DNA from: Dendrobates tinctorius
Taxonomy: Eukaryota
Direction: 5' to 3'
NCBI RefSeq assembly: GCF_039654945.1
Contig: NW_027361672.1
Location: 14,074,001 to 14,138,000, forward strand
Length of the DNA: 64,000 bases
The notes under the pieces: model-generated
Database searches by the model: none
Told to the model about the DNA's origin: nothing
What the model saw: the letters and a program-made list of their open reading frames with translations, nothing else
Shown here: positions 1 through 64,000 of the stretch, piece by piece
How the letters are laid out: each line of letters starts with the position of its first letter
How positions within the stretch are numbered: position 1 is the first letter of the stretch
Program-made: the position numbers and the translations under genes

Positions 1-230
1 CAATGCAACTGAACATATTTTAACCAGGTTCAACACCTTATATGTGGCATAAAGTCAGATGCCCAAATAGTAGGAATTTGTGATTTGGATGTACCTGATG
101 TAATACATTAAAGGGATTTCTCTTGTATACAGTAGGTACGGAAAGTATTCAGACCCCTTTAAATTTTTCACTCTTTGTTTCATTGAAGCCATTTGGTAAA
201 TTCAAAAAAGTTCATTTTTTTTCTCATTAT

Positions 231-3200
231 CCCCTTTACCCCCAAGGGTGGTTTGCATGTTAATGACAAGGCCAATTTTTACCTTTCTGAACACTGTCCC
301 TTTAGGAGTTAATAACTCTGGAACGCTTCCATGGATCTTGGTGATTCTGACAATGTTTTTTGTGACATATTGTACTTCATGATAGCGGTAAAATTTCTTT
401 GACATTACTTGCATTTATTTGTGAAAAAAAAGGAAATTTGGTGAAAATTTTGAAAATTTAGCAATTTTCCAACTTTGAATTTTCATGCCCTTGTATCACA
501 GGAATATGTCACAAAAAATACTTAATAAGTAACATTTCCCACATGTCTACTTTACATCAGCACAATTTTGGAACCAACATTTTTTTTGTTAGGAAGTTAT
601 AAGGGTTAAAAGTTAAACAGCAATTTCTCATTTTTACACCACCATTTTTTTAAGGGATGACATCACATTTGAAGTCACTTTGAGGGGTCTATATGATAGA
701 AAATGCCCAAAATTCACACCATTCTAAAAACTGCGTGCTTCACAGGAATTTTTGGAATGTTTAAAAAAAATATGAACATTTAACTTTTTTTTCACAAAAA
801 ATTTACTTCAGATCCATTTTTTTTAAAATTTTACTAAGGGTAACAGAAGAAATTGGACCCCAAAAGTTGATAAGCAATTTCTCATGAGTACGCTGATACC
901 CCATCTATGCTGGTAAACCACTGTTTGGGTGCATGGCAGAGCTCGGAAGGGAAGGAGCGCCGTTTTACTTTTTCAACGCATAATTGGCTGGAATTAAGAT
1001 CGGACGCCATGTCGCGTTTGGGAGCCCCTGATGTGCCTAAACAGTGGAAACCCCCCATAAGTAATACTATTTTGGAAACTAGACCCCCTAAGGTACTTAT
1101 ATAGATGTGTGGTGAGCACTTTGAATCCCCAAGTGCTTCACAGAAGTTTATAACGTAGAGCCATAAAAATAAAAAATCATTTTTTCCACAAATGATTTTT
1201 TCCCCCCAATTTTTTATATTCCCTAGGGTAACAGGAGAAATTGGACCCCAAAAGTTGTTGTGCAATTTGTCCTGAGTATGCTGATACCCCATATGTGGGG
1301 GTAAATCACTGTTTGGGCGCATGGCAGAACTCGGAAGGGAAGGAGCGCCGGTTTACTTTTTCAATGCAAAATTGGCTGGAATCAAGATCGGATGCCATGT
1401 CACGTTTGGAGAGCCCCTGATGTGCCTAAACAGTGGAAACACCCCACAAGTGACACCATAGTGTGAACTACACCTCTCAATGAATTCATCTAGGGGAGCA
1501 GTGATCATATTGACACCATGGGTATGTCACATAATTTTATACCATTGGGCAGCCATGCAGAGAGACTCGGGAGGAATGGAGCGCTATTTGCCTATTCACA
1601 TGAATGGGTCTGTGCATATGTCAGTGTGTTTCCACAGACCGTGTGTCCGTGGGAAAAACACGCTGACATGTCCATTTTTTAATATCAGCATGGGTCATAA
1701 AACATCCAGCACGTGTGCATACGCATAACACACATGGATGTCATCCATGTGACACGCATCGGTGCTGGGGAAGAAGTGTTACAGTAAGCGCTGTTCCCTG
1801 GCGCAGGGTGATGAACACAGCTCTCATCATTCTGCCATGTTTGTGCCGATCGCTGGCAGATCAGGGGAGAATGATGAGAGCCGTGTTCAGCACCCGGCGC
1901 CGGGGAACAGGGCTTACTGTAAGGTTTCTTCCATGGCGTCCGTCCTTGTAGTACCGATGCAGCACACGCATGCCACACGTGTGCCGCAAGTAATACAGAC
2001 ACTGACATCTCCGGTACTGGAAATGTCAGGACGTGTGAAAGAGGCCTTATACCGGGTTTTTAAGTTTGGCTGCTGTCACACACTAAAAGACGCTTTTTAT
2101 TGCAAAAAATAGTTTTTGCATCACCATATTTTGAGAGCTATAATTTTTCCAAATTTTGGCCCACAGAGTCATGTTGGTCTTGTTTTTTGTGGGACGAGTT
2201 GACGTTTTTATTAATACCATTTTCAGGCACATATCAATTTTTGGTCGCTTTTTATTCTGATTTTTGGGAGGCAGAATGAACAAAAAACAAAAATTCATGA
2301 ATATCTTTTTGGGGGCTGATTATACTGTTCTGTGTGTGGTAAAATTGATAAGGCAGTTTTATTCTTCAGGTCAGTATGATTACAGCAATACCTCATTTAT
2401 ATCTTTTTTATCTTTTGGCGCTTTTATACAATAAAAAATATTTTATATAAAAAATTATTATTTTTGCATCGCTTCATTCTGAGAACTATAACTTTTTTAT
2501 TTTCCGGTGATGGAGCAGTATGGGGGATTGTTTTTTGTGGGACAAGATGATGTTTTCAGCGGTACCATGTTATTTATATCCGTCTTTTTGATCACGTGTT
2601 ATTCCACTTTTTCTTCGGCGGTATGATGATAAAGCATTGTTTTTTGCCTTTTTTATGGTGTTCACTAAAGGGGTTAACTAGTGGGACAGTTTTATAGGTC
2701 GGATCATTACGGATGTGGCGATACCAAAATATATGTACTTTCATTGTTTAGATTTTTTTTCATTCAAATATTTATTTAGTGATAGAATAAATATTGTTTT
2801 ATTATTATTTTTTAATATTGATTTTATTATTTTTAAAAAAATATTTTTACAATTATTGAAAATTTTTATTTCTTTATTCTAACTTTTACACTTTGTCCCA
2901 CTATGGGACAATCATTTATTGCAGGCTGATCGCTTCTATAGCATGCAGATGAAGCATCTGCATGCTATAGAAGCTGTCAGCGCTGCACTCAGTGCACACT
3001 AACCTGAGAGACTTTGTCATACACTGCGCATGACAGGAAGTTTCTTAGCTCTGATAACCTGGATGTTATCATGACAACATCGGGTTACCACGGTGGCGAT
3101 CAGGACCCCGTGTCACGCCGCAGGGTCTCCGATCCATAGGCAGTGGCACTGTCAGCCCTCTGCCTGCTCCCGAAATGCTGCGACCGTGTTCAATCGCAGC

Positions 3201-3407
3201 ATTTCAGGAGTTAAAGTGCCGGGAGCAGTCTGTGACCACTCCTGGCACTTAGTGCCGGGTGTCAGCTGTGAGAATCAGCTGACACCCGGCTGCGATTGGC
3301 CGCACACCTTCTGTGTGCGCAGCCGATTGCTATGATGAACTATACCATCCATGGTCAAATTGTGCAGGTCACATGGATGGTACAGTACGTCACATGGCAG
3401 AAACGGG
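231..3407 (+). mobile_element. Non-autonomous piggyBac-like (TTAA) element with ~388-bp internal repeats
   Basis: CCC...GGG termini at the TTAA of the Tc1 TIR (ttat left, ttaa 3408-3411 right); internal direct repeat at 886 and 1274; related copies at ~11460-12490 and 16651-21706. Confidence 0.8.
1592..2046. mobile_element. Harbinger-like palindromic MITE, one end truncated
   Basis: Internal palindrome; terminus gtgtgaaagaggcc followed by tta; similar to 12501-12831. Confidence 0.6.
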
Positions 3408-3569
3408 TTAATGTACACTCTCTGCACCCCATCTTGACTGAAAAAACAAATGTAGAAATTGATACAAATTTATTAAAAAAGAAAAAATGAAATATCACAT
3501 GGTCATAAGTATTCAAACCTTTTGCTCAGTAGTAAGTAGAAGCACCCTTTTTGAGCTAGTACAGCCATG

Positions 3570-4570
3570 AGTCTTCTAGGGAATGATGCAACAAGTTTTT
3601 CACACCTGGATTTGAGGATCCTCTGTCATTCTTCCTTGCAGATCCTCTCCAGTTCTGTCAGATTGGATGGTGAATGTTGGTGGACAGCCATTTTCAGGTC
3701 TCTCCAGAGATTCCCAATTGGGTTTAGGTCAGGGCTCTGGCTGGGCCAGTCAAGAACGGTCACAGAGTTGTTTAGAAGCCACTCCTTTGTTATTTTAGCT
3801 GTGTGCTTAGGGTCATTGTCTTGTAGGAAGATGAACCTTCGGCCAAGTCTGAGGTCCATAGCACTCTGGAAGAGGTTTTCATCCAGGATATCTCTCTGTA
3901 CTTGGCTACATTCATGTTTCCTTCAATTGCAACCAGTCACCCTGTTCCTGCAGCTCAAAAACACCCACAGAGCATGATGCTGCCACCACCATGTTTCACT
4001 GTTGGGACTGTATTGGGCAGGTGCCTGGTTTTCTCCACACATACCACTTAGAATTATCACCAAAGTTTTTTCTTCATCTCCTCAGAACAGAGAATTGTAT
4101 TTCTCATAGACTGGGAGTCCTTCATATGTTTTTTTTTTTTTTTTTTAGCAAACTCTATGCAGACTTTCATATGTCTTGCACTGAAGAGAGGCTTCCGTCG
4201 GGCACTCTGCCATAAAGGCCCGACTGGTGGAGGGCTACAGTGATAGTTGACTTTGTGGAACTTTCTCCCATCTTCCTACTGCATCTGTGGAGCTCAGCCA
4301 CAGTGATCATGAGGTTCTTCTTTACCTCTCTCTCACCAAGGCTCTTCTCCCACAATTGCTCAGTTTGGCTGGATGGCTAGGTCTAAGAAGCCTTCTGGTG
4401 GTCCCAAACTTGTTCCATTTAAGGATTATGGAGGCCACTGTGCTCTTAGGAACCTTGAGTACTGCAGAAATTCTTTTGTAACCTAGGCCAGATCTGTGCC
4501 TTGCCACAATTCTGTCTCTGAGCTCCTTGGTCAGTTCCTTTGACCTCATAATTCTCATTTGGTCTGACAT
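3570..4570 (-). pseudogene. Tc1 transposase, frameshifted
   Basis: Fragments MRSKELTKELRDRIV...KSTVASIILKW (paired-like HTH) and FLQDNDPKH...[15 protein letters not shown] (DDE domain motifs). Confidence 0.9.
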
Positions 4571-5005
4571 GCACTAGGAGCTGTTAGGTCTTATATAGAC
4601 AGGTGTGTACCTTTCCAAATCAAGTCCTATCAGTTTAATTAAACACAGCTGGACTCCAATGAAGGAGTAGAACCATCTCAAGGAGGATCACAGGGAACTG
4701 GAAAGCATGTGACTTAAATATGAGTATCTGAGCAAAGGGTCTGAATACTTATGACCATGTGATATTTCAGTTTTTCTTTTTTAATAAATTTGCGAAAATG
4801 TCTACATTTATGCTTTTTTTCAGTTAAGATGACTTGCAGAGTGTACATTAATGAGAAAAAAATGAACTTTTTTGAATTTATCAAATGGCTGCAATGAAAC
4901 AGAGTGAAAAATTTAAAGGGGTCTGAATACTTTCCGTACCCACTGTACATTCGAACCCTCCACAAAACAGGATTTGAAGGTATGTGCTGACAGGGCCATA
5001 AACTA

Positions 5006-6570
5006 CACTGCTCAAAAAACATAAAGGGAACACTTAAACAACAGAATGTAACTCCAAGTAAATCAAACTTCTGTTAAATGAAACTGTCCACTTAGGAAGC
5101 AACACTGATTGACAATCAATTTCACATGCTGTTGTGCAAATGGAATAGACAACAGATGGAAATTATTGGCAATTATCAAGACACCCTCAAAAAAGGAATG
5201 GTTCTGCAGGTGGGGACCACAGACCACAGCTCAGTACCAATACTTTCTGGCTGATGTTTTGGTCACTTTTGAATGTTGGTTATGCTTTCACACTTGTGGT
5301 AGCATGAGACCGACTCTACAACCCACACAAGTGGCTCAGGTAGTGCAGCTCATCCAGGATGGCACATCAATGCGAGCTGTGGTTTGCTGTGTCTGTCAGC
5401 GTAGTGTCCAGAAGCTGGAGGCGCTACCAGGAAACAGGCCAGTACACCAGGAGACGTGGAGGGGGCCATAGGAGGGCAACAACCCAGCAACGGGACCGCT
5501 ACCTCTGCCTTTGTGCAAGGAGGAACTGGAAGAGCACTGCCAGAGCTCTGAAAAATGACCTCCAGCGGGCCACACATGTGCATGTGTCTGCAAACGGTTA
5601 GAAACCGACTCCATGAGGATGGTCTGAGTGCCCGACGTCCACAGATGGGGGTTGTGCTCACAGCCCAACACTGTGCAGGACGTTTGGCATTTGCCACAGA
5701 ACACCAGGATTGGCAAATTCGACACTGGCGCCCGCTTCACAGATGAAAGCAGGTACACACTGAGCACATGTGACAAACGTGACAGAGTCTGGAGACACCA
5801 TGGAGAGCAATCTGCTGCCTGCAACATCCTTCAGCATCACCGGTTTGGCATTGGGTCAGCAATTGCGTTGGGTGGCATTTCTTTGGAGGGCTGCCCAGCC
5901 CTCCATGTGCTCACCAGAGGTAGCTTGACTGCCATTAGGTACCGAGATAAAATCCTCACACCCCTTGTGAGAACATATGCTGAGCGATTGGCCCTGGGTT
6001 CCTCCTAATGCAGGACAATGTCATACCTCATGTGGCTCGAGTGTGTCAGCAGTTCCTGCAAGTTGAAGGCATTGAAGCTATGGACTGGCCCGCCCATTTC
6101 CCAGACCTGAATCCGATTGAGCACATCTGGGACATCATGTCCTGCTCCATCCACCAACGTCAAGATGCACCACAGACTGTCCAGGATTTGGTGAATGCTT
6201 TAGTCCAGGTCTGGTAGGAGATCCCTCATGACAACATCTGCTGACTCATCAGGATCATGCCCAGGCATTGTAGGGAGGTCATACAGGCATTTGGAGGCCA
6301 CACACACTACTGAGCATATTTTCCTTGTCATGAGGCATTTCCACTGAAGTTGGATCAGCCTGTAATTTGATTTTCCACTTTGATTTTGAGCATCATTCCA
6401 AATCCAGACCTCCATGGGATATTCATTTTGATTTACATTGATAATTGTTATGTTTTATTGTTCTGAACACATTCCACTATGCAATGAATAAAAATTTGCA
6501 ACTGGAATATTTCATTTAGAGATATCTAGGATGTGGTATTTTAGTGTTGCCTTTATTTTTTTGAGCAGTG
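5006..6570 (+). mobile_element. Tc1 transposon (second family), full length, degenerate transposase ~5303-6330
   Basis: TIRs cactgctcaaaaaa...agggaacact / agtgttgccttt...ttttgagcagtg, TA TSDs; peptides [41 protein letters not shown]; inserted in a MITE that continues at 6571-6860. Confidence 0.92.
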
Positions 6571-7635
6571 TATAATGGTGCCGACAAAACGAAGGTGCAC
6601 TCTGACGTGCAGCAATTTTGGGTGTATATGCCTACTGGAGTCTAATACTCAGACACAGTATACTATGTGTGAGTTTCCGCCTCCCGTAAGCGTACAATCC
6701 CAAAAATGATGCACGGCGGAGCGCACATTCGCTCTGTCAGCACCATTATAGTCTATGGCCCCTCCCGTGCATACGCTCAAATCCCGTTTTGCAGAGGGTT
6801 TGGACCTAAGCCCCAACGGAGCCACTAACAGGTGCTTGAACACAGTGTGAAATCATCCTAAGTCTCCTCTCTGAATATGGCAAGCATGATATTTAGATCT
6901 CGTAATACAATTCTGCAGTCCAATTAACCTTTATTAATCCATATCTGTCATAATTCTGACCTTGATGTGTGCTGACTACAATGTGAAATGCAATATTCAC
7001 AACAAGCACTTCAGGGAGTTGATAATATTATGCTACTACAGTATCTCTGAAAATACAAAAATAATCTCTAGGGTATAATAACAAGGCCAACTAATCATGA
7101 CAGACTGTAGATAGCTGGAAGAATGTAATATTATCATGTAATTTACAGGCACAAAAAACGTAACAATACACACAAGAGACTGCAAGTGGGATATACACAT
7201 TCTCCTCTTACTCTACTTGCAAATGTTCTATTCTGTACTCCACAAAATAAACAGATCCGTTATCTTTATACTGTACTTGTGTTCTACATTACAGAACAAC
7301 ACATCAATCCAATTGTGGTGGATCTCACACTTTGAATTTGGTATGAACAATTTTAGGCAGAAACCATGTTGGAATATGATAAAAAATGTATTTTTAAACC
7401 CTAATAGCACAGTACTTCTAATATATATATAATAGGTATAGCAATAATTCTGATAATTTGTTGGCAGTTGCAGCACTTGTTTTTCTACTTATTGTCAGAA
7501 TCATATTGTTTTGGTCCAAATATTTACTAGACACATACAAATCATTCTCAGATGCCATTGTAAAATTCTAAAAGTGTAGCAAAAATGTTGCAAAAATTTC
7601 CTTTGTGGATTATTCAGGAACTGAAATCATTTCAA

Positions 7636-9572
7636 TGTAACACCTGCACAGGGAACTGTCAGAGCAGCTACCGGCATACTGGAGCTTACAGACACTAAGA
7701 AGAGTTTTGCAGTGGCTGTTAAACAGGGACCTACAGACAATCGTTTTTCCCCTGAGTGGCAGTGGACTACAATTCCCAGGGACCCTTGTTTCAGTCAGAT
7801 GACACGGCCTGTAAAGATAGGAGAGAGTGGATTGAAGGAGGAGGGACTTGGGGAGGGAGCTGATGAGAAAGTGAAAGTAAAGGCTCAGAGAGGAAGGAGC
7901 GTGGCAGCTTGTTATGAGAGACAGAGCGGTGTGGATCTGCATTCCTCTATACTGCAGAGTGTGGCGGCCCCCGCTGAGATACCCGTGCTGCTGGAGAGAG
8001 CAAAGATCCGGAGAGTTCTGCCGGCACTCCCACCGCATAAAGGCCTAAATCCTGCCGCTCCCAGCTGGTGTCCAGAGAATCCTCCGACCGTTTGAGACAC
8101 ACAGTGAGTGCCCTTCTGAGACTTGTGGTTCTACCAGCGCTATTTACAGTGAGTACACTACAACAGTGAGTACATTGTTAGCTATAACAATTAATGACAT
8201 CACACTTTCCCCAGTACCAGAAGTCCGCTGCCTCGGAGTAACCTTTGACTCTGCCCTGTCCTTCAAACTGCACATCCAAGCTCTTTCTACCTCCTGTCGC
8301 CTCCAGCTCAAACATATTTCCAGAATCTGTCCTTTCCTCAACCTTCAATCTAATAAAATGCTTGTGCTTGCCCTCATCATCTCCCGCCTTGACTACTGCA
8401 ACATCCTTTTCTGTGGTCTCCCTGCTAACACCCTCACACTTCTCCAGTCCATCCTTAACTCTGCCGCCCGACTAATTCATCTCTCTCCTCGCTACTCCTC
8501 CGCTTCTCCCCTCTGCAAATCTCTTCACTGGCTCCCATTCCCTCAGCGTATCCAGTTCAAATTACTAATACTGACCTACATGGCCATCTATAACCTGTCT
8601 CTCCCATATGTCTCTGAACTAATCTCCCGATACCTTCCCTCACGTAATCTCCGGTTCTCCCAAGACCTCCTTCTCTCCTCCACACTTATTCGCTCCTCAC
8701 CCAACCGCCTCCAAGACTTCTCCCGAATAGCCCCTATTCTCTGGAATTCTTTGCCCCAACAAGTTCAACTATCAACCACATTTGGATCCTTCAGACGGAA
8801 CCTGAAAACCCACCTCTTCAAGAAAGCCTACAGCCTGCAATGACCCTGCTACCTCCTTCTCTCTCACCACTACCGGTGATATCACCTCAACCAACACCGG
8901 AACTGCTGCAACCCACCAACCTACTCACTCCTTCCCCACCATCCTGTAGCATGTAAGCCCGAAAGGGCAGGGTCCTCTCTCCACTCTGTATCAGTCTGTC
9001 ATTGTTAGTTTGTTTACGGTAAGTGTGATCTGTAATTTGTATGTAACCCCTTCTCATGTACAGCACCATGGAATCAATGGTGCTATATAAATAAATAATA
9101 ATAATAACCCAGACTATTGATAGTAATATTCATCTAAGTGCACCCACGGTTCTACTTTGCGCACCAACATCCGCGGCGACTGGGCCCCAACGTTTGGACT
9201 GAGTGAATACAAAAGAGGGGGAACCTGCTACGCTATATTTGCAGGGTCGGAGTAAAAGTAGACTGTGATGTGTATATGACTTTTATAGAGCACCGTTAAT
9301 TGTATTGTATGTTATTCTTTTAAACCCACCTCAATTCTGCTACATAGCAATAAATCTGTTAAACGGTTTTACTCCTGTTCCCTGAGTGTGTGTACTGAGC
9401 TGTGGCAGGGGTTTCCCGAATCAGCCCCTGGCAGTAGATAACTGTCCTTCTACAGACCCAGAGAGAGAGAGCTCCAATCAAGATTCGGGTGGAGGCATAG
9501 CACCCTACTTTAGAGAGGTGAGAACCACCATAACACCCAGTGTACCGTGGTAGCCCTTAAAGGGGTGTTACA
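7636..9572 (+). mobile_element. Solo LTR (Gypsy-like) interrupted by an L2 fragment
   Basis: tgtaacacc...ggtgttaca termini; 4-bp TSD tcaa at 7632-7635 and 9573-9576; aataaa near 9349. Confidence 0.8.
8184..9107 (+). mobile_element. L2 LINE 3' fragment (ORF2 C-terminus, 3'UTR, (AAT)n tail)
   Basis: ORF 8166-8843 with LGVTFDSALSF, SRLDYCN, LHWLP, LKTHLF motifs; tail aataaataataataataa. Confidence 0.92.
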
Positions 9573-10102
9573 TCAATATTTAGTTAAATTAGTTGATGTT
9601 TACCTGTCCTGACTTTGGCATTGGACTTTCCTAACTTCCCCTATGCAGTCTTCCTTTGTGCTAATCCATGCCAAATTATTATTCTAACCAGCAATCTCCT
9701 CTTATGTCACCCAAGGTCCTTTATGCTCAGGCAACTGTTTGCTGCCCGAATAATGAAGCATTACTGCATTCTGCTTCCAGAAGGTAAGCCATACTTCCCA
9801 CTTTGTTCTGCTCCAAGCCAGCTGATTTTCTCTTCATCTGCTCCAGACTGTTCCTGCAGCCATATGCTATTACAAACTCACTGTTCCATTCCTTGTGCTG
9901 TTCACACCTTCAACTCTGCTGAAACAAGGTACCCAATTTCCAGTCCATGTCAGCTATCCTGGTACAGTTTGCATCCTCAACTCTGCTGTGTCAATTTACC
10001 TTATAATAAGTTCATTTCAGCAATCCTGTTGCTGTTCATACTCACAACTCTACTGTTTCTATGTGTGACTGCACTACTGCCACAAAGTTCCTGATTGCCT
10101 AC

Positions 10103-10411
10103 TAGTGATGAGCGAGTGTACTCGTTACTCGAGATTTCCTGAGCATACTCAGGTGATCTCCAAGTATTTGGATGTGCTCGGAGATTTAGTTTCTGTCGTC
10201 GTAGCTGCATGATTTGCGGCTGCTAGACAGCCTGAATACATGTGGAGATTGTCTGTTAGGAAATCCCCACATGTATTCAAGCTGTCTAGCAGCCGCAAAT
10301 CATGCAGCTACGGCGACAGAAACAAAATCTCCGAGCACATCCAAATACTTGGAGATCACCTCAGCAAGCTCAGAAATCTCGAGTAATGAGTATACTCGCT
10401 CGTCATCACTA
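10103..10411. mobile_element. hAT-type palindromic MITE
   Basis: tagtgatg...catcacta termini; perfect 8-bp TSD ttgcctac. Confidence 0.85.
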
Positions 10412-10759
10412 TTGCCTACACATCTTTGGGTTCCTGTGCTGTCCTCTCATTAGACTGCCACTTTCTAATGCTTCCAGCCCTGTTTGTCCATCTAACATCC
10501 ATCATACCCAGTTTTACTGGTCTTTGCTGTTTGACTTTTCCAGTTCATTACATGATCACCTCTGGATCAGTGCTGCTCAACCTGACCTATGACTTAAAGA
10601 GAATCCACTTCACCAGGTCAGCTCATAACAAGCATGATAAGATTTTACACATACATTAACTTGTCTTCTGATCCCCCAAAAATGAGACCTTATCTATTTA
10701 TGTAAAAAAAAAACTTTTAAAAGAACTCTACACAGATATTGCATGAAGAAAACATTTAA

Positions 10760-11326
10760 AGGAAACCTGTCACCAGGTTTGGCCGACAGGAGTTACGGCC
10801 ACCGCCTTCCAAGGCTGATATACAGCATTCTATAATGCTGTAGATAAGCCCCCGATCTGACCTGAAAGAGAAGAAAAATAAGTTTTATTATACTCACCCG
10901 GGGGGGCGGTCCAGTCCGATATGTGTTGCAGGTCATGGTCCAGCGCCTCTCATCTTCTTGCAATGCCGCCTTCCTGCTTGTTTCATAGGTCGTCAGCCTC
11001 GCACTCCTGTAAAGACATACTTACCCGCCCTGTTGAGGGCAGAGGAAAGTACTGCAGTGTGCAGGCCCTGAGAAAGTTCAGAGAGGCCCAGCACCTGCGC
11101 ACTGCAGTACTTTCCTCTGCCCTCAACAGGGCAGGTAAATATGCCTACGCAGGAGCGCGATGCTGGTGAGCCATGATGCAAGCAGGAGGGCGGCTTTGCA
11201 AGAAGATGAGAAGCGCCGGACCAGGACCTGCGACATCCATTGGACTGGACAGCTCCCCGGGTGAGTATAACAAAACTTATTTTTCTTCTCTTGCAGGTTG
11301 GATCGGTGGCTTATCTACAGCATTAT
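10760..11326. mobile_element. Kolobok/T2-like MITE, right end truncated
   Basis: ttaa then aggaaacctgtcacc terminus; long internal palindrome; same type as 43396-43760. Confidence 0.7.
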
Positions 11327-11459
11327 TCCCCCCTGTGAGCTCCGCTGATCGCGTGTGACATACTATTCTGTCCATGGAACTTAAGTCCCAGGTCACATGG
11401 ACGGAATAGTACGTCCAATGTAAGGAAGGGATTAAATCCCTCAATACTGTCCTTTTGTA

Positions 11460-12490
11460 TTTAACACCTTAAGAACCGAGCCACTTTGTATGATAATGAC
11501 TAAGCCTCATTTTTTTAAAATCTAACCAGTGCCAAATTTTACAATTTCGACTAGTGTCAGTTTATGTGGTAATAATTCTGTAACGCATCAACGGATCCTA
11601 TTGATTCTGAGAATGATTTTTTTGTGACACATTGTACTTCATGATTATGGTAACATTTATTTGATATGACTTGAATTTATTTGTGAAAATGTTGGAAATT
11701 TGGTGAACATTTTGAAAATTTCACAATTTTCAAACTTTTAATTTTGTGCTCTTAAATAAGAGATATATGCCACACAAACAAGTTAATAAATAACATTTTC
11801 CAAATATCTACTTTACATCAGTACAGTTTTTTAAAAAAATTTTTTTGATAAAAAGTTAGAAGGATTAAAAGTGGATCAGCGATTTTTCATTATTCCAACA
11901 AAATTTATAAAACCATTTTTTAAGCACCGCATTACACTTCAATTGACTTTGGGGGGGCGTATATGACAAATACTTAAAAGTGACACCATTCTAAAAACTG
12001 CACCCCTCAAAACCACATTCAAAAAATGTATTAACCCATCAGGTGCTTCACAGAAATTACTGCAATGTGGAAGGAATTTTACACAATATTATGCAGTGAA
12101 GAAAAAAATACAGAAAAAAATACATTCTTACCACAAAAATTTAGTTTTAGCCCCAAATTTTACATTTTCACAATGGGAAATGGGATAAAATTTCACCTAA
12201 ATATGTCACACAATTTCTGATGAATGTGAAATACCCCATATGTGGCTGTACTCTACTTCTTAGCCATACGGCGAGACTCAGAAAGAAAGGCGCAGCATTT
12301 GCCTCCTGGTGTGCAGATGTTCCTAGAATAGTTTGCAGACTCCATATACAGAGCCCCTAAGTGCTAGAAGTGCAGAATACCCCCTTCAAGTGGAAATTAT
12401 ACCCCTGTCTAACATGTGGACACTAAATGTGGTTTAGGTATACTGTGGTGCTCCGAAGGGAGGAGTGCCTTTCCTAACAATGATAGTGAA
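11460..12490 (+). mobile_element. Diverged fragment of the piggyBac-like non-autonomous family
   Basis: Colinear similarity to 231-1500 from a ttaa end. Confidence 0.6.
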
Positions 12491-12500
12491 CACGCTATAA

Positions 12501-12831
12501 GGGCGGTTTCACACGTCCAGATAATTCCGGTACCGGAAAAACCAGTACCGGAGCTATCCATGTGTCCGTGTGCCGCATCAGGACCACACGGCCGTCCGTG
12601 AGCACGGAGAACTGTGTGAACAGTTCTCTGTGTGCAGCACGTGTTGCGGGCCGTGTGTCCGTATTAAAACGGACATGTCTCCGTGTTTTGCACACGGACA
12701 CACGGCCCGTGAAAAACCGCTGACATCTGCATAGACCCATTCATTTGAATGGGTCTACATGTGTCAGTGTCTCCGGTACATGAGAAAACTGTCACTACAT
12801 GTACCAGAGACACTGACGTGTGAAACTGGCC
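12501..12831. mobile_element. Harbinger-like MITE
   Basis: TIRs gggcggtttcacacgtc / gacgtgtgaaactggcc; TAA target, with the right TAA displaced to ~16127 by the BEL insertion. Confidence 0.75.
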
Positions 12832-12832
12832 T

Positions 12833-15800
12833 TATACTGTCCTCATACACGTTAGCAGGGTGTGCAATGAGACATGTAGCTAAACCCCCTGTCTTCTTTA
12901 AGAAAAATAGGCTGTAAAATTGTAAACTTCTTTTATTGATTGCAGATGTGACAGGAAAGGGTGAAACTATAGGATGCAATAACAGGAGAATTTCAGAATA
13001 TATAACTGCACAGAGCAGAAAATACAGATAGTCTGCAATACAAAGTAACATGAGGTAATACATAGGTACCATGAGGTAATACATAGCTGATGATTACCTA
13101 TTTAATACAACAACGTAATAAACACAGGATTATAACACCTAGATAGTGCTTACCGACTATGCTTAGAGGAGGCTGTTTAAGAAGCATGAAGAACACGAAT
13201 GATGTAGTTTCTCCTAAGACATATGGAGGGATAACAGTTGCTGTTCCCCTCATAGTGTCATAAACAAGACTATGATGTAACAAGAGCAATTCCCACAATA
13301 CATTGCAAATTAAACTAGAATCTATGCATTAAACGGCCAGCAGGTGGTGCTGTTACCTTACAGTATGAAATATATGAAGGATTAATACACACAAAAAAAT
13401 GACTTTCTAGACAGCAATTATATGGCTGGACAGAACACTCCCCGCTTGACGTCAGCCAACGTCACTATTGTGTTTATTGGACGAGAACAGCAGAACGAGT
13501 TCCCCTACTGGCCTGAGGAACAATTTGTTTTCCTATTTTTACTTCCACCTTACGTACGATTCCATCCTTACTTGGGAATGTCTGGGTAATGAGACCTAAT
13601 GGCCATTCATTTCTCCGAGACTGACAGTCTTTCATTAGTACTATATCGCCAGGCTGGAGGTTAGGCTTGCTGGTTTGCCACTTTCTCCTCTGTTGCAGAG
13701 TAGGCAGGTACTGTTTTTTCCACTTGTCCCAAAAGACATTGGAGAGACTCTGTACTTGTCTCCATCGACTCCTGTAATGGTCTTTAACATTAAATTCTCC
13801 AGGTGGAGAGTAATTAGGGTCGGTCTTCTGCGTAAGCAGCAGGCCTGGGGTGAGAACAATTGGGTCATCAGGATCACTGGAAATTGGAGTCAACGGTCTG
13901 GCATTTATGATGGCTGACACTTCGGCCATGAATGTTGTCAAGCTTTCGTGTGTCAGTCTTGCAGATCCTTCCTGTAAGAAGATTGAATTCTCCTTGCGAC
14001 ACCCATCATTCTCTCCCATACACCTCCCATGTGTGAAGAATGTGATGGGTTAAAAGTCCAAGTACAGCCATGTACACTTAGGTATTTTTCTACGTCCTTC
14101 ATATCCAAGTTGGAAGAGAGTTGCCGTTCTCTTGCTGCTCTGAGTTTCCTCAGAACACAATCTTTTGGTATTGGTCGTTGATTTGTTAAACAGTCGATTT
14201 CTTTGGCATAGTTTTCCCGTTGTACAGCTCGGATAATTATATTCTTCGACTGTTCTAGCTGTAGAGCTGTGTGGACGTGTTTACCATGGTGCCAGTGGTC
14301 CTCAATGTCTTGAAGTGTAGGTGCTAACTCTGTATGACAGTTCTTACATAACTTCTCCATGAAGGTTAAGAAATGGTCTTTCATCTTTGGTCTACTACAG
14401 AAGCTGTGCATGAGGGAGACAAAGTGTTTGTAAACTTGTTCTCTGTTTTTAGGCAAGCATTGTCTTTGAGACTTGAAGGGTAGAGATGCAATCCAGCTCT
14501 TCGTTTTGTCCTGCACCATTCCTTGCTCCATCATCTCTAGAAACAGTCTATCTTCAAATGACATTGCTGTACTATTATCTTCTTTGTCTTGCGGAAGACT
14601 GTACACCCAAGGTGATCTTGGTTGCAATTCTGAATGCAATCATCATTGGCACGACTCGCTAAGATACTTGGTGCTGAAGTGCTGTGTAGCAACTCCTTTA
14701 TGAAGTAGTGATTTTCACATGGTTGAAGGAGAGAGAGATCAAGCGTACTGGTAAGCATGTTGTTAACCACTGTCGGTTTGTGTGCTTCTCCTAAACAGTC
14801 CTCTCCTACAATGACCCACCCAAGGTCGAGTCTCTGGGTATATGGAGCATTGTGAGAGCCATTGATATGCTGCCTAACCTTGTGGACTCGTAGAATATCT
14901 CTCCCAAGGAGCAAGACTATTTGAGCCTCTGGGTCAAGGTTAGGAATCAGGCGTTCTATACGCTTCAGATGAGGATGATACGATGCCACTTCAGGCGTAG
15001 GTATCTGTGACCTGTTGTCAGGAATCTGGTTACATTCCAATATGGTTGGTAAGGGCAGACGCATTTCGCCATCTATAGACTCGACTACATAGCCTGTTGC
15101 TATCCTACCAGTTGTCTCTACTATACCGGCACAAGTTTTCAAAGAGTAGGGCGCACTGGGTTCTCTGATGTTAAAGCTATCAAAGAAGGCAGACTTGGCT
15201 AATGACCTGTTACTCTGATCATCTAAAATCGCGTATACTTTGATGGCTTTGTCCTTTTCGTCTGCCGGGTAGACTCTCACTAGGAAAATTTTAGAGCAGG
15301 ACTTGTACACTTAGAAGTAATGGCTGGAGTGTCAGTATTTGAGTCATTTAGCTCCCCGCTATGCTCTTGGGGCAAAGCATCCGATGGTGGTCCAGGGTGT
15401 AGAACTGAGTTATGTCCGGTGCTGTCAAATTCGGTACACCTTGCACTAACGTCACAGTCCCTGGCAAAGTGGGATGTTGAAGAGCAGCATTTGTAGCAGA
15501 GACGGTTCTCCTTAAGGAAGGCCTTCCTTTCCTCCAATGACTTTTCTCTGAAATCTCTGCAATTAAGGAATGTGGCTTCTTGTGTAAGGGACACTGCATG
15601 CTTGAGTCCTTGGATTTGTCTTCTCCTTGACCGGAGCTGAACTCTTTGCGAACTGAACCTGTGGAAGAAATGTTAGTTTTGTGGACCTCTACAGTTGTTC
15701 TACGAGGTTTACTAACAGAGTTATTGGCACATGACAGCATGAAATCAAAGCTAGGATCATTTCTAATTTTTGCTTGTTCTGAGACAAAATCTACAAACAC

Positions 15801-16122
15801 ATTGAATGGAGGAAATGGTACATTTAACACCTAGATAGTGCTTACCAACTATGCTTAGAGCATAAGAAGCATGAAGAACACGAATGATGTAGTTTCTCCT
15901 AAGACATATGGAGGGATAATGGCTGCTGTTCCCCTCACAGTGTCATAAACAAGACTATGATGTAACAGGAACAATTCACACAATACATTGCAAATTAAAC
16001 TAGAATCTATGCATTAAACGGCCAGCAGGTGGTGCTGTTACCTTACAGTATGAAATATATGAAGGATTAATACACACAAAAAAATGACTTTTTAGACAGC
16101 AATTATATGGCTGGACACAACA
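12833..16122 (-). mobile_element. BEL/Pao LTR retrotransposon, internally deleted
   Basis: 3' LTR 12833-13437, partial 5' LTR 15826-16122, 5-bp TSD ggcct, purine-rich tract (gcggggag on - strand) before the 3' LTR. Confidence 0.92.
13474..15830 (-). pseudogene. BEL gag-pol remnants: gag Cys/His boxes, aspartic protease, integrase C-terminus; RT and RNase H largely deleted
   Basis: CPLHKKPH, CYKCCSSTSHFARDC, ILDDQSNRS protease, SHMGGVWER, INARPLT, FWDKWKKQYL, DGIVRKVEV. Confidence 0.9.
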
Positions 16123-16130
16123 GGCCTAAC

Positions 16131-16426
16131 TAGTGATGAGCAAGTATACTCGTTGCTCGGGTTTTCCCGAGCATGCTCAGGTGATCTCCGAGTATTTTGG
16201 CGTGCTCGGAGATTTAGTGCTTGTCGATGCAGCTGCATGTTTTGTGGCTGCGAGACAGGCTGAATACATGTGGGGATTGCCTGTTTGTTAGGAATTCCAC
16301 ACATGTATTCAGGCTGTCTAGCAGCCTCAAATCCTGCAGCTAAATCTCCGAGCATGCCAAAATACTCGGAGTTCACCCCAGCATGCTCAGGAAAACCTGA
16401 GCAACGAGTATACTCGATCATCACTA
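16131..16426. mobile_element. hAT-type palindromic MITE (same family as 10103)
   Basis: tagtgatgag...atcatcacta termini; TSD gctataac reconstructable after removing nested elements. Confidence 0.8.
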
Positions 16427-16988
16427 GCTATAACCCTAACCGGCTAATTATGGCCTAAAACCTTGGTCATAGTTATCTGAGCACACAAATCTGCAAGGGT
16501 ACCCAAACTTCTGCATTGGCCCATTTTACTTATTGTAGTTTTTCAAATATAATAGTTGAAAATATATATATTTTTTCCAAAAATACAAAGGAAATTTGTT
16601 ATCTGTAACTTTAGGCCTCTTAAAAATCATTTCATCTTCAACTTGCTTAACCTCTTCCTGACATATGCCGTACAAGTACGTCATGATTGGGAAGGACTTC
16701 CCGACCAATGCAGTACATGTACATCATGGCGATCACCGATGAGTGTCAGCTGACTCTGACAGCTAATACCCAGGTCTCATTGCCAGGAGCGGTGCCCCAA
16801 GGTTCCCTGCACTTTAATCCCCTAAATGCTGTGATCAGTGTTATACTTTCCTTCGTTAAATAAGATTTGGTTCAGGTGATCATCTAATCAGAAGAACTGA
16901 CACTGGAATGGAATGGCTGTCAGACATGTAGAGAAGCTGATTTTTATAAGAATGTGCAGTGGTCTCTTAATTTTTGCCAGAGTATATA

Positions 16989-17519
16989 CAGCTTTGGCAA
17001 AAATTAACTTCCAAATGTTCAGCTTGTCTGATTTTTCTCTTTATAGGTATATTTTTGAGCATAATGTAAATTTTTCTTTTAGTCTACAAACTTTTGACAA
17101 CATGTCTCCGAATTTCCAAGCAATAAATTTTGATTTTTTTTTCTGAACAGGAGAAATGATCAAAATAAAAAAAACAAACAGTGCTTTCAGACCTCAAATA
17201 ATGTGAAGAAAACAAGTTCATAATAATTTAGAAACAACAGTACTAATGTTTTAACTCCGGAAGAGTTCAGAAATCAATATTTTGTGGAATAACCATGATT
17301 TTTAGAAACAGCTTTCATGTGTCTTGGCATGCTCTCCACCAGTCTTTCACACTACTTCTGGTGGAAAAATGAAAGCAGTTCTTCTTTGTTTGATGGCTTG
17401 TTCCTGTCCATCATCCTCTTGACTACATTCCAGAGGTTTTCAATGGGGTGCAGGTCTGGAGAATGGGCTGTCCACGACAGGGTTTTGATGTGGTGGTCTC
17501 TTAATTTTTGCCAGAGCTG
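16989..17519 (-). mobile_element. Internally deleted Tc1 element
   Basis: TIRs cagctttggcaaaaattaa / ttaatttttgccagagctg, TA flanks; peptide WTAHSPDLHPIENLW. Confidence 0.8.
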
Positions 17520-20346
17520 TATAGATATACCCATAAATAAATTTTATTATGAAAAGACAAAAAACAATAACGGTATGCATATTTGATATCGCTATGTCCG
17601 TAATGACCCGACCTATAAAACTGTTCCACTAGTTAACCCCCTTAGTGAACACTGCAAAAAAAAAGCAGCAAAAAACAATGCTTTATCATCATACCGCTGA
17701 ACAAAAAGTGGAATAAAACGCAATCAAAAAGACAAATGTAAATAAAAATGGTATTGCTGACACAATTATCTTATCCCACAAAAATCAAGCTACAATACAG
17801 CTCCATCAGTTGAAAAAATAAAAAAGTTATAGCTCTCACATTAAAGGGATGCAAAAATAATTTTTTCTATAAAATAGTTTTTATTGTGTAAAAGCGCCAA
17901 AATATAAAAAAAGATATAAATGAGGCATTGCTGTAATTGTACTGACCTGAAGAATAATTCTGCCTTATCAATTTTACCACATGCGGAATGGCATTAAAAA
18001 AAACAAACAATTCCTGCAATGTTGTTTTTTGTTTTGTCTGCCTCCCAAAAATGAGAATAGAAAGCAAAGAAAAATATCATGAGTCCAAAAATTATACCAA
18101 TAAAAACTTCTCCGGAAAAAACAAGCTCTCACATGACTATCAGCAGAAACATGTAAAAATTATACCTCTCAAAATATGGTGATACAAAAAAATAGTTTTT
18201 GAAAACATCAAAAGCGTCTTTTAGTGTGTGATAGCAGTCAAACATAAAAACCCAGTATAAATCTGGTATCGCTGTAATCACGTCGACCCGAAGAATAAAG
18301 TCGTCTAAACACTTATACCACACGAGGAACAGTGTAATAAATAAAAACAATTCTTCACCTGCTGTTCATTTGTTCATTCTGCCTCCCAAAGATCGCAGTA
18401 AGGCTTGGCTCACATTTATCCTGCGCTCTGCGCTGAGTGCTTACACCGGGGTTTCCATGTAATTCTCTGAAATATGGGATTCAGACGAAAACCCTGGCAG
18501 AAGATTCCATATAATGAGGCAGATGGAGGCACTGTGGATGCTGTCTGACCTATGATCCAGCGGTGTCCATCTTTTTATTAGACGTGCATAAAAGTGCTGT
18601 CGACCGATTTTCTGCACCTCTGAAAAATGGACGCATCTGAATAGAGGTCAGATGGAGTCCAGAGTAACTCTGTTGCCTTATTATAATGAATGGATCCCTC
18701 AAGAATTTCACCTGAATTACGTCACTCGAAAATTTAAAGCCATATAAGTGCTCAGCACAGAGCACCGGATAAATGTGATCCAAATTGTTATGTAAAATGT
18801 TCCCAATAAAAGCTATAACTCAATCCACAAAAAAAGCAAGTCCTCACTCATGTCCATCATCTGTTAATGGAAATATAGGTCTCCACAATACTGGTAGCAA
18901 AAAGGCTCTGGAAAAGTGAAATGGCCCTCACCACCCCAAAGGAAATTAAAAATTCAGCAAATTCTGTGCTCCCAAATCCAAATGCCCCCTCCCTTCTGAG
19001 CCCCAGTGTGCTTAATTCACATTTAGTCCACCTAATTTACAGGTGCATGAGCTGGACACAAAGTACTGGCTACTGCAATGGCGGTTTGCAATTTTCACTC
19101 AGTCACATCCACTGCTGCTTGTTTGTGGAAATCTCCCATGGAGTCAAAATCATCACGACACCTGGAGATAAATTCACAATGGGGTATAATTTCCAAAATA
19201 GGGTCACTTGATGGGGGATTCTGCTCTTCTAGTTCTTAGGGGCTCTGTTCATGTATTTGGCAAACTATTATAGAAAATTCTATGCTCCAGAATGCCTCCT
19301 GTATAACAGTACTGCTTAGCCAAACGGTGAGACTCGGGAGGTATGGAGCACTATTTACCAATAGCACTTCGTCCCTCCCGAATCTCGTCGTATGGCTAAG
19401 CAGTACTGTACAGCCACATTTGGGTAATTCTACATTCAGCAAAAATTATGGGACAAATTTTGATGCCATTTTTACCCATTTTGCCATGTGAAAATGTAAA
19501 ATCTGGGGCTAAAACAAAATTTTGGTGGTGAAAATATAATTATTTTTTCTTCCTTGCCCAATGGTACAAAAATTCTGTCAATATGATCACTGCACCCCCT
19601 AGATGAATTCATTTAGAGGTGTGCCAATGTGACATGGCACCCTCAAACCATTCCAGCAAAGTCCGAACTCCAGTATGGCGTTTGTCTCAAAAGTAGTTTT
19701 CAACCACATATGGGGTATCAGCATACTCAGGAGAAATTGCACAACAAATTTTTTGTTCCATTTTCTCCTGCTATCCTTGTGAAAATAAAAAAAATGGGAC
19801 TAAAACTGCTCTACGTTTATAAACTTCTGTGAAGCAGATGGGGTTCAAGGTGCCCATCACACATATACGTACATTCCTTGAGGGGTCTACTTTCCAAAAT
19901 AGTGTCACTTGTGGGGTTCTTCCACTGTTTAGGCACATCAGGGACTCTCGAAATGAGACAGGACACCGGCAGACCATTCCATCAGTCTGCGTTCCAAAAC
20001 GTCACTCTTTCCTAACCAAAAAAATGTTTCAAAAAGCGTGGTAATGTAAAAGTTGACATGTGGGAAATGTTATTTATTAACTATTTTATGTGATATTACT
20101 CTCTGATTTAAGGGAAAACATTTTTTTTGCAAAACTTCCATTCTTTTCACAAATAAACACTATCATAAAGTACAATATATCATATGAAACAGGAATCAGT
20201 GGGATTCATTAAAGCGTTACAGAGTTATTACCACATAAAGTGTATATCTTTGTACCGTGTTAGCCAGTGGATAGAAAAATATTCAGGATTGAGAGTCCTC
20301 AGTAGTTGATACCTTTTAATGGCTAACTGAAAAGATGGTAATACAT

Positions 20347-20387
20347 TGCAAGCTTTCGAGACTACTCAGGTCTCTTCATCAGGCTAG
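20347..20387 (-). ncRNA. Minimal hammerhead ribozyme motif in Penelope pLTR
   Basis: CUGAUGA, stem gagac/gucuc, GAAA, palindromic AAGCUU. Confidence 0.75.
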
Positions 20388-20836
20388 ACTAATACAAAAT
20401 CTGAAGTCACATATTTATGCACAATACAGCCTAGAAAAAATGCAATAGATAAGACAAGTGACGTGAAGCAGAACTATCAATATGGGAGAGGGAGAAACAT
20501 AAATATAAACATTGGACCAGTTCATAGATAAGGAGTCTGGATGTTTTATGGTCCTCTGATTGGGGTCTAGTTCTGTGTTGCCCCGCAAGGTTTTAAAAGG
20601 AAATTCCTTAATTGATGTAAAAAGACATAAATCCATGCGACACATTCATTCCAGCACTGAGAAATGTTCTGTATCCCTGATCACAGCAGCATGGATATGA
20701 AATTACTGGTATTGAAAGATACAGGAAAGATGTATATCTTTGTACCGTGTTAGCCAGTAGATAGAAAAATATTCAGGATTGAGAGTCCTCAGTAGTTGAT
20801 ACCTTTTAATGGCTAACTGAAAAGATGGTAATACAT

Positions 20837-20877
20837 TGCAAGCTTTCGAGACTACTCAGGTCTCTTCATCAGGCTAG
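20837..20877 (-). ncRNA. Minimal hammerhead ribozyme motif in Penelope pLTR
   Basis: Identical copy 490 bp from the first. Confidence 0.75.
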
Positions 20878-21531
20878 ACTAATACAAAATCTGAAGTCAC
20901 ATATTTATGCACAATACAGCCTAGAAAAAATGCAATAGATAAGACAAGTGACGTGAAGCAGAACTATCAATATGGGAGAGGGAGAAACATAAATATAAAC
21001 ATTGGACCAGTTCATAGATAAGGAGTCTGGATGTTTTATGGTCCTCTGATTGGGGTCTAGTTCTGTGTTGCCCTGCAAGGTTTTAAAAGGAAATTCCTTA
21101 ATTGATGTAAAAAGACATAAATCCATGCGACACATTCATTCCAGCACTGAGAGTGTCAAAGTTCGTCATAAATTTGTACTGGTATTGAAAGGTAACTTCA
21201 CATCTCAGAGAGAGAGACGAGTTTGGGAGTACAAATTTATGACGAACTTTGACACTCTCAGTGCTGGAATGAATGTGTCGCATGGATTTATGTCTTTTTA
21301 CATCAATTAAGGAATTTCCTTTTAAAACCTTGCGGGGGCAACACAGAACTAGACCCCAATCAGAGGACCATAAAACATCCAGACTCCTTATCTATGAACT
21401 GGTCCAATGTTTATATTTATGTTTCTCCCTCTCCCATATTGATAGTTCTGCTTCACGTCACTTGTCTTATCTATTGCATTTTTTCTAGGCTGTATTGTGC
21501 ATAAATATGTGACTTCAGATTTTGTATTAGT

Positions 21532-21572
21532 CTAGCCTGATGAAGAGACCTGAGTAGTCTCGAAAGCTTGCA
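21532..21572 (+). ncRNA. Minimal hammerhead ribozyme motif in Penelope pLTR
   Basis: ctagc CTGATGA agagac ctgagta gtctc GAAA gcttgca. Confidence 0.75.
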
Positions 21573-22225
21573 ATGTATTACCATCTTTTCAGTTAGCCAT
21601 TAAAAGGTATCAACTACTGAGGACTCTCAATCCTGAATATTTTTCACATAAAGTGTAAAATTTGGACTGGTCATGAAGGTGAAAACAGGCTAGGAGGTAA
21701 AGGGGGTAACTGTTCACAAGAACAGTAATTTTGACCAGGGGTACCCAAAATTTTACATGCCACTGTATTAATCCACACCGTTCTCCTGAGAAGCAAACAC
21801 TCATTATGGTACTGCTCTCTAGCCATTTAGCAAAAAACCTACCTTTTGTTAAAGGCACAAATTTTAAATTTTGATTAAGCAGTCCAGAGCACACGTTGGC
21901 ATTGTTTCTATGTTTTCATGCTTAGTTGCTCTTTTTCATGTCAAAATGTATGGCTTTTTGGCCACAATTCTCCCATGAATACTATGTCTGGCCAAAGCTA
22001 TCTGAACAGAAGAGTTTTGAACTAAAGGGACTGATGGACAATTTCCAATTTTGAAGGGAAGTATGCATGATGCATCTTTAATCTGCTGGGCTAAGTTTGG
22101 TCAGCCACTGTGTCTGCAGTCCTCAACATTGCCTAATTCTTGGTGTATCTTCAATGGAGCTTGAACTACACATCTTGAAAGTCCAATCTGCTTTTAACTA
22201 CCTTCTGTCTTGTTGCTGTGCTTAA

Positions 22226-22670
22226 GCCCCCGTTACACATAACGATGTCCCAGCGATCCCACCAACGATCCGACATGGATGGGATTGCTGGGACATGTTA
22301 GGCTGATCTTTGGTGAGCTGTCACACAGACACAGCCCCTCCAGCGATCAGGACCAGCGAGCAAGCTGGTTTCCAACGTAAACATCGGGTTTCTAAGAGCC
22401 GCGCGGCTCTTGGAAACCCAATGTTTATGTTGGATAAAAGCGTGCAGCGTCACAGATCGCTGGCTCCCGCTGCCACATGCAGCGATGTGCGCTGGCCAGC
22501 GGGAGACCAGCGATTAAAAAATGGCCCAGGACGATCCAGCACAATCAGCGATACCCGCAGGGGGGGGCGGTCACTGCTGGATGTCACACACAGTGATGTC
22601 GCTGGAGAGATCGCTGATGTGTCACAAAATCAGCGATATCGCCAGCGATATCGCTGTGTGTAATGGGGCC
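22226..22670. mobile_element. Harbinger-like CGAT/ATCG-rich MITE
   Basis: TIRs gcccccgttacaca / tgtgtaatggggcc with TWA-like flanks. Confidence 0.7.
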
Positions 22671-22807
22671 TTTAGTCTTGCCTTGATGAATGGCCTATAC
22701 TCTCATGCTGATGGTCTGGTTATCTCCAACTGTGATGAACAACAGTGACTGGATCATATTTATGTTCCTCTGTGTCTCTATCAAACCACTACAGTGGCAC
22801 AGCTTAA

Positions 22808-23178
22808 GGGTACCGTTACACCTAGCGATGCACCAGCGATCCCGACCAGCGATATGACGCGGTCAGGATCGCTGGTGCATCTCTAGGTGGTCGCTAGTGA
22901 GCTGCCACACAGGCAGATCTCACCAGCGACATCGCTGGGGACGGGGATCGCTACTTACCTGTCAGATGCGGCGATCCTGCGTCCTCCCGCCCGGCTCCAC
23001 GCGTCGCTCGTCGTCACAGCAGGAAGCGCCGCAGGAAGTGGCCAACGAGAAATTATGCAGGAGCTTCTCGCGCGATCAGCAATAACCAGCGGGGGAGCCG
23101 GTCGGAGGTAAGTATCACATGTAATATCGGTGACTTTACAGCGATATTGCTAGCGATATCGCAGTGTGTAATGGGGGC
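22808..23178. mobile_element. Harbinger-like MITE
   Basis: gggtaccgttacac...gtgtaatgggggc; very similar to 46873-47278. Confidence 0.75.
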
Positions 23179-23586
23179 TTAATAATGCTATCTAACACCT
23201 CCCACTTGCTAGTTAACTTGAGCTAAGTGCAACAATAACATTTTCTGGCAGTACACAGGACATGTTATATCACACAGCATGGCACAAGACAGGACATCTA
23301 TTGAATAATAATGGTATTGCCTAACAAAGTCCAACGACATGAAGAACACCAAGTGGTAAATATTTTTTCTTTGCTACTTTTTTTTATTTACTGTATCTTC
23401 CAAGTGCAGACATTACTTAAGTGCAAAAAGGAAACATATATTCAACCCAAACAGGCAAGTATAACTGAGTCTTTGAAGAACATACTCCATCAGATCCATA
23501 ATTCTATGAATAGTGGATACAGCAGAGACAGTTTCAATGTGTAACACAGCACACTCAAAATTTCTTAACACGGCATGTTGTGTTAC

Positions 23587-24226
23587 TTCTCACAACTCAA
23601 TATGGGATTCGTGGCAGCTCTGGTTCTGCTGAAAGTGAAATTTTGTTTTTTCGTTTTGGTACAGCAAAATTAATGCCTGTCTCTTGCTGGCTGCTCATCA
23701 GCTGATGATGGTTGGTAACCATTCCCTCCTTCCTTTAAATAGTCACATAACCCACCCATCAGCTGATTGTCTGTAATAGAGTTCTTCTATGCAGACCAGC
23801 TTGGGGTGTGGAGATCTCCTGTGTCGGTGGTGTTGCTGCTGTGGGAGTTCATATTCATGGTGTCATTTTTTTATGCTGCTGTGGAGCTTAGCAGAAGAGA
23901 CTGAAGCTGAGTATTTCTTCCTTTTTCTTTATCTGTCCTGTGTTTGTCTCTTCACCTGTGTGTTAGCATCAGCAGTGGTGAGTCCAGTGTCCTTGCCAGC
24001 CAGTGCTCTACCCAGGGTACATTGAGGTGGCAATCAGGGACCAGGCTCGTGACAGTGGCAGGGGGGAAAGACCCACATAGGGCATTACGGGAGCTTAGGG
24101 ACAGGCATAGGTTGGTGTCAGGAGGTGCTCCCTACTCCCTACCATTAGGGCCTTCCTCTCTCTTTTCCATCCGATGGTATTTGTATGCTACTCGTCCGCC
24201 GGACTTACCCATGTCCGAGCGTGACA
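23587..24226 (+). mobile_element. Solo LTR (Gypsy-like)
   Basis: Ends gtgaca; 5-bp TSD gttac on both sides; 5' TG mutated. Confidence 0.6.
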
Positions 24227-25681
24227 GTTACATGTTGAAACTCTTTCTGCTGACTCCACTATTCATCGATGTTATAGCATTATGGAGCTGATGGAGGATC
24301 TTTTTAAAGACTCGGTTATTGCCTGTTCAGGGTGAGCATAATATGTTTGAATTTTGCACTTAAGGTTTTCCCACAAAGTTAATTTTAATCAACGTTTTAA
24401 TCAATAGATATTTGAATAATAACTTCCACAATTGGGTGTGTTTAAAAAATGTTCCTGTGCTTGGATATTCTTATAAATGTGCCACTTCTATCTACTGTGT
24501 AATGGCTGTGTCTGACCGTGCAGGAGCATGGTCTAATCATACCACATTTCCTGACCGTAAGAGGACGCAAAAGAGAAGATACAGGCAGGACAGCATGGTA
24601 TTGCAAATGATTCTTTCAGGTAAAACATTCCTTAAAAACAGGAAGTGAAATGTTTTGCTTTACAAAAAGAATAATTTGCAATACCACACTATAATGTTTG
24701 TATAGTCTCTTTTGCATCTTCCCCTGCCCAGGACCTCTGGTAAGATCAGACCTTGTTCCTGCATGGTCAGACACAGCCATTACACAGTACCTAGCATTTA
24801 TGAACAGTAAAGTATATAGCAATCCAGGACTGTTCAGAACATAGCACATGAAACCCAATGCTGTTAGTCTTTAATTTTGTAGCAAGGTGGTGAACTCCAT
24901 TTTTGAATAATTTTACCAGCTGTTTAATACTATATAAATTCGCATACCTAATTGACACATTAGATTAACCATGCAAGCAATTTCTCATTTGTATCATTAA
25001 TAATTATTGACTGGTTGTGATGAAGATAGGCTGCCATTAGTTCTGATCAATGACATTAATAACATATTTGTTTTTCTTATGTTTGCTTTAATAAAGTGTG
25101 TCAACATTATCTCTGTGCTAGCTCCTCTCTTATAGACCCGTGTCCATAGGAGCCATGTTCAACCAATACAGAAAATAAAAATTACAATTCCGTAATAAGT
25201 CTGCTGTGTGATTATTCATATCACCACTACTAAATTCCAAATAATGCATTACCATAATGTCTCAGCATGTACTGGGCAACAGTCAAGTCACAAGATAAAT
25301 GACTGTATATTGAATCTATTAACATAATAAATGAACCCATCTAGGATTGTGGCCGTGAGCTGTCCACATCAACATTCTCTTAATCTTCGTGTGATTTATA
25401 TATTGGCTTATATTTTTTGTCTCATTAGTTTCCCTTAATTGTTAATATGTGATTATGCCCAACAGTTTATTTACATATGATTTTTGCATTTTAAGAATAT
25501 ATTATTCTGCTTTATGTATCAGATGTTTTAATGATTGCAGTATTTCTCCCAGTTAGAACTGCCCCAAATTGAGATTCTTACATAGAACAACCTAGAATTA
25601 TATGCTGATACCTATGCCTTCCTGCAGATTGAAAAATATTCAGGATTGAGAGTCCTCAGTAGTTGATAACTGTATAGAAAA

Positions 25682-27376
25682 TTGGAGTCGGATCCTACAC
25701 AGGACTATTACAAGGAACTAAACAAGTTGGTTTCTTGTCTGCCTGACCAGTCCATAAGAGCTGGCGATGACCTGATACCAGAGACTCCAAGAATAGGGAC
25801 ATTCTACATGCTTCCCAAAATCCACAAATCTGGAAATCCAGGAAGACCAATTATTTCATGTGTGGGCACCCTCACTGAGCAGGTATCTGGATGGGTAGAG
25901 GGTATTCTTAAACCACTGGTGAAGCATACATCCAGCTACATTCAGGACACAACTGACCTATTGAATAAACTAGCAGCAATAGGTCCTCTACCAGAAGGAA
26001 CCATCCTGGCCACCATGGATGTGGAATCTTTGTACTCTAATATCCCACACCAAGATGGTTTAAATGCCTGCAAATTCTTCATGGAAAACACAGGGACTGA
26101 TGCTGATGCTGTGGTGAAACTTATAAAATTCATCCTCACCCACAATTACTTTGAATTTGACAACAGGATCTATCTACAGGAGACTGGCACAGCTATGGGA
26201 AGTAAAATGGCTCCACAGTATGCAAATCTTTTCATGGCAAAGCTTGAAAGCGACTTTTTGTCCTCATGCCCCATCAGGCCCCTGGCCTACTACCGCTTCA
26301 TTGATGATATTTTAATCATCTGGACGGAGTCTGAGCAACAGCTAAAGACGTTCCACGAACAGTTTAATCAATTTCATCCCACCATCAATTTAACACTCAA
26401 CTACTCCAGTACTGAGATTAATTTTTTGGACACCATCATTAAGCTAAAAAACAATGAAATAGAGACATCCCTGTATCAGAAGCCAATCGACCGTCCAACA
26501 TACCTTAAATGGGACAGTTTCCATCCAAAACACATAAAGAACTCTATTATCTATAGCCAAGCCATCAGATACAATCGTATATGTTCCAACCCCATGGACA
26601 GAGACAAACACCTTGGTCGCCTCAAAAAGACCTTTTTGAATCAAGGTTACCATCCAAGAACAATTGAAAACCAAATTACAAGAGCCACCAGATTGTCAAG
26701 GAATCACCTGCTAAATTACAAAGCTAAAGAAGAAAATAACCGAGTGCCTCTAGTAGTCACCTACAACCCAAATCTGGAGGTGCTAAGGGGAGCTGCACGG
26801 AAATTACAACCTTTACTACAAAAAGATGCCCGATTGAAATCCATTTTTCCAGACCCCCCACTGCTGTGTTTTAGGCAGCCCCCAAATTTAAGAAGCATCA
26901 TTGTCAGAAGCTCCCTGTCCTCTCCAACAGCTGCAGGAACCTTTCCTTGCAACCAGAAAAAATGTAAAACCTGTCCATTTATAATGACCACGGACAAGAT
27001 AAAGATCCCCAACTCACATCAGGACTACAAGATCGCAGGTACTTTCAGCTGCATTACATCTAATGTGGTGTACTTAATTATTTGTACTAAATGTCCAACT
27101 GGGGGTATGTATGTGGGGGAGACAGGGCAAAAGCTTAGAACAAGGATGAATGCTCATCGTCACACAATAAGAGAAAAAAGAATGGATCTACCTGTGGCAA
27201 AACATTTCTGTATCCCTGATCACAGCAGCGTGGATATGAAATTACTGGTATTGAAAGGTAACTTCAATTCTCAGAGAGAGAGACGAGTTTGGGAGTACAA
27301 ATTTATGACGAACTTTGACACTCTCAGTGCTGGAATGAATGTGTCGCATGGATTTATGTCTTTTTACATCAATTAA
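25682..27376 (+). CDS. Penelope-like reverse transcriptase plus GIY-YIG endonuclease, uninterrupted but N-terminally truncated
   Basis: LPKIHK, GRPII, MDVESLYSNIP, GTAMGS, YYRFIDD, FLD; Cys linker CNQKKCKTC; VVYLIIC..C...YVGETG, R...H and terminal G-x-N. Confidence 0.93.
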   Translation: MESDPTQDYYKELNKLVSCLPDQSIRAGDDLIPETPRIGTFYMLPKIHKSGNPGRPIISCVGTLTEQVSGWVEGILKPLVKHTSSYIQDTTDLLNKLAAIGPLPEGTILATMDVESLYSNIPHQDGLNACKFFMENTGTDADAVVKLIKFILTHNYFEFDNRIYLQETGTAMGSKMAPQYANLFMAKLESDFLSSCPIRPLAYYRFIDDILIIWTESEQQLKTFHEQFNQFHPTINLTLNYSSTEINFLDTIIKLKNNEIETSLYQKPIDRPTYLKWDSFHPKHIKNSIIYSQAIRYNRICSNPMDRDKHLGRLKKTFLNQGYHPRTIENQITRATRLSRNHLLNYKAKEENNRVPLVVTYNPNLEVLRGAARKLQPLLQKDARLKSIFPDPPLLCFRQPPNLRSIIVRSSLSSPTAAGTFPCNQKKCKTCPFIMTTDKIKIPNSHQDYKIAGTFSCITSNVVYLIICTKCPTGGMYVGETGQKLRTRMNAHRHTIREKRMDLPVAKHFCIPDHSSVDMKLLVLKGNFNSQRERRVWEYKFMTNFDTLSAGMNVSHGFMSFYIN

Positions 27377-27604
27377 GGAATTTCCTTTTAAAACCGTGTG
27401 GGGGCATCACAACACAGAACTAGACCCCAATCAGAGGACCATAAAACATCCGGACTCCTTATCTATGAACTGGTCCAATGTTTATATTTATATTTCTCCC
27501 TCTCCCATATTGATAGTTCTGCTTCACGTCACTTGTCTTATCTATTGCATTTTTTCTAGGCTGTATTGTGCATAAATATGTGACTCTTCAGATTTTGTAT
27601 TAGT

Positions 27605-27645
27605 CTAGCCTGATGAAGAGACCTGAGTAGTCTCGAAAGCTTGCA
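27605..27645 (+). ncRNA. Minimal hammerhead ribozyme motif in Penelope 3' pLTR
   Basis: CTGATGA agagac ctgagta gtctc GAAA gcttgc. Confidence 0.75.
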
Positions 27646-28274
27646 ATGTGTTACCATCTTTTCAGTTAGCCATTAAAAGGTATTAACTACTGAGGACTCT
27701 CAATCCTGAATATTTTTCTATCTACTGGCTAACACGGTACAAAGATATACATCTTCCTGCACATTGTTGTCTGCAGGTAACTTGTCTTTGGGTTCTTTTC
27801 TGCACACATTTTAGTGACTCTGTGATATTGGAAGAAAGCTATAACAAGTTATTCCAATGACAAATGAAAATACTGGGACTGTAGGAAATAACTGCCTACT
27901 GCATGGAAATCAGTGGGTTGTTATTAATAGACAAGGCTCACATAGCCTCACAGTTACTAGTGGGGGTACCATAGGGGTATGTACTGTTTTCTCTTGTTTT
28001 CATAAATAGTATAGTGCTCAGTATTAATGAGTGCACCCCAACAGATTTGTCAGAAAATGTTTAGTTTAATTTCAGAATCAACATATCAACGTTTTCTATG
28101 AGATACCATACTTCAAAATAATACCACAAATGTGGGCCATTGATTGCAAACAAGATTTTGTTATTTAGATGACTCCAAAAAGTATTTTTTTTTTAAATTA
28201 GAACATGATCATGTTATAAAAATGACTACACCGCAATGAACAAAGTTAAACTTTATTTTTTTAAGTTTACTTAA

Positions 28275-29447
28275 CCCCTTTCTGACATACTACGCCAATG
28301 TTAGACTCCATCCCTTTGATGTGGGCTCCGGCGGCGAGCCCACATCTTTCCAGGGATATGTCAGCTGTTTTGAACAACTGACATGTGCCCGCAATAGCCG
28401 CAGGTAGAATCGTGATCCACCCGCAGCTATTAACCAGTTAAATGTCGCTGTCAATCTCTGACAGCGGCATTTAACAAGTGCTTCAGGCAATCGCACTGAA
28501 AATATGCCCAACGTTGACCCGCGTCACGTGATCGCGGGTCACCGGTGTGTTGGCGTGACAACCGGAGGTCTCTTGGAGACCTCTATGGTCAGTGCAGGAG
28601 TGCTGTGAGCTCCACCCAGTGGACGGCGCTCATAGCAAGTGAGTAAATCTGCTATATAGAGGAGATCTGATCATCGCCTCTAAATAGCACAGCCGATCGG
28701 GTTGTGGCAGCTTCTAGTCTCCCATGGAGTCTATTGAAGCATGCCAAAAGTAAAAAGAAAATGTTTTTAAAAATATAAAAAAATTTTAAAAAACATCCCC
28801 GTGTTCAGAATTGCCTGATCTATCAATAGAAAAAAATTAACCTGATCGCTAAACGGTGTAGCGATAAAATAAGTCAAAATGTCAGAATTACATTTTTTGG
28901 TCACCGCGACATTGCATTAAAATACAGTAACGGGCGATCAAAAAAATCGTATCTGCACCAAAATGGTATAATTAAAAACGGTAGCTCAGCACACAAAAAA
29001 TAAGCCATCACCCAACCTGAGATCACGAAAAATGGAGACGCTACGGGTATCAGAAAATGGCGCAATTGTTTTTTTTTAATAAAGTTAGGAATTTTTTTTC
29101 ACCACTTACATAAAAAAGAACCGAGACATGTTTGGTGTCTATGAACCTGGAGAATCATAATGGCAGGTCAGTTTTAGCATTTAGTGAACCCAGTTAAAAA
29201 GCCAAACAAAAAAAACAGTGTGGGATTGCACTTTTTTTGCAATTTCACCGCACTTGGAATTTTTCTCCTTTTTTAAAGTACACTACATGGTAAAACCAAT
29301 GATGTTGTTCAAAAGTACAACTCGTCCTGCAAAAAACAAGCCCTCACATGGCCATATTGATGGAAAAATAAAAAAGTTATGGATCTGGGAAGGAGGGGAG
29401 CAAAAAACGAAAACGCAAAACTTAAAAAAGCTCCGGGGGTTAAGGGG
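28275..29447. mobile_element. Complete non-autonomous piggyBac-like element
   Basis: ttaa-cccctt...aagggg-ttaa with both TTAA TSDs; fragments of the family at ~35190-35490 plus 42900-43080 and ~55140-55598. Confidence 0.85.
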
Positions 29448-30433
29448 TTAAAGAAAACCCTTTCCCATTTCATGCTGTCAGCAATGGCACCAAATGGAAG
29501 AGAAATGTCACAAGGCCAGAGAATGAAAATAATTTCTTTACATAAGAAAATATAAGAAGATCAGCAAAATTTTACTGTTAAATTTTTGTATCACTCTTAC
29601 TACAGTATTTAAGATGGAGCTGTAACCATTTCACAGACATCTATGCTAATGTTTAAGGTGTTTTCTGGGCTCTAAACAAATATCAGAAGTCATTCTATGT
29701 GACTGCTGATTGCCAAATCATGTCAGTGTGCAATATCACGCTGCCATAATTCCCTTTTATTCTCAGTGCGAATGAGTGGTCAAGTTTGCAGCTTTCTTAG
29801 TTACAATCACATACCGACTAGATTCTTCTGCACTTCTCTCAAAATAATTTTAAGAGAATGGGAGGCAGAGGGTCTTAGAAAAAGAGGCTGTAGAAGCAGG
29901 AGAATGGGTGGGAGCAAAGGCAATGGAGTACAGATCGGGGTTTCAGAGGTGACAACACTAATGGTGACTGTAGGTGTAGGTTGAAAAAAACATGTTAGAG
30001 ATCTCAGAAAAGTGAATAGGGAGGTACAAGGAGGCATCAGGACTCAGAGAGGAAGCACAGACACGAGGTGGAGATGGCGCTTTGCAAATGAGGGGAATGG
30101 ACTGACACTGACAGCGGTATGTGACAGACAATGCTGTTGAGAAGTGTATCAAAACATTGCTAGTGTTGGCACAAAGTTCTTAAATAGTAAACATCATTTA
30201 AATTTTTTGTTAATAAATCAATAGAACAAATGGAAATAAGCATCTTTGTAATTTATCTCTTCAGATAAATCAGCTTTTTTCTGAACTAATCATTAATTCT
30301 CAAAATTACCAATTCACAGGTAAATTCTGTATACAGTGAATGTAAAATTTTCCCTTTCCTGAGATAGGAGATGACAGATGGTGCTCATAAAACTGTAATT
30401 TTTAACATTTAAAAATAAAAAAGTAAATGTGTC

Positions 30434-32495
30434 TGTGACGGATAGCACAGGGGAAGGGGTTGTTGACTTCGCTCACCTCAGGGGAGGGGAGAGAAGGACC
30501 CAGCAGGGATCAGCTCTGTGGTGCCACCACTGCCTCTGGTCAGTCAGGAAACTGCACCAAGGGAAAAAAGTCGCCGGAGAGGCTTCCCTTATATGTACAA
30601 GTTATTGAGGCGCTCCCATTGAGGGGGATATACATCACCAGTCCAGGCTATAAACCTCCCAGCCGTCACTGTCAGGGCTCCTCACTAACACAGTACTGTA
30701 AGCTGCCACCAGTTCCTCGTTCGAAATAAGCCACATCCGGCAGCAGGTCAGGAACCAACCAGGGCAGCGTATAAGAACCAACGGAGCGTGCGAATGTGAA
30801 GATTCGTGTATCAAGATAAAAGAGCAGCCCAAGATTAATTTTATATTTAATTGCTGAAAAGGAGCACTAGAAAAAACAGGTATATATTTACAAGAACAAT
30901 ATACAGGTATACAGTCAGGAGTGTAGTACAAGGATAGGGTATAGATAGGTTGCAATTACTGTGTTGTGTAGCAGGTGACCACAGGGAGGCGCTGATGAAT
31001 CACAGGTCCAAATCTTAGTTACATGGTCTTCCTGGCGGCGTCAGCCAATGGATCCTCCTGCCATTAGAAAACTAAGCTCAAAATGAGCAGCTGCCTTTTA
31101 TCTCCTAGGCTGTTCCCTCACACACTCTGTGCTCATCCCTGGGCTTGTGCAGCCTCTCTCCTCTCCTTCCATCTCTGAGAGAATGACTTTCCAGGCAGAA
31201 CCGTAGATGGCACATAACTTTCCACCTGTAGCTCCAAATGGGTCGGCGGTGCTGCCACTTGATTCCGCTGGATTTTATCTGTACAGGGAGACCAAATATG
31301 CCTACCGTATATAATCCCTGGTAGCTATGCTTCATAACTCCTTAACACAAAATGCTACAGGTGGCTGCCAGGCACGGGCGTGTTGGGAAGGAATGCCGGT
31401 TCCGATTATGTGCTCGGCTAGGCTCAACAGATATTGCATTCTGTTATTATAGGTCATTTTCAAGATTCAAAACCTCAGAGCTTTGCTGTGACCTGTAGTG
31501 CGTGAGTTCGACAAAAGGATTCTGGATCTGGATAAGATGGAAACTTGGGCCAAAAGGTGGCAGATGCTGTTTAAAAATGATAAATGTAAGGTTATACACA
31601 TGGGAAGAAGGAATCAATATCACCTTTACACACTGAACGGGAAACCACTGGGTAAATCTGACTTGGAGATCCTAGTTAATGATAAACTTACCTGGAGCAG
31701 CCAGTGCCAGACAGTGGCTGCCGATGTAATCAGGATCATGGGGTGCATTAAAAGAGGTCTGGATACTCATGATGAGAGCATTATACTGCCTCGGTACAAA
31801 TCCCTGGTTAGGCTTTACATGGAGTACTGTGTATAGTTTTGGGCACTAGTACTCAAGAAGAATATAATGGAACTGGAGCGAGTACAAAGGAGAGCAACAA
31901 AATTAATAAAGGGGATAGGGGAACTACAATACCCAGAGAGATTAGCAAAATTAGGATTATTTAGTTTATAAAAAAGATGACTGAGGGGCGATCTAATAAC
32001 CATGTATAAGTATATAAGGGGACAATACAAATATCTCTCCGTGGATCTGTTTATACTAAGGAAGGTGATGGTCACAAGGGGGCATTCTCTGCGTCTGGAG
32101 GAGAGAAGGTTTTTCCACCAACATAGAAGAGACTTCTTTACTGTTAGGGCAGTGAGAATCTGGAATTCCTTGCCTGAGGAGGTGGTTATGGATGACTCAG
32201 TCGAGGGTTACAAGAGAGGCCTGGATGTCTTCCTGGAGGGTAACAATATTATATCTTACAGTTATTAGGTTCTTTAGAAGGACGTAGATCTGGGGATTTA
32301 TTCTAACGGACTACGGGCTGAACTGGATGGACAAATGTTTTTTTTGGCCTTGCTAACTATGTTACTATGAATCCAGTGTGGCTGTGCCTGCACTAGAACT
32401 CACACCCTTGTGCCAAGGGTGGGAGGCACATTCCAGGAGTCGAGTGAGATGTCCTGAACCTATAATCCAAAATGGGGTCTCCCTTGTCCCTCACA
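30434..32495 (-). mobile_element. Solo LTR (Gypsy-like) interrupted by CR1
   Basis: tgtgacgga...tccctcaca inverted termini; TSD not clear. Confidence 0.55.
31515..32369 (+). mobile_element. CR1 LINE 3' fragment
   Basis: WAKRWQMLF..KCKVIHMG, YKSLVR..EYCV, TRGHSLRL, FFTVRAVRIWNSLPEEVV; tail ctatgttactatg. Confidence 0.92.
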
Positions 32496-33443
32496 GTATC
32501 ATCTTTAACTTTAGTCTTTTTAGAGATAATTTCATCTTCAACTTGCTTAACTGTTCAGAGTAACAGTAATTTTGACCAGAGGTGCACAAACTTTCTCATG
32601 CCACTGTATACCAGTCATAAAGAGGCCAGTGTCAGGCAACAGTGCTGTACAAACATTCAACAAGTATGTCAGGAACTTTCCCAATGTACACGTTATATTT
32701 TGAGCCACCAGGTTATGTAAACGGGGACTTACACAGAAAATGGTACAAATACATGTTAAACATGGATGTGGATGATAATATGACTCCTATATAAAAAATA
32801 TCTTCCCCTGGTATTTTGGTACTGACAGACTAACTCGTATTATCCATTGTACTTCATACATCTGCCAGAGAAACTGCGAAAGCAAAGGCACTCTTATTCC
32901 GCATACTATTGTCCTCTGCACTACTCATAGATCTTTGAAGATCAGTTTTAAATAAGTTATTAAATGTTGAATTGATACTTCCCCTTCTCTAGCTCTACTA
33001 CTTACAGATAATACTACTTTTTCAAATAGACATAATAGGTTTATGGGTTGCCAGTCACTAGACTAGCAATCCCTCAGAGCAAAACGAGTACAATTCTTTC
33101 ATTGGAAGAGATTCCACCAACAAAACCCGTTCATATGAAAAAAGATTGCTCACAAAGATCAATTTTCTTTCTAAGTTTCTCATATTTTTGTGCATATGTG
33201 GCTTCAAAATCCTAGAAAGTGTTATAAATGGTAACAGTCTCCCCATTTGTTGCAGTACCTGAGGTTGTTATGATACAGTATGTTAATTTAAATGAAAGGG
33301 TTATCTATTCTAGGTTTTGTTTTTGCTCTATTTTTTTCAAGTGTTTTCAAGTTTATCTAAATAATTTTGTCTTTAGAAGTTCTGTAAAGGGGGCCTATCA
33401 TCAAACTAATTGTCCTAGTATATTTAAGTAATTCTTATATTGT

Positions 33444-34118
33444 TGTCGGGTGTCCCAGGACCAGGGGCTCCTTCCTTGTCCCCAATGCAAGGAGCGCCCT
33501 AGCTCGCCCTGTTCCCCAGATTACTTCTGACGCTGAAGACGCCAGGGCCGCGAACCTTGCCTTAACGCCTGAATCTATCCACAGTCTGTACCATTCCCCC
33601 ACTCAGGGAAGAGAGGAGTAGTAGTATACCGCAATACACCAACCAGACTAACAAGGTAACATGAATATGGATAACGAAAAATACAAATCACACATATATA
33701 CTCACACAAGCAGCAGATAAATGCACTGTGGAGTGGATGATGGGTTTAAACCAAAGTAGGAGAAGGGGAATAATCACACACCTAAAATCTAGCAACAGTC
33801 ACAGATAAATCCACCAAACACCTTCTCAAATAACAACCACCAACAACCTCCAGGCATACAGCAAAAGCTATCTCTGAAAATGAATGCTAGCCATGGCCCA
33901 GATTATATACAGTAGATGGGAGTGGCTAACAGTGAACAGCTGAGCCTTAATGCAGGAAAGCTTCCAGGAGCTCTCAACAGAGCAAATTAACCCCTGACCT
34001 GCTGAAAGAAACCTGAACTGTTTAATATGAATGTAAAGTGCTTCTAAACAGAGCAGGAGTAGGAGAAATCAGATGCTGCAGTCTTCTGACTCCTCTCTGT
34101 CGCGGTCAATCCCTGACA
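33444..34118 (-). mobile_element. Probable solo LTR
   Basis: tgtcggg...ccctgaca termini; resembles 23587-24226 in reverse; no clear TSD. Confidence 0.5.
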
Positions 34119-34724
34119 TACAGTATATGTTGGCTTGTTTTAAATGGATACTGACTGATTAGAAAGTAAGGGTGTATCTAAATACTTCATTTTTGTACCC
34201 TTTCTTTTCTTCATATGCTTACTTCATGTATTTGCACAGATTCTCAGGGTTTGATCTGGTCTGCATATTGTTCTAATGTGCCTGCACACACATCTGTTAT
34301 TCTTCTAAACACTGCTCTCTCTGAACTAAACAGCGCAATTTCATCAAAATTGCTTAGAGTGGGGGATACAGTAGAATCGCAAAAGCATGACTTTATTAAA
34401 AGTAGATGTCACTGCCGCTATGCTGAGCTCCACTCTGTATGACTGTCAAATCTTCTAAAATAATCACACTGCTATAAACAGAATAAACTTGGTGAGATCA
34501 CATGGTTTAGAGCAGTAATTATGAGAGCTCGTTCACACAACCATATTGTTGGTCCAAGTGCTATCTGAAAAAAACTGAGAACAATGTTATTCAATGGGGC
34601 AGCGCAGATGAGCAAATTTTTTTCACTGACAGAATCTGGGTGTGATAAAACTTGGAGCATGCACTAGTATCTTCTGTAAATCAGATAAAACTCGCCCATT
34701 CTGGTCTATGGGTGTATCAAAAAA

Positions 34725-35040
34725 ATCTGCTCCCCATCTTGACTGAAAAAGAGAAATGTAGAATTTTTTTCAAATTTATTAAAAAAGAAAAACTGAAATA
34801 TCATATGGTCATAAATATTCAGACCCTTTGCTCAGACACTCATAATTAAGTCAGATGCTGCCCATTTCCTTGTGATCCTCCTTGAGTTTAAGTAAACCGA
34901 TAGGACTTGATTTGTAAAGGCACACACCTGTCTATATAAGACCTCACAGCTCACAGCACATGTCAGACCAAATGAGAATCAGGAGGTCAAAGGAACTGGC
35001 CAAGGAGCTCAGAGACAGAATTGTGGCAAGGCACATTTGT
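34725..35040 (+). mobile_element. Tc1 fragment (family of 130-4945)
   Basis: Reverse-complement similarity to 4495-4840. Confidence 0.8.
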
Positions 35041-36282
35041 CCAATGTTTTTGAAAAAAATACATGAAACACAGAAACTTATTTTAAAACAGTAGGTCATT
35101 TTATAAGGATATACTCCCTTTAAGCATTTTTTTTAGCAATATATCTATGGTAATCACTACATTGAAAACAGATATAAACCACTTCACCAGCATAGGATTT
35201 TCAGTTTTTGCATTTTTGTTTTTTTGCTTCCCTTCTTCCCAGAGGCATAACTTTATATTTTTCCATCAATATAGCTGTGTGATGGCTTGTTTTTTGCGTG
35301 ACAAGTTGCACTTTTGAACGACACAATTGGTTTTACATATAGTAATATATATTGGTTTTCACATATAGTGTACTGTAAAACGGGAAACAAAATTCCAACT
35401 GCATTGAAATTGCAAAAAAAAAGTGCAATTTCACGTTGATCATGTGACAGGCGCCTATTTGGAGGATTTGTGACATGCTTCCGATGCCCGTGTAGGAAGA
35501 TGTACCGGGCCGGTGGTACCTCTCATGCGCCACTTCCGGGAACTGTTGGGGCTGTCACCATTGTTGCTGGGGGGAAAGCTTTCTGACCTGGACAGACCTT
35601 TGCACTCGACAGTAGGGAGCGTGTCAGAGATAAAAGGGATGGTGTGCGGGAAAGCGGGACACTTGGCGGGAAGGCAAAGTGCGCAGCAGGAGAAGGTTGG
35701 TTCACTCTCCTTGGAGTGACGAGATAGTTCCGGCCCGCACTGTAGTTCCCTGAGCCATGCGCCCACTGACTGTGAGCAACAAGTAGCTGTGTGCCCGCTC
35801 ACCCCTGTTACTGAGAATCCGTCTCGCACGGTTCCACTGATTGCCGCGGGCGAGCGACCTAAGACTAACCTGGTGATTCGTACAGCACCGGGTAGTTTCA
35901 CCCCCACCTCCACCGCTGAACTGAGTCATGCTCCGGTGGTTCCATGGACTGTGCCACATCACGTACATTGTCCCGGGAATGCAGGGTCTTGCCTAGGAGA
36001 GCCAGGATGCACCACCTTAATCAGGAGACAGTTCCTCAACTTTCTTCAGGACCATGCCAGAGACTTCAGGCATCCCTTGCGTGGGCGCCACCATGGGATT
36101 TCAAACCTTCACAGCCCGGAAACCAACAGAGTGATAAGTTTACTGGTTTCATGAACAATTGTTCTTTCCCAGATACATTATCCAATTTTGCTCCTTAGTA
36201 ACGCATTCTCTGTCTGCATGGAGTATTCCCTGTAATAAACCCTTTAACTCTTGCTCTGCCTTCTGCTAGTCACTGCATCCTG

Positions 36283-37107
36283 TGTTATGATTGAGTCACC
36301 GAGGAGGAAAAAAACAAAACACAAGCTCAGCCCAGAAAATCAGAGAGGTTGGAAACTAGCGGATTGTAGACCCCTGATCCTATCACACAATTAGCAGTAG
36401 CCGTGGAGTGTTCCTACGGTGATCCTAGACACCTTGTCACAGCCGGAGATCTACACAAGCCTAAAGAGAGAAAAGAGAAAAACTGACTGCCCCAGAGCAT
36501 ACCCCAAAGCAATAGGCAGCCCCCAACATATAATGACGGTGAAGAAAGATGAAAACACTAACACAGATAGAAAGATAGGTTGAGCAAATGATGGGGCCCA
36601 AGCTAACTAAAAAGGACAGGACAGAAAAGCTGCTGTCTGCAATCCGAGAAAACCCTGCCAAAAAATACTACCAACCCAACTGATAAGCAAAAAGGACCCT
36701 GAAGTCACTAGACTTCAAACCCTATATTAGCACTCAGAATATTCTGGAAGCAGAGCAAAAGATAACACTGATCAAGGAAAAAGAATCCAGCACACCCCCG
36801 GCAGGGGATGGCTGAACTCAAAAAACAAGGTAAGCAAAACTAAAACTAATAAGCTCAATAGCAGAGCAAAAACTTATCTTTGGGAAGCAGGAATCAGACT
36901 GGTCTCCAAGAATCCAGCAGAGAAATCACCAGTGACTCAGAAGGGCATCAGCTGCCTTATATCCAGTCTGTAGTTCCCGTTACCCAGTCACGATCCACCT
37001 GATCAGGCGTTTGGTTTCTTTCATCCAAATCATCCTCACTACCTTCCTTCACCAGAAGAGGGAGATCCTCGGACACAAAAGATGAATGAACAGATGAGCT
37101 CACAACA
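36283..37107 (-). mobile_element. Solo LTR of another family inserted in the Gypsy 5' LTR
   Basis: tgttatga...tcacaaca termini; duplicated atcctg flanks; absent from the 3' LTR. Confidence 0.85.
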
Positions 37108-37133
37108 ATCCTGTGTACCTGTTATCTCACACT

Positions 37134-37151
37134 TGGCGTAGTTGGCAGGAT
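37134..37151 (+). promoter_or_regulatory. Primer binding site, tRNA-Ser
   Basis: tggcgtagttggcaggat, 17/18 complementary to the vertebrate tRNA-Ser 3' end. Confidence 0.85.
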
Positions 37152-38042
37152 GCAGTATAACAGCACGGAGGCGGCAGACCAAGCAGTTGGGGTGAGCCCT
37201 AGGTCCTGTATCTCCCTTGGGGCAATGTTGAGAAAACTCCCTAAGTTTATGGGGAATAATACCATGTTATGCAGCTGGACTGAGCGCATTAGGGGGATGA
37301 TGAAGATGCACCCCATGACCCCTGCATTAGAAGCCGAGGTGGCCATGATCGCTCTAGATGGAGAAACCAGAGATTCAGTTAAGTTGTGACCCCCCAGAGA
37401 GCGAGACACCTTTAACAAGGTGCTTTAAATCTTGGAGGAAACCCATGAGGACCCCTTGGACCTAGGGGAGTTACGGATGAGTCTATTTAGCCGTATGCAA
37501 AGAGAGGGGGAGACGGTGACTCAGTACATGAAGGCACTTCAGGAGATCCATACCGCTATCATTAGAAAAGATGGCGTAGGTGTAGGGCCTACTGACATAT
37601 TGTTGCGGGATCAGTAGGTGACAGACTTGCGAGATGTGCTGATGAAACACGCTTTGCCAGACCGCTTGCGGGTAAATCTCCGCATGACCTTTTCTGAGAT
37701 AGGAAGTGAAGCACGCAGATGCGAGCAAGAGCAGGGGGTGACAGTCCGGGAGGGAAGGTATGGAGCGGAGAGGTATCTGTGAACATTGTCACCGAAGCCC
37801 AATGAGTGGAGGAATTGTGGAAATTAATCCAGGATATTTGAGGAGAGTTGGCTGATGCAAAGAAGAAGTCAGTAGGTACCTCAAATCAGCCAGTAGACAG
37901 AGATAGCCCTGAACTTTGCTGTGAAACAAGGATGTTCCATCGAGAGAGACCCCTCACCTGTTATAATTGTGGAGAAATTGGACATTTGGCTTGGGAGTGC
38001 CCACGACAGGATAGGCCACTTCAATGTCGTCCGTTAAACTAG
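37150..38042 (+). pseudogene. gag: Gypsy gag with CCHC zinc knuckle, disrupted
   Basis: KLPKFMG, RMQREGETVTQY, LLRDQ, CYNCGEIGHLAWEC; in-frame stops. Confidence 0.88.
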
Positions 38043-41000
38043 AGGGCTCCGAGCCTGGGGGACGCCACCCGGAGCCTGAACAGTCACGAAGGAGCATCAG
38101 AAGTCCCTCAAATTTAGTCTCAACATGCCCTCAAGTCTGGGCCGAAATTGACCGTCAAGCAGCACGTTGTCTGGTGGATACTGGTTCACTTGTGACTATG
38201 ATGCCTGAAACCTACTTCCGGCGACACTTTCCTGAGGCAATGCAACCTGAGTGGGGTCCAGTGATAAAATTGACAGCTGCCAATCACTTGCCCATCCTGG
38301 TCGCAGGGGTGGTCTGGATGCAAATAACCATCTGCGGCAAAGACCTGGGTTGGAAGGGAGTGGTGTTGACAATTGGAGAAGCAGGTAACAGACATGCGGT
38401 CATCCGGGGGTTGAACGTGCTGAAGGAATTCGGGAGTCTCTTCATCAATGAGCCCTCAGATGTTACCTTGAAGCAGTGGAGCCCGCACACTCCCCAAAGG
38501 AGAGTATTCCAACAGTTAAACAGTGTAGCTCAAGCGGAGTCAGCTAGTGATGGAGGGACGTTCGGAAAGGTGATTGTACCAGCCTCTGCTAGACTCGTTT
38601 TGCCACCAGGACAGTGCTTACCCTGCCTGTACGGGCTTGTACCACTCTGGAAGGAGTTGAGATACAGATCGAGCCAGCTACTATGGAACAACTGCCCCCA
38701 GGGCTCCTTGTGGTGTGAACACTAGCCATTGTACATGACAGGACTGTCTCAGTATGCTGTGTCAATTGGAGAGAAGATAACATGATGCGGTCTCCCAAAA
38801 GTAAAGTGGCGCGGATTCTGGGCATGCCAGAAGAATTGATATAACCACAGGCCGTGCAATTGATGGTGAAACAAGGACATCCTTGGATCGTGGCTGTAGA
38901 TACGTCTCTGACACCAGAACCCCAGCATTTACGAGAGGGGCGTCATATATTAGAACAGATGCGGGCCAAGCTGGCAGACCTTACTCCGCTACAGATCCAG
39001 CAGGTGGAAGCTTTACTGGGGCGATATCAGGATGTGTTCGCACGTCATGAGGATTTTGGCTGCATTACAGCAATCACACATGAGATTCCGACTGGGAATG
39101 TCGCACCCATAAGATAGCGGTACAGTCAAATTCCATCGCAACTATATCAAGAGGTGAAAGGTATGCTAACTAGATGCTGCAAAAAGGCATCATATGGGAG
39201 AGTCCAAGTCCGTGGGCCGCCCCCATCATGCTAGTGCGAAAGTAGGATGGTACACTACGTTTTTGTGTAGACTATCGCAAACTCAATGCCTGCACCATGT
39301 GAGATTCCTATCCATTTCCCTGGATTGAAGAATCCTTGTCTGCACTAGGAAGCACCAAATTCTTTTCATCGTTAGATCTAGCCAGCGGCTATTGGCAGGT
39401 GCTGATGTCTGAGCAGGATTGGTCAAAGACCCCCTTCATACTCCCCATGGGACTATATGAATTCAACCGGATGCCGTTCAGTCTGGCCAATGCCCCTGGA
39501 ACTTTTCAACGGTTGATGGAGAGATGTTTAGGTGATGAACTTTGAAGCCACGCTCATTTATTTAGACGACATCATTGTATATGCCCTTCATTTGAAGAAA
39601 ATTTACAAAGACTGGAACAGGTGTTGAGCAGCCTTCAAAGACACGGTTTAAAAGTAAAGCCTCAGAAATGTCATCTGTTGCGCACTCAAATCGAGAATCT
39701 GGGCCATGTCATCTCTGCTAATGGGGTGAAACCGTCCCGAGAGACAATTGCTGCAGTGCAGGATTGGAGTATCCCGACGACTGTGAAAGACGTCCGAGCA
39801 TTCTTGGGGCTGACCAGGTATTATCGGCGTTTTGTGAAGAATTTTATCCACATAGTGAACTCGCTGTTAGAACTTTTATAGGCAGTGCCCTCAAGCGCCA
39901 AGAATCGGACTATCCAATGGGGAGACCATCAGGAAAAGGCATTTCAAGCTCTGAAGAAGGCATAGACTGAAGCACCAGTGTTGGCTTATGTTGACTTCTC
40001 TCAACCATTTATTCTCCACACAGACGGAAGCTTGCATGGACTTGGGGCTCTGTTGTAGCAGATGCAGGACGGGAGAGAGAGGGTGATCGCTTATGCGAGT
40101 CGGTCCCTTCATGATTCCAAATGAAATCCTGACACAATTCCTTCAAACTAGAGCTGCTGATGTTGGTGTCGGTATAAAGGAGAAGTTTGCGAAATACCTA
40201 TCTGGGACTGAAGTACTGGTGCGCACCGATTATAACCCTTTGGCCCATCTGGAAAATGTGAAAGTAGGAGCTATGGCACAATGATGGGTGGCTAGGATGG
40301 CAAAGTTTTGATATAAAAATACCTACAAGAGAGGGGCTGAGAATACTCATGCTGACGCCTTATCCAGAGTGAAACATGGGAAACCTGGGTACAGCCGAGA
40401 TGAGGAATTAGAAGATGAGGAGATTCCCAAGTTCTGAGAATTCTGCCAGGATGGTGGCAGCTATGCAGGAGCAGGTGCAAGTGTTGGCCCAAGAGGGTGT
40501 CTTGGGATGATCCCATGATGAGTGGGTTTGGTTACAACAGGAAGATGGTGAACATGCTATCAAGACAGTGGGTAACGTCTAAGCAACTTCCCAGTCAGAG
40601 ATAGAGAGATGCCCTGTCTCCAGAGACTCTGTGCGACAGTGGGAAAGACTTCAAATGAGAACTGGACTGCTATATCGGAAGGTCCAACTTCAACAGGAGC
40701 TGGGTGTCACGTGGCAAGTGGTAATTCCGGAGACCCTCTTTTCCAAGGTGGCCACAGAGGCGCATGAAAGGGGAGCACGCTTCGGCCAAGAGAAAACCTT
40801 TCAGTGGTTACAAAGGTTACTTTATCATCCTCGGCTGAAGGCTATAATGGAAGAGACCTCTAGGCTGTGCAGAAGCTGTGAATTGGCAAAACCACCAGAG
40901 CAGAGAGCTCCCACACAAATCAGTGTGACTTCTGCTCCTCTGGAGGTGCTGATGACAGACTATATGACTATTGGGCCGGCTCATCAGGGGTACGAGCATT

Positions 41001-41734
41001 GTCTGGTAATGACGGACCAGACCACTTTACAAAGTTCGCTGTCATGACCCCAACACGTGATCAGACTGCTGAATCCGCCACGCATGCCATTTGTAAGAAT
41101 TTCATTCAAGTGTACGGTTGCCCAAAGTGAATACACTCCGACCAGGTGGCCTGTTTTCTAGGAAAAGTAATAGAAGAGTTATACCGTCTGCACCAGATCG
41201 AGAAGTCTTGCACAACGCCATATCATCCTCAGGGAAATGGAGCCTGTGAATTGTTCAACCGCACCCTAATTTAAATGCTGAGAACACTTGAAGAAGACCA
41301 GAAGGCCCGATGACCCGAGTTCATAGCTGAGTTAGTATGGGAGTACAATAACCGAACACATCAAACCACTGGTTAAACTACGTATACCTTGCTATTTGGC
41401 CATTCAGGAAAAGAGATCACAGAGCTGGAGCTGGATCCAGAGGAAGACTACCCACGGATGGGTGTCCACCTGGGTCCGAGAACATCATCAGCGTCTACAG
41501 ACTTTACATCCCCTGGTGCTGACTAGATTTCAGGAATTGGAGCATGCAGAAAAAACTCCTCTGCAGGGGACAGATCTCCACGCTGGAGACCATGTGAAAT
41601 GGCAAATCAACTCTGAAGGGCCCGTTTACGAAATTCAGCCTCAGGGAGGAGAGAACTATGCCACTCGTAAAGTTCACCGGAACATGCTTCGGCCCTGTCT
41701 GTCAAGAGACCTTGATCAAGTGGAAGAGGTGTAA
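38024..41734 (+). pseudogene. pol: Gypsy pol (PR-RT-RNaseH-IN), disrupted
   Basis: LVDTGS, LDLASGYWQ, MPFSLANAPGTFQRLM, YLDD (tatttagacgac ~39559), VRAFLGL, TDYNPL, integrase Zn and core remnants. Confidence 0.92.
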
Positions 41735-43331
41735 GATGCTTCTGAAGTACCCCCACCAGTCATAGTAGATTGTGAAGAGGAAGAAAGTCCTGAACAGCCA
41801 TCCGAAGATCTACGGGAGGGACAAGTACCTGAAGTTCCCGAGGAGTCTGCCCCAGTGGAAACAGACGCGCTCCCGCCCTCACCTATGCAACCTGACTCAA
41901 CCACCCAATGCGAATCGGCTACTCTTTCTGACTTACGGCGCTCCGAACGAACAACAGCTGGAATACCCCCCAAGCGATACAATCAGGACCAATTTATTTG
42001 GCAATGTCTTGTCCAAGAACTAGAAGATTGCCAAAGCATTTTACAAGAACACTCGCCCATGGAATGGCGAGCAAAAGAAGAGGGGGAGTGTAAGAAGATT
42101 GACCGGGCCGGTGGTACCTCTCTTGCGCCAATTCCGGAACTGTTGGGGTTGTCACCATTGTTGCTGAGGGGGAAAACTTTCTGACCTGGACAGACCTTTG
42201 CACTCGACAGTAGGGGGCGTGTCATGGATAAAAGGGACAGTGCGCGGGAAAGCAGGACACTTGGCGGGAAGGCAGAGTATGCAGCAGGAGAAGGTTGGTT
42301 CACTCTCCTTGGAGCGACACGATAGCTCAGGCCCACATTGTAGTTCCCCGGCCTATGCACTGACTGTGAGCAACAAGTAGCTGTGTGCCTGATCATCCCT
42401 GTCACCGAGAATCCATCTCGCACAGTTCCACTGATTGCTGAGGGCGCGCGACGTAAGACTGACCTGGTGATTCAAACAGAGTTGAGTAGTTTCACCCCCC
42501 TGCCTCTGCCGCTGAACTGAGTCACACTCCGACGGTTCCACGGACTGTGCCACATCACATACATCGTCCCAGGAATGCAGGGCTTCACCTAGGAGAGCCA
42601 GGATATGCCGCCTTCCTTGGGACACAGTTCCTCAACTTTCTTCAGGACCACCCCAGAGACTTCACGAGTCCCTTGCGTGGGCGCCGCCGTTGGATTTCAA
42701 GCCTTCACAGCCCGGAAACCAACAGACTGATAAGTTTACCAGTTTCATGAACAATTGTTCTTTCCCAGATATATTATCCAATTTTACTCCCTAGTAACCC
42801 ATTCTCTCCCTGTGTAGAGTATTCCCTGTAATAAACCCTTTAACTCTTGCTCTGCCTCCTGCTCGTCACTGTATCCTGTGTACCTGCTATCTCACACCCG
42901 CATAATTAAATGCCAATGTCAGAGAGTGACAGTGGCATTTAACATGTTAGCAGGTGTGGTGGATCTTGATTCCACTTGTGGCTATTAGGGGCACAATGAC
43001 AGCTGATCAAGTCAGCTGTCATGTGCTTGAAAAGATGCGGGCTCAGCGCCAGAGGCCACATCAAAGAGGGGTGGTGACATATCTATGTATTTCTTGAACT
43101 AACCATTCGAAGCCCATGTGGATAAAATAATTTACCATCTTATTGCTACTTGCAGAAAAATATATTTAGGCTACATTCCCACAATGAGGCTTTGGTGAGT
43201 TTTTGGTGTTGCAGATTTTTTTGCTGAATTTCTTCACCTGTTAATTAAATAGGGTTACTTGCATATTTTTTATTGCGTTTTTTTCCGTGTGTTTTTATTG
43301 CAGTTTTGGCACTGTAGTTTGTCTTTATTTG

Positions 43332-43998
43332 ATACTAGATGGTGGCCCGATTCTAACGCATAGGGTACTCTAGAATATGTATGTAGTTTATTTAAAGGGA
43401 ATCTGTCTCCTCATTTTTGCCTGATAAGTCCCTGATGGTGGTGGCCCCAGCTTATCTACAGCATTCTGTAATGCTGTAGATAAGCCCCAGATGAAACCTG
43501 AAAAATAAGAAAAATAGGTTATATTATACTCACCAGGGCTGATAAAGTATGCATGCGCAGGAGCCGAGGGAGAAGCAAGGAGGAAGATGTCATCGTATGA
43601 AGATGGGAGGCGCCGGACGGGACGGCGACACCCATCGGACCGGACCAAACGCTGGGGTTAGTATAATCTATTTTTTGTTATCTTTCAAGTTTCATCGGGG
43701 GCTTATCTACAGCATTACAGAATGCTGTAGATAAGCCAAAAATGGGGTGACAGATCCCCTTTAAATTCTGCGCCAATATCGCTGATTGCGGCAAATCCAT
43801 GTGGCAGGAGATGACCCGCGGCAACCGTCGGGAGGTCAGATCTCCCGGTGGTAGCGGTGGCGTGCGTCATTCGAATTCCGTGCCAATTCGAGGCCGGACT
43901 GCGCCTGTCGCCTGATTGGTCGCGGCCGGCTGGGTGCGACCAATCAGCGACGAGGGATTTCCGTTACAGACACAGAATTAGACGATTATATAGTAGAT
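43332..43998 (+). mobile_element. Helentron/DINE-1-like non-autonomous element
   Basis: atactagatggtggcccg start and attatatagtagat end, with short acag repeats near the 3' end; family assignment is from recalled terminal patterns. Confidence 0.5.
43396..43760. mobile_element. Kolobok/T2-like MITE
   Basis: ttaa-agggaatctgtc...gacagatcccct-ttaa. Confidence 0.85.
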
Positions 43999-44859
43999 GT
44001 CATGTTGTAAACAGGCCTGCTTTTCTTTTAATGCTTCCTTTCATTTGGCCTTGACAAAACTTTATTTACACAGTCATGTGCGGATTACATGCGTCTTGGA
44101 AGCTTTTCCGCTGGAGCAACGCACTAAAAATGCATGTGCATTTTTCCCTGCGGATTTACTGCATCTAATGTAAGTCTACGGGGAAAATCTGCACATAAAA
44201 CTCTGTGTATGCACAAGAGAAACTGATGTTATATATTTGAAACACGCACTGCAGCTCAGGTTATGTTGAGTAAAACAAAGCACAGAGGGCAGGAGATTTC
44301 TTTAAATCCCATCCACTTTGCTGGAACTGTAAGACGCTGCATTTATGACGCAGTGTAAATGAACAGCATCAAAAATTCACCTAAAACTTATTGTGGGGGC
44401 ACAGCCTTTGATATTTCTTGTGCTACAGATTCAGGGGAGAGGAGGGAGTTTTCCAAGAAGGAAAAGATTTTGCCAACGTCAGATTCATGAATATATGAAT
44501 GAGTGTGGAAATTGTACAATAGTAAATTGGAAATTGATTAGCTCTGTGTTGTGGATTGATGATATTCTGACTGTTGGACAAATATAGAAAGGCAAGCACA
44601 TTTTATTCATTTGTTTGGCTAATAATTCAAGTAAGCTATGTTAATATGTTTTTAGTATTTATGAGCTAAAAGTAATTAAAGCTATACCCTAAGGTTATGC
44701 AGTTCAGTGGTAAAGTTGATGGATGGAGACTGTTTACGTTAGATTTGTAGCTACTGGACATTTCATAACAGCAGATTTAAGGCTTATTATGGTGCCACTT
44801 ACAAGAATAGGATAGATGTGTGTATGTTCTGGCAGGTATCTGTTGAGGTGTTATTACGG

Positions 44860-45612
44860 TACCTTTACCCTGTGCCAGACGTTACACTGATTTTGCCCAT
44901 CTGATATAGAGTCGAATATAAACTCATCACTTTCATCCACAAAGCGCTCCACGCTTCAGCCCCACCCTACATCTCCTCCCTTGTCTCAATCTACCACCGT
45001 TCCTGTGTGCCCTGTTCTGCTATTGATCTAAGATTAACAACCTCAATAATCCAAACCTACCACTCCCTCCTCCAAGACTTCTTGGAGCTGCGCCAATTCT
45101 TTGGAATACACTACCCAGGACAGTTTTTCATAATTCCCAATACCCACAGTTTTAAGCATGCCCTAAAATCACATTTCTTTACATTGGCCTATCGCCTCAA
45201 CATACTTATCTTACTAGCCCTGTTTTGTCCATACATAATTTTTTTCAAAACTAAGCCCCTGGTATAATTTATTCTCACACTCTACATGCAATTAATAGCC
45301 CTCCGTATCTGTACTTTTACACCTACTGGTTGGTTACGGGTTCATGCGGCATTACGTGAACACCCTATTTATTGCATTGAAGGCTGGACCATACTATACA
45401 AGCAATTGTTACCATCCACCTTTCGTGTCTCCTCTATTTCCTCATAGATTGCAAGCTTGCCAGTAGGACCCTCATTCCTCTTGGTATCTGTTGATTTATG
45501 TGATTATTGTTATTCTGTAATGTCTTTTATTGTCTATACAATTCTCCTCTGAAATATAATATGCTGCGGAATATGTTGGCGCTAGAAATAAAATTATTAC
45601 TATTATTAGTAA
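44860..45612 (+). mobile_element. Old L2 3' fragment
   Basis: LQDF, FKHALKSHFF remnants; 3'UTR ending gcggaatatgttggcgct with a (TTA)n tail; another 3' end at 54690-54840. Confidence 0.8.
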
Positions 45613-46447
45613 TAAGTATCTGTAGAGGTGACATCACTGGCACCACACAATTTCCAATACAGAAGTGAGGAGCATTGGAATGACCATTTAAGTTCCAGTT
45701 CTTATTTCTCTTTTGTCTCTGCATCATGACTATATAAGTAAACTTCCCATTTATACCTTATAGAGAAAAAAAGGAGCCAAATGGGGTTTATCCGCACTGC
45801 TGGTAGCCAATGAAGATCCAAATGGAAGTATAATAATAAAGAATTTTTTATTTCAGATTTTTCAGTCAACATGTTTCATAGTCATTCCAGACTTCTTCCT
45901 CAGGACACAAACCATATTTGAGAAGAAAAAAAAATCAAAGATGCAAAAGTTACAAAATGTCTGGTCGTGAAAGCTTATTCTGCTACAGATATTATTAACT
46001 TAAGCCAACTTTGATATGAAGTATTACATTTTTGCCATGAAAAAGATTGGCTCCTGGCATAACAGGCAGAAGCGTCTCTGTTCTTTTCTAATAGAATCTA
46101 GTCCTGTCCTTGGAATTGAATATACAACTCTCACAAGGATCCATATTTACACCTATTTTAAAGCAGCGTAAGTTTAATACTTATACAATACTTTATATGG
46201 TAACTTATACTTTATATGATAACTTAGAAATATTATAATATTATAATATAGTTAATAAGAGAATTTCACAAAATAACACTTTTATATTAAAGAAAGTCCT
46301 TGGAAAAAGCTAATCTGTGCCCTGTCCACTTTAAAATCTAAGGGTGAGCATTTCACCTTGTGGAGAGTACCAAACTTGTTTAAGGAGACTTATAGGCCAT
46401 GCAATGCTCCTCTAGGCTCAGCTAACCAAATCAGATCTCCTGCTTTA

Positions 46448-46646
46448 GGCCACGTTCCTATGTTCAGTATTTGGTCAGTATTTTACATCAGTATTTGTAA
46501 GACAAAACAAGGAGTGGAACAATCACAGGAAATCACAGTACAATAGAAACAAGTGCACCAATTCTACGATGTTCACCCACTCCTGGTTTTGTCTTACAAA
46601 TACGGATGGAAAATACTGACCAAATACTGAACGTGTGAACGTGGCC
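46448..46646. mobile_element. Harbinger-like MITE
   Basis: ggccacgttc...gaacgtggcc palindrome with tta flanks. Confidence 0.75.
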
Positions 46647-46872
46647 TTACATAGATGAGGGCCAGATGCTCCAAAACATGTGTGTGCAAATGGAGTATCG
46701 GGTTTGGCTTTCTGTCCTATGTCGTGTGGAAGGCTCGTCAAATGGTCACTAACACATAGGATTGCTACATTCAATCAGTGGCGGTAGAGTTCAAGACCTC
46801 TTCCTCTCTGAGCAGGTTTAGCATTGCTTTGATCTACTATCCCACTTTTCATTACTCACTTCATATTTCTTA

Positions 46873-47278
46873 GGGTACCGTTACACCTAGCGATGCACCA
46901 GCGATCCCGACTAGCGATATGACGCGGTCAGGATCGCTGGTGCATCGCTAGGTGGTCGCTAGTGAGCTGCCACTCAGGCAGATCTCACCAGCGACATCGC
47001 TGGGGACGGGGATCGCTACTTACCTGTCAGATGCGGCGATCCTGCGTCCTCCCGCCCGGCTCCACGCGTCGCTCGTCGGCGCCACAGGAAGCCCAGTAGG
47101 AAGTGACCAACGAGGAATGGTCCAGCAGCTCCTCGCGCGATCAGCAATAACCAGCGGGGGAGCCGGTCGGAGGTAAGTATCACATGCAGATATATCGCTA
47201 GCAATATCGCTGTAACGTCACAAAATCGGTGACTTTACAGCGATTTTGCTAGCGATATCGCAGTGTGTAACGGGGGCT
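46873..47278. mobile_element. Harbinger-like MITE (family of 22808)
   Basis: High identity to 22808-23178. Confidence 0.75.
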
Positions 47279-48984
47279 TGACGAAGCATCCATGTATTTT
47301 TCAATGCTGTGCATAAGTAGACATAATTCACGCTGTGTTTTTTTCATTTATGCTTTGCAGAGTAAATAATATTCAGCAGCCATATGTAAAATTATAAGGA
47401 ATTACAGCTAGTTCAATGGTTAATGGAGCCTTGTGCAAATGAGCCTAAAATACAAAGGATAAAGATTTGCAGTTTGCAAAAAGCAAAGGTCTTCAGAACA
47501 AACCATTAGAAACATTGTCCGGATCATGGCAAATCAGTGTAAAAGCATTTTCCTTTTAATATGATCGCCCTATAACTGGGATTCATTTAAGCAGCATCTT
47601 GTGGTAGCTTGGGAAGTAATTTCCATTTATTTTATGCCATTACAGTTTACATTTCTATATAAGTAGAAAGAAACCTGGACCAAAAAGCACCTATTAAGAA
47701 AACAGGATTTATAGTCCCATCAATTCTGATGATCTTTTCTCCAGCATTGACACATCTATTCTAGTAGTAATCACTACTAGAAAACAGCCTGCCGACTCAC
47801 CGACGCTACTACTCTGTGAATAAGACAAGAAACCTGTAACATTAGTCTTTTGGGAGTTTTATTTGACTGAATAGAGCGCACTGAAAATGAAAGGTCTTTA
47901 AAGGGATATTCTCATGTTATTACATTGCTTTAGTTAGGCAGAGAAAGCAAGTTAATTGAAATCTTGTTTATTTTCCTGCTATCTGCTGTCACTCTCCTGC
48001 AATAAGAGCTTTTATCTTACATAGTGTACAACTTGTTTACAAGAAGCTTGGTTACCAGTGTGCAGCCAAGTGTTTGCGGTAGTTATATTCCAGGAGAGAA
48101 GTTAAAGGGCGTCTTAACACAGAATGACTCTAAAATTCAAGTACAGTTGCTTGGTGCACCCTTGGCATGGCCAAACATTAAAGGGCACCTTTTCCCTACT
48201 TGATTTCCCTTTTCCCCACTACCCCCCTTTTCTTTGATTAGCAACTTTAGCTTTTTAGAGCCAGAGGAGGGAGGAGATAGCAGTAAAGCAAGTGTGTGGG
48301 AAGGTGCACTGAACTGTTTGGCCATACCAAGGGTGTACAAGATGCCTGTACTTGGTTTGGATGGAATATTCTTTAGGTTTGGAAGACTCCCTTTAACTCC
48401 TAACATCCCAGTCAGTGATTTTTATGCAGCAGTTGTCTGCTCAGGTCCCTTATGCTCTCAGCTCCCCTCAGGCCTATTAACACTCATGTAGAATCACAAT
48501 CCCTTTTGACGCAGCATCAGCAGTTTCCAGAGCAGTTCTTCTAATCTTAGCTCTCACTTCCTGAGCTGGTTGTTTGTTCGAAATCCATGTTATCTCTATA
48601 TGTAAATGAAAAATGAAGCCACAAACCAGAGCTGTCACTTAATGAAGAGCACCAGCCCCCAGGAAGTAAAGCGATTGTAAGGAGACTGCTGAACTATCAG
48701 TTACTCTAGAGACAACTTGAGAATACCTTTTTTACATCCTGTACAAGCAGTTATAGTGTGCAGAGCTGTCACCTAATCTGAAGCAGCTACCATTTTCACC
48801 AGATCATCAGTTGGCCATTTCCATTTATGGCATAGTATTATTGATACTTTCAGAAATAGTTGTTGCAAATCTAATCTGCTTTAAAGAGAAGAGCGTAACT
48901 TGTTCATTAACCCTCGAATGATGAAGCTAGTTTTGGCGTTTGTGACCAGGCCCCACTTTTCAATTCTGATATGTGTCACTTTTC

Positions 48985-51053
48985 TATTATTATTATCGTG
49001 CATTTGTATAGCGCCATTTATTCCATGGCGCTTTACATGTGAAAAGGGGAAATATAGACAAGTATAATAAACATGTGTAAGACAAGGGACACACAAGTAC
49101 ATAAGGAGAGGGGACCCTGCCCGCGAGGGCTCACAGTCTACAGGGATGGGTGAGGATACAGTAGGAGAGGGTAGAGCAGGTCATGCGGTGGTTCAGTAGA
49201 CCGAGGATCATTGCAGGCTGTAGGCTTGTCGGAACAGGTGGGTCTTCAGGTTCTTCTTGAAGGTTTACGTTGATGGTGAGAGTCTGATGTGTTGCGGCAG
49301 AGTTCCAGAGTATGGAGGAAGCACGGGAGAAGTCTTGTATGCGGTTGTGGGAAGAAGAGATAAGGGGAGAGTAGAGAAGGAGATCTTGAGATGATCGAAG
49401 GTTGCGTGCGGGTAGGTACCTGGAGACCATGTCACGGATGTATGGAGGAGACAGGTTGTGGATGGCTTTGTATGACATGGTTAGGGTTTTGAATTGGAGC
49501 CTTTGGGCAATAGGAAGCCAGTGAAGGACCTGGCATAGGGGGGAGGCTGGGGAGTAGCGGGGAGGCAGGTGGATTAGTTGGGCTGCAGAGAGTAGGATGG
49601 ACTGGAGTGGTGCCAGAGTGCTAGAGGGGAGGCCAGAGAGGAGGAGGTTGCAGTAGTTGAGGCGGGAGATGATAAAAGCATGCACTAGTGTTTTTGTGGT
49701 TTCGTGGTTGAGGAATGAGCGGATCTGGGAAATATTTTAGAGTTTGAGGCGGCAGGAGGAGGCGAGGGCTTGGATATGTGGTTTGAAAGAGAGCGCAGAG
49801 TCGAGGATCACCCCAAGGCACCGAGTGTGCGGGACTGGGGAAAGAGAGCAGCCATTGACATTGATGGATAGATCTGGTGGAGGGGTAGAGTGAGATGGGG
49901 GAAAGATGATGTATTCTGTTTTGTCCATGTTCAGTTTGAGAAAGCGAGCAGAGAAGGAGGCTGAGATAGCAGACAGACATTGTGGGATTTCGATCAGTAA
50001 AGAGGTGAGGTTAGGTCCAGATAGGTAGATCTGTGTGTCATCAGCAGAGAGGTGATACTGCAAACAGTGGGATTCTATGAGCTGTCCCAAGACGAAGGTA
50101 TAGATGGAGAATAGTAGGGGTCCTAGGACAGAGCCTTGAGGAACACCTACAGACAGGGGGTGAGGTGAGGAGGTGGTGTGTGAGAGGGAGACACAATGTT
50201 CGGTCTGTTAGATATGACGAGATCCAGGATAGGGCCAAGTCTGTGATGCCAAGAGATGAGAGAATCTGTAGCAGGAGGGAATGGTCCACGGTGTCGAAGG
50301 CAGAGGACAGATCCAGGAGAAGGAGGACAGAGTAGTGTCGCTTGCTCTTGGCGGTTAGTAAGTCGTTGGTGACTTTAGTTAGGGCAGTTTCAGTTGAGTG
50401 ATGCGGTCGGAAGCCAGATTGTAACCGGTCAAAGAGGGAACAGGAGGACAGTTCAAGATATACATGCTGTTCCAGTAGTTTTGAAGCGTAAGGGAGAAGA
50501 GATATCGGGCGATAGTTATACACAGAGGATGGGTCAAGGGAGGGCTTTTTGAGAATGGGTGTGATTGAGGCATGTTTGAAGGCTGAGGGAAAGACACCAT
50601 TTGTAAATGAAAGGTTGAAGAGGTGTGTTAGAGATGGGATGAAGACTGTGGCCAAGTTAGGGATGAGGTGGGACGGGAGTGGGTCGAGGGCACAAGTGGT
50701 GAGGTGTGATCTTGACAGAAGGGTGGAGAGCTGATCTTCTGTCATGATGGAGAAGCTGGCTTTTGCAGAACAGGGCTGAGCGGCTAAGAGGGGCATTGGG
50801 GGCTGCGGGCCAAAGTTTTGTCTGATCGTATCGATCTTCTGCTTAAAGAAGGAGGCAAAGTCTTCAGCAGAAATGAGAGGAGAGGGAGGAGGTGCTGTGG
50901 GATGGAGTAGAGAATTGAAAGTGTTGAAGAGCAGTTTAGGGTTGTGATCCAGGGAGGATATGAGAGATGCAAAGTAAATTTGTTTTGTGGCAGAGAGCGT
51001 GGACTTAAAGCTGGCAAGGGACTGCTTGTATGCGTTGAAGTGCTCAGTAGAAT
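48985..51053 (-). mobile_element. L2 LINE, 5'-truncated, frameshifted RT
   Basis: [46 protein letters not shown]; short TAA tail near 48985. Confidence 0.93.
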
Positions 51054-51331
51054 GTAATCTAATAATAACTCTAAATGCTACTACTTATCCAAGTAATTCT
51101 GATATTGTTTTTTGTGACATATTATACTTTCTGTTAGGGCTCATACTCACTTGCGAGAGACTCGCACGATTCTCGTGCGAGTCTCTCGCATGAAAACCTG
51201 GCACTGCCGCCAGCACTCGGACCGGAGCGTGCGGCTACATGTATTTCTATGCAGCTGCACGCTCCAGTCCAAGTGCCGGCAGCAGTGCCGGCTTTTCATG
51301 CGAGAGAGGATTAAAAAGATATATGTGACAT

Positions 51332-52114
51332 GCACATGTTTTTAATCCTTTTTTTCCGTGCTCAGCACGGTTTGGGAGACCCCACCCTCCTCCTTTGTGA
51401 CATGCACATAAATGAGCTGTCTTTCACCAACAAGCCCATATACTGGGAAGCGCCTGTCTGTATCCTGTTCATTCAGACACTGTTCACATGTTCAGGTTTT
51501 GAATACATTAGATAGGGACTGCTTCGTGAAGGGTTACCGTGAAGTGGTGAAGCAGCTTGGTATGTATTTTTTGCAAAAAATGTGTCGACTAAATATCCTG
51601 TATTTGTTATACAGCACTTGCTGATTACTTTTATATGTTTTTGACTGCAGAGTATTTTTTCAAATTTGTCATTTTGTGCTCTCTTGTTGTGGTTCAGCCA
51701 TTGGGTGGTGTGGGCATTGTCTTACCGACTTGTTCACACTTGTGCATGTCACATATATGTTTTTAATTCTTTTTTTCCGTGCTCAGCACGGTTTGGGAGA
51801 CCCCACCCTCCTCCTTTGTGACATGCACATAAATGAGCTGTCTTTCACCAACAAGCCCATATACTAGGAAGCGCCTGTCTGTATCCTGTTCATTCAGACA
51901 CTGTTCACATGTTCAGGTTTTGAATACATTAGATAGGGACTGCTTTGTGAAGGGTTACCGTGAAGTGCTGAAGCAGCTTGGTATGTATTTTTTGCAAAAA
52001 ATGTGTCGACTAAATACCCTGTATTTGTTATAAGCACTTGCTGATTACTTTTATATGTTTTTTACTGCAGAGTATTTTTTCAAATTTGTCATTTTGTGCT
52101 CTCTTGTTGTGGTT
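51332..52114. repeat. Tandem duplication, ~421-bp period, about 1.9 copies
   Basis: 51360 gctcagcacgg matches 51781; both copies end ctcttgttgtggtt. Confidence 0.9.
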
Positions 52115-52509
52115 ATGCACTGAGAAAAGCAAGCAGGGGCAGAGGCAGACTAGTCAGGTCTCTGGTTATGATAACTGGCTAAATATTTATAGTATATGCT
52201 CTCTGAATCACTGAAGCGTTTCAGAGAAAAGTATATTTGACTGCAATAGTGCAAACATATTCTGACTCATCTTGCACACGGTCCCTTTATTCCTTTCTGA
52301 ACACTCAGCAAACTATTTGCTGTCAAATGTCCAAGTTTATTCTCATTGTAAACTCTATTCTCATCCACTTAGTTTGATTGACAAGTTATTTCCATGGTCC
52401 TCTTCACTGCACCTGCTGCTAAAATATTGCGTATGCCCGGTAGAAGTTATAGTCCACAAAGCTCTACCGTAAGAAAAAGCCTGTATCCCAGTCTAATAAC
52501 AATTACTAA

Positions 52510-52904
52510 GGGTGCTTTCACACTGAGTTCTGGCCCCTGTTTGTTGGTCCTATGGGGGCTTAGGTCCAAACTTCCCACAAAACTGGATTTTGGCTTATGC
52601 GTCGACGGGGCCATAGACTATAATGGTGCTGACAGAGCAAATTTATGCTCTGTTGGGCATCCTTTTTGGCTATGTACGCCTACTGGAGATGGGCACCCAG
52701 GCGCAGTCTACTAATTCTGAGTGTCCACCTCTAGTAGCTGTATACGTGTGAAAATGATGCACGGCAGAGTACACATTTGCTTTGTTGACATTATAGTTTA
52801 TGGCCCCGTCAGCGCATTTGCCTGGGTCCCGTTTTACAGGAGGTTCAAACATAAGCCCCAACGGGACCAACAAACGGGTGCCAGAAAGCAGTCTGAAAGC
52901 ATCC
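52510..52904. mobile_element. Harbinger-like MITE
   Basis: taa-gggtgctttcacac...gtctgaaagcatcc-taa; related to 4949-5005 plus 6571-6860. Confidence 0.75.
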
Positions 52905-54282
52905 TAACATATTCTGCTGGAAGAACCAGGATAAGCAAGTGTAGCTGAACATATATGTACATTTTATCTAAGGTAAAGTATAGTAAATTTGCTCGGTCTT
53001 TAGGAGGAGCTTGGCTGTCACTTACAATGCTGGTGATGGACAGAAGGTGAGTAAATTGAATATTGAAAGACTAACTCTTATAGAAATAAATGTTTTTTTA
53101 AAGCACAATGGGAATCCAGAAACATTCCAAAAAGTACTGTGAGTAATGTTTTAATGGGTTTGTAGCCTGATGGTTCAAGTCTGCAGTCAATCTATACACA
53201 ATGTTCTGCGCAGCAAGAATTCCCGATGTTGGAACCATGAGCAGGTAATAATTAGACCACAAGGATGAGATATGCATACTTCCGAACACATTCCGACTAG
53301 ACTTGTATTGAGCGAGGCCACGCATGTCTAGTCGGCATGTGAACGCTTGTATGCAAATCACATACTTGTGATCACATGCCCGCCTAATCCCGGCACCGAC
53401 ACTGGAGAATCCTCACAGTGCGCGCACATAGAGTGACAGCAGACTTGTACTCTAAGGCTGCACAACCCCTTTAATGAATTTGATGTTGTGTGTAGGTGAT
53501 GGGTATGGTTGTTCTAGTGACAGATCTACTAAATATTACATTCACTGAAATTCTTCTGCAAAGATCTGTAGTTACATAGAGACTCCAACTGCTCCTGTTT
53601 CTTGCAAATTCTCTGATACAATGTGCCATTGATAAAAGTTATTTAAAATATTACCAACTATAGACAGGGTTATTACTAGTGGAATAAAATGATACGGTTA
53701 GGATAGTTATACATCTGTATGAAGACCTATAAGTATATAATTTTTATGAATACTGTGTGAGGCTTATACTTGCCCCAGCACCATCAATATCTCTCATGCA
53801 ATCACTCTCTGCTGGTGCCTTTTCATCTTCTCTATAGCACTTGCCTATCAGATTAATGTATACTGTCAATATCCCCTGCAGCATCATGCAAGCTAATTTA
53901 ATTTTTCGTCTCCAGCAATTTTATCACTGCCTATTACAGTACATCCTTGAATCTTTCACTGTTTTACATTATACTACCATTTCCACATTCTTTGCTGCTT
54001 CTGCTTATTATTCATCCATTTTATAGAGCTACATTTTGATTTTATAGTTACATAGTCAGAACGTTTAAAAAAGACCTAGGTTTATCAAGTTCAAATGTTT
54101 TAAAGAATAACAATTTTTATGTACAAAACCTAGTTAATGTAGTTCCCCATCAAGTGGAAAAAAATTCTTAATTGATCCCTAATTTCAATCTAACAGATTC
54201 CTGGATCACTATTCTAGTAACCTTGTATATTGTGCTTTACAAGGAAGATGTCTAACCCTTTACTAAACCTATCCACACTTAA

Positions 54283-54618
54283 GGCCCTATCTCACAAAGC
54301 GAGATCACTAGCGAGGTCGCTAATGCGTCACCGATTTTGTGACGCAACAGCGATCTCGCTACATGTAACACGCAGCAGCGACCGGACCCCCTGCTGGATA
54401 TCGCTGATCATGCAGGAATGTCCTGGGCCATTTCTTCGTCGTCTGTGTCCTGCTGGCCAGCATGCATCGCTGTGTTTGATCGTTGGATCGTTGCTGTGTC
54501 GCTGAAGAGATCTGCCTGTTTGGCAGCTTACTAGCGATCATTTAGCAACGCACCAGCGATCCCTACAGGTCGTATCGTTGTCGGGATCGCTGGTGCATCG
54601 CTAAGTGAAACGGGACCC
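54283..54618. mobile_element. Harbinger-like CGAT-rich MITE
   Basis: TWA flanks, imperfect TIRs, similarity to the 22808 family. Confidence 0.65.
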
Positions 54619-56390
54619 TTACAGTCACTACCAAATCTTTTGGGAGCATGTTCAATAACTTTACAGGTCAGGTAGTGAGATACCAAGAGATACCCTCATT
54701 CCTCTTGGTATCTGTTTTGATCTATGTGTTTATTTTTATGCTGCAATGTCTATTGTCTGTACAAGTCCCCTCTACAATGTAAAGTGCTGCGGAATATGTT
54801 GGCGCTAGAGAAATAAAATTATTATTATTATTATTAATAATGCTTTAGAAATTATGATGAAATTGCACTTTCCCTAACCATAAGCAGTGACTTTGTATTC
54901 TCCGCTGGGTCTGAGAAAAATCATTTACTGCATTGGTTTTACTGGGACCATTTACAAATTTATGAAGCTGTAAAGATATTATATCTTGACTAAGTCTTTT
55001 CTTCTCTAGGGTAAATTAATTTGGATTTAATAACCTATTTTACCATGCCTAAAACTGGACTTCAATCTAAAAACATTTCTTAAAGGAGGAGAAATATATT
55101 ATCTTAAAATAAAGCATGCTAAAAACATGCTATATTCACCCTTTCCCAACATTGCTTTTTTCCATTTTTGTGTTTTCATTTTTTCATTGTCTTCTTGCAA
55201 GAGGAATAACTTTATTTTTCTTACAACATAACCATGTGAGTGCTTATTATATGAGAAACGAGTTGTACTTTTGACTGACACCATCTATTTTATTATGGGA
55301 TGTATTGGAAAACAAGAAAAAAAATTCTAAGAGTGACAAAATTGTGAAAAAAAAGCACAATTCCACAATTTTGTTTTTTATTTATTTATTTTTTTTCCAT
55401 GTTCATTATGTGGTAAACATGACTCGGCAATTTTATTTTTTAAGTCAGTACAATTACGGAGCTAACTAACATGCTTTTTTTTTTATTTAGGTGGCGAAAA
55501 AAAATGTGAAAATTTGTAGGAAAAAAAAAAATCAGCCATGATCTGCCATGAAAGATGTGGACCGAGTTCCCAAGCCTGCATCAACATTAGGGAGCTTGTG
55601 TAGGGAAGGTGACCTGACGGACGGACGGACTAGTCAGAGTGAAGAAAGATAGGTTTGCACAGTGTAGGTAGGAGACAGTGATTACAGTGGGGAAACAACT
55701 AGAAAAGTGTAGTGGACGTGCAGTACCTTGGGATGACCATTAGATGGCAGGGTGGAGTGTGAGCAAAGGACTTTACAGCAGCTTAGGGCTTTAGAAACCG
55801 TTGGTCATGGGGGGCGTGGTGACAGTTAGTGACAGTTTCAAGGAACCGGGGAAGTTATAAATTCTGAGGGAGGGTTCCAGAAGGTTCCAGTCCCCAGGGG
55901 GAGCCCAGGTGACAGGAGGACTACGCCAGTCTGTGTGCCCTGAGGAGAATCCGACCAAGGGGACTGAGGAGAGGAAACGTCAGGGGGGTGGTCCTGACAG
56001 GAAAGGACCGCAGCAGAGACGAGGCTCTGGGTGGAAGACACCGTATGTGTAACGACGAAACTGACCAGTAAAGTGCTGATGGTGTACGGGCCTAAGGCAG
56101 CCACAGTAACCGAGCTGTCAGGATTGTCACAGTGTGAGACGGGACGTTACGTATAAATACGTCCCTAGTGTAACGTACGGTGTTGAAGCGGCCCTGGACA
56201 CGGAGGGCAGAGAGAGAGATATCTCGGTGTACCGCGAGGACCGTCAGTCGGACGGTGAGCAATAAACTTGGACCTGTTGCACCCAGAATCTGCCTCATCG
56301 TGTCTCTGTTATCATCTCTGCGCGGTAAGAAGTGGGACCACCCCCTATCACCCCCCCCCCAGCTCGGCACCCCACCACCGACGCTACATT

Positions 56391-56408
56391 TGGCGTAGTC
56401 GGCAGGAT
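56391..56408 (+). promoter_or_regulatory. Primer binding site, tRNA-Ser (perfect)
   Basis: tggcgtagtcggcaggat, 2 nt after the 5' LTR. Confidence 0.92.
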
Positions 56409-56599
56409 CGCCGCCGCTAATACGCTATCTTCTGCGGCAGGCCTGCAACTGAAGGACTGAGGAAAACTTGGACTGCTCTATTTCGGATTATAAATACCTG
56501 TGGACTAAAAATTACTGACCTGTGGATTACAAATTGGGACGCTGTGTCGGATCTGTGTTGCTTGCAGAGGATCCAAGGCAGTAGCTGATTCTGCCCAAG

Positions 56600-57727
56600 A
56601 TGGCGGTATTACTTCAGCGCAGAGGAGAGGTCCGGGTGTTTGCAGTTGTTCAGAGTGGACTGGGACCCCCTCCAACGTACCCCAAAAGGAAGCAATATAT
56701 GCCCGAAGACCGACGTTTCCATATATTGGACCCTGGCAGATGGATGGAAAGGTCTGCCAACGCCCCACCCAGCAGGAGGAGTGGCACAGAAGAAAAACTT
56801 GGCTGCGGCTGTCTGACGCCATTCGAGTGCTGCCCAACGGACGGTATGAGATGCTGTGGGTGTCGGGGCATCGGCCGCCTAGAGTGGCAATGGCGGCGAG
56901 AGATGGAGCTGCACCAGAAGTCATCTTCAGATTTACGGGCAGGCAGCGGGATGCTGAGCCGGGGAGCGGAGCCTGAGGGGAGTCAGCGAGAACGGCTGCC
57001 ACCAATACCAGCAGAGGACTTCTCAGCGGAGCCCCCGAGTCCGGAGGGAAGGCCCGCAGGACCGTGGAGCAAGGAACGGAGGCTGCGGGGGAAACTGCGT
57101 GATGATGGAACGGAGGCCGCAGCGCCGGGGAAGGTGAGAGTACCCCCGGCCCTACCAGTGCCTCCGCAAGCAGCCCCCACCATTCTGCTGCAGCACGCGG
57201 CCCCCTGCGCACCGGAAGGCCTAGTTACCACGGGCCCCGTGGTGTATGCAGAGCTGAGCGAGGCCCCCGCTCATGTCCCCGAACTACCCCGCCCGGAGTC
57301 ACCAGTGCAGAGCTCACCCAAAGAAGACGCTGCTGCGCTTTCCCTGCTAATAGCAGCTGCATCGTTGAAATCGGCCGTTACTCCAGCTCCGTTGGAAGTA
57401 GTGGATGCGGCCTGTCCTGAGGCCGCGGTTATGCCGCTGCTGGAGTCGGCTGCGGCCAACTTAGCGGGCCCTGTGATTCCAGCCCCCGAGGACCCGGTTC
57501 TCCCCATTTGCCACCTGACCCCAGCGGCTGCTGGGCCGCAGAAATCTTCGGCCGTTTCTGTCTTGCGGTCTTTTTCAGCGGAGTCCCGCCCACCGGACTC
57601 CAGGGCCCGTGCTGTTCCCTCCGTGTGGGAAGCGGAGGTGATCAGGAAGAAAAAGGCCCGGGAGCAGGAAGTGTGGAACCTGCTCCACACTCAAGGAGAG
57701 GCCGTCATGGAAAAGAAGAGGACTTGA
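56600..57727 (+). CDS. Hypothetical 375-aa protein inside the non-autonomous LTR element
   Basis: Uninterrupted sense ORF downstream of the PBS, strong Kozak context aagATGG; Cys cluster, Pro/Ala-rich middle, charged C-terminus; GC-rich, so a chance ORF is not excluded. Confidence 0.55.
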   Translation: MAVLLQRRGEVRVFAVVQSGLGPPPTYPKRKQYMPEDRRFHILDPGRWMERSANAPPSRRSGTEEKLGCGCLTPFECCPTDGMRCCGCRGIGRLEWQWRREMELHQKSSSDLRAGSGMLSRGAEPEGSQRERLPPIPAEDFSAEPPSPEGRPAGPWSKERRLRGKLRDDGTEAAAPGKVRVPPALPVPPQAAPTILLQHAAPCAPEGLVTTGPVVYAELSEAPAHVPELPRPESPVQSSPKEDAAALSLLIAAASLKSAVTPAPLEVVDAACPEAAVMPLLESAAANLAGPVIPAPEDPVLPICHLTPAAAGPQKSSAVSVLRSFSAESRPPDSRARAVPSVWEAEVIRKKKAREQEVWNLLHTQGEAVMEKKRT

Positions 57728-58644
57728 ATGGACACCCTCAGTATCCCCGTGGAGCCCTCACCTCTGTCCATTGAGAGTGGTATAGACTGTCAGGAGTTCG
57801 ATGCACCGTTGTGCAGATTATAAGGACAGTTGCATTTAGAAAAAAGTTTTGTTGTTGTTTAACTGATGCAACTATTTTCTCTCTCTTTCTTTCTTCTTTC
57901 TATGTTCTTTATATACGAAAATATGTTTACCTGACAGAACGGGGATACGGAAAAGTGGAGGAGTGTCCAGGTCCAAGGAAGGGGGGGAGGAAGAAAGAGG
58001 AAATGCAATGTTATGTTATATTTTGGTTTTAAAAGTAAGAGAAAATGGAAAAAAAAAAATTATAAAAAAAATGGGTACTTGTGCTATTATAAAGTTGTAT
58101 GATGTATAATATGCAAAGTAAAATGCAACAGGTCCGGGTAAGGGAAGGTCTGCGGGACCAAAGGAAAGTGTGAGATCCGGTAGGGATCTAAGAGTTGAGG
58201 TCTGGGAGACCGGGACGCCGACCATGACATGTAATTGAAAGAAGGAAAATGAATGGGAAGATGTGAGAAAGACAGCCGTCCTAGGTCAGGTCCCCGACAC
58301 CACGGACACCCCTGAAGAAGGAAAGGCGGGCGCCGGCAATGATCTGGTAGGTGAGTGGCCTCGATCATGGCGTACCGGATAGTGAAAGGTAACAGTAGGG
58401 GAGAGTAGGGGAAAGATACACGCCGTAGAGAGAATACGGGTGTACCTTGCCCAATTTGAAAGACGTTGTCATGTGGCGTGCGCGCTGGTGAGTAGCAGTA
58501 GGCTGCTCAGAGCATAGTGCTCCCAGTGTGGTTCGGCCCCCGCAGATAGTGGGTTTGGCTCAACTTCTGGTCCGACAACAGAATGTAGGTGTAGATTCAG
58601 AACGACGAAGGCAGGGATGACGATTGTCGAGGACGACAATGGAC

Positions 58645-58658
58645 AAAGGAAGGGGGAG
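58645..58658 (+). promoter_or_regulatory. Polypurine tract
   Basis: aaaggaagggggag directly before the 3' LTR. Confidence 0.9.
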
Positions 58659-60189
58659 TGTAGGGAAGGTGACCTGACGGAAGGACGGACTAGTCAGAGT
58701 GAAGAAAGATAGGTTTGCACAGTGTAGGTAGGAGACAGTGATTACAGTGGGGAAACAACTAGAAAAGTGTAGTGGACGTGCAGTACCTTGGGATGACCAT
58801 TAGATGGCAGGGTGGAGTGTGAGCAAAGGACTTTACAGCAGCTTAGGGCTTTAGAAACCGTTGGTCATGGGGGGCGTGGTGACAGTTAGTGACAGTTTCA
58901 AGGAACCGGGGAAGTTATAAATTCTGAGGGAGGGTTCCAGAAGGTTCCAGTCCCCAGGGGGAGCCCAGGTGACAGGAGGACTACGCCAGTCTGTGTGCCC
59001 TGAGGAGAATCCGACCAAGGGGACTGAGGAGAGGAAACGTCAGGGGGGTGGTCCTGACAGGAAAGGACCGCAGCAGAGACGAGGCTCTGGGTGGAAGACA
59101 CCGTATGTGTAACGACGAAACTGACCAGTAAAGTGCTGATGGTGTACGGGCCTAAGGCGGCCACAGTAACCGAGCTGTCAGGATTGTCACAGTGTGAGAC
59201 GGGACGTTACGTATAAATACGTCCCTAGTGTAACGTACGGTGTTGAAGCGGCCCTGGACACGGAGGGCAGAGAGAGAGATATCGCGGTGTACCGCGAGGA
59301 CCGTCAGTCGGACGGTGAGCAATAAACTTGGACCTGTTGCACCCAGAATCTGCCTCATCGTGTCTCTGTTATCATCTCTGCGCGGTAAGAAGTGGGACCA
59401 CCCCCTATCACCCCCCCCCAGCTCGGCACCCCACCACCGACACTACATTTGCATATAACGTAACTGTACGTCATTTGTCAGTAAAGAGTTGACGGGGTTA
59501 TCCAGGACTTTTTTGCATATGGCGATAAGAAGTGACAGGCAGGTAGTTAATGGTTACCTGTCGGTTCTGCCCAGTGATGATTTCTACTGGCTCAGAGCAG
59601 TCACTGATCGCTCCTGCCAGAGATTCCCCTGCTTCTGCTGACGTCATGTTTACAGAGCAGGGGCTTACTTTCAGCTCATGGGGCATCTCTACTGATGTTA
59701 TCCTGATTGACAGTTGGCACCCTTATGTCTAACTGCAGGGATCCCACTGTCAACATCATGATGTCAACAATAACTCCTCATCAGCACAGCAGACCAAAGT
59801 GGAATAGTTGCTCTGCTGATGAGAGGTGAAATACAGCAGAGGAGTCAATTGAGCTGGCAGCGATCATCTCCATGAAACTCCAAATTACCATCAACAATAA
59901 TTGGTGGCCGTGGCAAGGGAGATGGCTCCACAGGCGCTACGTATTTTTTGAGCAATGACCCGTGGAAAACATTGTGGATTTAAAGAGCTAGGCTGGGGTC
60001 ATACTTGTGAGAAACTCACATGAGTCTTTCATCACATTACCCGGCACTGCCACCGGCACTCAGGACCGGAGTGTGCGGCTGCATGTATTTCTATGCAGCT
60101 GAGCGCTCCGGTCCAAGTGCTGGTGGCAGTGCCGGGTATTGAGGTGTGAGATTCGTTCAAGTGTCTCGCAAGTCTGACCCCGAGCTTAG

Positions 60190-60425
60190 AAGAAGCTGAA
60201 GACAAAAGGCCACAGGGTTAATTACGGCAACCATCTTGTAAGGACCAATGAACCTAGAACCCAATTTACAATAAAGAATTTTCAGTTTAACATTTCTGGT
60301 AGACAGCCATACTAAATCATTCACACTCAGGTGTGGACCTGCCAACTGTTTCTTATCAGCTTTGTCCCCTATGATCTTTGAATGGGACCTGTCAACACGA
60401 TTGTGCACAGTAATCTACAAACAGT
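60190..60425 (-). mobile_element. Gypsy integrase C-terminal fragment
   Basis: DLVWLSTRNVKLK...KLGSRFIGPYK...INPVAF (GPY/F module). Confidence 0.8.
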
Positions 60426-60459
60426 GTCAGGTCGGCACCATTATACGGATTAAAATGAT

Positions 60460-61539
60460 ACCACGTTTCATCTTCAATGCCCTTGCTGATGGAAGGAGGT
60501 TTGCACTCAAAATCTCACGATACATGGCCCCATTCATTCTTTCATGTACCCGGATCAGTCGTCCTGGCCCCTTTGCAGAGAAACAGCCCCAAAGCATGAT
60601 GTTTCCACCACCATGCTTTACAGTAGGTATGGTGTTTGATGGATGCAACTCAGTATTCTTTTTCCTCCAAACACGACAAGTTGTGTTTCTACCAAACAGT
60701 TCCAGTTTGGTTTCATCAGACCATAGGACATTCTCCCAAAACTCCTCTGGATCATCCAAATGCTCTCTAGCAAACTTCAGACGGCCCCGGACATGTACAG
60801 GCTTAAGCAGTGGGACACGTCTGGCACTGCAGGATCTGAGTCCATGGTGGCGTAGTGTGTTACTTATGGTAGGCCTTGTTACATTGGTCCCAGCTCTCTG
60901 CAGTTCATTCACTAGGTCCCCCCGCGTGGTTCTGGGATTTTTGCTCACCGTTCTTGTGATCATTCTGACCCCACGGGGTGGGATTTTGCGTGGAGCACCA
61001 GATCGAGGGAGATTATCAGTGGTCTTGTATGTCTTCCATTTTCTAATTATTGCTCCCACAGTTGATTTCTTCACTCCAAGCTGGTTGGCTATTGCAGATT
61101 CAGTCTTCCCAGCCTGGTGCAGGGCTACAATTTTGTTTCTGGTGTCCTTTGACAGCTCTTTGGTCTTCACCATAGTGGAGTTTGGAGTCAGACTGTTTGA
61201 GGGTGTGCACAGGTGTCTTTTTATACTGATAACAAGTTTAAACAGGTGCCTTTACTACAGGTAATGAGTGGAGGAAAGAGGAGATTCTTAAAGAAGAAGT
61301 TACAGGTCTGTGAGAGCCAGAAATCTTGATTGCTTGCTTCTGACCAAATACTTATTTTCCACCATAATATGCAAATAAAATGAAAAAAAAAAAACAATGT
61401 GATTTTCTGGATTTTTTTTTCTCAGTTTGTCTCCCATAGTTGAGGTCTACCTATGATGTAAATTAGAGACGCCTCTCATCTTTTTAAGTGGTGGAACTTG
61501 CACTATTGCTGACTGACTAAATACTTTTTTTCCCCACTG
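60460..61539 (-). mobile_element. Tc1 transposon, 3' part deleted; transposase frame open from 61173 to the break
   Basis: [39 protein letters not shown]; TIR ends cccactg-ta. Confidence 0.92.
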
Positions 61540-61789
61540 TAGATGCTACTGCGCAGGCGGCATCATCTTGCTAGAGAAAAAAAAATTGCCACCCAACACA
61601 GTAGCAGCTATCGGATCGCCGATCACTGCTACTGCGCAGGCATGGCTGGCGCCATTTTCAAACTGATTTTGTTTTTAGAATTTATGGATAACATGAAAGA
61701 AGAGGATAACATACACATTATATATGTGATCATGCTGCAACCGCTGGCACCTGCCTGCAGAAAATAATTTTTTTTTTTTCCAAGATACA

Positions 61790-63680
61790 CAGGTGCATCT
61801 CACAAAATTAGAATATCAAAAAGTTAATTTCAGTTCCTCAATACAAAAAGTGAAACTCATTATATAGAATCATTACAAACAGAGTGATCTATTTCAAGTG
61901 TTTATTTCTGTTAATGTTGAGGATTATGGCTTACAGCCAATGAAAACCCAAAAGATATTACCTCAGTAAATTAGAATACTTTATAACACCAGATTGAAAA
62001 ATTATTTTAAAATCCAAAATGGTGGCCTACTGAAATGTATATTCAGTAAATGCACTCAATACTTGTTCTGAGTTTCTTTTGCATCAATTACCGTATTTTC
62101 AGACTAAAAGACGTACTTTTTCACCAAAAAAAAGTCAGGTGATTCTGCGGTGGTCTGATGCTGCAGAGCGATGATCACACTCCCTTCCCAGGATGATGTG
62201 GAAGTATTCGGCGGTGCGCAGTGGTGCAGGGGCTCTGCCGACATTTTGTGAAAGCCCGGAGCCCCCGCACTTCCATTGCTGTGATGGGTGGTTTCCGGGA
62301 AAATGGCTGCTGGATGCGGCACATGCACAGATTGAGATCTCGAGAGACGAGAACTCCATGCCGAGATCTCAATCTGCGCATGCATCGCAGCCAGCGGCTA
62401 TTTTCCTGGAGGCCACCGCATCGCACCAGTGGAGGCTCCAGGCTCTCACAAAATGTCGGTGGAGCTCCCGCACCACTGAACACCACGAACCTGCCGCATC
62501 AGCCTGAGATAGGAGTCATATCATCGCCAGACCACCGAACACCCTCTGTGACAACACTCCAGCGCTACTGATTTCCCCCAGTAAGCTGAATTTGGACTGT
62601 AAGGCAGACCCCCATTTGATGCATTTTTTTCCTCTAGTTTCCTTCTGAAAATTTGGGGTGCGTCTTATAGTCCAAAAAATACGGTACTGCATAAATGCGG
62701 CATGGCATGGAAGCGATCAGCCTGTGGCACTGCTGAGGTGTTATAGAAGCCCAGATTGCTTTGATAGCAGCCTTCAGCTTGTCTGCGTTGTTGGATCTGG
62801 TGTCTCTCATCTTCCTCTTGACAATACCCCACAGAGAATATATGGGATCAAGTTCAGGTGAGTTTGCTGGCCAGTCAAGCACAGTGATACTGTTGTTTTA
62901 TAAACCAGGTATTGGTATTTTTGGCAGCGTGGACAGGTGCAAAGTCTTGCTGGAGAATGAAATTTCCATCTCCAAAAAGCTTGGTGGCAGAGGGAAGCAT
63001 GAAATGCTTTAAAATTTCCTGGTAGACAGCAGCTCTGACTTAAGTCTTGACAAAACACAGTGGACACCAGCAGATGACATGGCTCCATAAACCATTACTG
63101 ATTGTGGAAACCTCACACTGGACCTCAAGCAGCTTGGATTGTGTGCCTTTCCACTCTTCCTCCAGACTCCGGGACCTTGATTTCCAAATGAAATGAAAAA
63201 TTTACTTTCATCTGAAAACAACACCTTGGACCACTGAGCAACAGTCCAGTTCTTTTTCTCCTTGGTCCAGCTAGGATGCTTCTGACATTGTCTATTGGTC
63301 ATGAATGGCTTGATACAAGGAATACGACACTTGCAGCCCATATCCTGGGTACATCTGTGTGTGGTGGCTCTTGAAGCAATGACTCCAGCAGCAGTCCACT
63401 CCTTGTGAATCTCCCCCAAATTTTTGAATAGCCTTTTCTTAACAATCCTTTCAAGGCTGCGGGTATCCCGGTTGCTTGTGCAGCTTTTTCTACCACACTT
63501 TTTCCTTCTACTCAACTTTCCATTAATATGCTTGGATACAGCACTCTGTGAACAGTCAGCTTCTTTAGCAATGACCTCTTGTGGCTTACCCTCCTTGTGG
63601 AGTGTGTCAATGACTACCTTCTGGACATCTGTCAAGTCAGCAGTCTTCCCTATGATTGTGGAGCCTACTGACACAGACTA
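61790..63680 (-). mobile_element. Tc1 transposon, degenerate, interrupted
   Basis: TIR caggtgcatctcacaaaattagaatatc; peptides GKTADLTDVQK, LFSDESKF, WPANSPELDPI. Confidence 0.9.
62091..62684. mobile_element. Non-autonomous Tc1/mariner (pogo/Tc2-like) element nested in Tc1
   Basis: ta-ccgtattttcagactaaaagacg...cgtcttatagtccaaaaaatacgg-ta. Confidence 0.8.
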
Positions 63681-63786
63681 AGGCCTCTTTCACACGTCAG
63701 TGGCTCTGTTATGTGTAGTAGCCAACACAGCTGCTCCCGACTGTAAATGACTGGGGAATGAGTGGGAGCAGAGCGAAGATTCAGTT

Positions 63787-64000
63787 AAGAGTCTTGAGGA
63801 GATCATTTGCATATTCCCAGTGCCTTCTGGGATAAGTGAAGAGTCTCCGCGAGCTCAACGATCACTGGGTTTTGGCCGTTGCAGCTGAAAAGAGGAAATC
63901 GGAAAACCAGGGGAAGAGTCTTGAGGAGATCATTTGCATATTCCCAGTGCCTTCTGGGATAAGTGAAGAGTCTCCGCGAGCTCAACGATCACTGGGTTTT
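63787..64000. repeat. 127-bp tandem repeat running off the window end
   Basis: aagagtcttgaggagatcatttgcat... at 63787 and 63914, identical over the overlap. Confidence 0.9.

What the first reader, a model, noticed from the sequence alone, without database searches (positions are those of the whole stretch)
55599..59447. Very young pol-less LTR element carrying one intact ORF of unknown function
Seen: 790/789-bp LTRs differing by about 4 substitutions and 1 indel, TATA-like gtataaat and aataaa in the LTR, a perfect tRNA-Ser PBS and a PPT. The 2270-bp interior has no recognisable protease, RT, RNase H, integrase or CCHC knuckle. It holds one 375-codon ORF in strong Kozak context with a Cys cluster (CGCLTPFECCPTDGMRCCGC), a Pro/Ala-rich tract and a charged C-terminus (WEAEVIRKKKAREQEVWNLL). 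Inference: a recently mobile non-autonomous retroelement family that keeps its own accessory protein, possibly metal-binding or a highly derived Gag. It is the best candidate here for an undescribed system.
Basis: partly seen in the sequence, partly recalled or inferred. Interest (0 to 1): 0.75.

Follow-up and report, generated by a model that had tools for sequence, protein, structure and literature searches.

The report
Truncated-ORF non-autonomous frog LTR retrotransposon
This is a real, roughly one-million-year-old copy of a very abundant frog mobile element that has no enzymes of its own and carries a shortened version of the family's private protein; it is a good example of a parasitic LTR element rather than a new kind of system.

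Summary
There are two LTRs of 790 and 789 bp that differ by 4 substitutions and 1 indel. They have TG..CA ends, a TATA box and an AATAAA signal. An 18-nt primer site that I read as tRNA-Ser, a polypurine tract and a near-perfect 4-bp target duplication are also present. The 2270-bp interior has no pol.

The 375-codon ORF starts at the first AUG of the predicted transcript and has no Pfam, Atlas or remote-sequence relatives. The only homologues are two copies of the same element family in the poison frog Dendrobates tinctorius.

Against the closer of those copies the real frame gives dN/dS of about 0.40, versus 0.8-1.07 in control frames, and the net indels keep the frame. So the family does maintain this gene. 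That relative ends in about 70 more residues resembling a cold-shock domain (Pfam, below threshold). The window copy lacks that block, so it is a truncated variant. AlphaFold2 predicts it as mostly disordered.

Read depth suggests thousands of copies, and the truncated form appears as contigs in three runs from different studies.

An old Ty3/Gypsy-like element in the same window shares the primer site, the polypurine/LTR-start motif and the 4-bp duplication. It is a candidate helper lineage.

The scan has already noted this family many times elsewhere in this genome.

Verdict: a new variant of a known kind, of moderate interest.

The parts
55595..55598 (+). 5' copy of the 4-bp target-site duplication (CTTG)
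   Evidence: It matches the 3' copy TTTG at 3 of 4 positions. The D. tinctorius copy L001 has a perfect 4-bp TSD, TCTG/TCTG.
55599..56388 (+). 5' LTR, 790 bp, TGTAG...CTACA. TATAAAT at 56152-56158 and AATAAA at 56261-56266.
56391..56408 (+). Primer-binding site, 18 nt, complementary to the 3' end of tRNA-Ser (assignment from my own knowledge), 2 nt after the LTR
   Evidence: exact match here, chance expectation 0.00. The same PBS is present in L002 and, with 1 mismatch, in L001.
56600..57727 (+). 375-codon ORF at the first AUG of the predicted transcript. PPTY at residues 24-27, a Cys cluster at 69-88, a Pro/Ala-rich disordered middle and a confident C-terminal helix at about 340-375.
57705..57727 (+). 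Approximate junction where the roughly 210-225-bp block coding the cold-shock-like domain of the D. tinctorius relative is absent. The stop codon TGA is at 57725-57727.
   Evidence: Contigs from three runs span this junction collinearly (table 8).
58047..58075 (+). A-rich tract at the boundary between the ORF module and the conserved 3' block. Many contigs from other element types diverge here.
   Evidence: One search shows loose ends at 58034-58038 and a depth jump from 58006.
58076..58644 (+). Non-coding conserved 3' block, 88% identical to the D. tinctorius copy against 76% for the ORF. Its last ~280 nt are also conserved in the divergent relative L002 and contain conserved hairpins.
58645..58658 (+). 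Polypurine tract AAAGGAAGGGGGAG, abutting the 3' LTR
   Evidence: The motif GGGGGAGTGTARG is found only here and at the Gypsy-like element.
58659..59447 (+). 3' LTR, 789 bp
59448..59451 (+). 3' copy of the target-site duplication (TTTG)
   Evidence: A DNA contig of run X5 covers 59422-59902 without any difference, so the 3' junction is real in that sample.

Best explanation
This is a young copy of a very abundant, non-autonomous LTR retrotransposon family of a frog, probably a poison frog. By LTR divergence it is about 1 million years old.

Shown: the element carries every cis signal needed for reverse transcription and integration. These are the LTRs with promoter and poly(A) signal, the tRNA-Ser primer site, the polypurine tract, the TG..CA ends and a 4-bp target duplication. 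It has no protease, RT, RNase H or integrase.

Inferred: it must therefore be copied in trans by another element's enzymes. The most likely helper is a tRNA-Ser-primed Ty3/Gypsy-like lineage. A degraded member of that lineage lies in the same window and shares the primer site, the polypurine/LTR-start motif and the TSD length.

Shown: the single ORF is the family's own lineage-specific protein and is kept under moderate purifying selection.

Inferred: in the closest relative found, the D. tinctorius copy, the protein ends in a cold-shock-like nucleic-acid-binding domain. I infer that the full protein acts as a surrogate for Gag/NC by binding the element's RNA and getting it into the helper's particles.

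Shown: this copy belongs to an abundant subfamily in which that domain is deleted. What remains is a mostly disordered Pro/Ala-rich protein with an N-terminal PPxY motif, a Cys cluster and a C-terminal basic helix.

Inferred: the truncated protein is most likely dispensable for mobilisation of this subfamily.
For: Anatomy. The ORF itself has no Pfam hit and no long ORF elsewhere in the interior resembles pol; the non-coding 3' part has no open frame of note.

Family and ORF:
- The only homologues among 5.8 billion and 1.84 billion proteins are two D. tinctorius TE copies, each flanked by LTRs; one carries the exact PBS, the other differs at 1 position.
- Omega is 0.40 in the true frame against 0.80-1.07 in four control frames. 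Differences by codon position are 83/78/113. Net indels preserve the frame.
- The ORF starts at the first AUG in a strong context.
- The cold-shock-like C-terminus is present in the relative (Pfam CSD E 4e-4, 20.6 bits; 8 of 10 best PDB matches are cold-shock proteins) and is absent here.

Abundance:
- In a 2-Gb DNA run the unique flanks lie at depth about 2-9, the interior at about 3,400-32,000 (ORF about 10,000-21,000) and the LTR and 3' block at about 9,000-70,000.
- Runs of only 20-75 Mb still assemble the element.
- Contigs from three runs in different studies run collinearly across the CSD-less junction.

Helper: the element at 35490-42897 has CCHC, RVT_1 and Integrase_H2C2 domains. It also has a tRNA-Ser PBS after a 2-nt spacer, the PPT/LTR start GGGGGAGTGTAAG and a 4-bp TSD.

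Age: 4 substitutions in 789 bp, using the rate of 2.5e-9 per site per year applied to D. tinctorius LTRs in PMC11152451.
Against: - The helper link rests on short shared cis motifs, with no longer DNA or protein similarity.
- The cold-shock assignment is below Pfam's gathering score, and the single-sequence AlphaFold2 model of that domain failed with pLDDT 39.7.
- Selection was measured on one pair of non-orthologous copies only.
- No run is clearly RNA, so transcription and translation are not shown.
- The depth figures are sums over contigs and give only a rough copy number.
- The TSD has one mismatch, so a recombinant between two copies is not excluded.
Confidence: 0.72

Rival explanations
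1. The ORF is a highly derived Gag. It would have an MA/p12-like N-terminus with a PPxY late-domain motif and a membrane- or metal-binding Cys cluster. The capsid would be lost or unrecognisable, and NC would be replaced by a cold-shock domain in full-length copies.
For: - It is the first ORF after the PBS and leader.
- The PPTY motif and 6 of 7 clustered Cys are conserved between the two species.
- A nucleic-acid-binding-like domain sits where NC would be in the relative.
Against: - There is no Pfam gag family, no CCHC, and no relative among 1.84 billion proteins except copies of this same family.
- AlphaFold2 gives no capsid-like helical domain and a mean pLDDT of 41.7.
- There is no similarity to the gag of the Gypsy-like element in the window.
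- PPxY is a 4-residue motif that can arise by chance in a protein with 13% proline.
Confidence: 0.15
2. In this subfamily the ORF is a functionless relic. It is open only because the copy is young and the region is G+C-rich, and the element propagates purely as a non-coding parasite through its cis signals.
For: - The putative RNA-binding domain is deleted, yet the CSD-less form is an abundantly assembled form.
- With only about 0.5% divergence between the LTRs, the ORF would very probably stay open by chance.
- The non-coding 3' block is more conserved than the ORF, 88% against 76%.
- The divergent relative L002 has lost the N-terminal domain.
Against: - The signal of selection in the true frame (omega 0.40) covers the N-terminal 100 residues (about 0.3) and the C-terminal helix, both of which are retained here.
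- The first-AUG position and strong start context are retained.
Confidence: 0.35
3. The ORF module is a captured host mRNA, retro-copied with its 3' UTR and poly(A) tail into an LTR element.
For: - An A-rich tract at 58047-75 ends the ORF plus AT-rich UTR-like module. This is exactly where contigs of other element types diverge and depth changes.
- Repeated capture of cold-shock domains by bird endogenous retroviruses is documented (PMC12287698).
Against: - No host homologue was found in searches that include annotated frog proteomes.
- There is no canonical poly(A) signal just upstream of the A tract.
Confidence: 0.1
4. It is a deleted endogenous retrovirus (class I/epsilon-like provirus derivative) mobilised by a retrovirus rather than by a Ty3/Gypsy element.
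For: - A 4-bp TSD, long LTRs with TATA and AATAAA, and a PPxY motif are all compatible with gamma/epsilon-type retroviruses.
- ERV1-type elements are the youngest LTR elements in D. tinctorius (PMC11152451).
Against: - There is no gag, pol or env remnant.
- The only element in reach that shares the PBS, spacer, PPT/LTR-start motif and TSD length is Gypsy-like.
Confidence: 0.15

Closest known systems
Non-autonomous LTR retrotransposons that keep one ORF (plant TR-GAG elements; also LARD/TRIM as the non-coding extremes)
   Same: Complete LTRs, PBS and PPT but no pol. Mobilisation in trans by an autonomous partner. High copy number. One retained ORF.
   Different: - The ORF has no recognisable gag domain, so the TR-GAG definition is not met.
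- The 2.27-kb interior is neither TRIM-sized nor LARD-sized.
- The host is a vertebrate (frog).
- The relative's protein ends in a cold-shock-like domain.
Bird endogenous retroviruses that captured cold-shock domains (PMC12287698)
   Same: LTR retroelements carrying a CSD-type nucleic-acid-binding domain of presumed cellular origin. Capture appears to have been repeated.
   Different: - Those are ERVs with gag, pol and env, classed by RT. This family has no pol and looks Gypsy-associated.
- The copy in this window has lost the domain.
- The CSD call in the frog relative is below Pfam's threshold.
Mouse ETn/MusD and VL30, and mammalian MaLR: non-autonomous vertebrate LTR elements
   Same: Vertebrate LTR elements that lack enzymes. 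They share terminal cis regions with a helper and amplify to thousands of copies.
   Different: - ETn and VL30 are non-coding and ERV-derived (my own knowledge, not tested here).
- This family maintains a private ORF under selection and shares cis motifs with a Ty3/Gypsy-like element.
tRNA-Ser-primed Ty3/Gypsy element in the same window (35490-42897)
   Same: tRNA-Ser PBS after a 2-nt spacer. PPT ending GGGGGAG followed by an LTR start TGTA(A/G)G. LTRs of about 800 bp ending in ACA. A 4-bp TSD.
   Different: - It is autonomous in design, with CCHC gag, protease, RT and integrase.
- It is old, with 87% LTR identity.
- There is no detectable similarity in the LTR body, leader or proteins.

Membership tests
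LTR retrotransposon (structural definition) | Two direct long terminal repeats with TG..CA ends | tested here: met
   790 and 789 bp, 99.4% identical, TGTAG...CTACA.
LTR retrotransposon (structural definition) | tRNA primer-binding site next to the 5' LTR and a polypurine tract next to the 3' LTR | tested here: met
   PBS at 56391-56408 and PPT at 58645-58658. The tRNA identity (Ser) comes from my own knowledge and was not checked against a tRNA gene.
LTR retrotransposon (structural definition) | Target-site duplication | tested here: inconclusive
   CTTG against TTTG, 3 of 4 positions. It is perfect (TCTG) in the D. tinctorius copy L001 and 3 of 4 in L002.
Non-autonomous LTR element | No protease, RT, RNase H or integrase in the interior | tested here: met
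   The ORF has no Pfam family. No long open frame exists in the remaining interior.
TR-GAG | The single ORF is a recognisable Gag (capsid / Retrotrans_gag / zinc knuckle) | tested here: not met
   No Pfam hit at E up to 10. No Gag among the profile-search hits. No confident fold.
TRIM / LARD | Size classes: TRIM is a sub-kb element with short LTRs; LARD has a long non-coding interior of several kb | tested here: not met
   The element is 3849 bp with 790-bp LTRs and a 2270-bp interior that is half coding. The size definitions are from my own knowledge.
Endogenous retrovirus | Remnants of gag-pro-pol(-env) of retroviral type | tested here: not met
   None found.
Cold-shock domain proteins (PF00313) | A CSD scoring above Pfam's gathering threshold | tested here: not met
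   The window ORF has no hit, and tblastn with the relative's domain finds nothing in the element. The relative P0001 scores 20.6 bits against a cut-off of 27.
Ty3/Gypsy-dependent element (helper assignment) | LTR termini, PBS and PPT shared with an autonomous Ty3/Gypsy element of the same genome | tested here: inconclusive
   The PBS, 2-nt spacer, GGGGGAGTGTARG junction and 4-bp TSD are shared with the element at 35490-42897. That copy is old, and there is no longer similarity.

The most novel reading that the evidence does not exclude
The family's private protein is a new kind of parasite-encoded packaging adaptor. It would be a disordered, lineage-specific protein (PPxY, Cys cluster, basic helix, with or without a cold-shock domain) that replaces Gag and delivers the non-autonomous element's own RNA to the particles of a Gypsy helper. 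That would explain how a pol-less element reached thousands of copies. The CSD-less subfamily would then show that the N-terminal adaptor part is enough.
Probability: 0.12. Interest if true: 0.7.

Novelty: new variant of a known kind. Interest (0 to 1): 0.4.

Why it matters
Poison-frog genomes are swollen by LTR elements. A pol-less family that reaches thousands of copies while keeping a private protein with no homologues shows how parasites of parasites contribute to that growth.

The contrast between CSD-bearing and CSD-less subfamilies is a natural experiment on whether such a protein is needed in cis.

The strongly conserved non-coding block upstream of the polypurine tract marks a likely recognition signal for the helper.

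For this particular copy the practical result is classification. It is a truncated member of a family the scan keeps meeting, not a separate undescribed system.

Tried and rejected
- Pfam on the ORF at E up to 10: nothing.
- Rfam on the element: only two sub-threshold miRNA-like chance matches.
- Word-indexed protein search with the whole ORF: one hit, D. tinctorius. With the N-terminal 110 residues alone: nothing.
- Profile search of 1.84 billion representatives: only two D. tinctorius TE copies.
- ESM Atlas with the N-terminus and with the whole ORF: no usable hit.
- AlphaFold2 of the ORF with a 2-sequence alignment: mean pLDDT 41.7. Only the C-terminal helix is confident, so I did not run fold searches, which would have been meaningless.
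- AlphaFold2 of the relative's cold-shock-like end from a single sequence: pLDDT 39.7, uninformative.
- tblastx and sensitive blastn of the element against the rest of the window: no hits, so there is no other copy and no similarity to the Gypsy-like element beyond short cis motifs.
- Six-frame reading of the 3' interior: no coding remnant.
- RNA evidence: every run holding the element is kept as contigs and none is on record as RNA, so expression could not be judged.
- Consensus folding of the conserved 3' block: several conserved hairpins and 4 compensatory pairs among 3 sequences, but z is only -1.8, which is suggestive and no more.
- Literature: no description of this family, or of CSD-carrying or tRNA-Ser-primed non-autonomous LTR elements in amphibians, in the library searched.


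Full report
**1. The observation**

A repeat search and a pairwise alignment confirm two direct repeats, 55599-56388 (790 bp) and 58659-59447 (789 bp). They differ by four substitutions and one single-base indel. Both begin TGTAG and end CTACA.

Each LTR holds TATAAAT (56152-56158 in the 5' LTR, with a second at 55856) and one AATAAA (56261-56266).

Two bases after the 5' LTR lies TGGCGTAGTCGGCAGGAT (56391-56408). By my knowledge of vertebrate tRNA-Ser this is the complement of its 3' end including CCA. No tRNA gene is present in the window to check it against. The 18-mer has a chance expectation of 0.00 in the window.

The polypurine tract AAAGGAAGGGGGAG (58645-58658) abuts the 3' LTR.

The flanks give a 4-bp duplication with one mismatch (CTTG / TTTG). 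The closest D. tinctorius copy has a perfect one, TCTG/TCTG.

The interior is 2270 bp. The ORF 56600-57727 (375 codons) has A at -3 and G at +4. There is no ATG between the predicted start site and its own ATG. The ORF has no Pfam family at E up to 10. The rest of the interior has no open frame worth the name. So the description is correct.

**2. Is the ORF more than chance?**

The ORF lies in 62% G+C DNA where long open frames are easy to get. Dinucleotide shuffles of the segment give a mean longest open frame of 177 codons, and 1 shuffle in 1000 is open throughout. The opposite strand has 235- and 139-codon open frames. Openness alone is therefore weak evidence, all the more so in a copy this young.

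The better evidence comes from a relative. The only protein homologue in the word-indexed search is an "uncharacterized protein" of Dendrobates tinctorius, P0001 (431 aa, 55% identical over the full length). It lies in an intron of a SLAIN-type gene, inside an LTR element collinear with ours. Nucleotide identity is 76-80% in the LTR and ORF and 88% in the 3' interior.

Across this roughly 24% nucleotide divergence:
- The frame is kept. Gaps are 3, 3, 3 and 15 nt, plus a 1+20-nt pair that restores the frame after a short shifted stretch.
- Differences fall 83/78/113 on codon positions 1/2/3.
- dN/dS is 0.40 in the true frame, against 0.80-1.07 in four control frames. It is 0.50 in the antisense frame that shares third positions with the true frame.
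- The first 100 residues give about 0.3.

The family therefore maintains this gene under moderate purifying selection. That estimate is diluted by the neutral decay of the older D. tinctorius copy.

**3. What the protein is**

A profile of the two proteins, searched against 1.84 billion cluster representatives without any length filter, finds only P0001 and P0002. P0002 is a frame-drifted product of a second, more divergent D. tinctorius element (L002). That element has LTRs 96% identical and the identical PBS. The N-terminal 110 residues alone find nothing, and the ESM Atlas gives no usable hit.

AlphaFold2, with only two sequences in the alignment, gives a mean pLDDT of 41.7. One confident helix spans residues about 340-375. 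The protein is 13% Pro and 13% Ala.

Features conserved between the two species:
- PPTY at residues 24-27 (a PPxY motif);
- six of the seven clustered cysteines at 69-88;
- YAEL at 216;
- the C-terminal basic helix.

None of this demonstrates Gag ancestry or metal binding.

**4. The key correction: this copy carries a truncated gene**

P0001 runs about 70 residues past the point where our ORF stops. That tail resembles a cold-shock domain. Pfam CSD scores E 4e-4 and 20.6 bits, below the 27-bit cut-off. Eight of the ten best PDB sequence matches are bacterial cold-shock proteins aligned over the whole domain, all individually weak at E 0.17-1.9.

The DNA alignments show that the window copy lacks this block of roughly 210-225 bp. 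Similarity resumes right after it, and a TGA follows at 57725. tblastn with the domain finds nothing in the element. A single-sequence fold of the domain failed, so the CSD call remains probable, not proven.

First-stage notes of this scan report many pol-less LTR elements with a cold-shock-domain ORF and a tRNA-Ser PBS on other pieces of this same genome, and one was followed up. I could not read those sequences. I treat the notes as leads that agree with what I saw in the D. tinctorius copy.

**5. Abundance and the status of the truncated form**

Contigs of four public runs of one organism were laid on 55000-60000. In the 2-Gb DNA run the unique flanks sit at depth about 2-9. Three flank contigs have zero differences, and one spans the 3' junction. 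The interior sums to about 3,400-32,000 (about 10,000-21,000 over the ORF). Across the LTRs and the 3' interior the figures range from about 9,000 to 70,000, highest in the 5' part of U3 and in the 3' interior. The tool warns that these sums are not copy numbers. Even so, runs of only 20-75 Mb still assemble the element at depth 10-50. Together this indicates copies in the thousands.

Contigs from three runs in different studies cross the CSD-less junction with 3-5 differences: 57392-58068, 57419-57955 and 57413-57986. The truncated form is therefore an abundant subfamily, not a private lesion.

Two runs also show an alternative joint, 57687 to 57786, whose content is unknown.

At several sites all contigs differ from the window. 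For example, at 56655 they give the Asn that D. tinctorius also has. This is as expected for a few private mutations.

With 4 substitutions in 789 bp and the rate of 2.5e-9 per site per year used for D. tinctorius LTRs (PMC11152451), the insertion is about 1 million years old.

**6. Modular structure**

Depth jumps at about 58006. Many contigs of other sequence types join at 58034-58038, next to an A-rich tract at 58047-58075.

The block from there to the polypurine tract is non-coding, yet it is more conserved between species than the ORF (88% against 76%). Its last 280 nt are also conserved in the divergent L002 and contain conserved hairpins, such as ATTGTCG/CGACAAT just before the PPT. Four pairs show compensatory change, but the folding z-score is only -1.8.

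I read this block as a shared cis signal for the helper, for packaging or for plus-strand priming context. This is an inference.

**7. A candidate helper lineage in the same window**

The PBS pattern has one other match, at 37134 with one mismatch. It belongs to an old LTR element at 35490-42897 with LTR identity 87% and an insertion of about 830 bp in the 5' LTR at 36286-37113.

The broken frames of that element hold a CCHC knuckle, a DTGS protease motif, RVT_1 and Integrase_H2C2. That is a Ty3/Gypsy-like design.

It shares these cis features with our element:
- the 2-nt spacer before the PBS;
- a PPT ending GGGGGAG followed by an LTR start TGTA(A/G)G; the 13-mer occurs only at these two places, with 0.1 expected by chance;
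- LTRs of about 800 bp ending in ACA;
- a 4-bp duplication (CCCG).

No longer similarity exists. This favours a tRNA-Ser-primed Gypsy-type helper over a retrovirus, but it does not identify the actual partner.

**8. Mechanism**

Shown:
- The cis machinery is complete and the element has no enzymes.
- The family is high-copy.
- The ORF is constrained at the family level.
- This subfamily lacks the cold-shock-like end.

Inferred:
- Transcription runs from the 5' LTR and priming uses tRNA-Ser.
- Reverse transcription and integration are carried out by the proteins of a Gypsy-type helper that recognise the shared PBS, PPT, termini and probably the 3' block.
- The full protein acts as an RNA-binding surrogate for Gag/NC that favours its own RNA.
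- The truncated protein is probably dispensable, or retains only an adaptor role.

**9. Comparison with what is known, and novelty**

It works like other non-autonomous LTR elements (TR-GAG, LARD and TRIM in plants; ETn and VL30 in mouse) but meets none of their definitions (see the membership table).

Capture of cold-shock domains by LTR retroelements has been reported for bird ERVs (PMC12287698).

I found no paper on such a family in amphibians, and I could not query Dfam or Repbase.

I therefore class it as a new variant of a known kind. This copy is a truncated, ordinary member of that family. Interest is moderate at 0.4. It would be higher for the family as a whole if its protein proves to be a packaging adaptor.

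Noticed in passing
window 35490-42897: An old autonomous Ty3/Gypsy-like LTR retrotransposon with LTRs about 87% identical and a 4-bp TSD (CCCG). It has a tRNA-Ser PBS at 37134-37151 (1 mismatch) and broken gag (CCHC), protease (DTGS), RT and integrase frames. It is the candidate helper lineage for the element under study.
   Followed up: partly
window 36286-37113: An insertion of about 830 bp inside the 5' LTR of that Gypsy-like element, flanked by a repeated CCTGTGT. It is A-rich and of unknown type.
   Followed up: no
window 58380-58658; L001 11897-12175; L002 11800-12081: A non-coding block just upstream of the polypurine tract is conserved across three divergent family members, more so than the ORF. 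It has conserved hairpins and a few compensatory changes. It may be a cis signal for the helper.
   Followed up: partly
window 20241-21645 and 27243-27755: Tandem 490-bp units (100% identical over 300 nt) with inverted copies 97-99% identical nearby and about 6 kb away. This is the stretch another first-stage note calls Penelope pLTRs with hammerheads.
   Followed up: no
window 13178-13437 and 15863-16122: A pair of 260-nt direct repeats, 97% identical and 2685 bp apart. It could be another small LTR-type element.
   Followed up: no
window 8001-10000 and 48001-52000: Strong opposite GC skews (-0.30 and +0.26) at two regions that are 72% complementary inverted copies of each other (8193-8750 / 49299-49856). 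There is also a 421-bp tandem repeat at 51336-52032.
   Followed up: no
L002 9195-12818 (D. tinctorius): A second, more divergent member of the family, with LTRs 96% identical and the exact tRNA-Ser PBS. Only the middle of the ORF is still recognisable; the N-terminal domain and the cold-shock-like end are gone.
   Followed up: partly
window 57687-57786: Contigs of two runs join these two points with unknown content between them. This is an alternative form of the region around the stop codon and may be the CSD-bearing version.
   Followed up: no
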